DNA of 64,000 nt from the IMG/VR virus record IMGVR_UViG_3300032401_001693, positions 1 through 64,000 of that record. The stretch is one strand, 5' to 3'. How positions within the stretch are numbered: position 1 is the first letter of the stretch; each line of letters starts with the position of its first letter. Below the pieces are notes generated by a model. That model saw nothing but the letters and a program-made list of their open reading frames with translations. It was not told the origin of the DNA and made no database searches. Made by a program: the position numbers and the translations under genes. The stretch comes from a virus. Positions 1 through 64,000 of this stretch are shown here, one piece after another.

Positions 1-189
1 GAAGTTAAAACTGACCTATCTCTTCACTTTGAAGGGTTTCTTAAACTTTTAGATTTCTATTACATCAACAAACGATTATATAAGTAGAATGATGGCCAAT
101 GGTGGCGAAAGCCAGAGTGATAGCACTGAAGTTATACGAGTAGGACTCTATAGAGCCTGCCCATTGGCCGTCAATTTAGGGAGGAGAAG

Positions 190-552
190 ATGGATATAAA
201 AGAGATTGATAGAGTAGTTGCCCATCTTGTTAAGGAATTAGGACAAGCTAAATCCCACATCAAGGAGTTGGAGGAGGAGGGGAAGAGGATTACCTCTTTC
301 CTTGGAAAACCAATGGAATATTGGATAGAACTTGATGTATATGCGAAGGAAAATATGTATGAAGAAATGATTCTGAAGATATGTAATTTAGAAGCCCACA
401 TCAAGGAGATTGAAGAAATAAAATTGGAGGAAGTTGAACAAGAGAGGGAACGCCTCTCAAAACTCTTAGTAGAACTCTATAAATTGGTAGAGGAGAAAGG
501 AGAGAGGGAACGCCTCTCAAAACTCTTAGTAGAACTCTATAAGAAGTTTTAG
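190..552 (+). CDS. hypothetical coiled-coil phage protein with internal duplication
   Basis: SD GGAGGAG before ATG; ERERLSKLLVELYK occurs twice. Confidence 0.6.
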   Translation: MDIKEIDRVVAHLVKELGQAKSHIKELEEEGKRITSFLGKPMEYWIELDVYAKENMYEEMILKICNLEAHIKEIEEIKLEEVEQERERLSKLLVELYKLVEEKGERERLSKLLVELYKKF

Positions 553-581
553 AATGGAGAAACTTTGACGGGGAGGGGAAG

Positions 582-839
582 ATGGATGAGAAGTGTGATC
601 ATGATAAAAGATTTAGGGGGGTATTGTTTACCACCAATGGGTGTTTAGCCTGCGAACTGGAGAAGATGATCTCTGAAAATGAAAGGTTAGGAGAGAAGCT
701 CAAGGAGTTGGAGGAGGAAAACTTGGAATTAAAAGAGGAGATTGAGAAACATATAAAACCAGGTTCATATATGTCATCATACGGAACGGTATATCCATCA
801 CACCACATGGCGTTAGCAAAACTGGTGAAAAAAGTTTGA
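582..839 (+). CDS. hypothetical protein (CxxC, coiled coil)
   Basis: ORF with GGAGGGG SD. Confidence 0.55.
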   Translation: MDEKCDHDKRFRGVLFTTNGCLACELEKMISENERLGEKLKELEEENLELKEEIEKHIKPGSYMSSYGTVYPSHHMALAKLVKKV

Positions 840-852
840 GGAGGAGGGGAAG

Positions 853-1026
853 ATGAAACAAAGTAGAAGTAAAGCCAGAAGGATTGCCATTCAGAAAGGG
901 GAAACCTTTCCTGAGATGGATATAAAAGAGATTGAGGGTAGATTGGGAAAAGGGAGTTTATGGGCAGATGAACATATTAACATTCTCCTCTCCTACATCA
1001 AGGAGTTGGAGGAGGGTAAAGAATAG
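853..1026 (+). CDS. small hypothetical protein (57 aa), partial paralog of 190-552
   Basis: Hand-translated; SD GAGGAGGGG; contains MDIKEI and IKELEE. Confidence 0.5.
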   Translation: MKQSRSKARRIAIQKGETFPEMDIKEIEGRLGKGSLWADEHINILLSYIKELEEGKE

Positions 1027-1114
1027 TTCCTAGCAGGTTTATATAAATTCTTTATATGAGTGAGTTTGAGTGGTATTTTCTTAACATAGGATTCTATAGG
1101 AGTAAATCTAAAAT

Positions 1115-1711
1115 TTGGAAGAAGAAAGCTTAGAAAGTCAAGAAAGCTTAGAAAACTTGGAAAGCTTGGAACCAGAAGTGGTGGAAGAACCAAGAAGACT
1201 TCCAATAGAAATAGATAAGCCTGAACCTCCTAAGCGAAAGTTAAGACCTGTAGAGATTAAGATAGCTGAGATGGCTGCTAGGGGATGGACTCCAGAAGAG
1301 ATTGCAAAGGAGGTACATAGATCTAGGGAAAGAGTGTATCTTATTCTAAAAACTGAAGAAGTATGGGACTATATGAAAGGTATTATTAGAGATACCTTTT
1401 CTGAGGGGGATAGGATACTTGTTCTTCTGTATAAGAAGGCTATGAAGGGGCTAGATGACGATCTCCAATCCTCAGATCCTGATGTTAGGAAAGTGGCTAG
1501 AGATCAAGTGCTCAAAACTGTACTTTCTAAGATAGGTGCTCTTACTGAGGGAGAAAAGACTCAGGTCAATTTGTTCCAGTTTATGGGTGGCGGGAAAGAA
1601 GGATCGGGCCAATCTCTAATTCAGTCCATGGATGATATAATACTTCAGAAACGGAAGGAACGGGGTCTTTCATTAAATGATGAGGATGACGAGGAGACTA
1701 TGCCCGTGTAG
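1115..1711 (+). CDS. HTH DNA-binding protein, possible terminase small subunit
   Basis: HTH-like EIKIAEMAARGWTPEEIAKEVHRSRERVYLIL, helical middle, acidic tail; lies upstream of TerL. Confidence 0.5.
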   Translation: MEEESLESQESLENLESLEPEVVEEPRRLPIEIDKPEPPKRKLRPVEIKIAEMAARGWTPEEIAKEVHRSRERVYLILKTEEVWDYMKGIIRDTFSEGDRILVLLYKKAMKGLDDDLQSSDPDVRKVARDQVLKTVLSKIGALTEGEKTQVNLFQFMGGGKEGSGQSLIQSMDDIILQKRKERGLSLNDEDDEETMPV

Positions 1712-1948
1712 CTTAATGGAAGAGCCTTGGTTTGTAGCCGAGAAGATGTGGGTTCGATCCCTTTAAAAACGGAGTTTCAATTGTTACATTATAAGGAGGT
1801 GGATTAAAGATGGAAATGAAATTTTTTTGGGAAGTATTGTTTCCACTTATAATAGTTGTTTCTGTTTGGGCAGGTGGTATTGTCTACGTTTGCTTAAAAC
1901 CTTCTCTTTGGCCAAAGTTATTTATGGGTTCGATTCCTACCGCGGGCT
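1702..1948 (+). pseudogene. tRNA-Thr(UGU) interrupted in the T-arm by an insertion
   Basis: 5' part GCCCGTG..TGT anticodon..GGTTCGATCC (1702-1761); 3' part GGGTTCGATTCCTACCGCGGGCT (1926-1948) completes the T-stem and acceptor stem. Confidence 0.7.
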
Positions 1949-1965
1949 TAGAAGGAGGCATATGA
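1810..1965 (+). CDS. small membrane protein (51 aa) inside the tRNA insertion
   Basis: SD AAGGAGG; MEMKFFWEVLFPLIIVVSVWAGGIVYVCLK hydrophobic segment. Confidence 0.6.
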   Translation: MEMKFFWEVLFPLIIVVSVWAGGIVYVCLKPSLWPKLFMGSIPTAGLEGGI

Positions 1966-2108
1966 AGATTAAGGAACTAATAGAAAAACTTTTAGAAGTT
2001 GAAAGAGATTATGGAAATCTACCGGTTTATGAATATACAACTCTTTCATCCTATCTCGGAATGGATGGTGTAATGGAGATCTATGATGATTATTTGGTAA
2101 TAAAGTAA
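1962..2108 (+). CDS. hypothetical protein (MKIKELIEKL...)
   Basis: SD AAGGAGG; ATGA overlap; more likely start of track ORF 1827-2108. Confidence 0.55.
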   Translation: MKIKELIEKLLEVERDYGNLPVYEYTTLSSYLGMDGVMEIYDDYLVIK

Positions 2109-2145
2109 AAGTCTAATAATCTATTTAATATAGGTAGGAGGGGAT

Positions 2146-2355
2146 ATGACAGAGTATAGTGGCAAGACAGGCAGCATTGGGATTCTGAGTTTAGGAGCAA
2201 TAGATTTATTGGGTCAGTTAACAGGGGACGATCTTTCTACTTGGGAGTTCCATGCTGGCCTTTCATTGGATCAGCGTGATTGGCAGGCAAAGATTCCAGA
2301 GAGTGAGCCACCAAGGCAGCCAAAACCAAGGAGACTTTTGAGACCTTGTGACTGA
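2146..2355 (+). CDS. hypothetical protein with C-terminal RRLLRP motif
   Basis: SD GGAGG. Confidence 0.5.
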   Translation: MTEYSGKTGSIGILSLGAIDLLGQLTGDDLSTWEFHAGLSLDQRDWQAKIPESEPPRQPKPRRLLRPCD

Positions 2356-2397
2356 TTGGAAAGAAGGCTCAAACTCTATGAAAGGAGGTGAGAAAAT

Positions 2398-2622
2398 ATG
2401 GGATGGACACCAGATCAAATAGTTGCACTACTTATGTTGTTGATCCAGTCCGGGTTGATTCAGGCTCTTGTGGATCTAATCACTGCTATCTTTGGTGGTA
2501 GCAAATCTCCAGAACAAGTTCACACTATGGTAATGGGGATATTGGCGCCTTTTGTTCCTGGAGAGGCAGTAGATGTAGTTGCCAAGTTAGTGTACATTGA
2601 AATCTCCAGACGTATTATCTAA
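2398..2622 (+). CDS. small hydrophobic protein
   Basis: SD AAGGAGGTG; hydrophobic helices. Confidence 0.55.
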   Translation: MGWTPDQIVALLMLLIQSGLIQALVDLITAIFGGSKSPEQVHTMVMGILAPFVPGEAVDVVAKLVYIEISRRII

Positions 2623-2653
2623 GAACTTTCTGAGAAAGGCTAAAGGAGGAACT

Positions 2654-3181
2654 ATGAAGCTAATTGAAGCAATGAAAAGTGTTAAGGAACTGAAAAGAAA
2701 GTCTTCTGATCTTAGGGATAAAGTCAAAATGTTCTGCGCTGACTATGAACACGAGAATCCTGCCTATGGTGATAAGCAGAAAGAACAGATCAAATCCTGG
2801 TTAGATTCCCATAGGGATATTGTGAAACAGATTCTTGATCTTAAGCTAAAGATCCAGAAAACCAATATCTCGACTCTAGTTACTATCACTTTAGATGGGA
2901 AAGATGTAGAACAGTCCATATCTGCTTGGATACTGAGGCGTGGGCAAGGAGTAGACCTTTATGGGTTAGCTCACGAAGAGCTTGCTATGTGGAGCCAACT
3001 TACTGATCGTGGTTTGAAAGAAGGCAAAGTGGCATCTTCAACAGGTGTTATAGAGACTAAGATTAGACGCTACTATGATCCTGCTCTCCGAGATAGGATG
3101 AAAGAGTTGTATATTTCGGAACCTCAAATCATTGATGCTACTCTGGAAGTAGTCAACGCTAGGACAGATTTAGTAGAATAA
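2654..3181 (+). CDS. DIP1984/DUF6847-like coiled-coil protein
   Basis: SD AAGGAGG before ATG 2654; MKLIEA start, KIQKTN, SISAWILRR, C-terminal IDATLEVVNART match the family pattern. Confidence 0.55.
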   Translation: MKLIEAMKSVKELKRKSSDLRDKVKMFCADYEHENPAYGDKQKEQIKSWLDSHRDIVKQILDLKLKIQKTNISTLVTITLDGKDVEQSISAWILRRGQGVDLYGLAHEELAMWSQLTDRGLKEGKVASSTGVIETKIRRYYDPALRDRMKELYISEPQIIDATLEVVNARTDLVE

Positions 3182-3199
3182 CTAAAAAAGGAGACTAAA

Positions 3200-3916
3200 A
3201 TGAAAAAATGTGTCGTGATTGTCTTATTTCTGAGTTTGGTTTTTTGTGGAGGAGTGTTTGCTCAAGTGAACCATATTGTGAATACTAATCTAAACACTAA
3301 CACTAATACTAACCTGAACACTAATACTAACCTAAACACGAATTTGAACACTAACACTAACCTGCAGGGTCAGGTTCAAGGCCAAATGCAAGGACAGTTC
3401 CAGGGGCAGGGTCAGGATCAGATGAATAACTGGTCACAAACTTTCGAAACACCCGATAGGATTACTGGAGTTATAGCTCCTAATCAGGTTGCTCCTTCAG
3501 ACTTAAGCTATGGTCAAGGTTCTCAAAGAAACGTAACTAAAGCATCCTGGATGCCGTTATTCGGTGTAGGAACTATTCAGCCTTTGGTTAGTACAGATTG
3601 CGTTGTTGAAGTGATTTGGATTGAATGTGACATAAAGTTTAAAAACCTTTACAAAACAGTACTTGACGGTATCAAGACTGCTACTAGTAAGGTTCCAGCC
3701 GCTGGTCTTAGGTATCAGATCATAGAAGTGGATTCTGCCAAAAGTTGGACTACTGGTGGGAGTATAGCTGGAAATGGTGTTGGTCCTACTGGGAGTGGTG
3801 GATTTGGAGTAGTTGGTGGTTTTGTTCCCAATATGGGAAGGTGGAAACAAAGTAACTTGTATAATATAGTGCTGGTTCAGGTTCAGGAGTTCAAATCCGA
3901 AATTAAGAAGAAATAA
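3200..3916 (+). CDS. exported protein with (NT)n and QG repeats
   Basis: Signal peptide MKKCVVIVLFLSLVFCGGVFA; NTNLNTN and QGQ repeats. Confidence 0.65.
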   Translation: MKKCVVIVLFLSLVFCGGVFAQVNHIVNTNLNTNTNTNLNTNTNLNTNLNTNTNLQGQVQGQMQGQFQGQGQDQMNNWSQTFETPDRITGVIAPNQVAPSDLSYGQGSQRNVTKASWMPLFGVGTIQPLVSTDCVVEVIWIECDIKFKNLYKTVLDGIKTATSKVPAAGLRYQIIEVDSAKSWTTGGSIAGNGVGPTGSGGFGVVGGFVPNMGRWKQSNLYNIVLVQVQEFKSEIKKK

Positions 3917-4096
3917 ATGTGGTATGAGGTTTCAGAACAGGACGAGTTAGAATGGAAGTTGAGTTGGGTGCAATGTCCAATCTGTTGTAACCAGTTCTGT
4001 ATTACAATATTAGGCGAATGCCCTACGTGTGGAGATAGTCGCATTAGCGACACCCATTCTAAGTGTATGGGGAAAACTGGAAAAGAGAAAGCGTAG
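3917..4096 (+). CDS. small zinc-ribbon protein (59 aa)
   Basis: Hand-translated; CPIC...CPTC. Confidence 0.45.
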   Translation: MWYEVSEQDELEWKLSWVQCPICCNQFCITILGECPTCGDSRISDTHSKCMGKTGKEKA

Positions 4097-4356
4097 CCTG
4101 AGACGACAAGAAGGCAATTATAGCATGGGTGAATACCATATTACTTCTCTGTAAGTGGATCGGCTGAAAACCGAGTTGATACTTATAGTGAACCCACTCA
4201 AGGCTGAAGGATTATGATTGAAGTAGGAAAGGCTAAGTCGTCGAAAGGTTTATGGTGCAAGGGTTAAGGATGAGGCTCGAAGCGTAAGCAGAGAGAATGT
4301 CCTGGGGAAAGTTGAGTTTCTTTCTCTCCCACTAGAACTTCCTGGGCTTCCCACAC
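4063..4356 (+). ncRNA. candidate structured ncRNA with periodic AAG(G) repeats
   Basis: No good + strand ORF; several hairpins; about 13 AAG(G)-like units at 4197-4290. Confidence 0.45.
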
Positions 4357-4444
4357 GGGAGGGCAAATGATAGATAAGGAAGATTTGTAATGAAAACAAG
4401 GGTTTAACCTCAATCGCTGCCCTACCGGCATGACGGGGAGAAGG

Positions 4445-4687
4445 ATGAATATGGATCCAAAGAAAATTATAGTAGAAGATATGGAGTTTGAGACTGTAAA
4501 AGAAGAATGGTGTGAGTATATGCTAGAGGATGGCGTAATGATAAAAATTAAACTCATAGCTACTGAAATTAGAAAAGTAGTTGGGGAGTATGACGAACTG
4601 GGCAGGCCAGTTTATCATTTTAAGTTTCAGACTGTAAATAGGATGATTTATCCTAAAGTAAAGAATCCTCAGGATTTAGTGAGTTAG
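4445..4687 (+). CDS. hypothetical protein
   Basis: SD GGGGAG; EEWCEYMLEDG...GRPVY. Confidence 0.6.
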   Translation: MNMDPKKIIVEDMEFETVKEEWCEYMLEDGVMIKIKLIATEIRKVVGEYDELGRPVYHFKFQTVNRMIYPKVKNPQDLVS

Positions 4688-5010
4688 ATGCTATTTAGTT
4701 CAGAAGAGATTTGCCAGAGTTGTATTCATGCCTGGTTTCACGAATGCTGCCAAACATTTTGCTACTGCCTACAAGGGCATGAAGACGATCAGGATGCTGT
4801 AAGTGGTAAATGCCCTTTTCATGTAACTGGTAAAAGAGTGTCTATGGAAGGAGGAAGGTGACTGATCAAATAGTATGAAACCTTTTCTGAATATTGCTTT
4901 AACAGTAGTTTGTATTTTAATCCTGTTTCCTGCCCACCCTTTGTTTTGGTGGGGGTTTGCTGTAATAGGAGCATATGTAGTATCAAAATCGGTAGTCGAT
5001 GGGTTATTCA

Positions 5011-5601
5011 ATGATTGAAGTAATTAAGGATTATGAGGTTGTAGTAGATAATTTTAGGGAGATCGCTACTGCATCTATCGAACGAAAAGGGTTCCATGAT
5101 CTAATGGTCTATTTACAGGGTACTGATTTTTTTACTGCTCCCTGTTCTACTATTTACCATCTAAATGTTGAAGGAGGATTAGTTCTACATTCTTTGAATA
5201 CGCTACTGGTTATGGAACGTTTGGTAGAAACCTATGGTGACTTTGCTTCTAGGTCAAGTCGGGCAATAGTTAGTCTATTCCACGATGTCTGTAAAGCTGA
5301 CTATTATGTCAAAACAATAAAGAATGTCAAAAAAGATGGAAAATGGGGAGAAGATGAAGTCTGGTCTGTTGAGGACAAATTTCCTGTAGGTCACGGTGAG
5401 AAAAGTGTTATTATACTTCAGAGGTTTATGGAGCTATCTTTGGAGGAGATTTTGGCCATTAGATGGCACATGTCAGCATGGGATCCAGCAGTTCATTTTT
5501 CTTACCTTAGTGGCAAATCATTTAATTCAGCTATGGATACCTATAAGTTACTAAAAGCTTTAGTAGTAGCTGATGCTGAGGCTACTTACTTTCTGGAGTA
5601 G
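5011..5601 (+). CDS. HD-domain hydrolase
   Basis: DFFTAPCS..YH..GGLVLHS, HDVCK, GHGEKS, AIRWHM, AD motifs. Confidence 0.85.
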   Translation: MIEVIKDYEVVVDNFREIATASIERKGFHDLMVYLQGTDFFTAPCSTIYHLNVEGGLVLHSLNTLLVMERLVETYGDFASRSSRAIVSLFHDVCKADYYVKTIKNVKKDGKWGEDEVWSVEDKFPVGHGEKSVIILQRFMELSLEEILAIRWHMSAWDPAVHFSYLSGKSFNSAMDTYKLLKALVVADAEATYFLE

Positions 5602-5613
5602 AAGTATGTTTAT

Positions 5614-5712
5614 CTACCAATGAGATTCTACCAATTAGATGCCTACCAATGAGACCTACCCAATGAGATTCTACCAATTAGATGCCTACCAATGAGACCT
5701 ACCCAATGAGAT
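5614..5712 (+). repeat. tandem iteron-like repeat, 7x CCAAT(G/T)AGA, with a ~43-bp higher-order unit
   Basis: Directly visible in the intergenic region before TerL. Confidence 0.85.
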
Positions 5713-5794
5713 GACAATCCTAAAATAGGAGAGTCAAATCCAAACTTCTAGAGCAATTTCCAGAAATAAGATTATCTATAATCCTAAATACTTT

Positions 5795-7240
5795 TTGGAG
5801 ACCCTTGTTGAAATAGTAGATAAAGACAAGAAGACTGTCCCCTTCATACTAAACCCACCCCAAGTCCGCTACTACAGAAATCGAACCTTCCGAGATATCA
5901 TTTTAAAACCGAGACAATTAGGATTCTCAACGGTTATCATGGGTCTGTTTCTACATGAAACCATGTATGTGCCTAATACCGTATCTGTTATAGTTGCGCA
6001 TACCTCAAATGATTCTGCAGATCTGTTCGATAGAGCCAGATTTATGTATAGTTCGGTTCCAGAAGTATTTAGGCCTTCATACAGGCGCTCCAACAGGAGG
6101 GAGCTATTCTTTGAGAAAATTAACTCAAGGTTTTATATAGGTTCTGCGGAGGCTAAGGATTTTGGATTATCTAAGACTATCAATAATCTACACTGCTCTG
6201 AGGTTAGTGCCTTGGCTTGGAGGCAGGACATGTTAGATGGTCTTTTAGAGGCAGTTCCTAGAAGTGGTCGTGTAGTTTTAGAGTCTACAGCCCGTGGTGA
6301 AGGAGGACCTTTTCACAAGATCTATGTAGGAGCTAAAGAAGAAACTAACGAGTTTAGAACTCACTACTACAGGTGGTATGAGCACAAGGAATACCAAGTG
6401 GCGCTTCATCCAGGTGAGAGAATGTCACTAGACGGAGAAGAACAGGATTTAGTAGATAGAGTGGGTTTATCATTAGCGCAGATTAAATGGAGAAGGGAAA
6501 AAGTATCTAGATTAGGTAAAATGTTTATCCAATGGTATCCTGAACTCGAGGATGAGGATGCTTTTATAAGGTCAGGAAGTCCAGTGTTTGATACTGAATT
6601 TCTAAAACTAAGAGATAAACAGCTATTGGAACAAAATCCTACGGAGATCTGGTTAGGTGGTGATTTGTATATCTATCGGGTAGCAGAGGCGGGTGCTAGA
6701 TATTATATAGGGGTTGATCCATCTGAGGGTGACATAAATTCAGACTATTCAGCCGCTATGGTTGTGCGTGGTTGGCCACTTCCAGTTGAACAGGTAGCAT
6801 TATTACATGGTCGTTGGACACCAGATATACTAAGTGAAAAGGTTTATAGAATAGGAATGGCGTATAATAAGGCTATGTTGGTGGTAGAAAGGAATAACCA
6901 TGGTCATGCGGTTATTCTAAATCTAACTAACGGAATAGTTAGACAGGGTGTAGTAAAATATCCGCCCTATCCTCAGATCTTTGTAGGTCCAGATAGGAAG
7001 TTAGGATTTTTAACTTCTAGTTCTTCCAAACCTCAGATCATCCAAGAGATAGATAGGGAGATGAGAAGTGGCGGACTAATAGTGAATTCTAAGACCTTCA
7101 TATCTGAGGCTAAGAAGTTTCAGTTTCTTAAGCAGGATAGGATGGGAGCAGCGTCTGGTACTCATGATGATGTGGTGATGGCCGCAGCTTTGGCGTTGGC
7201 AGGAGTGGGGTTAGGTGGATTTGATTTTAGCTTCACGTAA
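5795..7240 (+). CDS. terL: terminase large subunit
   Basis: Walker A LKPRQLGFST, Walker B LHCSE, ESTARG coupling motif, RNase H IGVDPSEG, VERNNHG, HDDVVMA. Confidence 0.95.
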   Translation: METLVEIVDKDKKTVPFILNPPQVRYYRNRTFRDIILKPRQLGFSTVIMGLFLHETMYVPNTVSVIVAHTSNDSADLFDRARFMYSSVPEVFRPSYRRSNRRELFFEKINSRFYIGSAEAKDFGLSKTINNLHCSEVSALAWRQDMLDGLLEAVPRSGRVVLESTARGEGGPFHKIYVGAKEETNEFRTHYYRWYEHKEYQVALHPGERMSLDGEEQDLVDRVGLSLAQIKWRREKVSRLGKMFIQWYPELEDEDAFIRSGSPVFDTEFLKLRDKQLLEQNPTEIWLGGDLYIYRVAEAGARYYIGVDPSEGDINSDYSAAMVVRGWPLPVEQVALLHGRWTPDILSEKVYRIGMAYNKAMLVVERNNHGHAVILNLTNGIVRQGVVKYPPYPQIFVGPDRKLGFLTSSSSKPQIIQEIDREMRSGGLIVNSKTFISEAKKFQFLKQDRMGAASGTHDDVVMAAALALAGVGLGGFDFSFT

Positions 7241-7250
7241 AGGAGGATTT

Positions 7251-7487
7251 ATGACGAATGAGCCAGAAGTACCTGAAAAATACCGAAGTGGTGGTCCTCA
7301 GATAGGCCCTTATTCTGGGCCTATAGAATATAGAAGTTATCAGAGTGCTTATTCTGGGCCTATAGAATATAGAAGTTATCAGGATTTGGATCACGCACAT
7401 TTTTATTCTGTCGGAAGGAAAGAGCAGTCAGATACTCCAGAAAAGTCTCCAGAAAAGCCTAGAAGAATGCTTAGGCCGGTAAAGTAG
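7251..7487 (+). CDS. hypothetical protein with internal duplication and C-terminal RRMLRP
   Basis: SD AAGGAGG; YSGPIEYRSYQ occurs twice. Confidence 0.5.
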   Translation: MTNEPEVPEKYRSGGPQIGPYSGPIEYRSYQSAYSGPIEYRSYQDLDHAHFYSVGRKEQSDTPEKSPEKPRRMLRPVK

Positions 7488-7496
7488 GAAAAGAGT

Positions 7497-7721
7497 ATGT
7501 TAAGAAGTTTGAAGAGTTTTAGTTTATGGATGTCTATAAGTTCTGTAGTTGGTTGTATATTTAATATCTATAAGAATCCTGTATGTTGGCCTATATGGGA
7601 AGTCAATGCATTGGGGTTTTCTTACTACTTTATATTTGTAAGAAAAGACTATGGTGCGGCTGTAATATGGTTATTTTACATATTCTTTGATGCTTTAGGC
7701 TGGTATGTATGGACTAAATAA
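7497..7721 (+). CDS. small PnuC-like membrane protein
   Basis: Three TM segments; CWPIW..N and GWYVW pattern. Confidence 0.5.
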   Translation: MLRSLKSFSLWMSISSVVGCIFNIYKNPVCWPIWEVNALGFSYYFIFVRKDYGAAVIWLFYIFFDALGWYVWTK

Positions 7722-8701
7722 CCTAAAACCAGCATAGGAGAAGAAATGGATATAAAATTTGCAAAACCAGGTGATAAAGAGGAAAAGCCTCCAGAGGATT
7801 GGAAGCTTGGTGAGTTTGTAGACGCTACAGGTAGGAAATTCAAGTCCTTTATAAGTGGCAGGTATAGGGTGAAGCCTAGCAAGTATATAATTACAAAAGG
7901 TAAACCTATTAAGAATAGTCCCTGGTGTTTTGTAGACTATAAACCAAGACCACGAGAGAACCAGTATGCTTGTAAATCGTGCCTTTGGGAACTTAGGTGT
8001 GGGAGTAAAGTATGAACGATTTGTATTTACTACTGGTTTTGATATTGATTGTTTTGAGGAGATAAAAAATGACAATAATAGAAAAAGCCCCATGTCTTCT
8101 TTCCCTTAGTACGCATGGAGGTGCAGTATTAGACGTAGGCTTTGCAGAGATAGTTTCTTGTTTGGGAGGATGGGCATTTCAGTTAAAAACTGATTCAGCA
8201 TCAAGAACCGATCTATATGAAAATATAGTTAGGGCATATATCGCAGCCATAAAGGAATTTGACAAGACATTCACCCTACCACCAGAAAGTGGACGGAGTG
8301 GATTGGTCGATCAATGGTGATCGCACATTTATCAGTTAAGTTAATTTTTTGGGTTAGCACTTCGATAAATAGCTTTGAACCTTTGTCATTATAAACTATC
8401 TTATAGAAGAGATTGTGGGCTCTCAGAATCAGGCAGCCCAAAAAGGATGTTAAGACCAGTTAGGTAGTATGAAAAGTTGGAAAAAGATTAGAGAAATCCT
8501 TGTTGAACCAAATGGTTATGATCCTACAGGTTGGATAGTTTGCGAATGTGGAAATAGGGATGTATTCATATCTGATACTCCAAAGGAATGTCATCTGTGT
8601 AAGAGGAAGTATGTTACTGAGGTCAAAGTGTTTGAGGTCGTAGATGGATAACGAAGAAAGAGAGCTTAAACGAGAAAGTAGGCTCATATCATCATGGTCG
8701 T

Positions 8702-9025
8702 TTGATTTCTGATAGGGAAAATGACTTGAGAAGAGGGCAAAGGGAGTTTACGGAGTTTGGACTTTGTTGTTCTTGTAACAATTTGGCCGCTAATATTACT
8801 GATTATGGTAGTAAGTTTGCTAAGTGTTCGGAGACTAACAGAAGACTTTCCTCGACGGATCCAGTTAAGCACTGCACTATGTATTATAGGTATGGATTGT
8901 TGGATCTTAAGGAGATGAAAGAGATGGCTATTCTAATAGATGCTAAGGGAAGTAGGAAGATAGGATTTCTCTACGATGAAGATGAACCTATTGAACTAGG
9001 AGAACTATATGCTGATAAAGATTGA
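8702..9025 (+). CDS. Cys-rich hypothetical protein
   Basis: ORF; GLCCSC, ends with KIGF motif. Confidence 0.5.
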   Translation: MISDRENDLRRGQREFTEFGLCCSCNNLAANITDYGSKFAKCSETNRRLSSTDPVKHCTMYYRYGLLDLKEMKEMAILIDAKGSRKIGFLYDEDEPIELGELYADKD

Positions 9026-9223
9026 GGATTTAGAAGAGCAATATGTTGGTATGGTAGTAAACAAAGTGGTGCATAATACTATTTACGCGTGGGTAGGTAA
9101 AAACACTGGTAAGCTATATGGTTTTAAAATAGTGGATCTTTTAAGTGGAAAAACAAGAAAAATCTCGTTTTCCGAACTAGATAGAATGTATAAGGAGCTT
9201 AAAAAAATGGGTGCTGTTGAGGA

Positions 9224-9865
9224 ATGAAAACTATTCTAGCCATAGGTGGTTCTGTAATAAAGACGGCTTACAATGAAGTCAAACAGGCAGCCAGGAAAGG
9301 ATTGTTCGATGTATTGATCCATAATGGTGGTTCTATATTTCATGATTTCCAGTTGACTACTGAGGTTCTTAAGTCTCATTCTTATCCTTTAGATAAGCTG
9401 TTGGAAGACTATGAATGTAATAGACAAGCTTCTGATCTGGTATGGCAATGGGTTTTGGGTAAGACAGCTCCTAAGGGTTCTCTAACTGAGATATGCCAAA
9501 GAAAAGGCATAAAAGTGATGATGTTTACGGTGTTGGGAGGAGACTTTTGGCAGTTATTTGATGATTCTAATAGAAAGTGTTGGACAAAAATAGGGCTACA
9601 AGCTTGGTTTGATTTTGAGGAGCTTTGTAGTATAATGAAAGAGCCCTTTTACTTTATTAATATGGGGTCTGCAGTGGTTATGCCAGAAGTGTTTACTAAG
9701 GCTTTAGCGGTAGTAAAACCTAAGTTTAAGTTTAAAGCAGATGTGGTAGATTTTCTACCTGACCAATACAGGCCAAAAACTAGAGTATCTAAATATGGAA
9801 AGTATTGGAAGATGGATCATAAGGAGTATATGAAGATGTGGCTATTAGGAGCTAAGTTAAAATGA
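9224..9865 (+). CDS. deoxyhypusine-synthase-like (DHS-like NAD/FAD fold) protein
   Basis: IGGSVIK, NGGSIFHDF, NMGSAVVMPEVFTKAL motifs. Confidence 0.55.
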   Translation: MKTILAIGGSVIKTAYNEVKQAARKGLFDVLIHNGGSIFHDFQLTTEVLKSHSYPLDKLLEDYECNRQASDLVWQWVLGKTAPKGSLTEICQRKGIKVMMFTVLGGDFWQLFDDSNRKCWTKIGLQAWFDFEELCSIMKEPFYFINMGSAVVMPEVFTKALAVVKPKFKFKADVVDFLPDQYRPKTRVSKYGKYWKMDHKEYMKMWLLGAKLK

Positions 9866-9911
9866 AAGCTGGCTTATAAAAGCTTCAAAGAAGACTGATG
9901 GAGACAGGTAG

Positions 9912-10721
9912 ATGAAAGAAATAGGACTTAAATTAGCAATAAAAACTGTTATGGATATTCTTATGACTACTGGAGTATATCCGCAGTCTACTTCTGAATG
10001 GGATGAGAAAACTAATACTATAAAAAATACAAAACCCAGAACTGAGTGGCAGGAAGGTTGGAATGCTTGTCAGTGGGAGATTTTTAGTAAGATAAATGAT
10101 TCATTAGGTAAGTTAGAACAAGAAGGCATGTCAGATGAATTAGCTTTATTGATGACTGCGGATGTAGGCTGGTTACAGGATGGTAAGTTTATTCTCAATA
10201 TGAATGACACTTTTCATTATGCTGCGGATGCTGAAGAAGTAAGTGATGAAGAAGTTAAAGAAGTTGCTAGGCTTTTTAAAATTTATGGATATAAAGGAAT
10301 TACACACTGGGTTGCAAAGAAAAGAGGATATGATCCAGAAATTCCAAGGCATAAAAAAGATGTTGAAGATGTGAGGAAATCGGAGTCAAGGAGGTCAAAG
10401 CGAATGAGAAAAGTGCTTCAGGAAACTAAATCTGTAGAGAGAATAGAAGTGTCTTGCGACGATTGTGGTTACTTAATGACTTATAGATCGCATACTTGCT
10501 GTATGTGCCATAAGGATTTATGTGAAAAATGCTATAGAACACACGGAGATGGTGGGGATTACCCACCAGTGTATTGCAAGGATTGTTTAGTTATCGGAAA
10601 ACCTTATATAGACGAAATGAACAAGTTAGAAAGGGAGTATGAAGACAAGTGTGAAGCACTATCTAACGAGTGGAGAGAAAAGTGTTTGGAGAGGAGAAGG
10701 ATTCAACAACTAGAAGAATAA
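9912..10721 (+). CDS. hypothetical protein with C-terminal zinc finger (probable fusion of two genes)
   Basis: CDDC...CCMC..LCEKC...YCKDC; internal GGAGG+ATG near 10404. Confidence 0.5.
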   Translation: MKEIGLKLAIKTVMDILMTTGVYPQSTSEWDEKTNTIKNTKPRTEWQEGWNACQWEIFSKINDSLGKLEQEGMSDELALLMTADVGWLQDGKFILNMNDTFHYAADAEEVSDEEVKEVARLFKIYGYKGITHWVAKKRGYDPEIPRHKKDVEDVRKSESRRSKRMRKVLQETKSVERIEVSCDDCGYLMTYRSHTCCMCHKDLCEKCYRTHGDGGDYPPVYCKDCLVIGKPYIDEMNKLEREYEDKCEALSNEWREKCLERRRIQQLEE

Positions 10722-10739
10722 ATTCAAAAGGAGGAAAGT

Positions 10740-10919
10740 ATGGCAGACACATTTGTGGTAAATAGTAAAGTGAAGAAAGTAGTAAAGGAAAAAGGTTTTA
10801 GAACTGGTGGAGACTATCTAGTTGCACTATCTAAGAAAGTGGAAGAAATGGTTAACGCTTCTGTCAACAAGGTAATAGAAGAGGGCAAAAAGAAGACACT
10901 AGGATCTGAGGATCTGTAA
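10740..10919 (+). CDS. bacterial histone-fold protein (Bd0055-like), 59 aa
   Basis: Not in ORF track; SD AAGGAGG; MADTFVVNSKVKKVVKEKGFRTGGDYLVALSKKVEEMVNASVNKVIEEGKKKTLGSEDL. Confidence 0.8.
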   Translation: MADTFVVNSKVKKVVKEKGFRTGGDYLVALSKKVEEMVNASVNKVIEEGKKKTLGSEDL

Positions 10920-11116
10920 TCTAGTGGTGCAGTAACGGTTGCAGAGTTGAGGAGAAATGAAGGCTCTTTGGTTATCAAGTCCTAGGGCTACATTTTGTAT
11001 TGAGGTAGATGAGGACGGGCTTATCACTAAGACTGCTCCTATATGCTGGCAATGGAGAAAGAAGTTTGTAGGTGATCTTATAGAGGCTTTTCATATAGAT
11101 AGAGTGGAGGAATTAG

Positions 11117-11437
11117 ATGAAAGTAGCGATAATAGGCTCGGCACAGTATAGAGAAAAGTTTGCAGAACATAGACTGCAATTGCTTGAGGAGGGTCATACA
11201 GTGTGGATGCCTGCACTTGATGACCATCCAGACCTAGATGAATTAGGAATATGTGAATATAATAGGAAGATGATTAGATGGGCAGATAGAGTTGATATTA
11301 TTTGGGATCAGAGATCTGTAGGAACCTGTTTTGATTTTGGTATGACCTTTATGGCTGATAAACCTATTCATATAGTCTATTTAGAGCCAAAGACTTTCAA
11401 AGGAGTAATGGAGAAGTATGAACACAATAAAGTTTAG
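11117..11437 (+). CDS. nucleoside 2-deoxyribosyltransferase-like protein
   Basis: IIGS..., IRWAD, SVGTCFDFGM, KPI motifs. Confidence 0.65.
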   Translation: MKVAIIGSAQYREKFAEHRLQLLEEGHTVWMPALDDHPDLDELGICEYNRKMIRWADRVDIIWDQRSVGTCFDFGMTFMADKPIHIVYLEPKTFKGVMEKYEHNKV

Positions 11438-11747
11438 TCATGACTGGAATGGAAAACTAACTTCAGGGGGATGGCTTTTTACCACCATAAGGAAATCTGA
11501 TCCTAAAAAGAATGGTTACTATTCTGACCGGATTGGGGAACTATTTAGTATTGAACTTAAGGGAAAAGTACTAGGAGAGGCAATACTAAAAGATATTTGG
11601 TCTTCCAAGTTCTCTGAGATTAATCCTCCACTACTTATGTTGGACACTGGTTATTTAGATAGCTGGGACATAGATGAGTTATTTAAGCGTTTTAAGATAG
11701 GTCCAGATGATAGGGTCTTGGTTTTAGTTTTTGAGAAATCTTTTTAA
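11418..11747 (+). CDS. ASCH/PUA-like protein
   Basis: IKFS..W.GKL....FTTIR. Confidence 0.5.
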   Translation: MNTIKFSHDWNGKLTSGGWLFTTIRKSDPKKNGYYSDRIGELFSIELKGKVLGEAILKDIWSSKFSEINPPLLMLDTGYLDSWDIDELFKRFKIGPDDRVLVLVFEKSF

Positions 11748-11760
11748 GGAGGGAAGAAAC

Positions 11761-12000
11761 ATGTATTCTAAAACGTCTTATGCAGCAGTAAACTGGTCGT
11801 ATTCTTGGTATGATACTGTTACTGTCTATCCTGGTATTCCTGGTTGTGCTGGTATTCCTGGTTATCCTGGTTATACTCCAGTCCAGATGCCATTAGCACC
11901 TCAAGTCCAGACGCCATTAGCACCGTTGGATTGGGAATTTTCAGTTCCAGTTTTAACTAATGAAAAGAAAACTAGGCGTATGCTTAGGTGTATAAAATAG
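11761..12000 (+). CDS. hypothetical protein with PGY repeats and C-terminal RRMLRC
   Basis: SD AAGGAGGG. Confidence 0.45.
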   Translation: MYSKTSYAAVNWSYSWYDTVTVYPGIPGCAGIPGYPGYTPVQMPLAPQVQTPLAPLDWEFSVPVLTNEKKTRRMLRCIK

Positions 12001-12016
12001 GTGAAAGGAGTACAAA

Positions 12017-12241
12017 ATGGGAAGTAAGGCAACAGCTGAGATAAAAATTGCAAAGAAGCGGCTTAGAACCGGTGGAGGATCTAAAAAGGGCAGGCAGTCT
12101 GCTGTCCATAAGAGCAAATATCAAAAACAGGCTGGTAGGACTCAAAAGAACAAATCAAAAGCCTGGGAGAGGCATCTTGGAAAACATCCTAACGATTCTA
12201 AGGCTAAAGAAGACATCAAGAAAGCAAGGAGAGAGACATGA
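12017..12241 (+). CDS. small, very basic protein
   Basis: SD AAGGAG; K/R-rich. Confidence 0.55.
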   Translation: MGSKATAEIKIAKKRLRTGGGSKKGRQSAVHKSKYQKQAGRTQKNKSKAWERHLGKHPNDSKAKEDIKKARRET

Positions 12242-12573
12242 AGTATAGGAAGAAACCAATAGTAATTGAAGCGTACCAATGGGATCCAGCTATTCTAGGT
12301 TTCACAAATGGAATTGAACTGTTGGATGTTTCTACGGCTGTAGTTTTAGGTGCTTTTACCGTAGCTGGGAAGAAATGTGTGGAATGTAATCGGATTCTGG
12401 CAGAGCATGGAAAGATAAAGACTCTAGAGGGGTTTCATATAGTTTGCCCTGGTGATTGGATTATTACTGGTATTGAAGGAGAGGAGTACCCCTGTAAGCC
12501 AGGTATATTTGAAAAGACCTATGAACTAGAACCTTTTATTCCTAGGTTCCAAGACTCTACGGGGGATGGATGA
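12238..12573 (+). CDS. conserved phage protein (PGDW/PGDYG-like)
   Basis: MKYRKKPIVIEA...TLEG..PGDWII.G..GE.YPCKP.IFEKTYE. Confidence 0.75.
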   Translation: MKYRKKPIVIEAYQWDPAILGFTNGIELLDVSTAVVLGAFTVAGKKCVECNRILAEHGKIKTLEGFHIVCPGDWIITGIEGEEYPCKPGIFEKTYELEPFIPRFQDSTGDG

Positions 12574-13030
12574 TGGATCTAAGACCAGAGGATCTAACTA
12601 TTTTATCTTTTTGTATTTCAGTATTTAATGCTGCTCAGTGCTATGACGAGGAGCTAGTTCAAAAGCGCATAGATGAGTTGAGGGAGTTTGTGGAAAAAGA
12701 GTTTATGGGAGACAAAGTTGGATGATCTAATAAGAAGGGCACAAGAGTTAAGGAAGGAAATACTAGGAGGGTTCAAAACACACCCAGAGGATATGTTTTT
12801 TGCTTTTTGTGTTGTTCTGTTTGATAGTGTCAAAGATGATTTTAATAGTTTGGTTAACGGTTTGGATTTAACTGAGGATGATAAGGCTGTGATGCTGAAG
12901 GGGAGATTGGATAAAAAAGTAGAAGAGTTTTGGGAAGATGTGGAAGGAGTAGTAGAGTTTGGAACGTTGATTATGAAAGAGTTTCATAAAGAGATGAGTA
13001 AAAAGTCTAAAAAGGTAAAAAAGGTAAAGC

Positions 13031-13468
13031 TTGATAAGCCAAATATTTGAGGTTTCTGCTTCTGTTCATTCTAGTGTAGCAGATAGAATTCTAGAGTTTA
13101 TTCATACTACGCTGGTACTGGAATTGTCTAACCGTTTAGAGTTAGAGCATACGTTAGGACAAGACTCCGGACACTTTACATTAGGAATGCGTGCCTTTTT
13201 AGATTTGGTTAGTGATGGTCAAAGCCGTCTTTACCATAATCTATCATCAGGATCACCATTTCACAATCCTTATCCTGATTTTGGTTCTGAAGACCAAATT
13301 TTATCTCCTATAACCACTTTCGCTGGATTTAGAATTGAAAAGAGCAGAACTATTCCAGAGAATTCTATATTTTTTGTTTTACTTGATACAGCTTACCCAC
13401 GTGTAACCTATTTTGCAGGTTGTCTGGAGAAGAAGCCAAAAAGAATGCTTAGATGTTTAGGAGAATAA
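13031..13468 (+). CDS. hypothetical protein with C-terminal KRMLRC
   Basis: ORF. Confidence 0.45.
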   Translation: MISQIFEVSASVHSSVADRILEFIHTTLVLELSNRLELEHTLGQDSGHFTLGMRAFLDLVSDGQSRLYHNLSSGSPFHNPYPDFGSEDQILSPITTFAGFRIEKSRTIPENSIFFVLLDTAYPRVTYFAGCLEKKPKRMLRCLGE

Positions 13469-13477
13469 CTGTTGATA

Positions 13478-13499
13478 TTATATAAATCATTATGATAGG
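13478..13499 (+). promoter_or_regulatory. candidate late promoter TTATATAAATCATwATGATAGG
   Basis: Near-identical copies at 52050 and 54410, each directly upstream of an SD. Confidence 0.6.
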
Positions 13500-13515
13500 A
13501 GTATAAGGGGAAATA

Positions 13516-14928
13516 GTGCGTAAAAGAGTCCCATCCCACCATCTGATACCTAAGAAAGTCCCAGTAAAAGGCAAGACACCATATATTGCAGTAAGATGGG
13601 TTGCTTTAGGTCCTGCAGAAACCAAAAAAGAGATAAAAGGTTGGGTAAGAACCAGGAAACGAAGAACCTCTGCCGTTAGATACCTACAGAAACATCCATT
13701 AAGTGTTGAAATCATTCCAAAATCTGAGTTGGAAAGAGTAATAGAACCTAATAAGGCTGGGAAGCGCTACTTTTCTAAGAAGGAAGTTGAAAAGATTAAG
13801 TTCGTAATGGAGATGAAGAATCCTAGTGAAGCTAATGGTATAACTAGGATCATACATATGGAGAGTGGTGGTAACTATATCCAGCATGTGGATGAATGGA
13901 CTCAGAAAAGGAAAAGAACCAAGTTTAAACGAAGTGCTAAGATTAAAATGGGTGGTCTTAGGGAATACTATAAGTCTTTACTTAAGAGACCCGGAGCGGA
14001 TAAGAAAAGGCAGTTAGGAGCTGTTCTGGCACTAATGAGTGGAGAATGCCACGATCCTCCCAAGAATGTTAGAGTGGGGAGTGGTATTGGTGGTGTAGAA
14101 GAGTCAGTTATAAAGGTAGCTGATCTTAAACGAGGAATGGTTGTATCTCATACGGGTTGGAAACCTGGGACGCTGCCGCATGTAGTGGTAGAAGAAAAAG
14201 ATATCCATGGGATGAAGCATATCTTTCTTAGGAGTATAGACAAGAAAGAGGAAGGGAAAGAATTAGGTAGATATAGGAGTAAAGTAAAGACCCTTGAAAA
14301 GCAGTTGCTTAAGGATCCTCGTAATATAGATAAGAAGCTAGAATTAGAGACTTTCCAGAATAAAGCAACCAAATTGGCTAATGAAATCAATATATCTATC
14401 CCACCTAAATGGACTGAAGTGACTAGATTAGGTCACTATGGTGCCTGTCAAATAGAAGCCCGCCATGTTAAATTCCCAGCTCCTAATGAAGTATGGTTAG
14501 ACTTTATCGGTAAATCTGGAGAAAGATGGAATCTAAAGATAATAGATCACGATTTAGCCGAAGCTATAAAAGACTGCCAACGCGGTAAATCTGGTAATGA
14601 TCAGATATTCCCAGAGGTAGATCGTAACGAAGCTGCTAGAAAAGCTAAGAAGTATGGCATAGCAACACCTAAAGATATTAGAACTTACACGGGAACTAAG
14701 GTTTACGTGGAAGAGTGGAAGAGGCATACCACTCCTACTACTAAGAAAGAACTCAGGGAAATGAAGAAGGACGTGTATACGTTAGTAAGTCAAAAATTAG
14801 GTAATCTACCAGGGACGGCTAAAGGTTCCTATGTAGATCAAACAGTGGCAGTAGCTTTAGAAGCGGGTGTATTGGAGAAAATGAATCTAAAAAAGTCGAT
14901 GCTGTATATAGTAATGGAGGCTATATGA
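13516..14928 (+). CDS. DNA topoisomerase IB (bacterial/viral type)
   Basis: Catalytic motifs VRVG, FIGKSG, PKDIRT, LGN, SYVD. Confidence 0.85.
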   Translation: MRKRVPSHHLIPKKVPVKGKTPYIAVRWVALGPAETKKEIKGWVRTRKRRTSAVRYLQKHPLSVEIIPKSELERVIEPNKAGKRYFSKKEVEKIKFVMEMKNPSEANGITRIIHMESGGNYIQHVDEWTQKRKRTKFKRSAKIKMGGLREYYKSLLKRPGADKKRQLGAVLALMSGECHDPPKNVRVGSGIGGVEESVIKVADLKRGMVVSHTGWKPGTLPHVVVEEKDIHGMKHIFLRSIDKKEEGKELGRYRSKVKTLEKQLLKDPRNIDKKLELETFQNKATKLANEINISIPPKWTEVTRLGHYGACQIEARHVKFPAPNEVWLDFIGKSGERWNLKIIDHDLAEAIKDCQRGKSGNDQIFPEVDRNEAARKAKKYGIATPKDIRTYTGTKVYVEEWKRHTTPTTKKELREMKKDVYTLVSQKLGNLPGTAKGSYVDQTVAVALEAGVLEKMNLKKSMLYIVMEAI

Positions 14929-15002
14929 AACAGATTTATGTAGTTAGTCTAGGAGAAAGGGTAAGCGGGAACTATGGGAAAGCTAAACAAGAAAGTAAAT
15001 AA
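14925..15002 (+). pseudogene. truncated member of the MKQVYVV leader family
   Basis: MKQIYVVSLGER..., 25 aa, SD GGAGG. Confidence 0.45.
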
Positions 15003-15148
15003 GTTTGGACCTATTAAATACTATTTTTGTAATTACTGTGGTAAAGGTGTAAGTTCGATTAATATAGTTTGGGGGTGGAACCCAGGACCATCAATCTATT
15101 GCTCAGAGTCTTGTAAAACTAAAATAGACAAAAAGGAGGTTTTACCAA

Positions 15149-15394
15149 ATGAAACAAGTTTATGTAGTAACGTTGGATGAGGAGTTTGAGAAGTCTAAGT
15201 TGGAGAAAGGCAGAGGCCCAGATAAGAAACCTAGAAAAAAGAGAACTAATAAGTGGGCAGGTTACAAAGAATATGCTGCTAAGATGAAAAAGAAATATCC
15301 TAATGAGCCTGCTCAGAAATGGATGAATGAGTGGACTAGTCGGTTCCCAAGTGATAAGAAGAGAATGAGAAATTTTTTGAATACGATTGGCTAG
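15149..15394 (+). CDS. leader-family basic protein (putative internal head protein)
   Basis: MKQVYVVTLDEEFEKSKLEK|GRGPDKKPRKKR. Confidence 0.7.
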   Translation: MKQVYVVTLDEEFEKSKLEKGRGPDKKPRKKRTNKWAGYKEYAAKMKKKYPNEPAQKWMNEWTSRFPSDKKRMRNFLNTIG

Positions 15395-15654
15395 AAGATG
15401 AGGAAGACCTTTTAGCTGATTTAGAAGACTATGCCCCAGATCAAATACTAGGGGCTAAAGATATCAAACCTAGGAAAAAGAGAACTCGAGGGAACTGGTA
15501 TGCCCCAAAAAGTTATGAAAAAAAGATGAGTTTGAGAAGTCTAAGTTGGAGAAAGGCAGAGGCCCAGATAAGAAACCTAGAAAAAAGAGAACTAATAAGT
15601 GGGCAGGTTACAAAGAATATGCTGCTAAGATGGAAAAGAAATATCCTAATGAGC
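15389..15654 (+). repeat. mosaic of duplicated fragments from neighbouring genes
   Basis: Pieces match ~15947-16005, ~16083-16147 and ~15179-15308. Confidence 0.75.
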
Positions 15655-15818
15655 TAGAATCCAAGTTGATTGATAGGATGGGACTCGACATGAAGCATCC
15701 TGGTGAAATAGAAAGAGGATATCAGAATGATCAGAAAGTATATGATGTTGAAGATTTGAAGAAGTTAACAGATAAGGACCTTAAGCTTCTTCACCGGGAA
15801 ATATTTGTGTCCTCCTGA
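15546..15818 (+). CDS. leader-family protein with truncated leader
   Basis: N-terminal half nearly identical to 15149-15394. Confidence 0.45.
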   Translation: MEKGRGPDKKPRKKRTNKWAGYKEYAAKMEKKYPNELESKLIDRMGLDMKHPGEIERGYQNDQKVYDVEDLKKLTDKDLKLLHREIFVSS

Positions 15819-15837
15819 TTAACTTCGGGAAGGAAAA

Positions 15838-16023
15838 ATGACAGACCAAGAATTCGTAGATTTCTTAAATGATTTATGGCCTTCTGAGAATCCAGAAGAG
15901 GATGAAAGACTCTGGCAGGAGGACTTTGATCGTAGGCACCAAGAGTGGCTAGAAGATGAGGAAGATCTTTTAGCTGATTTAGAAGACTACGCTCCCGATC
16001 AAATAGAGGAGGATTTAGAATGA
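15838..16023 (+). CDS. small acidic protein
   Basis: D/E-rich 61 aa. Confidence 0.55.
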   Translation: MTDQEFVDFLNDLWPSENPEEDERLWQEDFDRRHQEWLEDEEDLLADLEDYAPDQIEEDLE

Positions 16024-16199
16024 AACAAGTGTATGTAGTTAGTTTAGACGAAGAATTCGAGAAAGCTAGAGGTCCAGATAAGAAACCTAGGAAAAAGAGA
16101 ACTCGAGGGAACTGGTATGCCCCAAAAAGTTATGAAAAAAAGATGAAACGAAAACTAACTAAGGAAGGTTTTAGGGAATGGAAGAAAGAGAATGGATAA
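16020..16199 (+). CDS. leader-family basic protein (59 aa)
   Basis: Hand-translated MKQVYVVSLDEEFEK|ARGPDKKPRKKR; SD GAGGAGG. Confidence 0.7.
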   Translation: MKQVYVVSLDEEFEKARGPDKKPRKKRTRGNWYAPKSYEKKMKRKLTKEGFREWKKENG

Positions 16200-16236
16200 T
16201 TAGGACACAGGATTAGATAATGGGGCCAAAAAGTGA

Positions 16237-17031
16237 ATGAGACGAGTAAGGAGTTACGCAGATTGGGACAAAGACGTGAAACTTGATCGTGATGTGAGGC
16301 AGTCTCCAGCGCCTATAAACCATAAAAGAATAGAAGCAGTTACAGTATGTGTAAACTATGGGGACTTTTTAGCTCATACTATTTTATGGAATAAAGCACT
16401 CTTCGACAAATGGGTCATAGTAACTTCTCCAGTAGATATTCATACTAGGCGATTGTGTGAGTTTCATAATGTTGAGTGTATTCTTACTAATGCTTTTTTT
16501 GAAGAGGGAATGATAATCAACAAAGCTAAAGGCATAAATGTAGGGTTCAATAAATTGAAAGGTGAAGACTGGGTCTTACACATAGATGCCGATATGGTTT
16601 TGCCCCCTTTGTTTAGGCACACTATAGATAAAATAGCCCTAGACACTGAAGTTTTATACGGCATAGATAGGATGATGTGTAATAATAGGAAAGACTGGGA
16701 TAAGTTTGTGGAAGATCCTATTATCCAAATGGAAGCAGGAGTATTTGTCCACTTTGAACCATTTCATCTGTCACCAAGGATCTATCAGCCAGAACGTGGT
16801 GGGTATGTTCCTATAGGATTTTTTCAGTTGTTCCATTCTAGTGCTTCTTCATTGGGTGGTAAATTAGAATACCCTACTACTCCAGCTGGGGTGGATAGGA
16901 CAGATATGGAGTTTGCATTGAAATGGCCAGGTTCTTTGAGGAGGTTATTACCAGAGTTTGTGGCTATTCATTTAGCTACTGCTAACACTGGTGGGGCTAA
17001 CTGGGAAGGTAGAAGGACAGCTAAATTCTAG
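16237..17031 (+). CDS. glycosyltransferase family 2-like protein
   Basis: VTVCVNY.DFL, NKAKGINVG, WVLHIDAD, GFFQLFH. Confidence 0.75.
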   Translation: MRRVRSYADWDKDVKLDRDVRQSPAPINHKRIEAVTVCVNYGDFLAHTILWNKALFDKWVIVTSPVDIHTRRLCEFHNVECILTNAFFEEGMIINKAKGINVGFNKLKGEDWVLHIDADMVLPPLFRHTIDKIALDTEVLYGIDRMMCNNRKDWDKFVEDPIIQMEAGVFVHFEPFHLSPRIYQPERGGYVPIGFFQLFHSSASSLGGKLEYPTTPAGVDRTDMEFALKWPGSLRRLLPEFVAIHLATANTGGANWEGRRTAKF

Positions 17032-17039
17032 GAGGAAAT

Positions 17040-17126
17040 ATGAAAGAGTTGTATATAGTAAGTTTAGACGAAGAGTTTGAGAAAGCTAGAAAACTAGGAG
17101 CTAAAGATAAAAAGGAGGAAATATGA
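17040..17126 (+). pseudogene. tandem-duplicated leader fragment (28 aa)
   Basis: 83-bp direct duplication of the start of 17123-17410. Confidence 0.65.
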
Positions 17127-17410
17127 AAGAGTTGTATATAGTAAGTTTAGACGAAGAGTTTGAGAAAGCTAGAAAACTAGGAGCTAAAGATAAAAAGAAG
17201 AGGAAGAGACGTGGAGGGGGAAACCCGAATATCTCTATGAATAGATTTGTAGGTGCGGTGGAGGAACTAGAATCTAAATCTTGGAAAGTAAATGAACGGG
17301 TAAATGATTGGCTGGACGGTACAAAGGATGAGAAGTTAGATGCTTTAGCTAAGAAACATGGTGTGACTAAAAAGCAGGTTGAGGAGCACGTTCAAAAAGA
17401 GTACTATTAG
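17123..17410 (+). CDS. leader-family protein
   Basis: MKELYIVSLDEEFEK|ARKLGAKDKKKRKRR. Confidence 0.7.
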   Translation: MKELYIVSLDEEFEKARKLGAKDKKKRKRRGGGNPNISMNRFVGAVEELESKSWKVNERVNDWLDGTKDEKLDALAKKHGVTKKQVEEHVQKEYY

Positions 17411-17991
17411 AAAATTGAACAAGGAGGCATGAAACATGAACAGATTGACTTTTGAAGACGCGTTTGTAATGGAGATTGTGGTTAACAAAATCAATGAGAT
17501 TATCGAATATGTAGAAAAGGTAGAAGAGGGTTTGCATAGTAGGGTTGACGCACTTTGGAAATATCAAAGGGTTAAGAAAGATGAGATGGAGAAACGTCTG
17601 CGAGAAATGGAAGACCTTCTAGGAGTGAAAAACAACAGGAAGGTAGATAGAAATGAAACCCAATAACGGAGTTCGTAGTTGTCTCAAATGTGATAAGTCT
17701 TTCTCAGGCAAGGGTTTTCGACTATGTACTAAATGTAGGAAAGAAAACGAAAATACTTGGGATTTGGGAGCTAGATATGTTTCTCATATTACAGAAGTTA
17801 TTAGATATAGAGAAAGTAGAAAATGGGCAGAAATGGGTTGGGATTCTTAATGGCTAAGATGGCAATGGAATGGAAGACTTATATCTTTCATTGTACAAAA
17901 TGCCACCACGAGTGGGAAAGTGCTTTCAGTGTTGAACCACAAGTTTGTGATTGGTGTAAAGCTGACGGTAAACTTTTAGAAAAGGAGAATT

Positions 17992-18981
17992 ATGGAAAAG
18001 GGAATAGTCAGAACGTTGGATGAAGTTTTAGAAAAAGGTAGAGGTCCTGATAAGCAACCCAGGAAGAGAAGTCATAGAAAGCACCTTACTTTGGGTGAAT
18101 TGAAGCACTGGAAAGAAACCAGTAATCCATACCGCACAGAAGAGAAGCATAAGAGACATGTGGAAGAAAGAAGGTTAAAGGACAAGAAGGTTGCTATGGT
18201 AGAGCACTTGGAGAAATCTAACTCTACGCCTAAACTAACCAAAGATGAGGCACGAGAATGGTTGAATCTAAAAATTAGACAGTGGACTAAGAGCGGGATC
18301 CAAAGTTGTCCAAAAAAGGAAGGTCAAGGTCCTACTGTTGATAAGATCTCTAATCGTATTTGGGAGAGGCTGGTAGATGAGTGGGGTTATAATCCGACGA
18401 TTCTTAGTGCTTGTCGGGCTGTAAACTGTGATCAGGAGTATGTAACCTCAATAGTTTCTAGTTTCTTTGATATGGATGGGAAACCTTTTGAGATAAAAGA
18501 CGAACATGACTTAGTAGGTATGGAACCTAAACAGGCTGAGCAGTATGCTGATACGGCTAGACCGTATTATGCTTCTTTGGTTTCTCTTGACGAAGCTGTA
18601 TTGGAGAAAGCAAGAACTAAGGGAGCTAAAGATAAGGAAAAGAGAAAGAGAAAGTATCATCCTGGAAGTATAGCTGGTTATCTCGAAGAGAACCCAGCAG
18701 ATAGAAGAAAGAGAAGTGCTTCTAGAATAGCCAGGGCATCTGAAGCTAAAACCAGGAAACACGAAAATGCTGGATTTGAGAAGCTTTGGGATACTGAGGT
18801 CAAGAAATCGAACTCAACACCCAACGAGGCCGTATTGGAGAAGTCTAAAGGTGGCTTTAGACTTGCAAGAGGAGAAAAGGGAGAAGAAGAAAAGAAGAGT
18901 ACTAAAAAAGAGAGGAAAGCTGAAGGCCGTAGCTATCATGTAGAACGATTAGTAGAAAGAACTAAAGAAAGGAACAATTAG
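17992..18981 (+). CDS. multi-module leader-family protein
   Basis: LDEVLEK|GRGPDK, LEK|SNSTP, LDEAVLEK|ARTKGAKDK, VLEK|SK modules. Confidence 0.7.
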   Translation: MEKGIVRTLDEVLEKGRGPDKQPRKRSHRKHLTLGELKHWKETSNPYRTEEKHKRHVEERRLKDKKVAMVEHLEKSNSTPKLTKDEAREWLNLKIRQWTKSGIQSCPKKEGQGPTVDKISNRIWERLVDEWGYNPTILSACRAVNCDQEYVTSIVSSFFDMDGKPFEIKDEHDLVGMEPKQAEQYADTARPYYASLVSLDEAVLEKARTKGAKDKEKRKRKYHPGSIAGYLEENPADRRKRSASRIARASEAKTRKHENAGFEKLWDTEVKKSNSTPNEAVLEKSKGGFRLARGEKGEEEKKSTKKERKAEGRSYHVERLVERTKERNN

Positions 18982-18989
18982 GAGGTTTT

Positions 18990-19919
18990 ATGCCAAAAGA
19001 AGGTATGCACATCAGTGTGCCTAAACCGAAACCCAAAACTCCTAAACTATATGAGTTTGAGGATGCCTACAGAAGAGGTATTTGTAAGGATGCTATCCTG
19101 GTTGGTATCCAGGCAAAAAATACTCCCATTCATCAAGGCCATATTGAGTTGATAGAGTTTGCTCACACTCTTGGTAGGGTAGTAGTTCAGATAAATATGA
19201 ACTCGCTTGAGTATATTGGTTTTCTAGCCACTGGAGAAAAAAGAACGTCAGTTAAGGAGGATATAGGATTGGAGGTTGCCTCAATCGGAGAGGTTGGGGT
19301 TTCTGATATAGTGCTAAAAAGACACGAGGTTGATTCTATTTCTGAAAGTGAGAGGGAGGATAGGAAAGCCAGAGCAGATAGGGTACTACAGGTTTTGAAA
19401 AATGTCTACATTTCTGATACTAGGATGAATCAGTGTCGCATAAGGTTCATGCAGTATCATGATAGTATGAAGAGAATACCTCGTGGGCAGTTGCCAAAGA
19501 TAGCTGTATTAGGTCCCGAGTTGGAAAACTTTTTTGTAAAGGCGGCACTTAAGCATATAGCTTCACTTGGTCATCCAGTGGTAGACCAGATAGTTATTTT
19601 TCCAAAGGTGGTGAAAGATGAGTATGGGTTAAGGTTTAGAACCAGCTACCCAAAGGTGATAGGTGCGGATGAAATAGATTTGCTTAGAACTCTACCTCCA
19701 AAAGTAGACCAGCTAAGGAAGGATTTTCATATTGGTACTAATCCAGAAGTGGTAATACGTGAAAATGCTCTTCTACCTAAAGATTCAAAGTGGAGATACT
19801 GGGAAATTATTATATATGAAGGGGAATTTTTTGGTAACGGTAGGTTGGAATCTGTGACTTTCGGATTACAAATTGAGAATGGGATACATCTTATAGAGGA
19901 GATTAGTTATGTTAAGTAA
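18990..19919 (+). CDS. pantoate-beta-alanine ligase (PanC)-like HIGH-family adenylating enzyme
   Basis: PIHQGHIELI..A...VVVQI; LGPE; P.VVKDEYGL. Confidence 0.5.
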   Translation: MPKEGMHISVPKPKPKTPKLYEFEDAYRRGICKDAILVGIQAKNTPIHQGHIELIEFAHTLGRVVVQINMNSLEYIGFLATGEKRTSVKEDIGLEVASIGEVGVSDIVLKRHEVDSISESEREDRKARADRVLQVLKNVYISDTRMNQCRIRFMQYHDSMKRIPRGQLPKIAVLGPELENFFVKAALKHIASLGHPVVDQIVIFPKVVKDEYGLRFRTSYPKVIGADEIDLLRTLPPKVDQLRKDFHIGTNPEVVIRENALLPKDSKWRYWEIIIYEGEFFGNGRLESVTFGLQIENGIHLIEEISYVK

Positions 19920-20628
19920 AGAATGGGCGAGGTTAGTACCGGTGGGTGGTATTGTTGTTCATCAGGATGTGCTTTACAAGGATGCCAATGATGTTCATCT
20001 AGAAGAAAGAAACCAGGTTAAGAAACTTTTTTATGAAGATAGAGAATATATGAGTTTGATTGGGGTGGGATTACCACGCTATACCACTATGGGGCTTAAT
20101 AAGCAGTTTGCTGTATATATCTATAACCATGGTGACGACCTGGTTGGGCTTATCGTAGGCTATGAATTGCTAAAAAATCCTGATGGATATGGAAAAGATG
20201 ACTACTTTTATGCAAAATTAGTGCACCCAAAGTATAGACGATCAAAGTATTCTAGGCACATGGAATCGGCTTTTTTCTATATGATATTCTTTTCGGGTGT
20301 TGCAAAAAGATTATATACTTATGCTCCATATACAGGTGATGATACTAATCTTTTAACCATGATGGATTTGAAACGAATGCCTTGTTCTTCTGCTGGTTTG
20401 GGCTGTACTGGGTGGGGGACAAAGTTTTGTGATTTTATGTCGATTCCAAAAAAGGTACAGGTTTATGGAAAGCCTCACGTTATACTGCAACTTGACGGTG
20501 ACATGTATAGGGGACTAGAGGAGAAGGATTTCATAGAAGCGGCGCCAGATAAGGATCCTCAGGTAATTAGAGATTGGTTGAAAGATGTTAACAAAGGATC
20601 AACAGCAATTAGAGAAATTCAGAAATGA
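19909..20628 (+). CDS. GNAT-like protein
   Basis: LVGLIVG...LVHPKYRRSKYS resembles motif A. Confidence 0.45.
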   Translation: MLSKEWARLVPVGGIVVHQDVLYKDANDVHLEERNQVKKLFYEDREYMSLIGVGLPRYTTMGLNKQFAVYIYNHGDDLVGLIVGYELLKNPDGYGKDDYFYAKLVHPKYRRSKYSRHMESAFFYMIFFSGVAKRLYTYAPYTGDDTNLLTMMDLKRMPCSSAGLGCTGWGTKFCDFMSIPKKVQVYGKPHVILQLDGDMYRGLEEKDFIEAAPDKDPQVIRDWLKDVNKGSTAIREIQK

Positions 20629-21665
20629 ACACTTTAACTTTATTTGTCAATATATCTAATGAATGCCAAAAGAAGTGTGATCATTGCTACTCTTCAAATT
20701 CTGGTGGTAAAATGGATAGGAAGGTAGTAGAAGAAGTAGTAGGATGGTCTTCAGGTATTTTTAAAGAGGAGAAGTCTAAAAAGTTGAAGCTAGTTTTATT
20801 GGGAGGAGAACCTTTAACTAATATGGATAACTGCTTATACATGGTTGATCTGTTCGAAAGGTATGTCCCTGAGGCTCTACCTCCTGTTTTTGATGTTAAA
20901 TATACACTGGCAACTAATGGAGATTTGATCACGACAGAAGTTTTAAAAGAACTTAAATCTAGAGGTATAAGAATTGCTCTTAATCCATCATATGATAGCC
21001 TTCAAGATGTAGAAAATAAAATTTTGAAAATTAAAGAAGTATGTAAAGGCTGTGCTTTATTTGTTTGTCTCAATGATGCTAACTTATCAAGGGCTACTGA
21101 GATAGCTAAATTGGCTGTAAAGCATAACTGCTTTATTAGAATAAACCGAATGTACCAAGGGTCAAATAATTCTGAATACATAGAGGAATATGGAAGGAAA
21201 GCATCAGAGATGCTAGATGTGTTACTGGCTTTTCCGAAACCAGCTTGGCCTAACTGGGTTATAGATTCAGTTTTTCCTTTGAGACTTAATGGGAATAAGA
21301 ATTCTTATTCCTGCGGAAAGGGATTGTTTGTAGTGGATTGGGATGGAATGCTGAGGAGTTGCAACCCAGACTATGACTCAACTATTGGAAGCATTAGGAC
21401 TCATTTACATTTGAAAGATTTTATATTTCCTCAAAAATGGAACGCTGAGGATTTGTCAGAATGTAAGGAGTGTAGCTGGTTAAATTTATGCCAAGGAGGA
21501 TGTCCGTACACTAGAAAGATAGCCTATGGAATTTATGGTAGGAAGACCCCATTTTGTGAAGTTCATAAGAAAATATGGCCCAAACTTTTGGAATTGACTG
21601 AGAAGTGGAAAAACTCCCACAGAGAGCTATATGAAAAATTTACATATAATAATGTATGTCAGTAA
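20625..21665 (+). CDS. radical SAM/SPASM enzyme
   Basis: CQKKCDHC, GGEP, TNG; C-terminal CKEC..LNLCQGGCP..C. Confidence 0.9.
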   Translation: MNTLTLFVNISNECQKKCDHCYSSNSGGKMDRKVVEEVVGWSSGIFKEEKSKKLKLVLLGGEPLTNMDNCLYMVDLFERYVPEALPPVFDVKYTLATNGDLITTEVLKELKSRGIRIALNPSYDSLQDVENKILKIKEVCKGCALFVCLNDANLSRATEIAKLAVKHNCFIRINRMYQGSNNSEYIEEYGRKASEMLDVLLAFPKPAWPNWVIDSVFPLRLNGNKNSYSCGKGLFVVDWDGMLRSCNPDYDSTIGSIRTHLHLKDFIFPQKWNAEDLSECKECSWLNLCQGGCPYTRKIAYGIYGRKTPFCEVHKKIWPKLLELTEKWKNSHRELYEKFTYNNVCQ

Positions 21666-22671
21666 CAGATGCAATAGAAGTTGTCCAGAATGCTACTATC
21701 CGCATGGAGATGGTGTAATGACTTCTGAGGTAATGGATAAAGTATCTAACTGGATTATTTCTACTTGCCAAGATGAAAAAGTAAAATGGGTGAAAGTTAA
21801 CTTCCTTGGTGGTGAGCCTATAATGGATAAGGAAATAATTTTTTCTATACTGAATAAGCTAGAAGAGGGACTGCCTTTTCATACGAGGGCACATCCAGAA
21901 TATAAGTATAGTGTATTTACTAATGGGGACTTTATTACTAGCGAATTTCTTCACAAAGCTAAGCAGTTTGATTTAAGAGTATGTATAAATCCAGCTACTG
22001 CTTCTTTGGGTGAAGTGGAGGATAAGATTCAAAAGGTTCTTAGTGTACTTACTCATTGTGGGTTAGCTCCAGTCTTTGATGAGCTGAATATGGGAAGAGC
22101 CAAAGAACTGGCTGAATTAGCGGTTAAGTATGATTGTTCTACTTTAAGAATCAATAGGCTATATGATGGAGCTAATAGAGAAGGATATTTGACTAAGTAC
22201 AAGAAGGCTATGCATGATGTTTTTGATGTTCTTTTATTTGCTCCAAAGCCTATATATCCTAATTCAATAATGGAAACGACTTATCCTGTGTATCCAGGAA
22301 CTATAATCCCACTGACCAAAGGAGACAATCCATACTGCTGTGGTTCGTGGTTGGCAATCATAGATTGGGATGGAACTTTGAGAAGTTGTAACCCTGATTT
22401 ATCAACAGTTGTAGGGCACATAGACACTCATAAGTTTAGTGATCTAAGGTTTCCTCAACGGTGGTCAGCCGAAGGTTTCGAAGAGTGTCAAGTTTGTCAA
22501 TGGGTAGATGTGTGCCAAGCGGGTTGTCCTTACACAAGAAAACTTACTTATGGTACCTATAATAAGAAAACTCCATTTTGTGAGGCATTTAAGGAACTTT
22601 TTCCTAGATTGTTTCAGTTAACTGAAAAGTGGAGGAACTATAAGATCTCCTCTATAAGATGTATCCCATAA
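21631..22671 (+). CDS. radical SAM/SPASM enzyme (paralog)
   Basis: CNRSCPEC, GGEP, TNG; CQVC..VDVCQAGCP..C. Confidence 0.9.
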   Translation: MKNLHIIMYVSNRCNRSCPECYYPHGDGVMTSEVMDKVSNWIISTCQDEKVKWVKVNFLGGEPIMDKEIIFSILNKLEEGLPFHTRAHPEYKYSVFTNGDFITSEFLHKAKQFDLRVCINPATASLGEVEDKIQKVLSVLTHCGLAPVFDELNMGRAKELAELAVKYDCSTLRINRLYDGANREGYLTKYKKAMHDVFDVLLFAPKPIYPNSIMETTYPVYPGTIIPLTKGDNPYCCGSWLAIIDWDGTLRSCNPDLSTVVGHIDTHKFSDLRFPQRWSAEGFEECQVCQWVDVCQAGCPYTRKLTYGTYNKKTPFCEAFKELFPRLFQLTEKWRNYKISSIRCIP

Positions 22672-22698
22672 AAGAGGCTAATCTCAGGAGGTAGAAAG

Positions 22699-24000
22699 AT
22701 GTCGAATGGTTATAGTGGGTTTGTTCCAGATTGGGGAGCATCAGGTAATATTCTAAAAAGTGATGGTACTAAATGGATATCTTCAAGCTCTATAGATATA
22801 AAGTCTTTAGACATGGGAGCAGCTCAGTACACTATTCCGTGGCCGGTAGGGGTGACTCCAGATCCTGCTCTTGGTCATGCCTACTATAAATCAGATACTA
22901 AGCAACTATTAATAGGAGATGGTGTAACTGCTAATCCAGTAAGTGGAGGGTCTTCAGGCTATAGTGGCTATAGTGGCAGGTCAGGCTACTCAGGAGTAGG
23001 AATACTGGGTATCTCAGGTTATTCCGGGTATAGTGGTAGGTCGGGTTTTTCAGGGTTAAATGGAATAGCTACAGCTTCTGGATATTCAGGATATTCAGGA
23101 GTAGGAGGTCTAGGTGTTTCGGGCTATTCTGGCAAAGGTGGATCTAATTTTGTTCATAACCAGGTTGTGAATTCTACTACTTGGATTATAAACCATAATT
23201 TAGGAATGAGGGAGGTTTTAGTTCAGGTATTTAATAGTACTGGTAATCAAATAATTCCTCAATCAGTCGTTTGGGGAACTGCTAATCAGTGTATTATTTC
23301 ATTATCTACTGCCACTATAGGAACGGCAGTAGTTTCTAGTGGTGGTGGGGTATCAGGTTTTTCAGGATATTCGGCGTTAGGAGGATCAGGCACTGGTATA
23401 TCTGGTTATTCTGGTTATTCTGGCCCACAAGGATTTATGGGAGTGCCAGGAGCAGGTGGTCAGTCTGGGTTTAGTGGCTGGTCAGGCAAAGATGGTCAAT
23501 TAGGTATATCTGGATTTTCAGGACCTCAGGGAGGGACTGGTATTCAAGGTTATTCTGGATTTAGCGGGTACTCAGGACCTCAAGGATTTGTAGGATATGG
23601 TATATCTGGTTATAGTGGTAAAGATGGTCAAGCTTCTGCTTCTGGGTATTCTGGGTTTTCCGGTTTAGGAGTTTCTGGGTGGAGTGGATTTAGTGGACTA
23701 ACTGGACCGCAGGGAGTACCAGGAACTACTGGGGTAGGAGTTAGTGGGCTCTCAGGCTATTCAGGAGCGTCTGGAACTGGAGGAGGTACAAGCAGGTATC
23801 TTTCAACTAGGTTTACTAGTTCTTCAGTGGTAACTGTTTCTCATAATTTTGGTGTTATTCCTAATGTGGTTGTGGTAAGAGATAGGACTGATGGGAAATG
23901 GGATGTAATTAATCCAAGGCTTATAGTTCATAGCAACTTTAACCAAGTGACAGTTACTTTACAATGGTCTGTTACTGGTTATGTTATTTGTAACGCATAA
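22699..24000 (+). CDS. (SGY/SGF)n glycine-rich fibre/collagen-like virion protein
   Basis: Gly every third residue; beta domains HNLG/HNFG. Confidence 0.7.
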   Translation: MSNGYSGFVPDWGASGNILKSDGTKWISSSSIDIKSLDMGAAQYTIPWPVGVTPDPALGHAYYKSDTKQLLIGDGVTANPVSGGSSGYSGYSGRSGYSGVGILGISGYSGYSGRSGFSGLNGIATASGYSGYSGVGGLGVSGYSGKGGSNFVHNQVVNSTTWIINHNLGMREVLVQVFNSTGNQIIPQSVVWGTANQCIISLSTATIGTAVVSSGGGVSGFSGYSALGGSGTGISGYSGYSGPQGFMGVPGAGGQSGFSGWSGKDGQLGISGFSGPQGGTGIQGYSGFSGYSGPQGFVGYGISGYSGKDGQASASGYSGFSGLGVSGWSGFSGLTGPQGVPGTTGVGVSGLSGYSGASGTGGGTSRYLSTRFTSSSVVTVSHNFGVIPNVVVVRDRTDGKWDVINPRLIVHSNFNQVTVTLQWSVTGYVICNA

Positions 24001-24237
24001 GGAGTGTATGAATAGTTTTCCGAATGGTCTTAGACAGATAGAAGGTATGCACCTAGATCTATTGGGAATAGAAATAGGTTTGTTTGAAGGTTATATAGGG
24101 AACTACGTGGTGATAATGCGGGATGGTGATAAGGTAAAGGGTATTTCCTGTTTATCTTTGGAGCACGCAATGGAGATTTACTCAGGTTGTGTAGAAAGAG
24201 TTAGGATTAGATATTTATTAAACTAAGGAGGCTTAAT

Positions 24238-24348
24238 ATGAAACAGGTTTATGTAGTAACGTTGGATGAAGAGTTTGAGAAAGCTAGGAAACCAGGAGCT
24301 AAAGATAGGAAACCCAGGTACTGGTCAGCCAGGAACTTATATTCCTAA
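24238..24348 (+). CDS. leader-family mini-protein (36 aa)
   Basis: MKQVYVVTLDEEFEK|ARKPGAKDRKPR; SD AAGGAGG. Confidence 0.6.
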   Translation: MKQVYVVTLDEEFEKARKPGAKDRKPRYWSARNLYS

Positions 24349-24752
24349 GGCTCTTAGAAGAGCTTATGAAAAACGCATTAAGCAGGGTAACTTAGATTAG
24401 TTTGATTGTGGAGGTTGACATGCCCGCATTATTTTTGTAAAAGGATAAAAAATATGTCAGCTCTTTTTATTGTAAAAGTTAAACTTATAGAAAGCAAGCT
24501 CACTAAGGAATCTAAACCAGCCATCTCGTTTATGAAACCTGAAATGCCTTATGGTGTGTTAGATGTCTATACTTGGCACAAAACGGATAAGGAAACTGGA
24601 GTAGTAACAGTTTATTCTAGATTTCTTATAGGAGATCACGAGTCAGGGGAGATTCATCAGGTAGATCCAAGAGGGGTTCTGTTTGTAGGAGTAGCGTAGG
24701 AGAGGAATATGTATGATGCATATGGAAAGAGTAAGAAACCTAAGGAGTAGTT

Positions 24753-27700
24753 ATGGCGATATTTGATTTTCTATTTAAGGGCAAGATTGACCAGGAAGTG
24801 GTCAAAAGAGTCACTGAAGTTGAGCAGCGGATGGTTGAGGTCTCTGACCAGAAGGTTCAGGAGAAGGCTAGAGAGCTTACAGCCCAATGGCAAGAGCAGC
24901 TTAGAAAAGCCCAAGAAACTGCAGAGGCTAAGTCTTTGCTTCGAGATCCATTTCAGCTTTTGGAGACACTGAAATATAAAGAGCGCCCTATGATGTTGAC
25001 CTATGAGGTTTTGAGATCAATGTCAGAAAGGAATCCTATTATAGCGGCAATTATAAATACTAGGGTTAATCAGGTCTCAGCTTTTTCTTCACCTCCTAAA
25101 TCTCCCTATGATGTAGGTTTTCAGATTGTTTTGAAAAATAGGAAAGAGAAGCCAGATAAAAACGATGAAACTCGGATGGAAGAAATCCAGAATATGGTTT
25201 CCAATACTGGAGTTTCTTCACTTTTACAAGAAGAGCGGGATAACTTCGATACCTATCTAAGGAAAGTAACGAGGGACAGTCTTACCTATGACCAAATGGC
25301 CTATGAAATTATAAACGGAAGAGGAAACTATCCTGTGGCGTTTTTGGCGATAGACGCATCTTCCATTAGGTTGGCTACTACGGCCAGGTATTTCAAAGAT
25401 ATAATGGGTTTGAGAGGTTTTGCTGCACCACCTAAGATAGAGACTGATATGGGATCTATCCAAAAGGAATCTCTTAGACCAGAAGATATAAGGTATGTTC
25501 AGATTATAGATAGTAGAGTAATGACTACCTACACTGAGCAGGAGTTAGGGTTTGGTATTCGTAATCCAAGAACGGCTCTTAGGCAGAATGGTTATGGAGT
25601 GTCTGAGTTAGAGATACTGGTTAATACTGTTACGGCTCATCTTTGGGCAGAAGAATATAATCGCCGAGCCTTTTGTCTGAGTCTTAGAAATTATTGTAGA
25701 ACTAAGGCAGGAGTCTTTCAACTCAAGGATCTAATAGGTAAAACGTTTGAAGTTTGGAATGGTAGAGATTGGGCAAAAGCTAGGGCTTTTGCAACAGGAA
25801 TTAGACCTTTAGTACGTACTAAGTTGTGGAATGGTTTAGAACTAGAAACAAGCCCAGAGCATAAGTTTTATGTGATCCCTAAGGACACAGTTACAGGAGA
25901 ACCTGAGTGGAAAGAACAAAAGGATCTACAGCCGGGTGATTACGCTTTACTCAGTTGTCAAGATTGTGATTTTCCTATGAACTATGATTTACTGAAGGTT
26001 GGAAAACTGTATGGAGAACCTAAGAAGGTTTCTGTTTGGGTTGAACCTCATACTAAAGAGCAGAAAGACCAGGCGGTGAAACATAATGGTCATTTTCAAA
26101 CTATAGGAAATCAGTATTCTAAAACCTTATCTAGGATAGAAGTTCGCCCGTACACCCAGATTTTAAAGTCAAAAACTATAGAAGTTTCCGGCTACGAAAT
26201 GAATTTTACTCCTTATGATAGAGGAAAACAATGGATCCCTACCAAAGAAGTAGTTGAAGATCCTGAGTTTTGGAAAATGATTGGATTTGCTTTGGGGGAT
26301 GGATACTGGGGTAAGAGTTCATTACCAATAGCTCCTAACCCATACCGAGAGTATGACATAACAGAGAGATTTTCCAGTGTGTGTCAGAAATATAATATAC
26401 AGCACACAAAAAGTAGTGAGGGAATTTGTATTAGACACAAAGGTGTTCTAGAGTGGTTGTACGATCTGGGATTCGTTTCAACAGAGGATTCTAAAAAGGA
26501 TGATAGATGTATACCGCCGGTTTTCTTTCGATTGCCTTCTTGGATAAGATGCGCACTGCTTAGTGGTTTATTTAGTGCGGATGGAACCAATGAGGGGTAT
26601 AGATGGGCAGGAACACCAAGTTTTGGTGTTAAAGGAGTTAGATTTAGATTAAGTGTTCTCAAGTGTCTGTGGTCAGTAGGTGTGGCTTCCAACCAAAGAG
26701 GTAGCGGTTGGAGAATTGAACATGGTGGTATTTTAGTTCAAGATGTGGCAGCTTTTGCTAGGAAGATTGGATTTCTACAAACTGATCCTAAATCTATAAA
26801 ATCTAGAGATAATTTGGTTAGATCTGAAAGTTCTAAAAGTAGATGGGATAGACTTCATCCTACTTTATCTAAAATTTTAGCAAATAAAATCTATGATGAA
26901 CATAGGAAATATTCTACAAATGGAAGTAACCAGTACGAAAAGAAAGGTATTGGCAATAGCCCACTTTCCAAGAGAGATGGGTGGTTGATTGTAGGGGCTT
27001 CTTGTGGTGGTCATAAGCTTAGTCGTCCCAGAGCGATAGGTATGTTAGAGAGTTTAGGATTGGAAGTTCCAGAATGGCTTAGAACTTTTATGCAAACTCC
27101 TGTAGACGTTTTGGATAAAGAACCTATTGGGTATGAGCCAATGGGGGATATAGAAGTTTTTGATGACAAGCATCTATTTTTAGCTAATTTTGTTGCTGTC
27201 CATAATTCGCAAGGTTCTGCTCCTAAGGGTATAATTCAACTTGAGGGTAATGTACCGCAGGATCAATTAAATGAGTTTAGGCGACAATGGCATGCTCAGA
27301 TTATGGGAGTTTTTAATGCTTGGAGAACTCCTATTATCAATACTCCATCTGGTAAGTTAAACTATGTTGATCTTTCTAGGAGCAACAAACAGATGGAATA
27401 TTCTAATTGGATAGACTATTTGATTAAGATAGCTTGTGCAGTTTATCTGATAGACCCCTCTGAGATAGGTTTTGATATGAGAGGTGGAGCCCAGACAGCT
27501 CAGCCTCCGGTGTTTGAGTCCCACGGTGAATCCAAGCAGAAGATGTCTAGAGACAAAGGTCTTAGGCCGTTACTTAGGTTTCTACAGACTGAGGTTAATA
27601 AAGACATAGTATATAGAGTATATGATGGGAGGTATGAGTTTGAGTTTGTGGGTTTGGACGCCAAAACGGAGGAGCAGCTTCAAGAGATGCGTCTAAAAGA

Positions 27701-27953
27701 GGTTCAGAACTTTAAGACTATAGATGAGATTAGGGCTGAGTATGATCTTAAACCATTAGGTCATGATATGGGCGGTGATGTAATAATGAATTCTGCTTAT
27801 TTGAGCTATTTGAATCAGCTGGCAATGCAAAAAATGCAGGAAGGACAGGGTGGAGGTCCTGGAGGTGGTGAAGATTTTGGTCAAGAGGAAGGTGCAGAAG
27901 GCGAGGAGCAACCAGACTTTGGAGAAGAGATGACACAAGGTGAAGAAAAATAG
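24753..27953 (+). CDS. portal protein with intein
   Basis: AIINTRVNQV, DSLTYDQ, YGVSELE, F|S.GSAPKGII, KGLRPLL, TIDEIR. Confidence 0.92.
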   Translation: MAIFDFLFKGKIDQEVVKRVTEVEQRMVEVSDQKVQEKARELTAQWQEQLRKAQETAEAKSLLRDPFQLLETLKYKERPMMLTYEVLRSMSERNPIIAAIINTRVNQVSAFSSPPKSPYDVGFQIVLKNRKEKPDKNDETRMEEIQNMVSNTGVSSLLQEERDNFDTYLRKVTRDSLTYDQMAYEIINGRGNYPVAFLAIDASSIRLATTARYFKDIMGLRGFAAPPKIETDMGSIQKESLRPEDIRYVQIIDSRVMTTYTEQELGFGIRNPRTALRQNGYGVSELEILVNTVTAHLWAEEYNRRAFCLSLRNYCRTKAGVFQLKDLIGKTFEVWNGRDWAKARAFATGIRPLVRTKLWNGLELETSPEHKFYVIPKDTVTGEPEWKEQKDLQPGDYALLSCQDCDFPMNYDLLKVGKLYGEPKKVSVWVEPHTKEQKDQAVKHNGHFQTIGNQYSKTLSRIEVRPYTQILKSKTIEVSGYEMNFTPYDRGKQWIPTKEVVEDPEFWKMIGFALGDGYWGKSSLPIAPNPYREYDITERFSSVCQKYNIQHTKSSEGICIRHKGVLEWLYDLGFVSTEDSKKDDRCIPPVFFRLPSWIRCALLSGLFSADGTNEGYRWAGTPSFGVKGVRFRLSVLKCLWSVGVASNQRGSGWRIEHGGILVQDVAAFARKIGFLQTDPKSIKSRDNLVRSESSKSRWDRLHPTLSKILANKIYDEHRKYSTNGSNQYEKKGIGNSPLSKRDGWLIVGASCGGHKLSRPRAIGMLESLGLEVPEWLRTFMQTPVDVLDKEPIGYEPMGDIEVFDDKHLFLANFVAVHNSQGSAPKGIIQLEGNVPQDQLNEFRRQWHAQIMGVFNAWRTPIINTPSGKLNYVDLSRSNKQMEYSNWIDYLIKIACAVYLIDPSEIGFDMRGGAQTAQPPVFESHGESKQKMSRDKGLRPLLRFLQTEVNKDIVYRVYDGRYEFEFVGLDAKTEEQLQEMRLKEVQNFKTIDEIRAEYDLKPLGHDMGGDVIMNSAYLSYLNQLAMQKMQEGQGGGPGGGEDFGQEEGAEGEEQPDFGEEMTQGEEK
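25674..27206 (+). mobile_element. intein with LAGLIDADG endonuclease (511 aa)
   Basis: Starts CLSL, ends AVHN|S; IGFALGDG and LSGLFSADG motifs. Confidence 0.9.
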
Positions 27954-27964
27954 AGGGAAGTGAA

Positions 27965-28456
27965 ATGAAACCTGAATATATTGGAATACTACTGTTTTTA
28001 GTTGCCGTATTAGGATTTTTGTTTACCTATTTTGGTCCTATTATGGCATTGAAGGAGAAAGTTGGAAAGATTACTGGATATAATTTTCAGGGTCTAGTTG
28101 ATAGGGTAGGAGCGTTAGAGACTAAAATAGGTACGGTTAATCTTATAGATGTATCGAATAGAATAGTAGCTGTAGAAACCAAAATGAGTATTTTTTGGGA
28201 TGCAGTAGGGGATGTTGTAAAAGATATAATAAAACAACCAATACATTATAGAAAGGATGAACTTGTGGAAAAATTTCCTAATCTTACAATAGAAGAGACC
28301 CGTGAACTTAGAGATATTCTTATTAAGGAAAGAAATGAGCTAAAGATGTCCAATGCCGCTAAAAATCCAAGTACGAGGGCATATGTTTTAGCTATAGGGT
28401 TGCAGCTGGCGCGGGTTCAGACGGAGTTGATGGATAAAGAGAGTAAGGTGCTGTAG
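27965..28456 (+). CDS. membrane-anchored hypothetical protein
   Basis: N-terminal TM. Confidence 0.55.
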   Translation: MKPEYIGILLFLVAVLGFLFTYFGPIMALKEKVGKITGYNFQGLVDRVGALETKIGTVNLIDVSNRIVAVETKMSIFWDAVGDVVKDIIKQPIHYRKDELVEKFPNLTIEETRELRDILIKERNELKMSNAAKNPSTRAYVLAIGLQLARVQTELMDKESKVL

Positions 28457-28496
28457 GACAAACTTGGAGTCTTTTTTCTCTCTGATAGGGGGTTAA

Positions 28497-28976
28497 ATGT
28501 ATAATACGACTGTAGTTTTAGGTGCTTTTACCGTTTTGTTACAGGCTCTGGTGATCTATTACGGTATTAGACTATTTACTGTTGTAGGTAGAACAGAGTA
28601 CTGGAGTATGGCTTGGAGTTTTTATGTATTAGCTAACTTTGCTATCTTTTTGCGAAGGAGTATCGCTTTCTATACTTTGCTTTTTGAACCTTGTGAGCCT
28701 TTTTTACTTAAGCATTTGTTTGTGGAAGAGCTTTTGGCTATAGTTGTTAGTATACTTTTTCTATTTTTTGGAAAGTTTCTTACTAAGCTATTTAGGAAAT
28801 ACTCTTTTAACGTTAATGGTGATCCTTCACTAAATGGTGGTAGATTTGTAATAGAAAATGTTAAAAAGTTAGAAGCTAGTGCACCTAAAAAGATAGTTAC
28901 AGATGTGGAAACCAAAACAGTACTTATTGAGGAAGCATCTAAAGTTGTACTGGAAGTAGAAAGAAAACTAAAATAG
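28497..28976 (+). CDS. three-TM membrane protein
   Basis: Hydrophobic segments. Confidence 0.55.
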   Translation: MYNTTVVLGAFTVLLQALVIYYGIRLFTVVGRTEYWSMAWSFYVLANFAIFLRRSIAFYTLLFEPCEPFLLKHLFVEELLAIVVSILFLFFGKFLTKLFRKYSFNVNGDPSLNGGRFVIENVKKLEASAPKKIVTDVETKTVLIEEASKVVLEVERKLK

Positions 28977-28984
28977 GAGTACAT

Positions 28985-30043
28985 ATGAAAGAGATCCAAG
29001 TGAAAGGTCATCAGGCGGGTGGTCATTTTGTTAAGCCTCATTTGAGGTATAGTATTCTGACTGGGCATGGTTATGAGAAGAGCCCCATAAAAAATAAAAA
29101 TTCACATATGTATCATAAACTAGACTCAGGAGATTTAATGATGGTTAAGAAGAAAACAGGCGAATGGGCTCACTATAGTAATGAGAAGGGTCACGTTAAA
29201 TCTGGGGAGGGACATGAGTTGGAATCATATCTAAAAGGTAAACTGGAGAAATCGGATGACATAAGGTATGTGTTATTGGTTAGAAAAGCAGTTAAAGATC
29301 CTGAGGAGCAGGAAGAGAAAGAGCCTAAAAAGAAACCTAAAAAAGAGCCTGAAGAAGAGCCTGAAGAAAAACAGGAAGAGGGTAATGAGAGTGATACGGA
29401 AGTGGGTCATGTAATAATGGTTCCTGATAGTGATAAAAAAGTAGATGTTACTGCAGTAGGTCAGCATGGAGTTACTGCTAGGGATGAAAAAGGTAATAAA
29501 TATCAAATCCTACATGAGCATGTAGAAAAAGATGGTAACTCAAAGAACGAGAATGAAAAGAATGGTAAAAATAAGAAGGACGAGAATAAGGGAGATGATG
29601 AGGAATCTTTAGACTCTAACCTTCCTAAAAAGGGTGACAAGAAGGGAGTAGGAGAATTAGGTGGTGAAGGGAAAGAAGAAAAGTTTAAAACAGTAAAAGA
29701 CTTTCTAAAGAAGTACAAACCACAGGAAGGCGATTGGGTTCAAGCTACTGCTATTGCTAAACATAGTGGGATAGATCGCAAAATTGTCAAAAAGGAACTA
29801 AAGAAGATGGAACTAGAAGGTGATATCCAATATGTGAATGAGAATAAATGGGGAGATGTGCTGTATAAGTGGACTGGTGCACATAGAGCTGAACATGAGG
29901 GTAAGACTATTGGTGAGTCTTTGAAAGCTGATAAAGAGAAGCGAGAGAAAAAGGCCCTAAAGGAAGAGGAAGACCAGAGACAGGGAAAAGATAAGAAGAG
30001 CAAGGAGAATAAGGAGAAGAAAGATGATGAAAAAAGAGACTAA
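28985..30043 (+). CDS. charged multi-domain protein with VKGH..VKPH arm
   Basis: IQVKGH..FVKPHLR; LEK|SD; winged-HTH-like C-terminal part. Confidence 0.6.
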   Translation: MKEIQVKGHQAGGHFVKPHLRYSILTGHGYEKSPIKNKNSHMYHKLDSGDLMMVKKKTGEWAHYSNEKGHVKSGEGHELESYLKGKLEKSDDIRYVLLVRKAVKDPEEQEEKEPKKKPKKEPEEEPEEKQEEGNESDTEVGHVIMVPDSDKKVDVTAVGQHGVTARDEKGNKYQILHEHVEKDGNSKNENEKNGKNKKDENKGDDEESLDSNLPKKGDKKGVGELGGEGKEEKFKTVKDFLKKYKPQEGDWVQATAIAKHSGIDRKIVKKELKKMELEGDIQYVNENKWGDVLYKWTGAHRAEHEGKTIGESLKADKEKREKKALKEEEDQRQGKDKKSKENKEKKDDEKRD

Positions 30044-30494
30044 ACCAATAGTTATTACTATCGCAGTTGTTTTATTTGCTTTATTTGCAATTTATTTTTG
30101 GCCTTTAGTTCCTATTCCACCTAAACCTCCAGAACCTGTACCCATAGTTCAGCCAGTTTCACCTGTAGGAGCCAGTGTGCCTGTAAAAATTGAGAAGCCC
30201 TATATTCTGGCGGTTGAAAAGGTGATGTATGGTTGTCCTGAGAAATCAATCTGGATTATAAAGTTGAACAGATTAGCATTACATGGTGTGAAGAATAGAA
30301 CTATAGAAATACGATTGCATGTTGGGTACTGTTGGTACAATGAACTTCGTAAGATACAGAAGGGTGGGAAGATACTTTTAGACTCTGCGGGGATAACTCC
30401 TGAGTGGCACCCTAAGGGAAGAGTAAGTGTTGGGTTATGGGATACTAAAACTAAGAAATATCTAAGTTCAGTAATAGTTAGAAAAGGAGTCTAA
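30024..30494 (+). CDS. membrane-anchored protein with Pro-rich linker
   Basis: N-terminal TM followed by PIPPKPPEP. Confidence 0.55.
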   Translation: MMKKETKPIVITIAVVLFALFAIYFWPLVPIPPKPPEPVPIVQPVSPVGASVPVKIEKPYILAVEKVMYGCPEKSIWIIKLNRLALHGVKNRTIEIRLHVGYCWYNELRKIQKGGKILLDSAGITPEWHPKGRVSVGLWDTKTKKYLSSVIVRKGV

Positions 30495-30521
30495 AATGAT
30501 TAAAGCACAAGGAGGTAGCAT

Positions 30522-30923
30522 ATGAATATAGGAGATATTGAAATTACAATTGGTGGAGTGACTTTTCCGTTTCTACTGTCGGCAATTTTGTCCTACCTTT
30601 ATTCATTTTTCAAAAAGGCAGATGGGACAGATATACTTTCTGACAGGCTGAAAAACTTGTTTACTCTAGTTGTGGCAATAGGGTTGTCATTAGCCAGTTT
30701 GCCTTATAACAATTTAGCAATGACCTATGTAAACGTGTTTAATTATAGTTTGTATGGATTTATTCAAGCTATGGCAGCTGTTGGTTTATATGATACTCTA
30801 TCGGTTCAGGTTCATGGGACTAGAACCAGTCTGGTAAAAGCTATGAAAGTGGTAGAAGCTAGTAACAAACAACCACTACCTAGCGGGAGCGGAGGTATAC
30901 GTCTAGGAACTGATAGGAGGTAG
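30522..30923 (+). CDS. holin-like membrane protein
   Basis: Three TM segments; AAVGLYD pattern. Confidence 0.45.
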   Translation: MNIGDIEITIGGVTFPFLLSAILSYLYSFFKKADGTDILSDRLKNLFTLVVAIGLSLASLPYNNLAMTYVNVFNYSLYGFIQAMAAVGLYDTLSVQVHGTRTSLVKAMKVVEASNKQPLPSGSGGIRLGTDRR

Positions 30924-31169
30924 ATATGTGGGGAGCTATTGTTGCATTACTGGTTCAGAATCCGCAGATTTTACAAATGCTTCCTGATTTTCTAAAGTCA
31001 GTTGTAGGCATACTTGCTTTGAATCAGATTACCATAACTTTTACACCTATAGATGCTCTTAAACCCGCCGCTAGTAGTAATTTTGGTGATTTTTCTAAGT
31101 CTTTGGAAGAGTTATCTAAGGCTATAACTGATGCTCTGAAAGAAAAGTCTATTCAAACATAGGAGTTGT

Positions 31170-31949
31170 ATGAAAGTAGAAGAACGGTTGGATGGGTTAC
31201 TTAGTTCTCCAGATCTGATTTGGTTGACTTTTACTGAGAAAGACAAGTTGGTATTCTTTAGTGATGCTCATTTAGGAACTCGTGATAAGAAGGATGGGTT
31301 TACTCAGAATGAGGGGGTATTCCTATTTGCTTTTGAGAAGTATTACAGTGACAAGTTTACTGTATTTTCAGTAGGAGATGAGATTGAGTTGTGGGAAAAT
31401 TCTAATTTGAACGATATAAAGGTTGGGCACTTTAGGGTGTTTGATTTGTTTGAAAAGTTTAGTAAAGAGGGTAGGTATTTTGATATTGTTGGTAACCACG
31501 ACCATGAGCTTGAGGATGAAATAGAAGAAGCCTATGGTATAAGGATTTGTGGTAAGAATTTTATAATGGTTCATGGCATGCAGGGAGAGCGCATGAACGA
31601 TGAGGGTTGGAAAATTGGTAGGAGATTAGTTCGGAGTCTTTGGGCTCCTTTGAATTCTATAGGAGTAGGTAACCCTTTTGAGAACGATCCAGAGCTTAGG
31701 CATATAGCACAACGTCAGAAGTTAATTGACTGGTCTAAAAGTAGGAAGCAACCTTTGATTTGTGGACATATACATTATGCCGAGTTTGCTCCTCCATATT
31801 TTAACTGTGGGTGTGTGGTTCATCCTAATGGTTTTACAGTATTGGAAATGGAAGATGGGTATATTAGGTTGGCAAAATGGGGGTTTGATGACAAGCGTAG
31901 AATGTATGCTAAAATCATTCTAAATGAACTACCTTTAAAGGAGGTCTAA
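31170..31949 (+). CDS. calcineurin-like metallophosphoesterase
   Basis: SDAHLG, GD, GNHD, HG, GHIH. Confidence 0.85.
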   Translation: MKVEERLDGLLSSPDLIWLTFTEKDKLVFFSDAHLGTRDKKDGFTQNEGVFLFAFEKYYSDKFTVFSVGDEIELWENSNLNDIKVGHFRVFDLFEKFSKEGRYFDIVGNHDHELEDEIEEAYGIRICGKNFIMVHGMQGERMNDEGWKIGRRLVRSLWAPLNSIGVGNPFENDPELRHIAQRQKLIDWSKSRKQPLICGHIHYAEFAPPYFNCGCVVHPNGFTVLEMEDGYIRLAKWGFDDKRRMYAKIILNELPLKEV

Positions 31950-31952
31950 AAC

Positions 31953-33905
31953 ATGGTAACTATGAGAAATCAGAAAAAGTTTGGTTGGATTCCAGATATT
32001 CCAGATGTAAGAGACTTATTTTATAAAGCACCGAAGAAGGTTATCAAAGAGAGACCTAACTCTTGGGATCTTAGGTCAAAAATGCCAGAAGTCTGGGACC
32101 AAGGCGCATTGGGCAGTTGCGTGGCAGAAGCTGTGGCGGGTGATCTTCAGTATCTACAAATTGTTCAGAATAAGGAGTCTTTTACACCTTCTAAACTGTT
32201 TATCTATTATAATGCTAGAGAGGTAATAGGAACAGCAAATGAGGACTCGGGGGCTATGATAAGGGACGGTATAAAAGTGGTAAATGATTATGGCGCCTGT
32301 AGAGAGATTCCTACCTGGCCCTATGATATAAGTAAGTTTAAAGATAAACCTAGTGAGTTGGCGTATAATGAGGGGTTAGAACATCAGGCTCTACTATATC
32401 AAAGGGTGGAGCAGAATGATGTGGAAATAGAAAGTCGCCTTTTCGAGGGGTTTCCAGTAGTAGTAGGAATCTCAGTTTATCAATCTTTTATGGCGGCTGA
32501 AAAGTCTGGAGAGGTTCCGATGCCCGGTTTAACCGAAAGCCTACTAGGCGGGCATGCTATTTTGATAGTAGGATATCTTAGAAATAACCTAAGTTTGATC
32601 TGGAAACCTTGGAATTGGTTTAGTGGGAGGACTCTAGATGGTAAGTTCATCTGTAGAAACTCCTGGGGTTCAGACTGGGGGAAATGTTTGGCTGGTCATA
32701 CTAAGATTTCTACTTTGGATGGTAGAGAAGTTTCTATAGAAGAACTTCATGCTTTAGGAAAAAAGGTATGGGTGTACTCCTACGACACTTCTCTAAGGAA
32801 GATAGTTCCAGCTCTAGCCGAACCTATTTCTTCTGGATATAGATCAGATATGGTAGAGGTTAAGCTGGACAATGAGGAATCTATTTTGTGTACTTCAGAT
32901 CACCTATGGATGATGAGAGATGGGAGTTTTAAGGAAGCTTCAAAGCTGGATACTGGTGATAGCTTAATGCCTCTTTATAGGGGTAACAATCATGGCTACG
33001 AGAAGTTTCTTTCTCCTAGTAGTATGAAGTGGATAACTACTCATTGGAATGTAGTTCATAGTCTTGGTATAAGGTCATTTGAAAATCATTTAGACGGCTG
33101 CGAGGGGAATTGCAGATTAATAGTACATCATCAGAATTATAATATTAAGGACAATACCCCTGAAAATTTAAAATTAGTTCCTGAGTGTGTGCATCATAGA
33201 ATCCATGAATGTTCAGAGAAGAGAGCTGAAGGTATAAGGAGAGCCTGGTCTGAAAATTACGATAGATTATCTAAGATTTCGGCGGAAACGTTTCGTGAGT
33301 ATAATAGGAAAATTGCAAGTGGGGAGCTTTGTTTAACTGAGAGGCAGATAGAGGCTAGGAGACAAAACGGAAGAAAAGCTGGTCTTATTAGTAATAGTGA
33401 GGAAAGTGTAGAAAAGTGGAGGAATACTTTGATTGAAAGATATGGAGAGGACTATTTTTCAAATACAACTCTGTTTGGGTTGTATAAGGTACTATTTCCT
33501 AATACTAGTCTTGATGAGTGGAAGGCGATTAGAGACACCATACCAAAAGAAATTTACGGTGAAGCTCAGAAAATTAGAAGTGGGGATAAAATTAGCAAAA
33601 CTTTAAGAAGAAAATATGAGAGTGGGGAAATAGTCATAACTGAGATACAAAAGCAAGCAAGAAGTGAAAATGCGAAACGGCTTAATGCAGTAAGGTGGGG
33701 TACGAACCATAAAGTTGTTAGTGTGGAACAGGTTAATATTTCGGTTCCAACTTATGATCTTAGAGTGGAAAGAGAAAATTGTAATAACTTTGCTTTATCC
33801 TGTGGCGTGTTTGTCCATAACAGTGGATACTTCACAATCCCCTATGATTACATACTAAATTCCGAGTTGGCAGATGACTTCTGGACGCTAACCTTGGTGG
33901 AATAA
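31953..33905 (+). CDS. papain-family (C1) cysteine peptidase with intein
   Basis: DQGALGSC, GGHAI, RNSWG..WG|intein|SGYF. Confidence 0.9.
   Translation: MVTMRNQKKFGWIPDIPDVRDLFYKAPKKVIKERPNSWDLRSKMPEVWDQGALGSCVAEAVAGDLQYLQIVQNKESFTPSKLFIYYNAREVIGTANEDSGAMIRDGIKVVNDYGACREIPTWPYDISKFKDKPSELAYNEGLEHQALLYQRVEQNDVEIESRLFEGFPVVVGISVYQSFMAAEKSGEVPMPGLTESLLGGHAILIVGYLRNNLSLIWKPWNWFSGRTLDGKFICRNSWGSDWGKCLAGHTKISTLDGREVSIEELHALGKKVWVYSYDTSLRKIVPALAEPISSGYRSDMVEVKLDNEESILCTSDHLWMMRDGSFKEASKLDTGDSLMPLYRGNNHGYEKFLSPSSMKWITTHWNVVHSLGIRSFENHLDGCEGNCRLIVHHQNYNIKDNTPENLKLVPECVHHRIHECSEKRAEGIRRAWSENYDRLSKISAETFREYNRKIASGELCLTERQIEARRQNGRKAGLISNSEESVEKWRNTLIERYGEDYFSNTTLFGLYKVLFPNTSLDEWKAIRDTIPKEIYGEAQKIRSGDKISKTLRRKYESGEIVITEIQKQARSENAKRLNAVRWGTNHKVVSVEQVNISVPTYDLRVERENCNNFALSCGVFVHNSGYFTIPYDYILNSELADDFWTLTLVE
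32685..33821 (+). mobile_element. intein with HNH endonuclease (379 aa)
   Basis: Starts CLAG, ends FVHN|S; VHHQNYNIKDNTPENL..H..IH. Confidence 0.88.
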
Positions 33906-34482
33906 TGGTTTGTGTAAACTGTGGGGTTTCTGTTAATAACTTTGGGGTTTATAAGGGAAACAATACTATCCATTGTACCAACTGTGGTATAGATTTCGAT
34001 TTTAGAACTGAAGAGATAATACTAAAGGCTAGTAGAAGTCAAGCAAGGAGAATAGTATATCAAAAGGGTTTGCCAGTTCTAGAATTTGACAAGGATAGAG
34101 GATGAAAAACGGCAAAGAACTCTATAAGATAGTTCCCTATTATGTAGAAAAACGTGGAAATCTAAAGATGGCTGGTATTTTTAGACCTGTAGAATACAAG
34201 ATTGTGAGAGATATTCTAGTAGTCCATGTTAAAGAGGAGATGCATCCAACAGATATGGAGTTACTAACTAAGGATCTTCAGAATATATTTGGTGAGCCTT
34301 TATTACTTTTTGCTACAAACAAGGATGTGTCTTTTTTTATTGCTGCTCCAATGAGTGAAAAAGAGGTTAGGGACTTTGAGAAGGGCAAAAAAGCTGTAAA
34401 TAGCTCGTAAAACACCCCTGAGGCTTTAAATTCTGAGTTGTACGAGGTTTTAATTAGTAATTAGACATTTGATATATAGGAG

Positions 34483-34830
34483 TTGAGAATGGTAGAAATC
34501 AAGGGTTTAATAGAACAGAATGACCAGAAGCTTAAGCAAAGGGAGTCGGAACTTATAACCAAAGTTAATGAAGCTTATGCTAAAGCTATTGAAGCAGCTA
34601 GGGAAGAATTTCGTTATCTGGAGAAGTTGAATCCTAATGTGAAACCTTCAGATAAGCAGGTTAAGAATATCCTAAATCGGACTATGAAGGTCTTTAAAGC
34701 TGAATTTGATGAGCTGGTAGAGCCTTTTCAGGAGGCTATTAGGGCTTCATACGAAGAGGGATTGCAGGAAACTAGTCAGATAGTAGAAATGGTAAAGGAG
34801 AAGATTGATGAAGTACCTGGTAAAATGTAA
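34483..34830 (+). CDS. helical hypothetical protein (possibly MuF N-terminal-like)
   Basis: EAIRASYEEG pattern; upstream ATATATAGGA motif shared with the MuF gene. Confidence 0.4.
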   Translation: MRMVEIKGLIEQNDQKLKQRESELITKVNEAYAKAIEAAREEFRYLEKLNPNVKPSDKQVKNILNRTMKVFKAEFDELVEPFQEAIRASYEEGLQETSQIVEMVKEKIDEVPGKM

Positions 34831-34948
34831 GAAATGTCAGAAAGAATCTGAAAAAATAATAGCTAACCCACAAGTCCTGATTAAGGATTATTGCCCCCAT
34901 TGTAAAGAAGGTAAAACTCTAGAAATAGTTAAAAAGTTGGAGGAATAA

Positions 34949-35641
34949 ATGGAAAGGATAACCATGAGTGAAGTTAAGTTCCTAAAAGCTAGGATGCTGA
35001 GACCAGTGGGTGAAGATCCTCACCATAAAGCCTATACTCGTATAAAAGGAGGCAAACTGCAGAGAATTCCACAGAAGGGTGCTATCCTGCAGGAACGTGG
35101 TGAGATTCCTAAAGAGGGAGCTAGAGATAGGCTTGGTAATGACTATGCTAGATTTTCTAAGGATTTGGATGACTATTTTTCTTTGGACGTTGATCTAAAG
35201 AAACTAAAAAAGCAAGTGGAAGAATACGCTACAAAGAAAGAAGGTGTGATGTCTAGGATTCGTCCTTTACTATCTAAATTTGAAAATCTATCCAAAGAGG
35301 AGAATAAGTTTCAGACTGAGTTTGAGGCTAGTGGATTTAAGCATAAGTTTTTATCCTACCCAAGGGAAACTCTTCCCTACAAGGATTTGTTTGAGGAATC
35401 GTTCAAACGTCTTACTTCTAAAATGCAGAATGAAGTGGAGGGGTTGAAAGGTACTTTAAAACGAATAACAGCTATGGAAAAGTTCGAACGTATAGAAAAA
35501 TCCAGTAGTGATAAAATAGCTGATTATCTTAAGAATATCATTAGGTTAAAAGAAGAAGCAATTAAACATATGAAGACGATGGATGCTACTATTCATGGTA
35601 GGTTAGAAAAATCTCTATTTGTTATAGTGGAAGAGGAATGA
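34949..35641 (+). CDS. arm-bearing coiled-coil protein
   Basis: FLK|A..., KAYTRIKGGKLQRI, LEK|SLFVIV. Confidence 0.6.
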   Translation: MERITMSEVKFLKARMLRPVGEDPHHKAYTRIKGGKLQRIPQKGAILQERGEIPKEGARDRLGNDYARFSKDLDDYFSLDVDLKKLKKQVEEYATKKEGVMSRIRPLLSKFENLSKEENKFQTEFEASGFKHKFLSYPRETLPYKDLFEESFKRLTSKMQNEVEGLKGTLKRITAMEKFERIEKSSSDKIADYLKNIIRLKEEAIKHMKTMDATIHGRLEKSLFVIVEEE

Positions 35642-35931
35642 ACTACGTAATATTAAAAAAAGCTAAAGCCTACTCAAGAGTTAGACATGGTAAGTTGGAA
35701 CAGGTTAGAGCTACTCAAGGAGTAGCTTCTCAGGTGGTTCACTCTGAGGTGCTTAAATTGGTAGACAAATATGTGAAACTAATTCGTCAGAAGAAGGCTG
35801 GCAAAGATGTAGACAGCAAGATAGCTAAAGTTATGAAAAGATTAGATAGGTTAAGAAGCGGTGGCCATTTGCAGCCACCTAGGTATGGTGGTTCTGCTAG
35901 GGGTACTAGCACTTATAAGTTAGGATTTTAA
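35638..35931 (+). CDS. MNYVIL-leader basic protein
   Basis: MNYVILKK|AKAYSRVRHGKLEQVR. Confidence 0.65.
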   Translation: MNYVILKKAKAYSRVRHGKLEQVRATQGVASQVVHSEVLKLVDKYVKLIRQKKAGKDVDSKIAKVMKRLDRLRSGGHLQPPRYGGSARGTSTYKLGF

Positions 35932-37412
35932 TGAAGTATATTATCTTAGAAAAAGTAAAACTACCTAATGTTGTACTAGAAAAAGCCTGGAGACATCATA
36001 GGAGGCCACTGGTAGCTAGAAAGGTTCCGGTTAAGCCAAAAACTGGAAGGCCCTATTTAGCAATAAGATGGACAGCGGGAGCTAGGACAGAGGAGTTGGG
36101 GGGAGATGTAGGCCGTCAGTTGAAAGCGTTAGTAGGGGAACTTACTGACCGCAGAGAAAAGATGTATATGAAGTATTATATCAGATATTTGTATGGTCAG
36201 AGGGGTAAGCCTGCCTATCCCCGCCCGTTGATGGATCCTATAGAGAACAGAGTAAGACCTGATATTCGAGATAAACACAGGTTGAAGGATTTTGAACGTA
36301 TAGCAAGAAGTATTATGGTAAACTTACCTCGCGCGAGGCATCAAGAAGCAGGTGAACCTCCAGACGTAAGATTAGACGAAAGAGCAGATAGGGAAGCTGA
36401 AAGGATGGAAAGAGAACGGAACCTTCCACCCAGGGCTGGAACTGAAAGAACTCAAATTCAGAGAATAGGAGTTGATTCTAACAAGATAGCAGAATACCTG
36501 AGAAAGAAAATAGCCCAAGGTCAGTATACTACTTGGGAAACTGCTATGGCTAGGGTAAAAGAAGTGTTTCCAGACCAATCTGATAGTAGATATGAGAGGT
36601 CATTGGAAAAGGCAGGACTTAGGAAACCTAGGCCAGAAGGTATCAAACTCGAACCCAATGAGTGGGAAGCTATAAGGGCTTTACCAGGTGGTCCACATAA
36701 GGAGTATTTTCAGGTTGGAGCTTTAGACGAAGTTGAAAAACTAGGTGGTGGAATAAATCAAACCTTTAGGATGAAGTTTAAAGATAATGGAGAAGGGTGT
36801 TGGAAACCATCTTGGGGTGAATCTCCGGCAAGGGCAGGCTTTATTAATAGGGGTTTTAAAGGAGAGTACTTCAGGAGAGAAGCAGCTACTTATTCAATAG
36901 CTAAGGTACTTGGGTTAGATGATTTGGTTCCTGAAACTTATGTTAGGAATGATCCTCAGGAAGGGGTAGGATCAGTAATGAGTTGGGTATGGGATGGTAA
37001 TGTGGAAGGTGGTGGGGATAGGAGAAATAGATATAAAAAAGATGAAATAAGAAGTGGGTTTTTAGATTTTATGTGTGAAAATATGGATAGGCACGGCCGT
37101 AATTTTTTCGTTACGAAGGGGGGCAAATTACAGTTAATAGATAACGGTTTGTCTTTTGGTAATAGTGATAACAGGTGGGATTTTACGCATAATGGTGAGT
37201 TAGTTGAAAGGGTGTTAAATAAAGAAGTTCCTCTAGAGCTTATGGAAAAGGTGGTAGATTCACAGGGGGAGGGAGAAAATGTTCTTAGGGTACTAGGTTT
37301 TGATAATAAAGCTATTAGTAACTATCGTAAAAGAGTAGGGATTGTTAAGAAGTATCTAGACAAAGGAAAAGCTATGTTGGAAGACCTAGTTGATGACTGG
37401 AGAAAATCATGA
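35931..37412 (+). CDS. HipA/PI3-PI4-kinase-like protein kinase with leader
   Basis: GGGIN, WKP, REAATY, VPETY, GSVMSW, DRHGRN, IDNGLSF. Confidence 0.8.
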   Translation: MKYIILEKVKLPNVVLEKAWRHHRRPLVARKVPVKPKTGRPYLAIRWTAGARTEELGGDVGRQLKALVGELTDRREKMYMKYYIRYLYGQRGKPAYPRPLMDPIENRVRPDIRDKHRLKDFERIARSIMVNLPRARHQEAGEPPDVRLDERADREAERMERERNLPPRAGTERTQIQRIGVDSNKIAEYLRKKIAQGQYTTWETAMARVKEVFPDQSDSRYERSLEKAGLRKPRPEGIKLEPNEWEAIRALPGGPHKEYFQVGALDEVEKLGGGINQTFRMKFKDNGEGCWKPSWGESPARAGFINRGFKGEYFRREAATYSIAKVLGLDDLVPETYVRNDPQEGVGSVMSWVWDGNVEGGGDRRNRYKKDEIRSGFLDFMCENMDRHGRNFFVTKGGKLQLIDNGLSFGNSDNRWDFTHNGELVERVLNKEVPLELMEKVVDSQGEGENVLRVLGFDNKAISNYRKRVGIVKKYLDKGKAMLEDLVDDWRKS

Positions 37413-37666
37413 TAACTGTAAAGACTTATTCTATAGAAAATGGTAAAGAAATACAAAGGAGTGTAGCCTGGGATGGTGAGAAGTTTATACCATCGGATAA
37501 TAGTTTAGCATTGAAATCTATGCTAAAGACTCCCATTTATGTTCCTGCGGATTCTGGTAAAGATAGTTGGATAGATCCCAAGAAAGACCCAGAGCAGTTT
37601 ATTAGAAAGCTTTGTTGGCAGTATAAATCCTATATCTTTAGGGTTAGTGAGCCTGAGGAAATATAA
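37409..37666 (+). CDS. small protein coupled to the kinase gene
   Basis: ATGA overlap with the kinase stop. Confidence 0.55.
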   Translation: MITVKTYSIENGKEIQRSVAWDGEKFIPSDNSLALKSMLKTPIYVPADSGKDSWIDPKKDPEQFIRKLCWQYKSYIFRVSEPEEI

Positions 37667-37690
37667 ATCTGGAAAAGTATTGGAGTTAGT

Positions 37691-38482
37691 ATGGCAGCTA
37701 TTCATAAATATAATAGGATGTTATTTAAAGTTTGTGCTGAGAAAGGCTTTTGGTTAAGACCTTTGGGTGAGCTTGATGAATATGAAATGTGGTTAGTTAG
37801 AACACGTGATATTTATTCTTTTGATCATCAGGATCCTAAGATTTTGATATTAGCTGGTTTCCATGGGGAAGAGGTGGCAGGTCCCTGGGCTATTCTCAAA
37901 TGGTTGAACACTCAATGTGATGAGAAATGGTTGGATAAGGTGGATGTGTCAATCATACCTATAGTGAACTCTTATGGATTTGCTAGGAGAAAGCGCTACG
38001 GTTCACAGGGAATAAAAACTAATTCTGGTTTTTGTCATACTGAGAAAACTGGGGAACAGCTTTCTCCAGAAGGTAAGATACTGATGGATAATATAAGTAT
38101 TATCCGTCCATTGGCTCAGGACGGATTTTTGTCACTTCATGAGGATGTGACTACTAAGGAATACTATTTGTATACGTTTGAACATGGTACCAGATCGGGT
38201 AGATTTACTAGCGGGCTTAAAAGGGAGCTGTGTAAGTATTTTCCTAAGGCGTTTGAAGGAATAGCCTATACTGATGCCAGTGAAAAAGAGAAAGGGCCTA
38301 TATGTAAAAAAGGGATAGTTTACAAATTTTGTGATGGTTCGTTTGAGGATTTTATGTTTCATTCAGGGGTGCCACGGGTTGCAGTATCGGAAACGCCCGG
38401 AAAATATAAATTGCAACGTAGAGTGAATGCAGGAGTTGGAATTATACAGAAATTTCTAGAGTTATGTTTAAAGGAGCGGTAG
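37691..38482 (+). CDS. M14 zinc carboxypeptidase/desuccinylase-like protein
   Basis: AGFHGEE, PIVNSYG, LSLHED. Confidence 0.8.
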   Translation: MAAIHKYNRMLFKVCAEKGFWLRPLGELDEYEMWLVRTRDIYSFDHQDPKILILAGFHGEEVAGPWAILKWLNTQCDEKWLDKVDVSIIPIVNSYGFARRKRYGSQGIKTNSGFCHTEKTGEQLSPEGKILMDNISIIRPLAQDGFLSLHEDVTTKEYYLYTFEHGTRSGRFTSGLKRELCKYFPKAFEGIAYTDASEKEKGPICKKGIVYKFCDGSFEDFMFHSGVPRVAVSETPGKYKLQRRVNAGVGIIQKFLELCLKER

Positions 38483-39211
38483 AGTTTTGATAGTTGATAA
38501 GTTGTATAAGAGGGAAATTGTAAAAGTCTTGAAAGCTGATATGTCTTCACATAATCATACGGTTGCAGTAGATGCCAAAATGAATGCAATGTTTGTAACA
38601 TGGTCGTTAGTCGAAGACTTGGAGTTGAATCCCGGTGATGAGATGACGGTGGATGTTAGAATTCTTGTCGAAAGGAGAAGCGACATGGGGAAGCAATTTT
38701 AATAATAGCGTCTGTGATTGTTATGGGTTTTATATTTTTGCTGCTATTATTTTTAGGGTTTAAACTTGTAGGGTTGAAACGTTGGAGGTGATATGAAAAA
38801 CGAATTTTTTGTTAGCAAGTGTTGTAGAGCTGAGGCGCAGATTGTATTTTCAGACTTTCCTGATTTTATAGGAGATGATCCGAAAAAACAGAAAGTTGGG
38901 ACTTCTTGGTTTAGGTGTACTAAATGCGATAAGCCTTGTGATATTCTACCTTTAGAAGAGGTTTTTAAGAAAGAGGAACCAGAGAAAGATCTATGGAAGT
39001 GGTCGCTTACTATAACGCACGTTGATAACGGCTATCTGCTAGAAGGGCTTTCGTCAAATATGGGTGTTCCTATGAGTATGGTTATAGAAGATGACGAAGA
39101 GGACGAGCTTAAAAGCCATGAGTCGTTACTTTGGCAGGTAATGGAGTATTTTAATTTTGGTGGTTCGAAGCATGATCCAGTTCGTTTGAGGATCATAAGG
39201 GAGAAAAAGAA

Positions 39212-39778
39212 ATGAACTACGTAATTCTAAAAAAGTCTGTGGAAGGAAAGGTAATAGAGTTTCTTGCTGACAATCCAAATCCACCTGATAAGAAGATTCA
39301 TGACTTGTCGGATAGGCTGAAGATTAAAACAGACAAGTTTGAGGCGAAGATCTATGGGGTGCTTAGTGATGTTATTGAGCATGGAAATGGAGTAAAAGCT
39401 GACCCAAAAGAGTTAGCTATGGGTATCAAAATAGAAATGGAGCATACTAAGTATCCAGAACTTGCTAAATACATTTCTTTGGCCCATTTGAAAGAGATAC
39501 CGGACTACTATACACGCCTTAAGAAGATGGAAGAGGAAGCAAAAAGTATTAATAAAGCAGTAAAAGATTCTAAAACTATTACGATAAAGTGTTCTAAGCA
39601 AGCTTCGGAAGATCTTATTAGATTATTAGAACATTTGAAAGTATGGGGAAATATAGGACATTCTGGTAGTATACTGGCTGATCCGCCCTATGGTATTAAG
39701 GTTCCTAAAGATGGTAAAATGTTTGGTTTCGATGGTGACGGTTCGTCAAAGATTTGGAGTATAAAAGAATCCGAATGA
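39212..39778 (+). CDS. MNYVIL-leader protein with DUF5661-like domain
   Basis: DPKELAMGIKIEMEHT...HLKEIPDYYTRL. Confidence 0.7.
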   Translation: MNYVILKKSVEGKVIEFLADNPNPPDKKIHDLSDRLKIKTDKFEAKIYGVLSDVIEHGNGVKADPKELAMGIKIEMEHTKYPELAKYISLAHLKEIPDYYTRLKKMEEEAKSINKAVKDSKTITIKCSKQASEDLIRLLEHLKVWGNIGHSGSILADPPYGIKVPKDGKMFGFDGDGSSKIWSIKESE

Positions 39779-41802
39779 ACTACGTAGTCTTAGAAAAAGC
39801 TAAACCATATTTTAGAACTCGTAAGGGAAAGAGGGAGTTTGTGAGAGGTTATGTTTCACGAGTTGCTGTTCTGCCAACTCCAGAGCAACAGGAGCAGGGC
39901 AAGACGGGGCTAATGGAGTATTTAGAAGCTGTAACTAAGATGTTTCCTAAAGAAGCTAAACGGGAAGGCCGTGAGTACTCCAGTGTTGAGGAGTTTGTTC
40001 TTAAGCATGGTAAGTTTTATACACCTAAGGAGCTTCCCAAAAATGTTCTAGAGGGTAAGGTAAAAGACTGTTATATGAATGCTTGGCATTTGGCTACGGA
40101 AAGAAAAGATCTGACCTATGTGGAGGGGTATGCAGCCAGTGTGATACCTGTTATGCACGCTTGGTGTGTAGACAAGCAGGGGAATGTTATTGATCCAACA
40201 TGGGGAACTGGTAAAGCATACTACGGTGTTCCTTTTACGACTGACTATATTATGAAGACTGCTATGAGAAGGAAGTATTTTGGGATTTTAGACAACTATC
40301 AGGAGGGCTATCCTCTTTTAAAGGAGAGACCAAAAGAGGGTGTGATAGAAAAGTCCTACCATGTTGTTATGGAAAAGGCTACTCAAACTGGGCATAAAGC
40401 CTATGCTAGGAGTGTTAAGGGTAAGCTTCAACAGATTAAGCCAAAGGGATTTGTAAGGAAGCCTATTCCTAAGCGTAGGGAGAATGTTGTAGAGACTGTG
40501 GTTAGAAGTCAAGCTAGGAGAAAGGCTGTTCAGAGAGAAGAACCTATGCCAGAGTTTGATCAAACTACTGATATGCTTTCTGAGGCAACCGAAAAGTTGA
40601 AAGAGCAGTTTGATATAGATAAAAAACATTTTGAAGGGACTATTTCTTATCAAGAGATTAAATCTCAGATGGATAAGAATCTGAAAGAGATAAGGACTGA
40701 GAATTCTAAAATTAGAGAAGTTTCTGGTTTTATGGATACCGATAATGCTAGGTCAATAGCTGCTAATATGAGAAATGAGTTAACAGTATATACTAAGTAT
40801 CTAGCAGGTGATTCTGTTGATCTTATGCATAAGTTTGTTAGTCTAACTGAGACTACTATTGAGAACGAGGATCTTAAAGGGATTGATGCTAAATATCTGA
40901 GCGACATGTGTGTAGATAGTATAAAGAAGCTGGTACACCAGGAGATAGAATCTAATAGGCAACAGTTTACTGACCACGGTGTTAGACATATAGTTAAGAA
41001 TATACTTAACCAGAAAGATATGTTAGATTTACTTCAATCTTCTGGAATAACTGTTTCTCCTAAAGATAGGCTTTTGGCTATTTTTGTTATGATAAATCAT
41101 GATGTTGGTTATACAACTCCAGTGATTAGAGGTGGTGGCATAGAAGGAATAAAGGCTACTAAGCAGCATGGTGTCTATGGTAAGAAAATAGCAGAAGAGC
41201 AAAAGGATTTATGGAATGTTGATAAGATATTTAGTGAGGAAGAGTATAATAGGGGGTTGGATATAATCGAAACCCATGATTCTGTGGATATGGATACTAA
41301 AGATCCTGTGGCTTTGACTACTAGGATTGCTGATAACTTGTCTCTATTCCAAAAAGAGAAACTTCCCTCAATGTTTGAGTATGTAGAAGGAGCAGAAAGG
41401 CTTCTAGTAGCGATGGGAGTGGCCGCTAAAAAAGACGAGAAAGAGGGATTTGAGAAATACAGAGATCAGTTGTACAAAAAAATAGATAAGGCTAAGTTCA
41501 GTCCAGCTTTAAAACGGGATTTAAAAGCTGGGTGTAAAGAAATTAGTTTCCTTACTCCTAAGTTTACGGTAGGTGTTTTAGCAGGTGAGATAAGTAAGAT
41601 AGGTAAGTCTGATAAGAGTCTTATCCAAGTGACTATAAAGCATAATAAGTTTGATGAAACATTACAGAAGCTCTTTGATGTGGGACAGCAGCAGGTAACG
41701 AAGCTACTAAAAGATTATGGTGAAACTGATTTCTCAAAGACTGAGTACCATTTAGGGAAGTATGGAGATAAGTCAATTTTGGAGTTAAAGGTAGAGAAAT
41801 GA
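39775..41802 (+). CDS. leader/arm protein: papain/transglutaminase-like domain plus HD domain
   Basis: MNYVVLEK|AKPYFRTRKGK; CYMNA..HAW..DPTW; DHGVRH..HDVGY..HD..ADN. Confidence 0.7.
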   Translation: MNYVVLEKAKPYFRTRKGKREFVRGYVSRVAVLPTPEQQEQGKTGLMEYLEAVTKMFPKEAKREGREYSSVEEFVLKHGKFYTPKELPKNVLEGKVKDCYMNAWHLATERKDLTYVEGYAASVIPVMHAWCVDKQGNVIDPTWGTGKAYYGVPFTTDYIMKTAMRRKYFGILDNYQEGYPLLKERPKEGVIEKSYHVVMEKATQTGHKAYARSVKGKLQQIKPKGFVRKPIPKRRENVVETVVRSQARRKAVQREEPMPEFDQTTDMLSEATEKLKEQFDIDKKHFEGTISYQEIKSQMDKNLKEIRTENSKIREVSGFMDTDNARSIAANMRNELTVYTKYLAGDSVDLMHKFVSLTETTIENEDLKGIDAKYLSDMCVDSIKKLVHQEIESNRQQFTDHGVRHIVKNILNQKDMLDLLQSSGITVSPKDRLLAIFVMINHDVGYTTPVIRGGGIEGIKATKQHGVYGKKIAEEQKDLWNVDKIFSEEEYNRGLDIIETHDSVDMDTKDPVALTTRIADNLSLFQKEKLPSMFEYVEGAERLLVAMGVAAKKDEKEGFEKYRDQLYKKIDKAKFSPALKRDLKAGCKEISFLTPKFTVGVLAGEISKIGKSDKSLIQVTIKHNKFDETLQKLFDVGQQQVTKLLKDYGETDFSKTEYHLGKYGDKSILELKVEK

Positions 41803-41977
41803 GTAGTGAGATTCTAAATTTTCTTATATTAGTAGTGAGTGTGCTTTTGAATGTAATTCTTATTGCTCTAACTATTCTAGCATTTCAGGCTTGGGAACAT
41901 ACTTTACTAGGTTTTGTATTTTTGACTGCGGTTTTTATGGTAACTTTTGGGATTTATAAGATGCTGGAAAGAGCTGG

Positions 41978-42511
41978 ATGAACTACGTAATATTAGAAAA
42001 ATCTCAGGTTAAAGGATTTACTAGGACTAGAAAAGGTAAGATGGAGAGAGTAAATCCTTTTTCAAGGAAGGGTGAGAAAAAAGTTAAATCTGTAGTTTTT
42101 CTTCATGGCACGACTACTGCTGTTTTGGAAAGTATACTGAAACATGGGTTAACAGCAAAGGCAGCAAGAATGTCTGTATTTATAGATACGAAACAGGGAT
42201 TTAAGAGAGGGGTATTTCTTACGTCCGATAGAAAAACTGCTGAGGCGTTTGCTTCTACGGCTTGGAGAGAGAAAGGAACCACATCGGTAGTTTTAGAGAT
42301 TAAGATTCCAGACGGCGAGAAATTGTATGGTGATCCTCCTCATAGTTCTAGGTTTCATGTAGGGAATATTCCGGCCTCTTGGATAAAAGCCTATTCTATA
42401 CAAAGTTCAGGCAGAAAATGGTCACGCACTCTTGTTAAGTCAAAACAGGAGCAAATTTTCTTTGTTCCTGTAGTTATTGTTAATACAAAGGAGAAAGAAA
42501 ATGATAAGTGA
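41978..42511 (+). CDS. leader/arm protein with ADP-ribosyltransferase (Tpt1/PARP-like) fold
   Basis: HGT....SILKHGL, GVFLTSD...A..FA, VVLEI, IPASWI. Confidence 0.65.
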   Translation: MNYVILEKSQVKGFTRTRKGKMERVNPFSRKGEKKVKSVVFLHGTTTAVLESILKHGLTAKAARMSVFIDTKQGFKRGVFLTSDRKTAEAFASTAWREKGTTSVVLEIKIPDGEKLYGDPPHSSRFHVGNIPASWIKAYSIQSSGRKWSRTLVKSKQEQIFFVPVVIVNTKEKENDK

Positions 42512-42715
42512 ACCAATTTTGACTGGAGACTGGAGCAACTGCGCAGTTATTCAACCTAAGAGATCTAGGATGAGGTGGTGTCCCACCTGCCAGGAACTGC
42601 ATGATAAAGGATCTTTTCTTAGATTTCATGGTAGCACAATGGGTTGTATGACAAAGGGTAGGAGTAAAGCTATGGCAAAGATAAAAGGTAGTAGCAAATA
42701 AAAGGAGGTAGATAG

Positions 42716-43123
42716 GTGGCAGAAAAAGTTTGGAGAGATGTAAGTATCGGGAAGGTTACAAGACCCATGTTGTGCCCAGATCTGGTAAGGCAGCGATGTG
42801 CGGTCGAATTTGTTACCGATCTAGGTATGAATGACTTTCCTTTTATGGAAGGCTATTTAGTTTCATTTCTAAAGGAGCTGAGTGTGGGTTTAGGAATGAA
42901 AATCTTCATGGGTCCAGTTGTAGGGAATGATCTGAATGAAGACACAAGGGAAAGTGGTCCTTCCGCATTTGTTGGTTGGACTACTAGTGGGGCTCAAGTT
43001 CATTGCTGGCCATTCAGAGGATTTGTCTCAGTGGACGTATACTCGTGCAAAAGATATAATGTAGAGTTGGTTTTGAATCTGATCAAGGAGTACTTTAAAC
43101 CTGTAGAATTGGTTATTTTTTAA
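42716..43123 (+). CDS. speD: S-adenosylmethionine decarboxylase-like proenzyme
   Basis: GPSAFV..TTSGAQVHCWP..GFVSVDVYSCK (TS replaces the canonical ES). Confidence 0.6.
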   Translation: MAEKVWRDVSIGKVTRPMLCPDLVRQRCAVEFVTDLGMNDFPFMEGYLVSFLKELSVGLGMKIFMGPVVGNDLNEDTRESGPSAFVGWTTSGAQVHCWPFRGFVSVDVYSCKRYNVELVLNLIKEYFKPVELVIF

Positions 43124-44184
43124 AGGAGGTGAGAGTATGAAGAAACTGGAAAAGAAGAATGAGGAGGTTGGTATTCTAAAGATTTTGAAGGAAACTCCGG
43201 AAAAATGGGTCAAAATAGACGTTGAGATGAGTGATTCTTTAGTAGCTGCATTGATAGGTTATGCTAGGGAGAGGATGACTGATGAGGACATAAAAGAATA
43301 TCTCATAAACTGGTCATTTATAGATATTCTGAAAAAGCAGATTGCAAGGGAGAAGAGAAAATGAAAAAGACGATAGTGATGCTATTTCTTATGTTGGGGA
43401 TTACTTTTATTTATAACCCTCAGACGAATGTCGGGTTTGTTTACATCAACGATGCAGATTTTAATGGGATCATTATGGTAGATACGTCTACCAATGTTTT
43501 GCGTTATTACAAGGCTGTAATTTTTCACGAAGAGCGGATGAACTTTGACAAGTGGCTACAGGATAAGGTTGATAAGGGATTTCCATTCAAGTCGTCTATT
43601 ATTCCGTTTGGGAGGCAGTATGAACAAAAAAGGTACTAAGCCAAAGAAAGAAGTTGTTGAGATGTCTAATGGAAAGAAAGTTCTTGGAGTCCAAGCCAGC
43701 CTGAAAAATTTACTAATCGCTACAGCATTGTTGTTTGGTTTCTTAGGTGGATTTTTCCAGGTTTATAGTTGGATAGATAATACATATCTTAGAGCCAAAC
43801 ATTTTCAGGAGGTTGATGCCCTTAGGAAGAAGTTTATAGAAAATGTTTCTGATAGACTGGATTTTAAGAGTGAAAGTGATCTTCTAAATGCCTGGTATAT
43901 TAGGTATTCTACGTTGGATAATCTTTTTAAGATGACACCAGATAGAAGCAAAATACCAGCAGAAACTATGGCAGAGTATAACGAGTTGCCAGGAAGGATA
44001 AAATTGCAGGAGTTGAAGGTAAAAGCACTGCAGGAGAAACTCTGTAAGTGAGGGTAAAAAATGGAAGAAAAATGCGCAGTATCTAATAAATGTACTCCAC
44101 TTTGTTCTGGATATAAAGAACGAGGGCAGTGTCCTGCTTGGTATCAGGCGGAGAAAAAGAAGAAGTGGGATAGGAAGAGGAAGG

Positions 44185-45061
44185 ATGAATTTCGTTATAC
44201 TAGAAAAAGCTCAAGTTCGAGTTAAACCCCATACTGCAACTATTAGGGGTAAAATAGTTCAAGTGAGGCAGTATACTAGGACTGATTCTAGGGAGAGGTC
44301 TTTGGATGAGAGGACTACTGGATTACTGGAGGTTGGGGCCTATCCAAAGCTGCCGGAAGAAAGGTAAACTGGATGATATTGAAAAGTTTAATGTTAAGGT
44401 TGCAAATGAAAAAATGACTAAAGAGAAAATACTTAATGCTTTTGTTTTAGATATACCTGATGCAGATAATGATGTGGGTATTAAAGCGGCATTTTGGGAC
44501 GAAAACGATCTAGATGTTCAGGTTCAGTATCGTGTTAATAGAAAACATGCAGGAAGGAGCCATCTATACATCTACTATGATCCAAAAATAGATGGGTATG
44601 TCTGTTCTTTCTCTCTTATGGAGCTGGAGGCAGGATTTCAATCTCAGGGTTATGGACACAAGTTTTTTAAGAGATTGGAAACTAATTTGAAATCTTGGGG
44701 TGTTAAAGAGATAAGGCTTTTTGCCGATCTGGATGTTGGTGGATATGCCTGGGCTAGGTTTGGGTTTGACTTTTTGAACGCTCAAGCAAGAAAGATGACA
44801 GTTAATGGGTTTATTAGAGTTCTAAATCTTGAGTATAACATTCAGGAGGATGCTGACAAGTTTAACCATCCTTGGGAAGTTGCAGTCTACAAAGGTCCCA
44901 ATGGAGAGCCGATAGGAAAGAAGTTTCTTTTGGGACAAACAAGGTTTATGACGGGCCATGATTGGTTGGCTAGTAAGACTTTAGATGAAAATAGTCTTGG
45001 TTGGAAAGTAGGAGAGGACTATGAAAGATCAAAAGCCAAAGTTGGGACCGCTACAGCATAA
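44185..45061 (+). pseudogene. leader/arm GNAT acetyltransferase split by a +1 frameshift near 44355
   Basis: 44185-44367 carries MNFVILEK|A; 44306-45061 carries FQSQGYG and GGYAWARFGF. Confidence 0.65.
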
Positions 45062-45290
45062 AAGCACAGACGATCGAAAGTTCCACGATCCAATAGACTC
45101 TAAAGCTGATGAGCTCTGGAGGAATAGAATCGCAAAATTGTCTGAGCCCAAATTGGTAATAATAGAAAAAGCTGGAAGAGTAAAAATGGGGCAAGAGGAA
45201 AAGAAAAGGCGGGGTAGGGCTAAGGCTATTGAGAAAAGGGCTGAGAAAAGGGAAGATATAGAGGCTTATGGAGAGGCGTTAGAAGATTAG
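45021..45290 (+). CDS. small protein overlapping the GNAT end
   Basis: SD GAGG; contains LVIIEK|A. Confidence 0.5.
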   Translation: MKDQKPKLGPLQHKSTDDRKFHDPIDSKADELWRNRIAKLSEPKLVIIEKAGRVKMGQEEKKRRGRAKAIEKRAEKREDIEAYGEALED

Positions 45291-45385
45291 AAATGAGTGT
45301 TTAACCTTTAATTAATTGAGGGTAAACTCTAAAGTATATGGTGGCCAGATATTTGCGTAAGAGCAGGTATTCACGGAGTTAGTGG

Positions 45386-45724
45386 ATGTGGATCAAGATA
45401 AGAAAACTAAATAAAGCTATTTATCCTGGAAATTTAGGTTTGGTAGAAATGCATCAGTTTGTCAAGGAAGCTCCTGTGGGTCAGGCTGAGAAGTTTGTTC
45501 AACTACTGAAACAGGATAAAACTAGAGAAGCTGTAAAAATGTTGGAAGAGTTCACAAAAAAGAAGTTCCATCCGTCTATTCATGGCCTAAATCTTTTGCC
45601 TTCTCATAAGGATCCCAAAAAGAAGAGATGGCAGCATGTACTTTTACAAAAAGCTAAACCATATACTAGAACTCGTAAAGGCAAGTTTGAGAGAGTAAAG
45701 GGCTATAACAAAGGCTTGGAATAA
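45386..45724 (+). CDS. arm-bearing small protein
   Basis: LNK|AIYPGNLG; LLQK|AKPYTRTRKGKFERVKGY. Confidence 0.6.
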   Translation: MWIKIRKLNKAIYPGNLGLVEMHQFVKEAPVGQAEKFVQLLKQDKTREAVKMLEEFTKKKFHPSIHGLNLLPSHKDPKKKRWQHVLLQKAKPYTRTRKGKFERVKGYNKGLE

Positions 45725-45771
45725 ACTAGCTAGAAAATTTCAATTTACATATATAGGAAATGAGAAAGTAG

Positions 45772-48700
45772 ATGCCTAGAATAAGAATTCCTAAAACAGC
45801 TATAACTGAACCTATAACCACAATTTATGCTGATCAAGTCACTCAAGCCGTCAGACAAAGACAGATGAGTAAGATCGATAGGGAATCTCTGCGCTTGATC
45901 ACGCGTATCGACGATGACATGAGAGATAGGTTAGGAGCTTTACTTCGGGAAGGTGTAGAGCAAGGTAGATCAGTTTCAGCCACTGCAAGTACCCTCTTGA
46001 AAACAGGTCTGGACAAAGGCACGTTTAGATCAGCCAGGCGCAGAGCTTGGATGATAGCAAAGACTGAGCTACACCGCGCACGAATGCTTGCTGCCCGAGA
46101 TGTTTATGAAGCTAATGGTATTGATTTAGTTAAATGGATTGGAATAGGAGATGAGCGTATCTGTCCGGTGTGCGGTAGGATGCATAATAGAGTTTTTCGT
46201 TTAAGAGATATAAGAGATGAGCATCTACCACCAGTTCACCCTAGGTGTAGATGCAGGGTCGTCCCAAGTGACATGCAAATGGATATAACAGTAAGACATG
46301 ATAGAGAGGGAAAAGTGGTAGAGTCGAAAGTGGCACCAAACCCGCATGATTATCTTTATGTAGTGAAGCTTAAGAAGGCTTTAGAAGACCTAATGAAAGC
46401 AGTTCAAGTTCGTGGGGAAGATTTAGTACAAGGAACTCCCTTATTCAAAGCTGATGATAATGAAATAGATTTAGAGAAGAGCGAATTTTCATCTACTCAG
46501 GTTAATCTACCTAAGGTGTTAGCTTCTAAGGTTTTGAATACTGTTAAACTTATAGATCCAGATGACCTACATCCTACAGAGAAACAAGATGACGCTCCAC
46601 ATATTACTGTTAGATATGGCATACTTCCAGAGGTTCCACCTAAGCATGTAAAAGAAATACTTGATCATCCAGGAAAGGTAAAAGCCAGTATTACTGGTGT
46701 AGATGTTTTCCAACCCGAAGACAAAGACTATGATGTTTTGGTTTTTAGGATTGATAGTCCAGATCTTAATTTGCTTAATGAAAAGCTAAAGCAACTGCCA
46801 CATGAAGATACTTATCCATTTTATCAACCTCATTCTACTATTGCTTATCTGAAGAGAGGACTTGGAAAAAAATATGTAAACTTAGTAACTGGTCTTGAGG
46901 GGGAAGAAATTGAGTTTGACACAATCAAGTTTTCTGATAAGGATTATAAAAAGGTTAGTATTGACTTAGAAAAGGCTTTTGGAGGGCTAGAGACGGAATT
47001 AGAAAAAGCCAGGCCCTACATCCGAACTAAAAAGGGAAAGTTAGAGCATGTAAAGGGCTATCCACATAGGCCACGACTATTTGATGTAAGTCCTGAGAAG
47101 AGAATAGAAAGGGCTTTGGAGCCTACCCGAGAAGATGTAAAAATGGTTAATAGGATCTCACATGAGATACACGCAATAGGTGGTAGAGCTCTAATAGTGG
47201 GTGGGTTTGTTAGGGATGCTTTACTAGGCAGACCAAGTAAAGATATAGATGTTGAGGTCTATGGTGTTAAACCAACCGAACTTAGGAGTGTTTTAGATAG
47301 GATAGGTAAGGTAGATGCAGTAGGTGCTTCGTTTGGCGTTCTAAAAGTATCTGCTCCAGAGATGGATGAGCCACTGGATGTTTCTATTCCTAGAAGAGAT
47401 TCTAAAGTGGGTACTGGCCACAAGGGTTTTATTGTGGAAGCAGATCCTGGAATGACTCCTAAAGAAGCTGCCCTTAGAAGGGACCTTACTATTAACTCCC
47501 TTGCCTATGATCCTATTACTAAAGAAATAATAGATGAGTATGGTGGACTTCAGGACATAAAAGATCGCAAATTAAGTGCTACCGATGATACTACTTTTGT
47601 GGAAGACCCACTTAGAGTACTTAGAGTGATGAGATTCTCTGCCCAGTTAGGGTTTAGTCCTACGGTAAAGTTGGCTTGGCTTTGTAGGAGTGTGGATTTG
47701 ACTAGCTTGCCTAAAGAGAGAATCTATGGAGAACTAGAAAAGACTCTAATGTCTAAGAATCCTAGTATTGGGTTAATGCTTACCAAGATATTAGGTATAA
47801 ATAAGATATTGCCAGAATTAGAGGATCTTAGAACCACAGAACAAAGTCAAGAATTTCATCCGGAAGGGGATGCGTTTCAGCATACTCTACAAGTGATCGA
47901 CTCTGCATCCAAACTAAAAAAGGGTTTCTCAGATAGATCAGATCGTATTGTCTTAATGTTTAGCGCACTTTGTCACGATATGGGTAAACCTCAGACCACA
48001 GAGACTACTGCTGAGGGTAAGATTATTAGTCATGGGCATGATGCTGTAGGGGCTGAGGTAGCTAGAAAGTTTATGGAAAGGTTGACTAATGAGAATGATT
48101 TGATTGATCGAGTAGAGATTCTAGTGCGTTCACATATGGCGCCTACCAATCTATACCAAGCTAAAGCAGGAGATTCAGCTATTCGTAGATTGGCTAAAAA
48201 AGTTGATATACCTATGCTTGTCGCACTATCAGCTGCAGATAAGAGGGGACGTGATATAAAGGTTGATCTAAAGGCTGAGAGTTGGTTAATGAAGAAATAT
48301 AGGACCCTACTGTTAAATAGACCTGAGACTTTAGAGGCAAAAGTAAGGGGTAGGGATTTGATACCTTTAGGAATCCAACCAGGTCCTGATATGGGCAGAT
48401 TACTGAATAAGATTTATTCAGCTCAGTTGGATGGTAAGTTTGAAACTATGGAACAGGGATTGGACTATGCTCGTCAACAGGGATGGCTGGTGAAGGGGTT
48501 ATTTGGATATGACATAAATAAAGCAGTTCCGGTGAAAGGGTTTACCAGAACTAGAAAAGGTAAGAGGGAGATGGTTAAACCACATACTAGGACTGCTAAA
48601 CAAAAGATGACTGCTCTTGAGGCTTTTGTAGGTGGGGCAGTTCCAAAGAAGGGTTGGCAGAAAGAGGAGGCTGATAAATTCCTAGAAGAAGTTAATCCTA

Positions 48701-56704: not shown

Positions 56705-56980
56705 ATGGAAAAAGCAAAAAAGTATATTGAACCAAATTATTATTTAATTTCTAACCATGAGGGTGTAGTAGTTTGTGGTTGTGGATGTGCGAACAATCCA
56801 AAGCCAGGTGCTAGATTTCTTCCAAAGCATACAGATGGACACCAACAGATACTAGAAATTAAACCAAACTGGAATGTAAATAATGAAATAAACCAAGCTA
56901 AATTCTCAGCGGCTAAAGAATACTGCAATACTAATAATTTAGAATTTGGAGTTTGGACAGAAAATCAACTATTTAGTTAG
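56705..56980 (+). pseudogene. truncated TnsA-like (PD-D/ExK) endonuclease remnant
   Basis: CGCGC plus LEIKP...AKFSAAKEYC...FGVWTE. Confidence 0.5.
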
Positions 56981-57013
56981 AATCTAGTAAATAAATTTTA
57001 GGAGGTAAGAGAA

Positions 57014-57532
57014 ATGGCGGCCATAAGTTGGACTTCGAACGAGATTCGAGATTATTTGGCAACTAGGGGAGTTGGTTCTGCGACTGGTGCTACATATATG
57101 CAAACTTATATCCAGAGGTTAACGGCTCTTTTTACTGATGTAAAAAAGGACTATACTCTGGTTAACATGTTGGACAGGATGGCTAAAATAGTTATCCAGT
57201 TGGCAAAAGAATGCTATGACAATAAATTAGTAGATGATGATGCTATAGCTGTTTGGATTTTAGCAAACCACCCTGAATGGTCTAGTATGGCTCCTACCTT
57301 AGGAGATATAATAGAGGTGGATATCAATACCAGATTGTTTGCAAGTGCTACAGTTCCTGTATATCCTACAACTACGGATCCAAATGGAGCTGTAGAAATT
57401 AATGAGAAGCAGGTTATGGCGGAGAAGGTGAGTTTGTATCTTACAGCGGTAGCTAGATATATGAGATATTTTGCTGCTGTCTGTGTAGATTCTAGTAACA
57501 ATGTGGTAGTGCCACCCCTTCCGGAGTGGTAG
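57014..57532 (+). CDS. putative virion structural protein (paralog of 57562)
   Basis: AISW..IRDYLAT, LVDDD, HPEW shared. Confidence 0.6.
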   Translation: MAAISWTSNEIRDYLATRGVGSATGATYMQTYIQRLTALFTDVKKDYTLVNMLDRMAKIVIQLAKECYDNKLVDDDAIAVWILANHPEWSSMAPTLGDIIEVDINTRLFASATVPVYPTTTDPNGAVEINEKQVMAEKVSLYLTAVARYMRYFAAVCVDSSNNVVVPPLPEW

Positions 57533-57561
57533 TAGTTAACCCTAACTAAGGAGGAAAAGAA

Positions 57562-58128
57562 ATGTCAGCTATATCATGGAGTAACACAATTAGGGATTAT
57601 TTAGCCACCTATAAAGGGTGGCTGTCTGGGGGGTTGGCAACTTACGCCCAGACGTTTGTTAACAGGATGACTACCGTATTTGATACTGTAGCACAGGATG
57701 CAAGTTTGATCCAGATGATGGAACGGATGGATAGAATTATCTTACAAGCAGCTAAGGAAGCCTATGATGACGGTCTAGTAGATGATGATCTGATTGATGC
57801 TGCACTTTTGATTAAGCATCCAGAATGGGCAGGTTTAACTGCTATGTTGGGTGATATTATCGAAACTGATCTGAATCTTAGGATTGGTGGTAGTGCAACG
57901 GTTCCTACTTGGACTCAGGATGGCATGACGGCAGCTCAGTTGGCAACAGCTGGAATCAAAGTTAGAGATTGTATGCTGGCTACGGTTTCAGATTATCTTG
58001 AAAAAGTAACTCACTCTATGAGGTACTTTGTAGCGGCTAAGGCTGCAGAATCTGGAGTAAGTTCAGCTATTTCGGCAGCTCCAGAATATGGGAATCCTTA
58101 TATGAGTTGTGGGTGGCCTGGAGTTTAA
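57562..58128 (+). CDS. putative virion structural protein (paralog of 57014)
   Basis: Shared motifs as above. Confidence 0.6.
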   Translation: MSAISWSNTIRDYLATYKGWLSGGLATYAQTFVNRMTTVFDTVAQDASLIQMMERMDRIILQAAKEAYDDGLVDDDLIDAALLIKHPEWAGLTAMLGDIIETDLNLRIGGSATVPTWTQDGMTAAQLATAGIKVRDCMLATVSDYLEKVTHSMRYFVAAKAAESGVSSAISAAPEYGNPYMSCGWPGV

Positions 58129-58386
58129 GTGCCTTTACTAGAATTTGAATGTGAAAGAGATCAGGTTGTGATAGAGGAGATTAGGAGGATCGGAGAACTG
58201 GATCCTCCTAGTTGTCCTGTTTGTAAAGAACGGATGGAAAGGATCTTCTCCGCACCTACTGTGATTGACAAATCAAAAGTGTCTGAGAAACTTAGAAAAA
58301 GGTCTGAGGAGCAGGGTAAAAAGTTTTTCAATGGGTATCCTCAGCACCAGGAACTTGTAACTAAAACATTAAATTCTAAACCTTGA
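58129..58386 (+). CDS. FmdB-like zinc ribbon protein
   Basis: MPLLEFEC...CPVC..MERIFS. Confidence 0.7.
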   Translation: MPLLEFECERDQVVIEEIRRIGELDPPSCPVCKERMERIFSAPTVIDKSKVSEKLRKRSEEQGKKFFNGYPQHQELVTKTLNSKP

Positions 58387-58692
58387 AAGGAGAGACAAAA
58401 TGGAAGAGCAACCAAAAGTAAAAATCAGGCTAAAGGCCATAATAGATAAGAAAGATTCTTTTGAATTAGGTTTTGCTATTTTCAAAAAGAAACTGACTTT
58501 TAGTAAAGATGGAATTACTGAAGTTCCTGTCTATATGGCAGATAAGATTCTAAAGGAGTTTCCTGGAGCTTATGAAATAGTTCAGGAAGTTAAACCAACA
58601 AAACAAGAGAGATCTTCTAAAGCTGAGTCTAAATTGGACGAAACCAAAGAGTTCGCGAAACAGATGTAAAATCTCAAGAGTAGGAGGTTAGT

Positions 58693-59412
58693 ATGTGGAC
58701 TAATACGCAGTTAATGAAAGCTCAATGCCCACTGATTGAAGAGTTTCATATCACTAGTATTTGTGGAGGTAAGGAGAGGAAACAGTGGATTCTGGGTGGT
58801 AGATTAACTACCAATATTCAAGGATGGATTAAAACAACTATTTCAGCGTTGTCAGGAGGAGTGATTACTTCGTTTGATCACTACCAGGTTATGGCTCAAA
58901 GGTTAGATTCAATGGGAGAGCCTACATATAAGACTATAGTTGACTGGAAAACAGTTACAGGTTTTCAGGTCCGAGGCAATGCATCCCACGAGTATAGTGT
59001 TTTGGTTTTGGGAACTGAGGATGCTCCTCATCGAGCTACTAGAAAATGGGCTAAAGACTATTGCCCTTACTGCAAATCACAGGGATTTGATGCTATTATA
59101 GGCTCTACGGTTAAAGACCAGGTTTGCTTTTCGTTTAGACATACCCTAGGAGCAGGAACAGATGCGGTAAGTTTTGCTACGGATATAACACCATACAAGA
59201 TTTTGGGTTTGCCTGCTGGATCACTTAAGAGTCCTTTGATAAGGCAGATGGAAGATGATGACTATCAGGTTCTAATCACTAAGTCTACAGTAGCTGATGC
59301 AGCAGTGACCATTCCGGCTTATGCTAGTTCGCTAACCGAAGGCGGATTTAATTTGACTGGTGACAGTGGTCAGAGGTATGATATAATGATTTTAGGCAAG
59401 GTTAGGTACTAA
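58693..59412 (+). CDS. putative virion protein (paralog of 59447)
   Basis: W.KDYCPY.K.QGF shared. Confidence 0.55.
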   Translation: MWTNTQLMKAQCPLIEEFHITSICGGKERKQWILGGRLTTNIQGWIKTTISALSGGVITSFDHYQVMAQRLDSMGEPTYKTIVDWKTVTGFQVRGNASHEYSVLVLGTEDAPHRATRKWAKDYCPYCKSQGFDAIIGSTVKDQVCFSFRHTLGAGTDAVSFATDITPYKILGLPAGSLKSPLIRQMEDDDYQVLITKSTVADAAVTIPAYASSLTEGGFNLTGDSGQRYDIMILGKVRY

Positions 59413-59446
59413 TGGAAAAAATTCTAAAATTTATGGAGGTGTAATT

Positions 59447-59785
59447 GTGAAAAAGCGTTGGGTCAAAGATTATTGCCCGTATGCCAAGGACCAGGGGTTT
59501 CTTTCTGTTATAGGTGACGTAGCTCCAGGTGAACAGGTTTTTGGATTTACCTATCTAACCGTTGGTGGGGATGATGTAATAACTTTTGCTACAGAGACTC
59601 ACAAAAGGGTTACTCAGATGAAGGATACCAACTATAGGGTTCAGCTTACTAAAGTTACTGCCGCATCTGGTGCTTCTGAGGGTTCTGAGGCTTATGTTAG
59701 AACACAGACAGCGGTGAGTTTTGTTCTTATAGGTGATACTGCTCAGCTGTATGATGTTATAGTTATTGGAAGAATAAACTACTAA
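59447..59785 (+). CDS. putative virion protein
   Basis: Paralog of the C-terminal half of 58693. Confidence 0.55.
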   Translation: MKKRWVKDYCPYAKDQGFLSVIGDVAPGEQVFGFTYLTVGGDDVITFATETHKRVTQMKDTNYRVQLTKVTAASGASEGSEAYVRTQTAVSFVLIGDTAQLYDVIVIGRINY

Positions 59786-59790
59786 CGGAG

Positions 59791-60123
59791 GTGGACTTGG
59801 CTAAAAAAATCAGTTTGGTTCACGATGCCAGTGGTTCACCAGTCCAGGGTGCTTTCCATCCTACTGTTGACACTCAACTTATTACTATTGGTGCCACAAC
59901 AGCTAAAAATGCCAATGCGCTTACAGGAGTTGAAATTGTAAGGTTGATCGCAACTGGAAATTGCCACGTAAAGTTTGGAAATATTACAGTGGAGGCGACA
60001 TCGAGTGATATGTATCTGGCTTCTGGGCGTGAAGAGTATTTCAATCTCCAAGGAGATACCTATATAGCAATTATTCGCGATGCTTCTGCCACAGGAAGTC
60101 TTTTCATCACTCCGGTCGATTAG
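59791..60123 (+). CDS. putative virion protein (paralog of 60130)
   Basis: PVQ..HP, C...FG, ATS.DM.L, IRD..G.L.IT. Confidence 0.55.
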   Translation: MDLAKKISLVHDASGSPVQGAFHPTVDTQLITIGATTAKNANALTGVEIVRLIATGNCHVKFGNITVEATSSDMYLASGREEYFNLQGDTYIAIIRDASATGSLFITPVD

Positions 60124-60129
60124 AAAATA

Positions 60130-60795
60130 GTGAGAAAAACAAAACAGGTTTACTCAGGGGGTGTACCAGTTCAAAGGGTTCTTCATCCAAGGAGTACCCT
60201 TGTTGTTCCTGTAGCTGTTGCTGCTACCGTACTAGTTGGCGGGGAGCTAGTTACTAATGGAATTTTTGCTGTATCTGCTACTGGTTGGACATTAGAAACT
60301 GGCTGGATTTACGATACTGATAAGGTGACTAAGAATGCTAACGGTTTAGGCACACTTAGTCAGGCTAGTATAATTTTGGGAGGCAAAAAGTATAGATTAG
60401 TATTTACTATGGCCAGTCGTACAGCTGGTAGTCTTGTTCCACAGTTGGGTGGAACAAACGGAACAAGTCGGCTTAGTGACACCACTTTTACAGAGTATAT
60501 CTCAGCAGGTGCAGATGGAGATCTAGTTTTTACCCCTTCCAACGATGGTAGGTTTTCAGTAAGTGCCGTTTCTGTTAAAGAAGTTTTGAATCTTACTACT
60601 TTGGGTGAGGTGATAAGAGTTATTTCAACTGCTGATTGCTATATTAGATTTGGTTTAACTGATTTGGTCTTAGCAACCTCAAACGATATGTTTTTGAAAG
60701 CTGGCATAGAATATTATTTCTCAGTAAGGGATAGATATCTTTCAGTTATTAGAGACAGCGGTGATGGTAATTTGTATATCACGTTGATGGATTAA
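60130..60795 (+). CDS. putative virion protein with inserted carbohydrate-binding-like domain
   Basis: ELVTNG.F....GW...VSVKEV insert. Confidence 0.55.
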   Translation: MRKTKQVYSGGVPVQRVLHPRSTLVVPVAVAATVLVGGELVTNGIFAVSATGWTLETGWIYDTDKVTKNANGLGTLSQASIILGGKKYRLVFTMASRTAGSLVPQLGGTNGTSRLSDTTFTEYISAGADGDLVFTPSNDGRFSVSAVSVKEVLNLTTLGEVIRVISTADCYIRFGLTDLVLATSNDMFLKAGIEYYFSVRDRYLSVIRDSGDGNLYITLMD

Positions 60796-60798
60796 TGA

Positions 60799-63700
60799 AT
60801 GGCTACTTTAGATAAAAAGCTAGGTCAACTACCAGAAGTTACTGTTCCTAAGTCAGATGACATTGTCTATATAGTTACTGATCCTGCCACTCGTCCTGCT
60901 GACAAAAAGATAAAAATATCTAATCTATCTTCGGTTTTGGGAACTAGTGGGTACTCAGGGTATAGTGGTATATCTGGAGCCTACGGTGACTCTGGATTTT
61001 CAGGATTTTCAGGGATAGATGGTCAGTATGCTGGGCAAGGTGTTTCCGGTTATTCTGGATATTCAAGTGCGGCGGAAGGTCCACAGGGGCCAATAGGCTT
61101 TTCTGGGTTTTCAGGCTATAGTGGTGAGATTGGCTTTTCTGGCTATTCAGCTTATTCTGGATATTCAAGCCAGCAACCAGGTCCACAAGGTCCAGTAGGA
61201 TTTACTGGGGAATCTGGTTATTCGGGATACTCTGGTCTAGGACTGTCAGGATACTCTGGTGCTTCTGGTTACTCTGGTGTTGGTACTTCTGGTTACTCTG
61301 GTGTTGGAATCTCAGGTTATTCTGGAAGGTCTGGGTATAGTGGTATCTCTGGGATGGGAGTATCTGGCTACTCTGGCTATTCTAGCGAGATGGAAGGACC
61401 TCAAGGTCCAATAGGATTCACGGGAGAGTCAGGGTACTCAGGAGATTTAGGAATCTCTGGTTATTCAGGATATTCAAGTCCAGGTTCTTCAGGATATTCT
61501 GGGTACAGTTCTGTGGTTCCTGGAACCTCAGGCTATTCAGCTTATAGTGGGTACTTAGGAAGTTCTGGATATAGTGGCAGTTCTGGATATTCTGGATACT
61601 CAGGACAAGGAGTTAGTGGATACTCAGGATACTCAAGTACAGTCGTAGGACCTCAAGGTCCAATCGGGTTTTCTGGTTACTCAGCTTATAGTGGCTATTC
61701 TAGTGTTTCAGGTTATAGTGGCTACTCAGGTTATTCTAGTTCTAGTGGATACTCTGGATACTCAAGTATTTCCGGATATTCTGGATACTCAAGCGTGAGC
61801 GGTTATTCAGGATATTCTAGTATTTCAGGTTACTCAGGTTACTCGGCCTATTCTGGGTATAGTGGGTATGATGCGGGTGCAGCATATAGTGGGTATAGTG
61901 GGCCTTCTGGGTATAGTGGCTATTCTGGGATAAGTGGCTATAGTGCCTATTCCGGGATAAGTGGCTATAGTGCCTATTCCGGGTATAGTGGCATTTCCGG
62001 TTATAGTGGTTACTCAAGCACTGTGGTGGGTCCTTCAGGTTATTCTGGTTACTCAGGTCCATCTGGTCTTGGCTATTCAGGTTGGTCTGGAATTTCTGGT
62101 TACTCGGCTTATTCTGGTGTAGGAACTTCCGGATATTCAGGTTATTCGGGTGTAGGGACTTCTGGTTACTCAGGTTACTCAAGTGCTGTAGTGGGTGTTT
62201 CAGGCTATTCAGGATATTCAAGTCCAGGTAGTTCTGGATACTCAGGCTACTCTGGTTTAGGAGGATCAGGTTATTCTGGGTATTCAAGTGCTGTGGTGGG
62301 TCCTTCAGGTTATTCTGGTTACTCAGGTCCCTCTGGTCTCGGCTATTCAGGTTGGTCTGGAAGGTCTGGTTACTCAGGCTACTCAAGTGGAATGCCCGGT
62401 GTATCTGGGTACAGTGGATATTCAGGTGCTCTTCCCGTCTATGGGACATCTGGTAATATACTACAAAGTAGTGGAAGTGGTTGGATTTCTACTAATCAAC
62501 TTTCTATTGCTTCTATTGATCTTAGTAATGCTACAAGTTCTATTCCTTGGCTAGTTGGGGTTACTGCTGGAGATGCGGCTTCTGGTCATGCCTACTATAA
62601 ATCAGATACTAAGCAACTGTTAATAGGAGATGGTGTAACTGCTAATCCAGTAAGTGGAGGTTCTTCAGGATATTCTGGATATTCAAGTCCAGGTAGTTCT
62701 GGTTACTCAGGTTATTCAAGTCCCGGAACATCTGGTTATTCTGGTTATTCTGGGTATTCAAGTGCTGTAATAGGACCTTCAGGCTATTCTGGATATTCAA
62801 GTCCTGGAAGTTCTGGATATTCGGCTTACTCAGGTTATTCAGCCCAGCCAGGAGGTTCATCTGGTTATTCTGGTTACAGTGGGTTGGGAGGTTCTGGTTA
62901 TTCTGGTTATAGTGCTGAGAGTCCAGGTCCTTCTGGTTATTCAGGTTATTCCGGTCAGAATGGCACAATCGGGATAAATGGAACTTCGGGTTATTCAGGT
63001 TATTCCGGTGGTGGAGCCAACTATGTGCATACCCAGAGCGGGGCTTCTACCTCTTGGACTGTTTCTCACAATCTAGGTAATTTGGAAGTTATTGTTCAGG
63101 TGTTTGATGGAAGTAATAACCAAGTTATTCCAAAATCAGTTGTTTGGGATACTGTTAATCAATGTACTATCACGTTCTCTTCAGCTGTCGCTGGGAAGGC
63201 AGTAGTATCCAGCGGTGGTGGAGTATCTGGATTTTCTGGAAAGTCTGGTTACTCAGGTTATTCTGGAATTTCCGGATATTCAGGGTATTCTGGGCAGGGG
63301 TGGTCAGGTTGGTCAGGTTATTCTGGGTATAGTGGTAAGTCTGGGTACAGTGGATATTCTGGATATAGTGGTGGGTCGGGATATAGTGGCTACTCAAGTG
63401 CTGTGATAGGTCCTTCAGGCTATTCTGGATATTCAAGTCCTGGAAGTTCTGGTTACTCTGGTTACTCAAGCCCTGGAAGTTCTGGATACTCAGGTTACTC
63501 AAGTCTAGGAAGTTCTGGCTATTCTGGTTACTCAAGTCCTGGAAGTTCTGGATACTCAGGTTATAGTGCTGAGAGTCCAGGTCCTTCTGGCTATTCTGGG
63601 TATTCTGGTTATTCAAGTGAGGGAACTTCTGGATTTTCTGGTGTAAGTGGATATTCAGGAGTAGGGACTTCTGGTTATTCAGGCTATAGTGGCTATTCGG

Positions 63701-64000
63701 GCAAATCTGGATATAGTGGATATTCAGGTGGAAGTGGATATAGTGGAATTTCAGGTTACTCAGCTTATAGTGGCTATTCTGGAATTAGCGGTCAACAAGG
63801 TGTTGGTTATTCGGGTTTTTCAGCTTATTCTGGTTATTCTGGTTACTCGGCCTATTCTGGAAAATCAGGATATAGTGGCTACTCAGGTGTGGGTCCTTCA
63901 GGTTATTCTGGTTACAGTGGGTTGGGAGGTTCTGGATACTCAGGTTATAGTGCTGAGAGTCCAGGTCCTTCTGGCTATTCTGGTTATTCGAGTACAAGCG
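60799..64000 (+). CDS. large (SGY)n glycine-rich fibre protein, 3' partial
   Basis: Not in ORF track; ATG 60799 (MATLDKKLGQL) and no stop seen to the window end; paralog of 22699-24000. Confidence 0.85.
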   Translation, partial: MATLDKKLGQLPEVTVPKSDDIVYIVTDPATRPADKKIKISNLSSVLGTSGYSGYSGISGAYGDSGFSGFSGIDGQYAGQGVSGYSGYSSAAEGPQGPIGFSGFSGYSGEIGFSGYSAYSGYSSQQPGPQGPVGFTGESGYSGYSGLGLSGYSGASGYSGVGTSGYSGVGISGYSGRSGYSGISGMGVSGYSGYSSEMEGPQGPIGFTGESGYSGDLGISGYSGYSSPGSSGYSGYSSVVPGTSGYSAYSGYLGSSGYSGSSGYSGYSGQGVSGYSGYSSTVVGPQGPIGFSGYSAYSGYSSVSGYSGYSGYSSSSGYSGYSSISGYSGYSSVSGYSGYSSISGYSGYSAYSGYSGYDAGAAYSGYSGPSGYSGYSGISGYSAYSGISGYSAYSGYSGISGYSGYSSTVVGPSGYSGYSGPSGLGYSGWSGISGYSAYSGVGTSGYSGYSGVGTSGYSGYSSAVVGVSGYSGYSSPGSSGYSGYSGLGGSGYSGYSSAVVGPSGYSGYSGPSGLGYSGWSGRSGYSGYSSGMPGVSGYSGYSGALPVYGTSGNILQSSGSGWISTNQLSIASIDLSNATSSIPWLVGVTAGDAASGHAYYKSDTKQLLIGDGVTANPVSGGSSGYSGYSSPGSSGYSGYSSPGTSGYSGYSGYSSAVIGPSGYSGYSSPGSSGYSAYSGYSAQPGGSSGYSGYSGLGGSGYSGYSAESPGPSGYSGYSGQNGTIGINGTSGYSGYSGGGANYVHTQSGASTSWTVSHNLGNLEVIVQVFDGSNNQVIPKSVVWDTVNQCTITFSSAVAGKAVVSSGGGVSGFSGKSGYSGYSGISGYSGYSGQGWSGWSGYSGYSGKSGYSGYSGYSGGSGYSGYSSAVIGPSGYSGYSSPGSSGYSGYSSPGSSGYSGYSSLGSSGYSGYSSPGSSGYSGYSAESPGPSGYSGYSGYSSEGTSGFSGVSGYSGVGTSGYSGYSGYSGKSGYSGYSGGSGYSGISGYSAYSGYSGISGQQGVGYSGFSAYSGYSGYSAYSGKSGYSGYSGVGPSGYSGYSGLGGSGYSGYSAESPGPSGYSGYSSTS

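Follow-up and report, generated by a model that had tools for sequence, protein, structure and literature searches.

A predicted structured RNA with an AAGG repeat array and its DUF6847-related partner gene in phages

The locus and its partner gene

The window, meaning the whole stretch of DNA that was analysed, comes from a large uncultivated phage and is 64,000 nucleotides long (positions 1 to 64,000 of IMG/VR record IMGVR_UViG_3300032401_001693). Near its start, a gene for a small protein is followed on the same strand by two open reading frames and by a predicted non-coding RNA, which begins 838 nt downstream of the stop codon of the protein gene and is thus not directly adjacent to it. 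The RNA and its partner gene each occur once in the 101.8-kb record. The features of the locus are collected in Table 1.

Table 1. Coordinates of the partner gene, the intervening reading frames and the parts of the predicted RNA (window positions).
Feature	Position	Strand	Description
Two tandem AAGG units, 7-nt register	2632..2646	+	Ribosome-binding site of partner gene; candidate autoregulatory site
Partner protein gene	2654..3181	+	175 aa; predicted helical bundle with small beta domain; distant DUF6847/DIP1984 family member
Inserted gene	3200..3916	+	Signal-peptide/lipoprotein-like; repeats rich in N/T and in Q/G; outside the module
Doubtful orphan ORF	3917..4096	+	59 aa with a pair of CxxC motifs; overlaps the 5' part of the RNA by its last 77 nt
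Whole predicted non-coding RNA	4019..4365	+	About 347 nt; about 75% identity to G001; MFE fold; no ORF
P0 closing helix, 5' strand	4019..4024	+	Pairs with 4360-4365 (6 bp); in MFE fold
P1 hairpin	4030..4079	+	Conserved loop AGAUA...AAAAC split by two small hairpins (4038-4051, 4053-4071)
5' H-type pseudoknot	4092..4115	+	S1 4092-94/4103-05; S2 4096-99/4112-15
Variable region, two hairpins	4116..4196	+	4125-28/4136-39 and 4152-63/4171-85; MFE fold
AAGG array	4197..4275	+	About 10-11 units; consensus (G/U)(C/U)AAGG(C/U)U; 7-8 nt spacing; predicted mostly single-stranded
H1 hairpin	4276..4293	+	4276-78/4291-93, GUAA loop; then conserved junction 4294-4300
H2 long helix	4301..4346	+	4301-06/4341-46, 4309-13/4336-40; apical 4314-4335 pyrimidine-rich
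GGCUUCC motif and H3 hairpin	4345..4359	+	Motif 4345-4351; H3 4350-52/4357-59
P0 closing helix, 3' strand	4360..4365	+	Family permutation test; MFE fold

An earlier note, made from the sequence alone, described the partner protein as DIP1984-like. For the window protein itself the description is weak. A Pfam search gave no match at E ≤ 0.01, NCBIfam NF038048 (DIP1984_fam) was reached with 24.1 bits (E = 3.3e-5) against a cut-off of 70, and the protein falls below the curated cut-offs of both NF038048 and PF20935 (DUF6847). A distant relationship is suggested by its homologues, of which more than 150 were found; 38 of the 41 that were aligned, 48–69% identical to the window protein, match PF20935. 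Since DUF6847/DIP1984 is a family without known function, membership in it explains nothing about the role of the protein.

The AlphaFold model of the window protein has a pLDDT of 88.8. With Foldseek, the sole PDB entry returned with a notable probability was the family structure 3KDQ, and this match is weak (E = 0.32, probability 0.54, TM 0.34–0.39). A PDB profile search with the clade of the window protein recovered neither 3KDQ nor any other entry by sequence. Besides 3KDQ, Foldseek and VIA-align identified generic helical bundles, all with Z < 8, and a search of the ESM Atlas yielded hypothetical viral clusters only. These fold searches revealed no recognisable RNA-binding fold, Pfam and NCBIfam contained no CsrA domain match, and the Pfam domain of TRAP is likewise not found in the protein, the model of which is helical. 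Several Trp, Tyr, Arg and Lys positions are conserved among the homologues, a pattern that may be taken as characteristic of surfaces that bind RNA.

The ribosome-binding site of the partner gene contains the tandem AAGG-N3-AAGG at 2636. Among 55 partner-gene homologues, 7 (13%, the window included) are preceded by tandem AAGG units, compared to 4 of 506 control ORFs (0.8%; Fisher P = 1.5e-5). Two points weigh against the particle proposed below: AAGG overlaps the ordinary Shine-Dalgarno sequence, and the tandem form is restricted to just this 13% of loci.

The two reading frames that separate the partner gene from the RNA appear to be incidental. The product of 3200–3916 has no Pfam or PHROG match, and the gene is missing from the other subclade loci as well as from G001, the closest relative of the window's phage (G000). 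The ORF at 3917–4096 has no homologue among 5.8 billion proteins, matches only DUF3797 and that below threshold, and corresponds to a stretch in G001 that is non-coding. As the earlier note had stated, the RNA region is free of plus-strand genes: 4097–4429 holds no ORF of note under translation table 11, table 4 or with TAG read as Q. A coding reading of the array region was discarded on the same three codes and on its period, which is 7–8 nt and not 3.

Borders and fold of the RNA

The RNA had been placed at 4063–4356 in the earlier note. This 5' border is wrong; the conserved element extends from about 4019 to 4365, as indicated by the pairing of 4019–4024 with 4360–4365 (helix P0). The corrected element has a minimum free energy of -106.6 kcal/mol with a z-score of -2.21. 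Folding 4097–4429 with the earlier borders gave a result no better than chance (z = +0.13 for the plus strand, -0.98 for the minus strand), and because those borders were wrong that calculation is uninformative. In G001, the RNA lies in a non-coding gap and aligns to the window at about 75% identity over a stretch that starts near 4040, the likeness from 4019 onward having been judged by eye. Across the family, the 5' and 3' ends of the same member form a mean stem of 7.85 bp, versus 5.62 bp when the ends are cross-paired between members, and none of 300 permutations reached as high a value. A further stem had also been suggested at 4356–4427. The complementarity between 4360–65 and 4418–23 does exist in the window; it is missing in the relatives.

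From 5' to 3', the RNA is composed of P0, a 5' pseudoknot, two variable hairpins, the AAGG array and a 3' domain with covarying helices. Between P0 and the pseudoknot lies the P1 hairpin, whose loop motif AGAUAAAAAC is uninterrupted in most relatives (including L235) and is split in the window by a 35-nt insertion. G001 has the same insertion with other stem sequences. The P1 stem of the window would consist of one G-C and two G-U pairs. In the pseudoknot, 28 of 39 members have a complete S1 stem, formed by several pair types, and all three S1 pairs are present in the window. S2 is better than shuffled sequences (p ≤ 0.05) in 16 of the 39; the four base pairs of the window's S2 are not significant when taken alone.

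The two hairpins of the variable region were correctly identified in the earlier note (ATGG/CCAT at 4125–28/4136–39 and TAAGT..TCGG/CCGA..ACTTA at 4152–63/4171–85). Both are present in the minimum free energy fold and are found again in the two closest relatives, L002 and L235; L235 has another sequence in the inner stem of the second hairpin. In about 29 of 60 relatives, the variable region between the pseudoknot and the array accommodates a tRNA gene. These embedded tRNAs score 50–72 bits with the Rfam tRNA model and have varied, often unusual anticodons. Neither ARAGORN nor Rfam identified a tRNA or tmRNA in the window.

The AAG(G) tract described at 4197–4290 proved to be real. An indicator of AAG or AGG places the best period at 7.25 nt (z = 9.8 against shuffles, 0 of 300 being as high). 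A single-base Fourier analysis at exactly 7.0 nt was not significant against dinucleotide shuffles (P = 0.1–0.36), an outcome explained by 1-nt slips of the register from unit to unit. In the window, a chain of 13 unit positions can be traced across 4200–4286, a range that extends into H1. Family arrays have a median of 11 units (control median 3) at a mean spacing of 7.5 nt, with 10–13 units in 55 of 82 members. The unit has its second G in only 54% of cases and lacks a GGAGG core. Arrays with the AAG core also follow protein homologues of only 26–30% identity, whose other RNA parts differ.

Covariation was found in the 3' domain. H2 has 91% of its cells paired, three of its pairs are changed on both sides in 16–18 sequences, and 0 of 500 shuffles reach its score. 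The pairing kept by evolution joins 4301–4313 with 4336–4346 and is not the GGGGAAAG/CTTTCTCT pairing that had been drawn in the earlier note. In H1, all four pairs change on both sides, and 55% of cells are paired by column owing to insertions and deletions. The GGCUUCC motif is invariant in 39 of 39 aligned members, and the two C-G pairs of H3 never vary. Over alignment A4 as a whole, 82.3% of cells are paired versus 72.9% in shuffles and at most 59% in slide controls; the covariation score is 0.313 versus 0.142 in shuffles, none of 500 reaching the observed value. H2 and H3 contain many G-U pairs, which makes the fold specific to the plus-strand RNA. A covariance model of the 3' domain (R1) matched window positions 4239–4366 over its full length with 92.8 bits (E = 6e-20), a score that is partly by construction since the window is among the 39 sequences from which R1 was built. 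The pairwise alignment with G001 provides evidence of homology that does not depend on R1. Two tertiary or alternative pairings were considered, both involving the U-rich apical loop of H2, which would form a kissing interaction with the P1 loop or pair with the 3' strand of H1 instead. Both look suggestive by eye in some members, showed no clean compensatory changes and were set aside. Taken as a comparison of related sequences, these data show that the RNA fold, including P0, the 5' pseudoknot, H1, H2 and the GGCUUCC motif, is maintained by evolution.

Co-inheritance and distribution

The earlier note had paired the protein with the RNA, and this partnership is strongly supported by their distribution. 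Of 80 viral loci with a homologue of the partner protein, 79 contain an R1 match, as do all 11 of the closer loci from metagenome-assembled genomes (MAGs; protein identity at least 43%), in each case as a single match on the strand of the protein gene. When the ORFs of 99 loci were grouped into families, the partner protein was the only family common to them, and no other neighbouring gene is conserved. The RNA follows the gene in most loci, starting within a few tens of bases of its stop codon, and precedes it in about eight viral and four MAG loci. As judged from these loci, the RNA and the protein gene are shown to be co-inherited as a cassette of two genes that share one strand and have no third partner conserved alongside them. 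The earlier note had named a lack of similar RNAs downstream of homologues and a lack of covariation as outcomes that would count against it; both were examined, and what was found is a companion RNA at nearly every viral locus and covarying helices within it.

The comparison of the window's phage with G001 is instructive. The two share just four ORF pairs at E = 1e-5. Both nevertheless keep the protein (67% identity) and the RNA, which are 0.76–0.84 kb apart with unrelated genes between them. The persistence of the pair behind unrelated genes in phages that are otherwise nearly unrelated argues for a module acting in trans and not for a 3' UTR. In four short contigs of the window's own subclade (L234, L236, L237 and L240), no RNA was found within the 0.8–1.4 kb available downstream of the gene; the linkage can therefore be loose, or the RNA occasionally absent.

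The module is present in contigs assigned to many host phyla, and phages or phage-like contigs that carry it were binned with at least ten bacterial lineages. Among cultured phages, blastn and tblastn searches produced no match for the window RNA, for the RNA of a typical member or for the protein, and phage T5 (AY543070) contained nothing detectable with PF20935, the protein profile A2 or R1. A DNA pattern scan of viral contigs for two conserved blocks returned only G001 along with chance or coding matches.

The RNA also appears to be uncatalogued. The Rfam search proposed in the earlier note came back empty, since none of 4227 families matches the window RNA: nothing in the window reaches a gathering score, and 3800–4700 has only chance-level matches at E up to 10. 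In 12 relatives, the embedded tRNAs were the sole matches at gathering score. RAGATH-27 (RF03100) was not matched up to E = 10 in window positions 3800–4700 or in a typical member (L166:4480–4880), nor at gathering score in the 12 relatives, and the window has no CsrB- or Rsm-type Rfam match. A literature search on DIP1984, DUF6847, RAGATH-27 and phage repeat RNAs found nothing relevant.

A candidate protein-RNA particle

With moderate confidence, the element at 4019–4365 may be regarded as a stand-alone structured RNA of a widespread, uncatalogued phage family that works with the 2654–3181 protein, copies of which would dock on the array. Together they probably make up a protein-RNA particle of a kind not described before. 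The earlier note had pictured the RNA wrapped around an oligomeric ring of the protein, as in TRAP. More generally, the protein may bind the array in a TRAP-like or Csr-like manner, and the narrow unit count (median 11) together with the tandem AAGG at the protein's own ribosome-binding site would fit multi-copy binding. Co-inheritance also fits a protein that does not coat the array and instead processes or stabilises the RNA, or is regulated by it.

The TRAP protein of Bacillus is an 11-subunit ring that reads 11 G/UAG triplets of the trp leader, one per 5 nt. The resemblance is one of working principle only, namely about 11 short purine units set at a fixed distance from one another in a single strand, and a small gene-linked protein, here a putative RNA binder. 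The unit number and fixed spacing, as in TRAP, suggest one protein subunit per unit. The differences are considerable. The phage unit is an AAGG every 7–8 nt and not a triplet every 5 nt (with triplets separated by 2–3 nt), the array is held inside a large, folded and closed RNA instead of an mRNA leader, and TRAP is a beta-sandwich whereas the phage protein, of 175 aa, is predicted to be a helical bundle without similarity to it. The CsrA/RsmA and CsrB/RsmZ systems provide a second comparison. There too, a non-coding RNA contains many copies of a motif that is also found at ribosome-binding sites, so that it could titrate a translational repressor, and in the phage module tandem units are present at the partner gene's own site. 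Csr sites, however, are GGA motifs in hairpin loops at irregular spacing, whereas the AAGG units follow one another at regular intervals and are mostly left unpaired in the fold; CsrA and the phage protein are unrelated, and the module is phage-borne with conserved pseudoknot and closing-helix domains.

From these features, a mechanism may be proposed in which the array loop, held between the folded 5' and 3' domains, would serve as a ruler-like docking rail for many protein copies, with about one protomer or protomer pair per AAGG unit. The protein might also recognise the AAGG pair that precedes its own gene, in the ribosome-binding site. In such a scheme, the RNA would either titrate the protein or assemble it, and production of the particle would be self-limiting. 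Candidate roles during infection include translational control, RNA or tRNA handling and counter-defence. In its full form, the proposal is of a new class of phage ribonucleoprotein with about 11 DUF6847 copies on the AAGG rail of a knotted, end-closed RNA, self-controlled through the ribosome-binding site and serving an infection function, for instance translational takeover, in phages of many bacterial phyla; this is put forward tentatively, with rather less than even confidence.

The array could instead be read by the host. It resembles the 5' part of the Shine-Dalgarno sequence and local ribosome-binding sites, its AAG core is kept even where the protein has diverged to 26–30% identity, and the partner protein has no known RNA-binding fold. 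An array that sponges 30S subunits or a host RNA-binding protein, with the DUF6847 protein only helping to fold, process or protect the RNA, is nonetheless considered unlikely. A single host target would have to be universal given the many host phyla, the second G is inconstant and the units have no GGAGG core, and the phage protein is favoured as the reader both by the strict co-inheritance of the RNA with this one protein and by the tandem units at the ribosome-binding site of its gene. The embedded tRNA genes, which are found at the same place in about 29 of 60 relatives, would agree with a carrier or processing scaffold that offers a tRNA to RNase P and RNase Z, the protein being a processing cofactor and the window copy one that has lost its tRNA. 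Since about half of the members, among them the window, G001 and L235, lack a tRNA and keep all other parts, since the anticodons are so varied, and since the array and the 3' domain would be left without a role, this explanation seems improbable.

Two further explanations carry very little weight. In most loci, the proximity of the RNA to the stop codon and, in several relatives, a U run after H3 would fit a cis element of the partner mRNA, such as a 3' UTR stabiliser, a terminator or an attenuator. A cis element is hard to reconcile with the 0.76–0.84 kb of unrelated genes in the window and G001 or with the roughly 12 loci where the RNA is upstream of the gene, and a terminator would be much simpler than this element, which measures about 350 nt and combines a pseudoknot and a closing helix with invariant single-stranded motifs; the probability of the cis reading is put very low. 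Slightly lower still is that of DNA iterons, to which a protein of replication, partition or packaging would bind. Heptad operators are known for the omega repressor of pSM19035, the units of the array are likewise short and regularly spaced, and a position 1.4 kb upstream of the large terminase gene (5795–7240) would fit packaging. Against iterons, the orientation relative to the partner gene is fixed in about 90 loci. Many of the conserved pairs are G-U and would be A-C mismatches on the other strand, compensatory changes keep the RNA helices around the array, and neither terminase nor any other gene is a conserved neighbour.

A protein-RNA particle built on the array would be of interest because neither partner has a described function: no DUF6847 paper was found in the literature searched, and the RNA has no Rfam match. 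About 11 units resembling binding sites within a closed, knotted RNA is an architecture known from few systems, TRAP and Csr among them. If the proposal is true, phage biology would gain a new kind of RNA-protein machine, carried as a mobile cassette of two genes. Phage-borne structured non-coding RNAs such as the large, ornate GOLLD and ROOL and the stable RNAs of the T4 tRNA cluster are often located next to or around tRNA genes, and the present family resembles them in being phage-borne, structured and associated with tRNA genes nearby or within. Compared to these RNAs, the window RNA is smaller, has a repeat array and an obligate protein-gene partner, and is without an Rfam match. The window itself amounts to a natural experiment, in that the partners are split by unrelated genes in two otherwise unrelated large phages; by sequence comparison, this separation indicates that the RNA acts in trans.

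The RNA and its partner protein across loci

The partner protein encoded at 2654-3181 has more than 150 homologues. A profile made from 41 of these sequences found 80 viral loci, and, as the earlier note had proposed, an RNA was sought beside the homologues and the regions downstream of them were aligned. The 3' parts of these elements (n = 39) were used, and a structure was written from visible compensatory changes. The resulting covariance model of the 3' domain, R1, has exactly one match in 79 of the 80 viral loci, always on the strand of the protein, and scores 92.8 bits in the window (4239-4366). At the 80th locus, L206, the invariant motif was recognized by eye immediately upstream of the gene. 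An R1 match is also present in every one of the 11 MAG contigs whose protein identity is at least 43%; their bins include Pirellulaceae, Bryobacteraceae, Dehalococcoidales, Verrucomicrobiota, WOR-3, Saccharibacteria and others. R1 is blind to the downstream RNAs adjoining distant homologues (26–30% identity), yet AAG-core heptad arrays are present there. The order is reversed, RNA then protein, at about eight viral and four MAG loci. Clustering of the ORFs from 99 loci left the protein as the only conserved gene, with two other large clusters being its antisense shadows; thus, the module has two parts. These comparisons show that the RNA and one protein gene are obligatorily co-inherited, even when separated.

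The closest related viral contig is G001 (185.6 kb), whose homologue is 67% identical to the window protein. A non-coding gap starts some 0.76 kb 3' of its gene and shares about 75% identity with the window gap, AAGG tract included. The RNA is present in exactly one copy in G001 and in the phage record of the window (G000, 101.8 kb). The genes that separate it from the protein gene are unrelated in the two phages. Since only four ORF pairs are common to the two at E 1e-5, with the DUF6847 gene as the sole strong pair and the other three weak, horizontal movement of the cassette between unrelated phages is suggested. A small gene between protein and RNA is common to G001 (L002:5774-6013) and a metagenome contig (L235:1903-2103) and is not found in the window, so this junction is a recurrent insertion point in the subclade. 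Four short subclade contigs have no RNA within 0.8–1.4 kb downstream of the protein gene. One module-bearing viral contig also has a tmRNA gene (L190:3306-3661, tag ANPDLALQAA), which precedes the DUF6847 gene by about 0.4 kb.

Fold and borders of the RNA

The features are listed in the table below.

Features of the module and its surroundings in the window
Feature	Position	Remarks
Partner protein gene	2654-3181	
P0	4019-4024 with 4360-4365	closes the RNA
P1		family hairpin, loop AGAUAAAAAC
5' pseudoknot	4092-4115	H-type, after P1
Variable region	4116-4196	two hairpins
AAGG array	4197-4275	
H1	4276-4293	3' domain, then conserved junction
H2	4301-4346	3' domain, pyrimidine-rich tip
GGCUUCC motif		3' domain, after H2; invariant, then short H3, then P0 3' strand
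HD phosphohydrolase	4999-5601	
Large terminase subunit	5795-7240	

In the 39-sequence alignment, 82.3% of cells are paired as compared to 72.9% in shuffles (0 of 500 as high), and the covariation scores are 0.313 observed and 0.142 in shuffles. When the 3' partners are shifted by one column, pairing falls to 59%. H2 is 91% paired and contains three pairs with changes on both sides in 16–18 sequences. G-U is common among the pairs of the aligned 3' domain, and the fold therefore belongs to the + strand RNA. From these comparative data, the RNA fold is shown to be conserved and strand-specific.

When folded within the borders set in the earlier note, the sequence does not exceed shuffles in stability (z +0.13); as a result, the argument for an RNA comes from comparing sequences rather than from energy. 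Typical members place the start further upstream, and the proposed GGGGAAAG/CTTTCTCT pairing differs from the conserved one. The two hairpins noticed at that time lie in the variable region. P0 and the inserted hairpins are both present in the minimum free energy fold with corrected borders (z -2.21). Across 46 members, the mean stem between the 5' and 3' ends is 7.85 bp versus 5.62 bp after swapping ends between members (0/300 permutations). The P1 loop is interrupted by two small inserted hairpins in the window and G001, with stem sequences that differ between the phages, and is uninterrupted in L235, a third subclade member. Of the two pseudoknot helices, S1 pairs completely in 28 of 39 members, using six pair combinations, and S2 beats shuffles in 16 of 39.

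The gene-free stretch was confirmed, as 4097-4429 has no notable ORF in any frame (genetic code tables 11 and 4, and TAG = Q). Over the whole window, Rfam returned no match at the gathering score, with only chance-level matches up to E 10 in 3800-4700, and ARAGORN found neither tRNA nor tmRNA. RAGATH-27 was absent from the Rfam matches up to E 10, both there and in the typical member L166:4480-4880. In phage T5, Pfam DUF6847, the protein profile and R1 had no match.

The 8-nt word TGCCCTAC, which occurs only three times in 64 kb, forms the P0 5' strand (4019-4026) and recurs on the same strand at 4418-4425, 53 nt past the RNA 3' end. The P0 3' strand is able to pair with either copy, so that a further stem described previously can form in the window; the repeat is not in G001. 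The second copy may reflect an alternative pairing, be the scar of a duplication or have arisen by chance. Just 5' of the closing helix, a T-rich word (about TTGTTCTTTGAAAA) recurs in otherwise diverse loci (L166:4515-4535, L169, L141, L133, L150, L204) and may belong to a promoter, lengthen P0 or serve as a protein site.

A tRNA gene is embedded in about half of the related RNAs. Its location is constant, following the 5' pseudoknot and preceding the array, some 90–170 nt after the protein gene (L134, L135, L137-L147, L151, L153, L156, L158, L160, L162, L163, L170-L172, L176, L177, L181, L183, L184, L188, L191). Many of the anticodons are unusual (ATT, AAT, ACT, AGG, TTA, TCA). By eye, the T-arm and 3' end seem to precede a tRNA 5' half in L134 and L198.

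The array, the partner protein and possible roles

The periodicity of the AAGG tract was upheld with an AAG|AGG indicator (best period 7.25 nt, z 9.8, 0/300 shuffles), but slippage of the register causes the window to fail a stricter test of single bases at a period of exactly 7.0 nt. Significance at 0.05 was reached by 62 of 72 members, with best periods of 7–8 nt. The median number of unit positions per member is 11 (10–13 in 55 of 82; mean spacing 7.5 nt) as compared to 3 in 200-nt segments drawn at random from those loci, and the unit consensus is (G/U)(C/U)AAGG(C/U)U.

The DIP1984-like character of the protein holds for 38 of 41 homologues, which match DUF6847, while the window protein itself falls below the Pfam and NCBIfam cut-offs. 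From the 41-sequence alignment, AlphaFold confidently predicts three long helices and a small beta domain (pLDDT 88.8). Foldseek and VIA-align identified generic helical bundles only, and just the DIP1984 crystal structure (3KDQ) reached a notable Foldseek probability (0.54). A search of one literature library found no publication on the DUF6847/DIP1984 family. Among 14 named control genomes, only Deinococcus radiodurans has Pfam DUF6847 above the cut-off.

At 2636-2646, two AAGG units set 7 nt apart in register make up the ribosome-binding site of the 2654 gene. Tandem AAGG, which overlaps the Shine-Dalgarno motif and occurs at a minority of loci, precedes 7 of 55 homologous genes but only 4 of 506 other ORFs of their loci (odds ratio 18, P 1.5e-5). 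This enrichment suggests that the AAGG unit is recognized by the partner protein, which may restrict translation of its own gene.

Multiple copies of the protein would bind the array, with titration or autoregulation of the protein as the putative outcome. The fixed number and spacing of units resemble the ruler-like reading of 11 triplets by TRAP, and the RBS-like units resemble the logic of a Csr sponge, although neither system is related to the module by sequence or fold. A sponge for a host factor and a carrier of tRNA are rival readings of the RNA. A cis-acting 3' UTR and DNA iterons are both disfavoured since gene orders are split and permuted, covariation includes G-U pairs, and orientation is fixed.

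Genomic setting

The IMG/VR record is 101.8 kb in length and about 53% complete, with the window being its first 64 kb. Every long ORF of the window is on the + strand and the G>C skew is strong. The gene at 3200-3916 sits as an insertion between the two partners and is not found in relatives. Its 238-aa product matches no family; a signal-peptide or lipoprotein-like N-terminus is followed by a long N/T-rich run of short repeats and then a Q/G-rich run. The corrected RNA borders overlap ORF 3917-4096, which may not be a gene since a collection of 5.8 billion proteins contains no homologue of its product. This orphan ORF encodes 59 aa with two CxxC motifs, the second of which is encoded by the conserved 5' strand of the RNA.

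Follow-up and report, generated by a model that had tools for sequence, protein, structure and literature searches.

The phage genome analyzed here encodes an α3-truncated histone that belongs to the 'bacterial dimer' (HBb/Bd0055) group. Judged by its bacterial homologues and by structure prediction, we hold with high confidence that this protein is a DNA-binding histone dimer of Elusimicrobiota origin. Our overall reading goes further and is probable: a histone captured from Elusimicrobiota would work as an architectural DNA-binding protein of the phage.

A short histone gene with a strong ribosome-binding site

The stretch of DNA under analysis, referred to as the window, comprises the first 64 kb of a linear IMG/VR virus record of 101,811 bp, which is 53% complete according to CheckV. 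On its plus strand, the histone gene occupies positions 10740..10919, i.e., an open reading frame of 59 codons with an ATG start and a TAA stop. A Shine-Dalgarno sequence, GGAGG (10730..10734, plus strand), can be read 5 nt (AAAGT) ahead of the ATG. By direct reading of the sequence, a gap of 18 nt separates the stop of the upstream gene from the histone gene. The original prediction of a 59-residue frame with a strong Shine-Dalgarno sequence was hence accurate, with exact coordinates, an intact frame and GGAGG placed 5 nt before the ATG. The gene is absent from the program-made list of open reading frames because its product of 59 residues is one residue below the default listing limit of 60.

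The GC content of the histone gene is 0.372 (GC3 0.333), compared with 0.393 for the window. The protein carries a net charge of +3, which is within the range of its bacterial orthologues. A scan for promoters and terminators yielded fewer promoter-like sites than were found in shuffled sequence, and none of them adjoined the histone gene. No Pfam family was matched by the 59-residue protein, even at an E value of 10, and PHROGs returned nothing besides weak matches to families of unknown function.

The phage protein has the fold of bacterial histones

We compared the protein with solved structures by sequence and by fold. With phmmer, the PDB matches were HLp from Leptospira perolatii (9qt0, E 7.6e-6) and HBb/Bd0055 (8fvx and 8cmp, E ~1e-5), and nothing of note was found besides these three bacterial histone entries. 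A family profile built from 21 close homologues matched HBb at E 6.9e-11, HLp at 1.1e-9 and archaeal HTkC at 1.3e-6. The HMMER alignment to the HBb chains covers nearly the whole phage protein. In this alignment, 8fvx and 8cmp confirm the Bd0055 sequence quoted in the original prediction (MAEVLVVTSKVKKLIKEKG...GRKTVM). The histone-type ending that had been noticed is borne out as well, being K51-K52-T53-x4-D58 in the phage protein, and the resemblance as a whole goes well beyond chance.

An AlphaFold2 model computed from 43 sequences reached a mean pLDDT of 84.5, and DSSP assigned to it helices α1 (residues 8-17), α2 (residues 24-48) and a one-turn α3 (residues 56-58). On the plus strand of the window, helix α1 is encoded at 10761..10790 and carries S9, K10, K12 and K16. 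It is followed by loop L1, G19-F-R21-T22-G23 (10794..10808), which pairs with L2 of the partner chain in the predicted contacts. Helix α2 (10809..10883) forms an antiparallel handshake via L30, V34, M37 and V38 in the model. L2 and the one-turn α3, G49-K-K51-K52-T53-L-G-S-E-D58-L59 (10884..10916), contain an RxTxxxxD-type motif, as defined in PMC11390915 and PMC11317129, with Lys in place of Arg.

When the model was searched against the PDB with Foldseek, the first eight places were all taken by short bacterial or archaeal histones (HLp, HBb and HTkC), at TM scores of 0.84-0.89 and an rmsd of 0.9-1.4 Å over 57-59 columns; the HBb chains scored 0.88-0.89. Nucleosomal histones ranked next with TM scores of ~0.55-0.67, and chains of the HMfA/HMfB type had 0.56-0.61. 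The three-helix histone fold, on whose presence the original prediction had been staked, is thus found in the AlphaFold2 model, with Foldseek TM scores of 0.84-0.89. Moreover, phmmer, the family profile, AlphaFold2 and Foldseek concur in that the protein has a genuine Bd0055/HBb-type histone fold, as had been proposed from the sequence. The 'bacterial dimer' group is defined by sequence clustering, and its features, i.e., an α3 of 3-4 residues, a shortened α2, sequence relatedness to HBb, the RKTxxxxD-type motif and an α1 that opens with Ser-Lys and has conserved lysines (logo positions 11, 13 and 17), are all present in the phage protein. This is in contrast to nucleosomal (HMfB-type) histones, where α3 has ~10 residues and the tetramer interface is a four-helix bundle; α3 of the phage protein has 3 residues.

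HLp 9qt0 is both the best single-sequence match in the PDB and the best Foldseek match, and HTkC is among the top fold matches. The phage protein might hence assemble into a face-to-face (FtF) tetramer like HLp and HTkC and wrap ~60 bp of DNA, instead of acting as a lone dimer. We consider this very unlikely, as the family profile favors HBb (6.9e-11) over HLp (1.1e-9). In addition, assembly of the FtF tetramer involves the conserved R49, N53 and R55 of HLp (PMC12701072), and these residues align to K44, G49 and K51 of the phage protein, which thus lacks the Asn that takes part in the hydrogen-bond network. Finally, the histones of Elusimicrobiota count as 'bacterial dimers' in the classification of Schwab et al. 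(2024; PMC11390915). We hence keep to the 'bacterial dimer' assignment in the following.

A predicted handshake dimer with DNA-contact residues of HBb

Prediction of a homodimer gave an ipSAE of 0.77 (median of three runs) compared with 0.00 for the best control; because the HBb dimer is already solved, this value shows likeness to a known dimer and is not proof of dimerization. In a benchmark, the mark of 0.77 was reached by 20 out of 30 solved same-chain pairs and by one of 23 solved single chains. Contacts agreed between the runs by at least 96%, and the pLDDT of the partner chain was at least 88. The best-defined contacts were those of L30 with residues 34, 37 and 38, of residue 34 with residue 34, and of T53/L54 with residues 20-23 of the partner, the latter at an expected error of 0.7-0.8 Å. 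These contacts are the ones expected of a histone handshake, in which the α2 helices cross and L1 of one chain pairs with L2 of the other; the α2 interface residues have L31, I35 and L38 as their counterparts in HBb. From these models, the phage histone probably pairs as an antiparallel homodimer.

Bacterial histones were recognized only in 2023, and their action on DNA is disputed, with coating set against bending. In one model, straight DNA becomes encased by HBb dimers that attach to it end-on (Hocher et al. 2023, PMC10627809). In the other, a lone dimer bends DNA by ~84 degrees, like HU and IHF (Hu et al. 2024, PMC11317129). The latter work identified T8, S9, K10, K12, K16, N22, S24, K52, T53 and R57 as the backbone contacts of HBb, which also has an R51-D58 clamp (PMC11317129).

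In the alignment, the phage protein retains S9, K10, K12, K16, K52, T53 and D58 of these HBb residues. The columns of S9, K10, K12 and K16 in α1 are 99-100% conserved in 79 bacterial copies from Elusimicrobiota, and the phage protein keeps them. It differs from HBb by K51 at the position of the clamp Arg51, by Arg21 compared with Asn22 and by Glu57 compared with Arg57. All three residues are common to all or nearly all Elusimicrobiota copies: Lys is found at the clamp in 97% of the orthologues, R21 is invariant among the 79 bacterial copies, and Glu57, at the position of the HBb DNA contact R57, is shared by the phage protein and each of the 79 copies compared. Since R57 of HBb is Glu in the phage protein, details of its binding may differ from HBb. 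By analogy to HBb, the phage dimer probably binds DNA and bends or coats it. Either of these actions would suit a phage protein that organizes or protects replicating DNA. We know of no experiments on phage histones of the Bd0055-like kind.

The histone is of Elusimicrobiota type

A word-indexed search of 5.8 billion proteins yielded 97 homologues at E ≤2.8e-12, with identities of 56-83% and nearly all of 59-60 residues. Every named member among them came from an Elusimicrobiota metagenome-assembled genome (MAG). A scan of GTDB with one genome per species gave 135 relatives of the phage histone; the best 80 of these, at 56-78% identity, are from Elusimicrobiota as judged by record title, save one that is labeled just 'bacterium'. 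The bacterial histone was present as a single copy in all five Elusimicrobiota genomes checked. In two low-GC genomes, its neighbors were housekeeping genes, i.e., those for 3-dehydroquinate synthase, leucyl-tRNA synthetase, Rho and dCMP deaminase. It is not universal in the phylum, as 12 of 61 sampled Elusimicrobiota genomes contained it.

The phage copy fits into this family without deviation at its most conserved positions: 28 columns show a conservation of 90% or more across the 79 bacterial copies, and it keeps all of them. With these copies it shares 66% identity on average and 78% at maximum, which is within the spread that they show among themselves (mean 70%, range 49-98). In a tree, the phage copy is placed inside the Elusimicrobiota cluster, which a branch with an SH-aLRT support of 90 splits from eight of 11 distant sequences. 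The place of the phage copy within the cluster is not resolved by this 59-column tree, except for its pairing with P0002 (support 86), a protein 85% identical to the phage histone and encoded on a 673-bp contig. The phage histone has N8, V28, I46 and E47, residues that are absent at these positions from all 79 bacterial copies. P0002 has N8, T28, M46 and E47 there, i.e., again a non-acidic residue at position 28 and a hydrophobic one at position 46. From these shared residues, P0002 is probably a second phage copy.

The relationship can also be followed at the DNA level. When 20 kb of the phage DNA were compared with 401 Elusimicrobiota genomes, the histone gene alone matched over more than ~55 nt, with 66-74% nucleotide identity in ~19 of the 401 genomes. 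The GC content of 80 bacterial loci was mostly 0.46-0.71, with about ten low-GC loci at 0.26-0.40. The phage-like GC content of the histone gene is hence compatible both with a long residence in the phage and with a low-GC donor.

Such closeness to a bacterial protein, which amounts to near-identity with the donor histone over the entire dimer interface, could also mean that the phage histone is aimed at the host nucleoid, where mixed dimers or competition for sites would disturb host chromatin and expression. The conservation of 28 out of 28 family columns, predicted interface residues among them, would fit this, and the mirroring of N8, V28, I46 and E47 in P0002 suggests a phage-specific change of the surface. 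Neither I46 nor E47 belongs to the predicted dimer interface; both are found at the C-terminal end of α2, a region that serves dimer-dimer contacts in other histones (PMC12701072). An action on the host nucleoid, however, presupposes that the present host has a histone of the Elusimicrobiota type. Furthermore, neither the charge of +3 nor the DNA-contact residues stand out within the family, as would be expected of a plain DNA binder. We therefore regard it as distinctly unlikely and prefer the reading of a histone that acts as an architectural protein of the phage.

The histone gene is an accessory gene of a large SPO1-like phage

That the histone is phage-encoded, as the original prediction had assumed, is supported by its position within a tailed-phage genome, deposited as an IMG/VR virus record, in which the genes for terminase, portal, protease and capsid share its strand. 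With PHROGs, we assigned the large terminase (5795-7240), a portal protein of 1066 residues (24753-27953), the head maturation protease (52380-53642) and the major head protein (55200-56630, E 1.6e-96), all on the plus strand. Open reading frames of at least 150 residues are all on this strand save one, which is nested in a larger plus-strand frame, and a strong GC skew runs throughout. With its counterparts in SPO1-like (Herelleviridae) Bacillus phages, the major head protein shares 42-45% identity, and with those of two related metagenomic records, G305 and G306, it shares 76%.

The window and its closest relative, G306, are collinear over a stretch that begins with the terminase and extends through the head genes. 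The stretch between terminase and topoisomerase, 7.3 kb long in the window (7.2-14.5 kb), corresponds to 14.8 kb of unrelated sequence in G306. This comparison defines a variable accessory segment with the histone gene at 7241..13515 on the plus strand, from the terminase to a topoisomerase-IB-like gene. G306 lacks the histone gene and also both genes that flank it.

The family profile detected no histone in ten records of phages with a related major head protein, of which seven have a completeness of at least 90%; searched against the window's own record as a positive control, it gave an E value of 1.6e-30. With tblastn, the histone had no match among 50,697 deposited phage genomes, and a pattern scan of IMG/VR, within the limits of its patterns, revealed no other viral contig with the histone gene. 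In metagenomes, 59 loci contained a relative of the histone, and none of these had any other gene in common with the window. The exact 59-residue protein was present on four contigs. The histone gene is an accessory gene in its phage group.

The nearest relatives of the histone are chromosomal bacterial genes and the IMG/VR record is linear and incomplete, which leads to the question whether the gene is phage-borne at all or was brought in by a chimeric assembly or as host DNA flanking a prophage. We give this almost no credence. The histone gene is part of a tight array of genes on one strand, 3.5 kb past the terminase and 14 kb ahead of the portal gene, and collinearity with related phages is seen on both sides. 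Its GC content of 0.372 fits the phage, and the exact protein recurs on four contigs. The gene upstream points in the same direction, as its N-terminal domain has ~30 homologues and its C-terminal part falls together with viral protein clusters of the Atlas. We thus treat the histone as a phage gene.

This upstream gene (9912-10721, plus strand), which directly precedes the histone gene across the 18-nt gap, consists of two parts. For the N-terminal domain of ~165 residues, the ~30 homologues have 154-257 residues, and none of them reaches the C-terminal extension. The extension has nine Cys and three His in residues 182-225, resembling a cross-brace zinc finger, and a long helix at residues 220-268. 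Comparison of the zinc finger with B-box and ZZ domains (CBP, p300, BIG) gave weak, non-significant matches, and in a single-sequence model the pLDDT was <50 over the zinc finger. Placed next to the histone, this gene brings to mind the ZZ-histone fusions that Schwab et al. (2024) described, with the zinc-finger matches being non-significant.

Three further genes of the window are worth recording. Just downstream of the histone, a 106-residue protein (11117-11437) weakly resembles nucleoside 2-deoxyribosyltransferase (PF05014, E 9.7e-4, under the cut-off). The topoisomerase-IB-like gene (13516-14928, plus strand; 470 residues, catalytic core PF01028, E 3.7e-12) is located 2.6 kb downstream of the histone and is conserved in G305 and G306; it is possible that the histone and the topoisomerase-IB-like protein form a DNA-topology pair. 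The portal gene contains an in-frame insert of ~1.5 kb (about 25674-27170) that is missing from the contiguous portal gene of G306. The insert has a weak Intein_splicing match (E 1.8e-4, under the Pfam cut-off) and is a candidate intein.

The present host

The original prediction had taken the histone as a hint of a histone-bearing host lineage. For the donor, this can now be made specific, the lineage being Elusimicrobiota; for the present host, the histone gene is the one piece of evidence that points there. On this basis, Elusimicrobiota are slightly favored as the present host.

Searches for other traces of contact with this phylum gave little. The major head protein had weak matches of 28-30% identity in six of 301 Elusimicrobiota genomes. 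Neither this search nor the comparison of 20 kb of phage DNA with 401 Elusimicrobiota genomes revealed a CRISPR spacer or a prophage link. Among the hits of 24-55 nt, no CRISPR-like repeats were present at the three places that were fetched, and three further short hits fall on a single A-rich ribosome-site stretch (3167-3209). To our knowledge, no phages of Elusimicrobiota have been reported.

Beyond the window, at 89025-90131 of the record, a glycan gene island contains a DegT/perosamine-synthetase-like aminotransferase. This protein is 77-83% identical to a cluster in which the sole named members are from Thermodesulfobacteriota MAGs, and its best match in the 301 Elusimicrobiota genomes has 64% identity. 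Sugar-pathway genes often move between phyla. Because of this frequent transfer, the DegT signal does not outweigh the histone, yet it bars a firm assignment of the host.

Proposed role and comparison with TF1

We propose that the phage lineage would have captured the histone from an Elusimicrobiota chromosome, or from another phage of such bacteria, and that the captured gene now resides in a large SPO1-like tailed phage, as part of its variable accessory segment. As judged from HBb, the histone dimer would bind the DNA backbone across minor grooves without sequence preference, and would bend and compact the DNA or coat it. The least certain step, drawn from phage relatives, is that the histone would serve as an abundant architectural DNA-binding protein during infection. 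The type of protein would then follow the donor lineage's own nucleoid protein, and its role would match that of the HU-type TF1 of SPO1-like phages.

The related phages provide the background for this comparison. Four complete relatives (G307, G308, G309 and G314) contain one HU-family gene each (E 1e-18 to 7e-21). In contrast, we found no HU gene in the 101.8 kb of the phage record, which is 53% complete by CheckV; as about half of the phage genome is missing from the record, an HU/TF1 gene may be located in the rest, which would weaken the idea of a replacement. TF1, the HU homologue of SPO1, is essential for phage growth according to Sayre and Geiduschek (1988), as cited in PMC10531801.

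Like TF1, the phage histone would be a phage copy of a host-type, abundant, DNA-bending nucleoid protein, and both occur in the same broad structural phage lineage. The HU fold, however, is unrelated to that of histones, and the analogy is one of role only. We put forward tentatively, at somewhat short of an even chance, that the histone fills a TF1-like role. A wider proposal would be that the SPO1-like lineage matches its architectural protein to the host, using HU/TF1 on Bacillota, and that a branch on Elusimicrobiota swapped in a histone. We consider this rather unlikely. In the case of such a swap, N8, V28, I46 and E47 might serve to tell phage from host DNA, or might allow mixed dimers. 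If true, this would be a natural exchange of HU for a histone, and would also provide a handle on the hosts among Elusimicrobiota.

Comparison with known histones

Taken alone, the gene changes nothing in existing knowledge, as its class has been catalogued already. Its value lies elsewhere: with a copy in this phage that is exceptionally near to bacterial orthologues (up to 78% identity) and the only one in the phage group, and with HU/TF1 in its complete relatives, it offers a clean natural comparison for asking why a phage needs a nucleoid protein of its own. In addition, it is a testable lead to phages of Elusimicrobiota.

The closest characterized protein is HBb/Bd0055 (8fvx, 8cmp, 9ezz, 9f0e; PMC10627809, PMC11317129). 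Both proteins are single folds of ~60 residues with a shortened α2 and a one-turn α3, and are 37-39% identical over the fold. They share a MAExLVVxSKVKK start, the KT motif in L2, the clamp Asp58 and the α2 handshake dimer, which is predicted in the phage protein. In contrast to HBb, the phage protein has an L1 that is one residue shorter, an L2 that is one residue longer, and no C-terminal tail after α3, so that its 59 residues compare with 64-66 in the solved chains.

The chromosomal histones of Elusimicrobiota are closer still, having the same length, 56-78% identity and identical residues in the 28 strongly conserved columns. They differ in their setting, i.e., the bacterial genes are found amid housekeeping genes, whereas the phage gene is part of an accessory segment and has a low, phage-like GC content.

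Virus-encoded histones have been described before. The 'phage histones' of Schwab et al. 2024 (A0A2E7QIQ9; PMC11390915) likewise have an α3-type fold and come from tailed-phage contigs. However, they contain a C-terminal helical tetramerization domain and no RxTxxxD motif, and the present protein is the opposite in both respects. More similar are the 84 bacterial-like histones reported from Caudoviricetes in an hLife paper, which gives Pseudomonadota as predicted hosts and does not mention Elusimicrobiota (PMC13681535). These are virus-encoded as well and come from metagenomic Caudoviricetes; their monomers fold like Bd0055, and dimers are predicted for them. Their C-terminus is predicted to be helical in the place of the flexible loop of Bd0055; the present protein stops one residue past α3. 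The original prediction had called phage histones little characterized, and in this it overstated the novelty, as phage genes of the Bd0055-like kind were catalogued computationally in 2024-2025, the 84 from Caudoviricetes among them (PMC13681535). The class of phage-borne bacterial-type histones is hence already known, and the present gene is a good further example of it. Three points set it apart: it is nearly orthologous to the histone of one phylum, it is unique among its phage group, and it contrasts with the HU genes of phage relatives.

Follow-up and report, generated by a model that had tools for sequence, protein, structure and literature searches.

A phage radical SAM/SPASM enzyme cassette beside a collagen-like Gly-Tyr-Ser fiber gene probably serves maturation of a virion fiber

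The 64,000-nucleotide stretch of viral DNA analyzed here (the window) carries, at positions 18990-24000, five densely packed genes that all lie on the plus strand. These encode a PanC-fold, ATP-dependent ligase-like protein of the HxGH (HIGH) type (18990-19919, 309 aa), a GNAT-fold protein designated P239 (19909-20628, 239 aa), two paralogous radical SAM/SPASM enzymes of 346 aa each (rSAM1 of the rSAM330 clade, 20625-21665, and rSAM2, 21631-22671), and GYS433, a collagen-like (Gly-aromatic-Ser)n protein (22699-24000, 433 aa). The four enzyme reading frames overlap successively by 11, 4, and 35 nt, and rSAM2 is separated from GYS433 by 27 nt that include an AGGAGG Shine-Dalgarno sequence. This confirmed the layout described in an earlier, sequence-only reading of this DNA: four overlapping enzyme genes followed closely by a Ser-Gly-Tyr repeat gene. 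The enzyme assignments made in that reading (PanC-like, GNAT, and two SPASM radical SAM proteins) held in all four cases by fold models, Foldseek, and TIGR04085. Scans of the block for promoters and terminators returned signals at chance level only.

rSAM1 and rSAM2 are 41% identical, and both carry the CX3CX2C motif of the radical SAM superfamily (C15-x3-C19-x2-C22). Against PF04055, rSAM1 scored 35.4 bits, above the cut-off of 29.5, and rSAM2 scored 27.2 bits, just below it; on Fer4_12, rSAM2 reached 29.6 bits, above the cut-off of 22. As the criterion for a SPASM domain, we used the seven-cysteine pattern CX9-15GX4C ... CX2CX5CX3C ... C that ligates a pair of auxiliary 4Fe-4S clusters. This pattern is complete in both enzymes (C230..G241x4C246, C280x2C283x5C289x3C293, C311) and invariant in alignment A1, and the SPASM model TIGR04085 was matched at 40.6 bits by rSAM1 and 33.0 bits by rSAM2 (cut-off 27). 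All catalytic cysteines are intact in the two enzymes. In the tree, rSAM1 shows no lengthening of its branch and is sister to L003:9998-11032 (59% identity, support 100) and rSAM2 falls in a six-row clade with L003:4751-5914, L004, and L005.

The sequence-only reading had proposed a check for clustering with cofactor or nucleotide pathways; the best family matches of the cassette enzymes were instead exclusively peptide and protein maturases. The top NCBIfam match of rSAM1 was PapB (NF047865), at 66.7 bits vs. a cut-off of 340. The best maturase scores of the two enzymes were 66.7 and 61.3 bits, and the maturase equivalog models that were matched, 50+ in number, all scored far under their cut-offs of 340-600; the triceptide maturases XyeB, YhhB, FxsB, and GrrM gave 28-48 bits vs. 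370-450. The closest solved relatives by sequence were CteB (5wgg, E = 4e-11) and anSME (4k36). Of the classical RiPP hallmarks, a leader-core precursor and an RRE on the maturase or a partner, the block showed no such precursor and no RRE on either radical SAM enzyme. No small Cys-rich or repeat ORF that could act as a precursor was found in the block, no N-terminal extension precedes the cluster motif, and RRE-bearing maturases are matched only from profile position ~80-100.

The 309-aa protein has an invariant H48-x-G50-H51, a KDxxG[IL]xxxSS motif, and a 34-aa N-terminal extension that is missing from its homologs. Its AlphaFold model (pLDDT 77.8) aligned over the full length with pantothenate synthetases (Foldseek E = 4e-9, TM 0.55-0.6), and all of the top 40+ matches were PanC. 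Searching Pfam gave no match for this protein, PF02569 included (E ≤ 0.1), and a weak match to TIGR00125 (cytidylyltransferase) fell at the HxGH site. The protein is like PanC in its two-domain fold, its HxGH, and its KDxxGLxxxSS-type phosphate-binding motif, but differs from it in sequence (10-16% identity) and in a context of protein maturation rather than CoA biosynthesis. P239 had no match in Pfam, NCBIfam, or PHROG, and a word-based homolog search returned only P239 itself. Its model (pLDDT 81) has a GNAT fold by Foldseek (E = 5e-5, TM by target ~0.64) with no match to PF00583, and at the position of the GNAT acyl-CoA loop (Q/R-x-x-G-x-G/A) it reads PKYRxTKYSRY, in which the glycines are missing. 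An exhaustive profile search (E ≤ 1e-10) of 1.84 billion representatives placed the P239 family in ~58 clusters. The P239 homolog adjoins an rSAM330-clade gene, directly upstream of it, in nearly every related locus. The enzymes are a rare family found in metagenomes only; the radical SAM genes and P239 had no match in 50,697 records of cultured phages, whether searched by nucleotide or by protein sequence.

GYS433 contains 26 G-[YFW]-S triplets and has Gly at each third residue in six runs that reach a length of 23 triplets. It passed Pfam Collagen (PF01391) at 44.8 bits (cut-off 27.2). A beta domain of ~70 aa lies in the middle of the protein, and a related domain forms the C-terminus. A second, larger GYS collagen-like fiber of 1189 aa is encoded on the plus strand from 60799 to the end of the window at 64000 and on to 64368; GYS433 is its paralog, with ~60% identity over the N-terminal part and the central domain. 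The larger protein has 157 G[YFW]S triplets and Ser at the Y position in 130 triplets, and is possibly also a target of modification, as the sequence-only reading had suggested. Collagen-like tail-fiber proteins have been described from E. coli O157 prophages (PMC3368898). GYS433 is like phage collagen-like fibers in its Gly-X-Y repeats interrupted by globular domains and in its PHROG tail-fiber matches; it is unlike them in that the X position is nearly always aromatic and the Y position Ser, and in its scarcity of Pro and charged residues.

In the closest phage relatives (L301/L302, from G031 and G032), whose capsid is 76% identical, the ortholog of 17992-18981 is followed immediately by orthologs of 23981-24226 and 24406-24699 and then by the portal gene. 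Because the flanking genes abut in both relatives, all five genes constitute one indel block (18982-23980), and a search of the G031 and G032 records for the four enzymes found none of them. The five genes may behave as a single accessory module, co-transcribed and inserted shortly before the portal gene. G001, from which the nearest rSAM1 ortholog comes, shares only scattered genes with this phage, indicating that the cassette moves between unrelated phages and that synteny with G001 is uninformative.

Across 13 distinct rSAM330 loci, what is conserved next to the enzymes is a Cys-rich 12-residue repeat, CxCNxxCYGYxx, rather than a GYS protein. This repeat is embedded in tail, baseplate, or fiber proteins 0-3.7 kb from the cassette; the cassette in these relatives sits among tail and fiber genes, and the motif is carried by 7/7 related viral records. 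A scan of viral contigs for CxCNxxCYGY gave 52 stretches that were mostly single chance matches, nine of them with at least two motifs in one frame. The locus of the nearest rSAM1 ortholog has Cys repeats without GYS, and the near-complete phages G002, G003, and G004 combine the cassette with Cys repeats and have no GYS protein. A second, clearly PapB-like thioether enzyme (261 bits) accompanies the Cys repeats in most relatives, and in the complete phage G007 the cassette is minimal: a GNAT-fold protein and a radical SAM enzyme, with a Cys-repeat protein of 204 aa next to them. In the phage studied here, rSAM1 likewise falls within the rSAM330 clade with its GNAT-fold partner upstream, but no Cys-repeat protein lies within ~4 kb, in a record that is incomplete (101.8 kb, estimated 53% complete, ending inside a repeat gene). 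The motif CxC[ND]xxC is absent from every frame of the 101.8 kb, which covers 18.9 kb upstream and 79 kb downstream of the cassette, and GYS433 is the only repeat protein within 0-3.7 kb. The PapB-like enzyme is absent from this record as well, and the cassette is further reduced by the lack of the B12-type radical SAM enzyme and the '218-aa' protein.

Co-occurrence of these radical SAM clades with SGYSG proteins across phages, which the sequence-only reading had put forward as a check, was not borne out in general. Generic GYS fibers are common, and no such enzyme was found near them in any of 120 loci, or in any of 18 whole GYS-bearing contigs, five of which are complete genomes. The generic proteins lack the central domain of GYS433, and the GYS subfamily with this domain (alignment A4) was tested separately: radical SAM/SPASM genes lay within 3 kb in 4/4 loci, namely the window, L008/G007, L037, and L231/G030. 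Each of the other three records also encodes a Cys-repeat protein, so the GYS protein may be a bystander in a shared fiber module. GYS loci linked to rSAM330 enzymes numbered only three and fell in different subclades. The earlier proposal of RiPP-like modification of virion fibers thus has partial support, from the maturase matches, the tail and fiber context, and the single indel block, while a general linkage to SGYSG proteins is not supported.

From the gene order, folds, motifs, indel, and associations described above, we infer that the block is probably a virion-protein maturation cassette that modifies a virion fiber. The four enzymes may represent a reduced form of a cassette, rare among phages, for the post-translational maturation of repeat-bearing tail and fiber proteins, with a putative core of a GNAT-fold protein and a SPASM radical SAM enzyme and with the PanC-fold ligase as a frequent extra. 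In such a scheme, the SPASM enzymes would use the SAM-derived 5'-deoxyadenosyl radical to take a hydrogen atom from a side-chain or backbone carbon of the repeat, yielding a covalent cross-link or an oxidized residue; the PanC-fold enzyme would adenylate a carboxylate to form an amide; and the GNAT-fold protein would either transfer an acyl or aminoacyl group or present the substrate. The target in related loci would be the Cys/Asn/Tyr-rich repeat, whose slot is occupied here by GYS433. Since the cassette slot holds GYS433 and the 101.8 kb lack a Cys repeat, we tentatively favor the GYS collagen-like fibers (GYS433, possibly also the 60799 fiber) as the most likely single target in this phage. 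We are a little more hesitant about the complete scenario, in which the SPASM enzymes with their GNAT-fold partner and PanC-fold ligase would covalently modify the (Gly-Tyr-Ser)n virion fiber after a substrate switch from Cys repeats.

Possible reactions on the GYS fiber are radical cross-linking at Tyr or an anSME-like oxidation of Ser. Radical SAM/SPASM enzymes are familiar from the stapling of short peptides, and anSME acts on a folded protein, converting Cys or Ser to formylglycine with one enzyme type serving both residues. We know of no described SPASM chemistry that suits a Tyr-Ser-Gly unit, which counts against a GYS target; the cyclophane motif is an aromatic-X-X in which the third residue has a beta carbon, and the third residue of Y-S-G in GYS433 is Gly. 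The SPASM part of anSME (4k36) aligns with the enzymes (E = 3e-8), but they score 40-47 bits vs. a cut-off of 349, and there is neither a sulfatase nor a C/S-x-P/A-x-R motif in GYS433. With PapB (freyrasin) and the CteB ranthipeptide/SCIFF maturases, the enzymes share a radical SAM core and a complete SPASM domain (two auxiliary clusters), and related loci, not this phage, hold Cys-rich repeats together with the PapB-like enzyme. Unlike these maturases, the enzymes here score 54-67 bits, far under the 340-bit cut-off, have no N-terminal RRE (the cluster motif begins at residue 15), no short leader-core precursor, and no Cys-rich target in this record, and their PanC- and GNAT-fold partners are foreign to ranthipeptide clusters. 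PapB forms links between Cys and the side chains of Asp or Glu (PMC9413430). As a precedent for cross-links that an enzyme installs in a protein of structural size, the best case is CrpC of Methanococcus voltae, a SPASM radical SAM enzyme that makes thioether cross-links in the large Cys-rich protein CrpA (PMC13692751). CrpC is, however, archaeal rather than viral and has N-terminal substrate-engaging domains that the phage enzymes lack, and TIGR04463 gave only 36-38 bits here. The Cys-repeat fiber cassettes of relatives share the recurring set of rSAM330-clade, GNAT-fold, and PanC-fold proteins, whereas the window has two rSAM330 paralogs and a GYS gene in the target slot. No paper was found on radical SAM cassettes beside Cys-repeat phage fibers.

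It is possible, if somewhat unlikely, that the enzymes act on a Cys-repeat tail or fiber protein in the unsequenced part of the genome and that GYS433 is merely a neighboring fiber paralog. The Cys-repeat neighbors of the 13 loci, the motif in all seven viral records, the 59% identity of rSAM1 to the enzyme of a Cys-repeat locus, and the estimated incompleteness of the record would all fit, but the repeat lies no more than 3.7 kb away in relatives and is missing here from far longer flanks, the inserted block carries GYS433 and no Cys gene, and the usual PapB-like companion is absent. We give a similarly guarded rating to the idea that the GYS fibers are O-glycosylated by the large sugar island of the phage and not by the radical SAM cassette, which could then have a separate target. 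This island (G000, 73-100 kb) lies directly downstream of the 1189-aa fiber, with its many Ser-bearing triplets, and encodes many glycosyltransferase-, methyltransferase-, epimerase-, and aminotransferase-like proteins along with three more radical SAM proteins, assignments that come from N-terminal sequences and a single Pfam search for radical SAM domains. The Thr-rich collagen-like BclA of Bacillus and fibers of giant viruses are glycosylated. Glycosylation would nevertheless leave the presence of GYS433 in the indel block of the cassette unexplained.

We consider it improbable that this phage now offers the cassette no target, leaving it an orphaned or decaying accessory module. In L030, a contig obtained from the same sample, 22 nt are deleted at window positions 20837-20858, which frameshifts rSAM1; the closest relatives live without the block, and the enzyme set is reduced. 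However, the deletion could reflect misassembly or a rare variant, the reading frames of all four enzymes are uninterrupted and keep their invariant motifs, and branch lengths resemble those of orthologs. Least probable is that the enzymes make a small molecule or cofactor, such as an amide resembling pantothenate or a cofactor derived from a peptide, and leave virion proteins untouched: PanC and GNAT folds are characteristic of enzymes of small-molecule metabolism, cofactor synthesis is known for some SPASM enzymes (PqqE, MftC, NirJ), and NirJ and AhbC models were among the weak NCBIfam matches, but the top matches are peptide maturases and the cassette lies consistently beside repeat-bearing tail and fiber genes, even in the minimal form of G007.

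Cross-linking of a large protein by a radical SAM/SPASM enzyme is shown in a single 2026 paper, and we found no paper on such chemistry on a virus particle. With the Cys-repeat target missing and a GYS fiber gained or lost together with the enzymes, this phage offers a clean natural experiment on enzyme recognition. Modification of the GYS fiber, if true, would be the first case of radical SAM chemistry on a collagen-type protein, and the first on a virus particle; it would reveal a new way to cross-link collagen-like materials and a new means for phages to harden or diversify their host-binding fibers. If the GYS fiber is not the target, the window still helps to define a rare three-enzyme core of PanC-fold, GNAT-fold, and SPASM proteins.

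The source virus is a tailed phage, represented by a 101.8-kb IMG/VR record (G000; completeness ~53% by CheckV) whose first 64 kb make up the window, with the large terminase at 5795-7240, an intein-containing portal at 24753-27953, the head protease at 52380-53642 and the major capsid protein at 55200-56630. The portal is 1066 aa long and its intein has a LAGLIDADG-like insert (Pfam Intein_splicing; LAGLIDADG_3 weak); the closest relatives' portal (L301:7783-9453; 556 aa, 56% identical) is insert-free. The region 18990-24000 holds five genes, all on the plus strand, encoding a PanC-fold protein (18990-19919), a GNAT-fold protein (19909-20628), the radical SAM/SPASM proteins rSAM1 (20625-21665) and rSAM2 (21631-22671), and GYS433, a 433-aa collagen-like protein (22699-24000). 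Overlaps of 11, 4 and 35 nt link the first four genes, and a 27-nt gap containing the ribosome-binding site AGGAGG separates them from the fifth. Simple scans found no promoter or terminator signals above chance inside the block, which makes co-transcription likely. Two kb upstream of the block, 16237-17031 encodes a protein of 264 aa that contains a DADM (DxD-like) motif and matches nucleotidyl-transferase or GT-A-like proteins weakly in Pfam (E 0.036); no counterpart was found in related cassette loci.

rSAM1 and rSAM2 are paralogues, each of 346 aa and 41% identical, with CX3CX2C at residues 15-22, a complete seven-cysteine SPASM pattern and no N-terminal RRE domain. Both match about fifty NCBIfam peptide-maturase models, including PapB, Clo7bot, QhpD, CefB, YhhB/XyeB, DynA and anSME, all at 25-67 bits and far under the cut-offs, and among solved proteins CteB (E 4e-11) and anSME are the closest in sequence. 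These matches indicate SPASM maturase-type enzymes outside any named family. The 309-aa PanC-fold protein had no Pfam match; in its model (pLDDT 78, built with five homologues) both domains match pantothenate synthetases (E 4e-9), and the HxGH and PanC-like KDxxG[IL]xxxSS motifs are kept. The 239-aa protein, which had no family match, was modeled as a GNAT fold (pLDDT 81) whose acyl-CoA loop lacks the usual glycines. All four enzyme calls of the sequence-only reading (PanC-like, GNAT and two radical SAM/SPASM enzymes) therefore stand at fold level; what the PanC-fold and GNAT-fold proteins do, and the chemistry and substrate, we infer. The PanC-fold protein also carries a 34-aa N-terminal extension (18990-19091) absent from all homologues, and the extension's segment KLYEFEDAYRRG loosely resembles the LDEEFEKARG leader of an upstream mini-protein family.

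The clade of rSAM1 and rSAM2 (rSAM330) is rare: IMG/VR yielded 7 loci and the JGI metagenomes 20, with no relatives in cultured phages. A GNAT-fold gene almost always lies directly upstream of the rSAM330 gene, a PanC-fold gene is usually present, and a clearly PapB-like second radical SAM enzyme (~410 aa; 261 bits, PapB model; for PapB chemistry see PMC9413430) often occurs along with further radical SAM proteins. The GNAT-fold family comprised ~58 clusters at E<=1e-10 in a search of 1.84 billion representatives. The minimal core of the cassette is the GNAT-fold gene plus rSAM330, as in the complete 37.7-kb phage G007, where just these two genes lie immediately behind a 204-aa cysteine-repeat protein. 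Larger cassettes (L035, L043, L046, L042, L034) have up to five radical SAM genes per cluster and encode a conserved protein of 365-430 aa (for example L035:3946-5169), which has a CYWxKCxFC motif and looks like an additional, divergent radical SAM enzyme. One 614-aa homologue, P0014, is a fusion in which the GNAT-fold partner domain (residues 382-611) follows a 380-aa N-terminal part with no Pfam match, and could show the working companion of the GNAT-fold partner.

Apart from enzymes, the conserved neighbor of the rSAM330 cassette is a repeat rich in cysteine, C-[ST]-C-[ND]-x-[ST]-C-Y-G-Y-x-x, which either makes up a small protein or is inserted into a fibre protein, a baseplate protein or a gpJ-like tail protein. 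The distance from repeat to cassette is 0-3.7 kb in 13 distinct loci, and the motif is present in 7/7 related viral records; none was found across the 101.8 kb of the window phage, an incomplete record. Several cysteine-repeat proteins have a conserved aromatic C-terminus: two finish with KYAPDVWL[FL]Y and another three with Y-x-YPW (the set being L003:3876-4169, L008:8630-9244, L034:353-1687, L044:692-1618 and L041:4094-4663). These tails may serve for docking or recognition.

GYS433 contains 26 G-[YFW]-S triplets. Glycine recurs at three-residue intervals along six runs of up to 23 triplets, with Tyr, Phe or Trp in most X positions and Ser in most Y positions. It scores above the Pfam Collagen cut-off and matches phage tail-fibre PHROGs, and its repeats are broken up by a ~70-aa beta domain. 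GYS433 is paralogous to part of a large 1189-aa fibre (60799-64368), with which 33 consecutive residues are identical and DNA identity is 79% across 219 nt. A third GYS gene (G000 100290-101811; at least 79 triplets) is truncated where the contig stops, probably because assembly failed inside its repeat, and the CheckV figure may therefore be inaccurate.

In G031 and G032, the nearest relatives by lineage (capsid identity 76%), the orthologue of 17992-18981 is directly followed by those of 23981-24226 and 24406-24699 and then the portal. Since the flanking orthologues are contiguous in both, 18982-23980, enzymes and GYS433 together, is one indel block; neither relative has cassette enzymes or cysteine repeats. 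The sequence-only reading had proposed that the four enzymes carry out a RiPP-like modification of virion fibres with SGY repeats, and the co-occurrence in other phages that it called for did not hold generally. GYS-triple repeats are common (at least 120 stretches in viral contigs), and none of those 120 generic loci has a radical SAM gene. Among 18 GYS-bearing contigs searched over their whole length, five complete ones included, none carries the rSAM330 clade. Conversely, the cassette-bearing records G002, G003 and G004 (95-100% complete) encode no GYS protein, and the locus of the nearest rSAM1 orthologue (L003; 59% identity, support 100) carries cysteine repeats, with no GYS in its 102-kb record. 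The central domain of GYS433 is missing from the generic GYS proteins, which therefore belong to a separate subfamily. Within the central-domain subfamily (window, L008/G007, L037 and L231/G030) co-occurrence did hold, with radical SAM/SPASM genes at most 3 kb away in all, but the other three records each encode cysteine-repeat proteins too. In the metagenome contig L037 (3001-9982), a 746-aa GYS protein is flanked on both sides by PapB-like radical SAM genes; downstream come a gene for an MFS transporter (Pfam 71.8 bits) and one for a protein of 152 aa that contains 35 cysteines. As an MFS transporter is unexpected in a phage, L037 may be a cellular or prophage cluster.

Together, these data make it likely that the enzymes form a virion-protein maturation cassette, as their best family matches are protein/peptide maturases, the cassette consistently adjoins repeat-bearing tail or fibre genes, and there is published precedent in a large Cys-rich protein given thioethers by a SPASM enzyme (PMC13692751, a 2026 paper). 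Our confidence in this is divided between two targets. Ranked first for the window phage, albeit tentatively, are the GYS fibres: GYS433 occupies the usual target slot, the block is gained or lost whole, and both the cysteine repeat and the PapB-like enzyme are absent. Ranked second, and rather doubtful, is an unseen cysteine-repeat protein, to which the family-wide association points and for which the incomplete record leaves room. It is also possible that the cassette is a decaying orphan module: L030 (Ga0315295_10359480), a contig of the sample series that also yielded the window, is identical to 20522-22022 bar one substitution and a 22-nt deletion (20837-20858) that frameshifts rSAM1, and represents either a misassembly or a population variant in which the enzyme is broken. 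With maturases as the best family matches, a small-molecule pathway is unlikely.

Beyond the window, downstream of the 1189-aa fibre and four signal-peptide-like proteins, G000 ~73000-100300 appears to be a large (~27-kb) glycosylation island with glycosyltransferase-, methyltransferase-, epimerase- and aminotransferase-like genes (judged on N-terminal sequences only) and three further radical SAM genes (Pfam matches at 81442, 83435 and 96105). The island suggests heavy glycan decoration, possibly on Ser-rich fibres, and its proximity to the large GYS fibre makes it plausible that these fibres are O-glycosylated, a modification separate from the cassette.

A full-text literature search turned up no account of radical SAM enzymes that act on phage fibres. 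The window adds a rare PanC-fold/GNAT-fold/SPASM core, a cassette without a cysteine target, and a Gly-aromatic-Ser collagen-like protein that travels together with the cassette.

Follow-up and report, generated by a model that had tools for sequence, protein, structure and literature searches.

Is the 1574-residue product of a gene lying among the head genes of an uncultured phage one protein, or the precursor of several separate enzymes? The gene, P0001, is an intact open reading frame with zero internal stops, found in a 64,000-nucleotide stretch (the window) of a 102-kb genome, between the portal gene (24753-27953) and the protease and capsid genes (Table 1). The initial annotation read it as a MuF polyprotein whose enzyme domains are separated by protease sites and repeated basic arms and are released by the prohead protease. 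The tests at sequence level that could have gone against this reading, namely placement of the sites in linkers, a motif matching the protease family and identity of junctions with gene starts, all favored it. We conclude that P0001 is probably a virion-packaged polyvalent effector protein, assembled from cassettes and predicted to be cleaved by the prohead protease.

Domain order of P0001

From the N to the C terminus, P0001 consists of a MuF domain, a 2H phosphoesterase, a CCA-adding/HD enzyme, a minimal nucleotidyltransferase, an HExxH zincin-like domain and a KOW/Tudor-like barrel. Profiles, motifs and folds thus bear out the order first proposed (MuF, 2H, CCA/HD, NTase, zincin, small beta domain), with weak profile scores for the NTase and the zincin. 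The PF04233 match covers residues 57-163 and, at 49.7 bits against a curated cut-off of 29.6, places the N terminus in the Mu F/SPP1 gp7 family. The paired motifs H277-I-T and H354-S-T in a confident fold assign the second domain to the 2H phosphoesterase superfamily, with Pfam 2_5_RNA_ligase2 and Acb1 scoring slightly below their cut-offs (26.2 vs 27 and 21.5 vs 27). The third region combines a PolyA_pol head at 474-601 (PF01743, 71.6 bits) bearing G-G...D-x-D with an HD domain at 702-824 (PF01966, 41.7 bits); with motifs at 477-495 and 735, it is a class II CCA-adding enzyme/poly(A) polymerase, and it is 30-38% identical to phage CCA enzymes.

The NTase region matches NTP_transf_2 weakly (E 0.057). 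The zincin-like region carries HEFGH at residues 1369-1373, matches Pfam M78 only at E 0.3 and has an Atlas lead to LPD1 (score 0.92); its AF2 model is poor. Zincin-like MPTases are the commonest hub domain of polyvalent proteins and are not obligatory in them. Searches against PDB sequences returned no match for the zincin region and nothing usable for the NTase region or the prohead protease. The AF2 model of residues 880-1574, built on a shallow alignment, has a mean pLDDT of 49.8 and is interpretable only in the last domain and the hairpins, and a homologue search with residues 940-1574 among shorter proteins gave two matches. The last domain, the barrel, resembles KOW and Tudor domains by structure comparison (VIA, Z 6.2). 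With at least two unrelated effector domains in one polypeptide and a packaging/transfer gene context, P0001 is a polyvalent protein; its relatives P0002-P0016 are 37-65% identical and differ in their domain sets.

Table 1. Features of the P0001 locus in window coordinates; an arrow marks a predicted cut
Feature	Residues	Position	Strand	Basis and remarks
P0001, whole ORF; putative MuF-anchored polyvalent cargo polyprotein		45772..50496	+	ORF calls, profile hits, relatives P0002-P0016
MuF (SPP1 gp7-like) head-morphogenesis domain	10-188	45799..46335	+	PF04233 E 7e-13; AF2 fold; no A/S motif inside
Linker 1: K202, K209, K226, K236, decayed arm after K209	189-239	46336..46488	+	pLDDT<50; intact arm here in relatives
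2H phosphoesterase (Acb1/LigT-like)	240-398	46489..46965	+	H-x-T/S at 277, 354; pLDDT 80-91
Junction 2: K401, K412, arm 1 (aa 413-430, nt 47008-47061)	399-440	46966..47091	+	pLDDT<50 at 401-415; arm profile 43 bits
CCA-adding tRNA nucleotidyltransferase head and HD domain	441-905	47092..48486	+	PF01743 E 1e-19, PF01966 E 2e-10; no A/S site
Junction 3: LVK↓G, INK↓A (K917), arm 2 (aa 918-939, nt 48523-48588)	906-944	48487..48603	+	55 bits; hairpin 924-935
Minimal Pol-beta-type nucleotidyltransferase	945-1116	48604..49119	+	G-S...D-x-D at 989-1005; stand-alone homologue P0119
Junction 4: K1126, K1150, 24-aa spacer, arm 3 (aa 1151-1172, nt 49222-49287)	1117-1175	49120..49296	+	56 bits
HExxH zincin-like domain (LPD1-like lead)	1176-1468	49297..50175	+	HEFGH nt 49876-49890; stand-alone homologues P0086, P0125, P0080
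Junction 5: K1471, K1482, K1492	1469-1492	50176..50247	+	Motif list; site ahead of last domain in all relatives
C-terminal KOW/Tudor-like small beta barrel	1493-1574	50248..50493	+	pLDDT 83-94; last domain in all relatives
Cargo island: stand-alone genes opening with 8-aa leader, site and usually arm		35638..45724	+	Starts 35638, 35931, 39212, 39775, 41978, 44185
Island gene with C-terminal arm		45386-45724	+	Arm profile
Prohead maturation protease, 420 aa, 8 sites, own K312↓A and arm (nt 53316-53387)		52380..53642	+	phrog_1028 E 5e-48
Acidic scaffold-like protein, 234 aa, poly-Glu run, 9 sites vs 0.9 expected		54451..55155	+	Motif counts
Major capsid protein, single site K30↓A31 (codon 55287-55289), predicted end of propeptide		55200..56630	+	phrog_752 E 2e-96

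Junction motifs and the prohead protease

All junction motifs quoted in the initial annotation are present: LKK↓A (K202), LMK↓A (K209), LFK↓A (K226), LEK↓S (K236), LEK↓A (K401), LEK↓A with an arm (K412), LVK↓G (K906), INK↓A with an arm (K917), LSK↓S (K1126), VLK↓A with an arm (K1150) and LKK↓S (K1482). Further matches lie at K1274, K1471, K1492 and K1537. Scored as [LIVMF]-x-K-[AS] against 2000 shuffles preserving composition, the motif occurs 14 times in P0001 (4.0 ± 1.9 expected), a count reached in none of the 2000 shuffles. The excess is confined to a hydrophobic P3, Lys at P1 and Ala or Ser at P1′; motifs with Arg or Glu at P1, with other P1′ classes or with a non-hydrophobic P3 were not enriched, nor was the reversed motif. 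This specificity rules out an artefact of composition or helix propensity.

The MuF, 2H and CCA/HD domains, 803 residues together, hold no motif, and the 142 linker residues among them hold seven, six of which fall in segments with pLDDT<50. In the AF2 model of residues 1-470, pLDDT drops below 50 solely at 1-9, 12-15, 189-204, 206-236 and 401-415; the comparison of AlphaFold boundaries with motif positions that the initial annotation had called for thus puts six sites in the last three of these segments. Sites inside folds, which it had named as grounds for abandoning its reading, were not seen for MuF, 2H or CCA/HD; however, K1537 lies inside a strand of the confidently folded barrel. It is conserved there as the structural V-L-L-K-S and is probably not a cut site; the motif can therefore exist without being a site. 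K1274 is a motif within the zincin-like region, where the model is poor. Low-confidence AF2 helices cover K1126, K1150, K1482 and K1492, and because the C-terminal half is poorly modeled, linker status there is drawn from homology breakpoints rather than structure.

Which enzyme might recognize these sites? The scaffold-like protein is rich in the motif (Table 1), the protease contains eight copies (1.7 expected) and the portal two (2.3 expected). The putative catalytic residues of the protease are Ser124 and His66. Its blocks N-W-D-H-G-K and L-G-L-S-L-E-G-K recur in the homologues that were aligned: all six have the Ser block unchanged, and the His block reads N-W-N-H-Q-K in P0189 and is absent from the truncated P0149. 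No close protease relatives were found in IMG/VR. The capsid protein aligns with Gp6.1 of SPO1, a Bacillus subtilis phage that shares the L-N-K↓A site, and is 41-45% identical to its counterparts in SPO1-like Herelleviridae and about 26-28% to that of Kayvirus. In this alignment K30↓A31 coincides with residue 1 of the 439-residue mature Kayvirus chain (9row_B), equivalent to S25 in the 463-residue precursor (5lii_P). Kayvirus Sa87 has a single motif in its capsid protein, VVK24↓S25, along with seven in the scaffold (1.2 expected) and four in the protease. We took the Kayvirus cleavage position from PDB chain lengths and the Sa87 sequence; no explicit statement of a Herelleviridae capsid cleavage site was found in the open literature. 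Loessner and Scherer are said to have described, in 1995, cleavage of the Cps protein of Listeria phage A511 between Lys and Ser. Because the scaffold is enriched and the lone capsid site aligns with the Kayvirus mature N terminus, [LIVMF]-x-K-[AS] is very probably the cut site of this phage's prohead protease. The homologous protease and capsid protein, with a predicted propeptide cut, identify a prohead protease system of the Herelleviridae type.

The arm module and stand-alone cargo genes

The arms share the consensus K-P-Y-x-R-x-R-x-G-K-x-E-x-V-K-G-Y, a predicted basic β-hairpin of about 18 residues; strands of arm 1 are modeled by AF2 at E417-420/E423-426. We know of no previously described counterpart of this hairpin. 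Nine clear copies occur in this genome, including the one in the protease, which is conserved in five protease clusters. The three P0001 arms score 43-56 bits, partly by construction, as the profile was built from seven window copies that include them. A six-frame search of the 102-kb genome gave no significant arm match outside real plus-strand ORFs at 34.9-53.4 kb. Of 247 identical arm residues, 126 are encoded by different codons, which rules out a linker for DNA-level recombination and points to selection on the peptide.

In public data the module occurs in 250 protein clusters, and in 79 of 202 instances it sits at the extreme N terminus behind an 8-residue leader. Leaders are 8 (or about 14) residues long and come in two unrelated types, both ending in h-x-K↓A/S; P1 of this N-terminal tag is invariably Lys. 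In the N-terminal copies the leader M-N-Y-V-I-L-E-K is strongly conserved, with P3 to P6 at 60-82%. Since this far exceeds the needs of a cut site, the module must have a function additional to cleavage. Tag carriers include ART-PolyVal, C39 peptidase, Tad6, YunG-like and GNAT proteins and, by sequence, are an effector repertoire. In JGI metagenomes the tag was found on 20 contigs, mostly short and too short for head-gene context, among them one with tandem tagged genes (L022) and two with polyproteins (L019 and L025). In IMG/VR, protein patterns for the tag matched 17 stretches, none of them confirmed, and a degenerate DNA pattern gave no matches; two IMG/VR loci (L001 and L004, P0013-like) have one arm each. 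A tblastn search of GenBank phages found no match and no cultured relative with the tag.

The polyprotein and the stand-alone genes use the same unit. P0119, a 244-residue stand-alone gene product, starts with leader-K9↓A10-arm, aligns residue for residue with K917↓A918-arm-NTase and, as a homologue of the NTase domain, shows 53% identity; the NTase and zincin domains also exist as separate tagged proteins, namely P0119, P0086, P0125 and P0080. In their sequences, then, polyprotein junctions are equivalent to gene starts. In P0047 an arm-zincin cassette precedes arm-CCA and the breakpoints coincide with sites, from which it follows that cassettes move as units. The 24-residue spacer of junction 4 (1127-1150) is conserved, in equal arrangement, in P0004 and P0005. 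The motif is enriched in P0002-P0013 and P0047 (z 3.4-6.6), arm-less members included, the exceptions being P0011 (1.6) and P0012 (2.6), and it is not enriched in distant polyvalent proteins. Applied to gene starts, the site rule flags an island of about 20 kb that likely holds virion-packaged effectors, its proteins including ADP-ribosyltransferase-like, HD, GNAT-like and kinase-like members.

Processing, alternatives and known systems

We infer cleavage, packaging and ejection of P0001, and the role of its arms, from motifs, statistics, linker position, gene-start identity and the Kayvirus match. Each cassette would consist of hydrophobic-x-Lys↓Ala/Ser, an arm and an enzyme domain, set between MuF and the KOW-like barrel. 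MuF may bring the precursor into the prohead via the portal, by analogy with SPP1 gp7. There the Herelleviridae-type serine protease would cleave after the linker Lys residues, and also trim the capsid propeptide at K30↓A31 and degrade the scaffold. The predicted products are MuF (about 1-202/236), 2H (about 237-401/412), arm-CCA/HD (413-906/917), arm-NTase (918-1126/1150), arm-zincin (1151-1471/1492) and the barrel (1493-1574). As the predicted cuts come after Lys, tryptic digestion would not reveal them. The arms would be retained on the new N termini, giving fragments the same layout as mature stand-alone tagged cargo. The most probable role of the arm, for which the evidence is slight, is that of a tether between each fragment and the packaged DNA, or at an earlier stage the poly-Glu scaffold; the fragment would thereby be retained in the head until it exits together with the genome. 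A 2H/cyclic-nucleotide esterase, tRNA 3′-end repair, an NTase and a putative metallopeptidase could then serve as pre-made counter-defence tools at infection.

The strongest alternative, which we consider unlikely, is that P0001 stays whole and that K-A/S with its hairpin is a structural or nucleic-acid-binding linker, such as a three-stranded mini-sheet, that spaces the enzymes and binds DNA or RNA. The conserved residues before the Lys in N-terminal copies and the conserved junction 4 spacer would suit such a linker, and transfer without cleavage is documented for N4 vRNAP, ArdC and TraC1 (PMC5512222). However, the bare, arm-less site is 9-fold enriched in the scaffold, lies at the end of the capsid propeptide and is enriched in arm-less relatives, and the two unrelated leader types share its ending. 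A prohead-tethered protein whose disordered linkers offer about a dozen consensus sites would also be hard to shield from the protease.

It is less probable still that the HExxH zincin of P0001 cuts its own chain, in the head or after injection, independently of the prohead protease. The HEFGH motif with its LPD1-like lead is compatible with this, and autoproteolytic release by MPTase domains was proposed in 2017 (Iyer et al., PMC5512222). Yet the motif is equally a hallmark of the scaffold and of the capsid propeptide, both of which the prohead protease processes in the homologous system of Kayvirus, and stand-alone tagged cargo genes have the site with no zincin in cis. P0006, P0009 and P0010 are site-enriched with no Pfam peptidase, a weaker point, as Pfam misses the zincin of P0001 too. 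Finally, although linkers and scaffolds abound in Lys, Glu, Ala and Leu, we give almost no credence to the motifs being a functionless by-product of helical linkers rich in these residues or of recent DNA duplication, given the failure of shuffled, variant and reversed controls, the different codons behind half of the identical arm residues and the conservation of the module across 250 clusters.

Cleavage by the prohead protease is thus the reading we prefer, and what would it mean? Phages and plasmids commonly encode polyvalent proteins, and release of their domains has so far been only a proposal. Here the junctions agree with a protease specificity for which the mature Kayvirus capsid chain offers a structural precedent, and this allows exact cut positions and fragments to be predicted. 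If the prediction is true, the capsid would deliver a kit of separate enzymes, and pre-made counter-defence enzymes could be predicted from sequence in uncultured phages. The hairpin might also serve as a handle for protein delivery by phage capsids. We tentatively raise a further, somewhat doubtful possibility, that leader, site and arm form a self-sufficient, portable address for capsid cargo, in which loading is the task of the leader or MuF and the protease uncovers the arm, itself a DNA tether or ejection handle. Were this so, the polyvalent proteins of this lineage would be head-to-tail fusions of addressed cargo genes, and any attached protein would exit the capsid with the genome. Packaged effectors could then be read from metagenomic phage genomes, and foreign proteins loaded into Herelleviridae-type capsids.

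Among known systems, the Herelleviridae (Kayvirus phi812/K, SPO1 and A511) share with this phage a homologous capsid protein and protease (phrog_1028) and a scaffold enriched in h-x-K↓S, and they lose the capsid propeptide after a Lys that aligns with the cut predicted here. The tag and arm, however, were not found in GenBank phages, and only the uncultured lineage has the cargo island and the MuF polyprotein. In T4, a capsid-targeting sequence directs IPI-III and Alt, and gp21 cuts at L/I-x-E. As there, the prohead protease appears to remove a short N-terminal leader, cutting at a hydrophobic-x-charged motif of which the scaffold is full, and the packaged and injected T4 cargo resembles the cargo predicted here. 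By its sequence the tag works like the T4 capsid-targeting sequence but is not a member of that class: P1 is Lys rather than Glu, the leader has no likeness to the T4 leader, the cargo would keep a conserved basic hairpin located just after the cut, and the unit is reused internally in a polyprotein.

For the giant phages phiKZ, 201phi2-1 and SPN3US, we know of no MuF-anchored multi-enzyme precursor or repeated arm module in the portions of the literature available to us. In these phages one prohead protease (gp175/gp245; S/A/G-x-E) processes a large number of ejection or inner-body proteins at a consensus motif, and some of them are cut at several positions, but its specificity and lineage differ from those of the protease here (PMC5694885, PMC7411985, PMC10052503). 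P1 DarA and DdrB, which undergo proteolytic processing prior to packaging or in the course of it (PMC5512222), and N4 vRNAP are likewise large packaged proteins with anti-defence or early functions, but their sequences are unrelated, they lack the repeated junction module, and N4 vRNAP is uncleaved.

A close parallel is the polyvalent proteins, which Iyer, Burroughs, Anand, de Souza and Aravind likened in 2017 to RNA-virus polyproteins, proposing release mainly by an embedded MPTase or a C-terminal assemblin-like peptidase (PMC5512222). Because of that proposal, and as cargo processing in T4 and phiKZ is also known, the novelty first claimed for polyprotein-style processing has to be narrowed: the general idea is not new, whereas junctions made of a prohead-protease site and an arm are. 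As in P0001, an N-terminal MuF, 2H and Pol-beta NTases can occur in one chain near head genes, together with a zincin MPTase, of which the HExxH domain of P0001 is a candidate counterpart, and domains shuffle rapidly among orthologues, but the junction sequence was not described there (PMC5512222). In P0001 that junction is a prohead-protease site with a portable basic hairpin, and the cassette boundary doubles as the N-terminal tag of stand-alone genes.

Domain layout and site placement in the polyprotein

The window opens a single 101,811-bp contig, of which it covers 64 kb, and its genes lie on the + strand almost throughout. ORF 45772-50496 is intact and encodes a protein of 1574 residues (P0001). 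Beyond the CCA enzyme, P0001 gives weak profile matches only; the language-model look-alikes of its C-terminal regions, NTP_transf_2 and the polyvalent-protein domain LPD1, are leads only. The final 82 residues (50248-50493) form a small, confidently folded barrel (AF2) that is, without exception, the last domain in this polyprotein family and resembles KOW and Tudor domains in fold comparison (modest Z 6.2, rmsd 1.3, 47 aligned). Intein-splicing domains occur in two window genes, those for the portal (24753-27953) and a papain-like cysteine protease (31953-33905), and P0008, a relative of P0001, carries an intein with LAGLIDADG within its CCA domain.

Features of P0001 (aa) and of the window (nt)
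Feature	Position	Basis or setting
MuF	aa 57-163	Pfam
2H/Acb1-like phosphoesterase	~aa 269-362	Pfam, slightly below cut-offs
CCA-adding enzyme, PolyA_pol head	aa 474-601	Pfam
CCA-adding enzyme, HD	aa 702-824	Pfam
Pol-beta NTase signature G-S...D-x-D	aa 989-1005	motif
HEFGH (zincin-like)	aa 1369-1373	motif
MuF	up to aa 188	AF2 aa 1-470
pLDDT<50 (K202, K209, K226, K236)	aa 189-236	AF2 aa 1-470
2H domain, confident	aa 240-398	AF2 aa 1-470
Second pLDDT<50 segment (K401, K412)	aa 401-415	AF2 aa 1-470
Arm, beta hairpin	aa 417-426	AF2 aa 1-470
CCA enzyme	begins at aa 441	AF2 aa 1-470
Portal, intein-bearing	24753-27953	one flank of polyprotein gene
Prohead protease	52380-53642	other flank
Scaffold-like acidic protein	54451-55155	protease/capsid side
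Major capsid protein	55200-56630	protease/capsid side
Second-leader basic proteins	15149-15394, 16020-16199, 17123-17410, 53953-54387	

All of the predicted cleavage motifs quoted in the initial annotation are present in the ORF, each where the annotation placed it. The general form, [LIVMF]-x-K-[AS] with the cut predicted after Lys (h-x-K↓A/S), occurs 14 times in P0001, against 4.0 ± 1.9 in composition-preserving shuffles, and the excess vanishes when P1 is Arg, Glu or other, when P1′ is other than Ala or Ser, or when P3 is non-hydrophobic. The AF2 model computed for aa 1-470 from a 19-sequence alignment (mean pLDDT 70.7) bears out the claim that sites separate the enzyme domains: those from K202 to K412 fall in linkers of pLDDT<50, and the three well-delimited domains hold no A/S site in 803 residues, while the 142 residues between them hold 7. 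AF2 performed poorly on aa 880-1574 (mean pLDDT 49.8), the barrel and two hairpins excepted, and boundaries there were taken from homology; BLAST breakpoints against relatives lie at 906-921, 942, 1146 and 1452-1482. In the homologous P0047, the zincin and the basic hairpin preceding it (the arm, which is ~18 residues long and follows a site) stand ahead of arm-CCA, and therefore site, arm and domain shift as one unit. The match at K1537, inside a barrel strand and within the conserved V-L-L-K-S, is probably structural; another match, K1274, lies in the poorly modelled part and may be a site.

The motif in head proteins

The motif averages 0.39 per 100 residues genome-wide and reaches 3.85 in the scaffold (9 matches, 0.9 expected); the prohead protease has 8 (1.7 expected) and the portal 2 (2.3 expected). 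The capsid protein has exactly one, K30↓A31, closing a short N-terminal propeptide. This protein is 41-45% identical to SPO1-like Herelleviridae capsid proteins and shares L-N-K-A-L-x-A-G with SPO1 Gp6.1. When aligned with Kayvirus capsids, K30 corresponds to residue 24 of the 463-aa precursor chain 5lii_P, and the 439-aa chain 9row_B begins exactly one residue after this position. In Kayvirus Sa87, the capsid protein has VVK24↓S25 as its sole match, the acidic scaffold-like gene has 7 (1.2 expected) and the protease 4 (1.1 expected). Given these counts and comparisons, the motif is a signature of this prohead protease family, with one cut on structural record.

Residues ~236-262 of the protease (L-E-A-G-x-D-I-P-A-T-x-G-G-V-S-G-S-A-L-R-x-E-S-L-E) copy the start of the mature capsid protein. 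The stretch is also conserved in the homologous proteases P0182, P0151 and P0189, and may mimic the capsid N-arm so that the protease co-assembles into the prohead.

A basic hairpin at junctions and gene starts

As the initial annotation proposed, the three arms of the polyprotein are plainly one module in repeated copies. Searching with a profile of the window copies gave nine clear instances genome-wide, all in real + strand ORFs at 34.9-53.4 kb, and nothing comparable in other frames or elsewhere in the genome. Because 126 of 247 identical arm residues use different codons, conservation acts at the peptide level. The protease has its own arm after K312↓A, kept in five protease clusters.

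Searching 1.84 billion representatives with the arm profile gave 250 clusters at E<=1e-3. Among the best 150 proteins, 79 of 202 module instances are at the extreme N terminus, where a strongly conserved leader of 8 residues, M-N-Y-V-I-L-E-K, precedes them (leader, site and arm form a tag). Stand-alone tagged proteins match single P0001 domains: in P0119, which has 53% identity to the NTase, K9↓A10 falls on K917↓A918, and P0086, P0125 and P0080 match the zincin. Pfam-matched carriers comprise ART-PolyVal, C39 peptidases, Tad6, YunG-like, exotoxin-type ART and GNAT. Metagenome contig L022 has three consecutive tagged genes, and L019 and L025 encode further polyproteins; the tag was absent from the GenBank phages and IMG/VR contigs searched.

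The relatives P0002-P0016 are 37-65% identical to P0001 over the MuF-2H part and carry other domain sets (RadC, ART-PolyVal, PBECR-type, HATPase, inteins). Many relatives bear the arm, in up to six copies, and all those listed have h-x-K-[A/S/G] 3-13 residues ahead of it. Most close relatives, armless ones included, show an excess of the bare site (z 3.4-6.6, all but two), whereas more distant polyvalent proteins do not. In P0006 and P0009, which lack the R-T-R-K-G-K arm, the same site is followed by a different module that is hairpin-like (K↓A-R-S-H-K-Y-I-R-R-E-G-x-P-G-x-Y-x-Y-F-Y) and occurs in two or three repeats, and the junction arm may belong to a broader family.

A second leader type (…T-L-D-E-E-F-E-K) closes with an identical site. 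In full, M-x-x-V-Y-V-V-S/T-L-D-E-E-F-E-K↓A/S, it starts small, extremely basic proteins with K/R runs after the site, which are candidates for internal proteins that condense DNA, comparable to the T4 IPs.

Several window genes vary the arrangement. The 675-aa product of 39775-41802 has an N-terminal leader and arm, and a second, internal copy (…H-V-V-M-E-K↓A and a degenerate arm, ~nt 40390) ahead of a C-terminal part that is HD-like, making it a two-cassette mini-polyprotein. The leader-bearing 493-aa product of 35931-37412 ends in a PI3/PI4-kinase-like domain (Pfam E 2e-7), and its C-part shares 36% identity with the C terminus of the polyprotein P0067. The 112-aa product of 45386-45724 has a short K-L-N-K↓A leader at its N terminus and, at its extreme C terminus, a site and arm; cleavage would release a 20-residue arm peptide. 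ORF 44185-44367 (60 aa) encodes leader and arm only and overlaps, in a different frame, a 251-aa GNAT-like ORF (44306-45061). As tag and body share a single frame in P0070 (229 aa), the copy in the window looks frameshifted, through pseudogenization, assembly error or recoding.

Proposed processing and known systems

The sequence is best read as that of a cassette polyprotein resolved by the prohead protease. MuF would carry P0001 into the prohead, where the protease would resolve it at h-x-K↓A/S junctions; a precursor there with a dozen sites in flexible linkers should be cleaved. Each downstream enzyme would then retain an N-terminal basic hairpin, exactly as would mature stand-alone cargo. 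Internal copies retain the arm without the N-Y-V-I pattern of the leader, and on this basis we suggest a role for the leader in loading and for the arm in the mature fragment.

Arm function is the weakest step. The strongly basic, predicted hairpin fits DNA binding; the arm on the protease, taken together with the scaffold's poly-Glu run, is also consistent with recruitment to the assembly core. The barrel opens with an arm-like hairpin (K-K-I-P-Y-R-N-D-N-G-K-V-V-W-A-K-V), a hint that the free arms originate from this first hairpin or dock as it does. Family knowledge and Iyer et al. 2017 (PMC5512222) suggest that the enzyme set (2H/Acb1-like esterase, tRNA 3′-end repair, NTase, metallopeptidase) is a pre-made counter-defence delivered with the DNA.

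Polyvalent proteins were defined by Iyer et al. 2017 (PMC5512222), who described MuF fused to 2H and to NTase domains; that MuF fusions to toxin or polyvalent domains are known was recognized in the initial annotation. Its view of polyprotein-style processing as new needs narrowing, as the same authors likened such proteins to polyproteins and suggested that embedded MPTase or assemblin-like peptidases release the domains. In the literature searched, we found no account of a defined cassette at the junctions, of its being identical to the tags at gene starts, of the conserved basic hairpin or of the hairpin on the protease. Cargo processing has experimental precedents in T4, with a leader and gp21 site, and in the phiKZ/SPN3US group, whose ejection proteins are processed at consensus sites.
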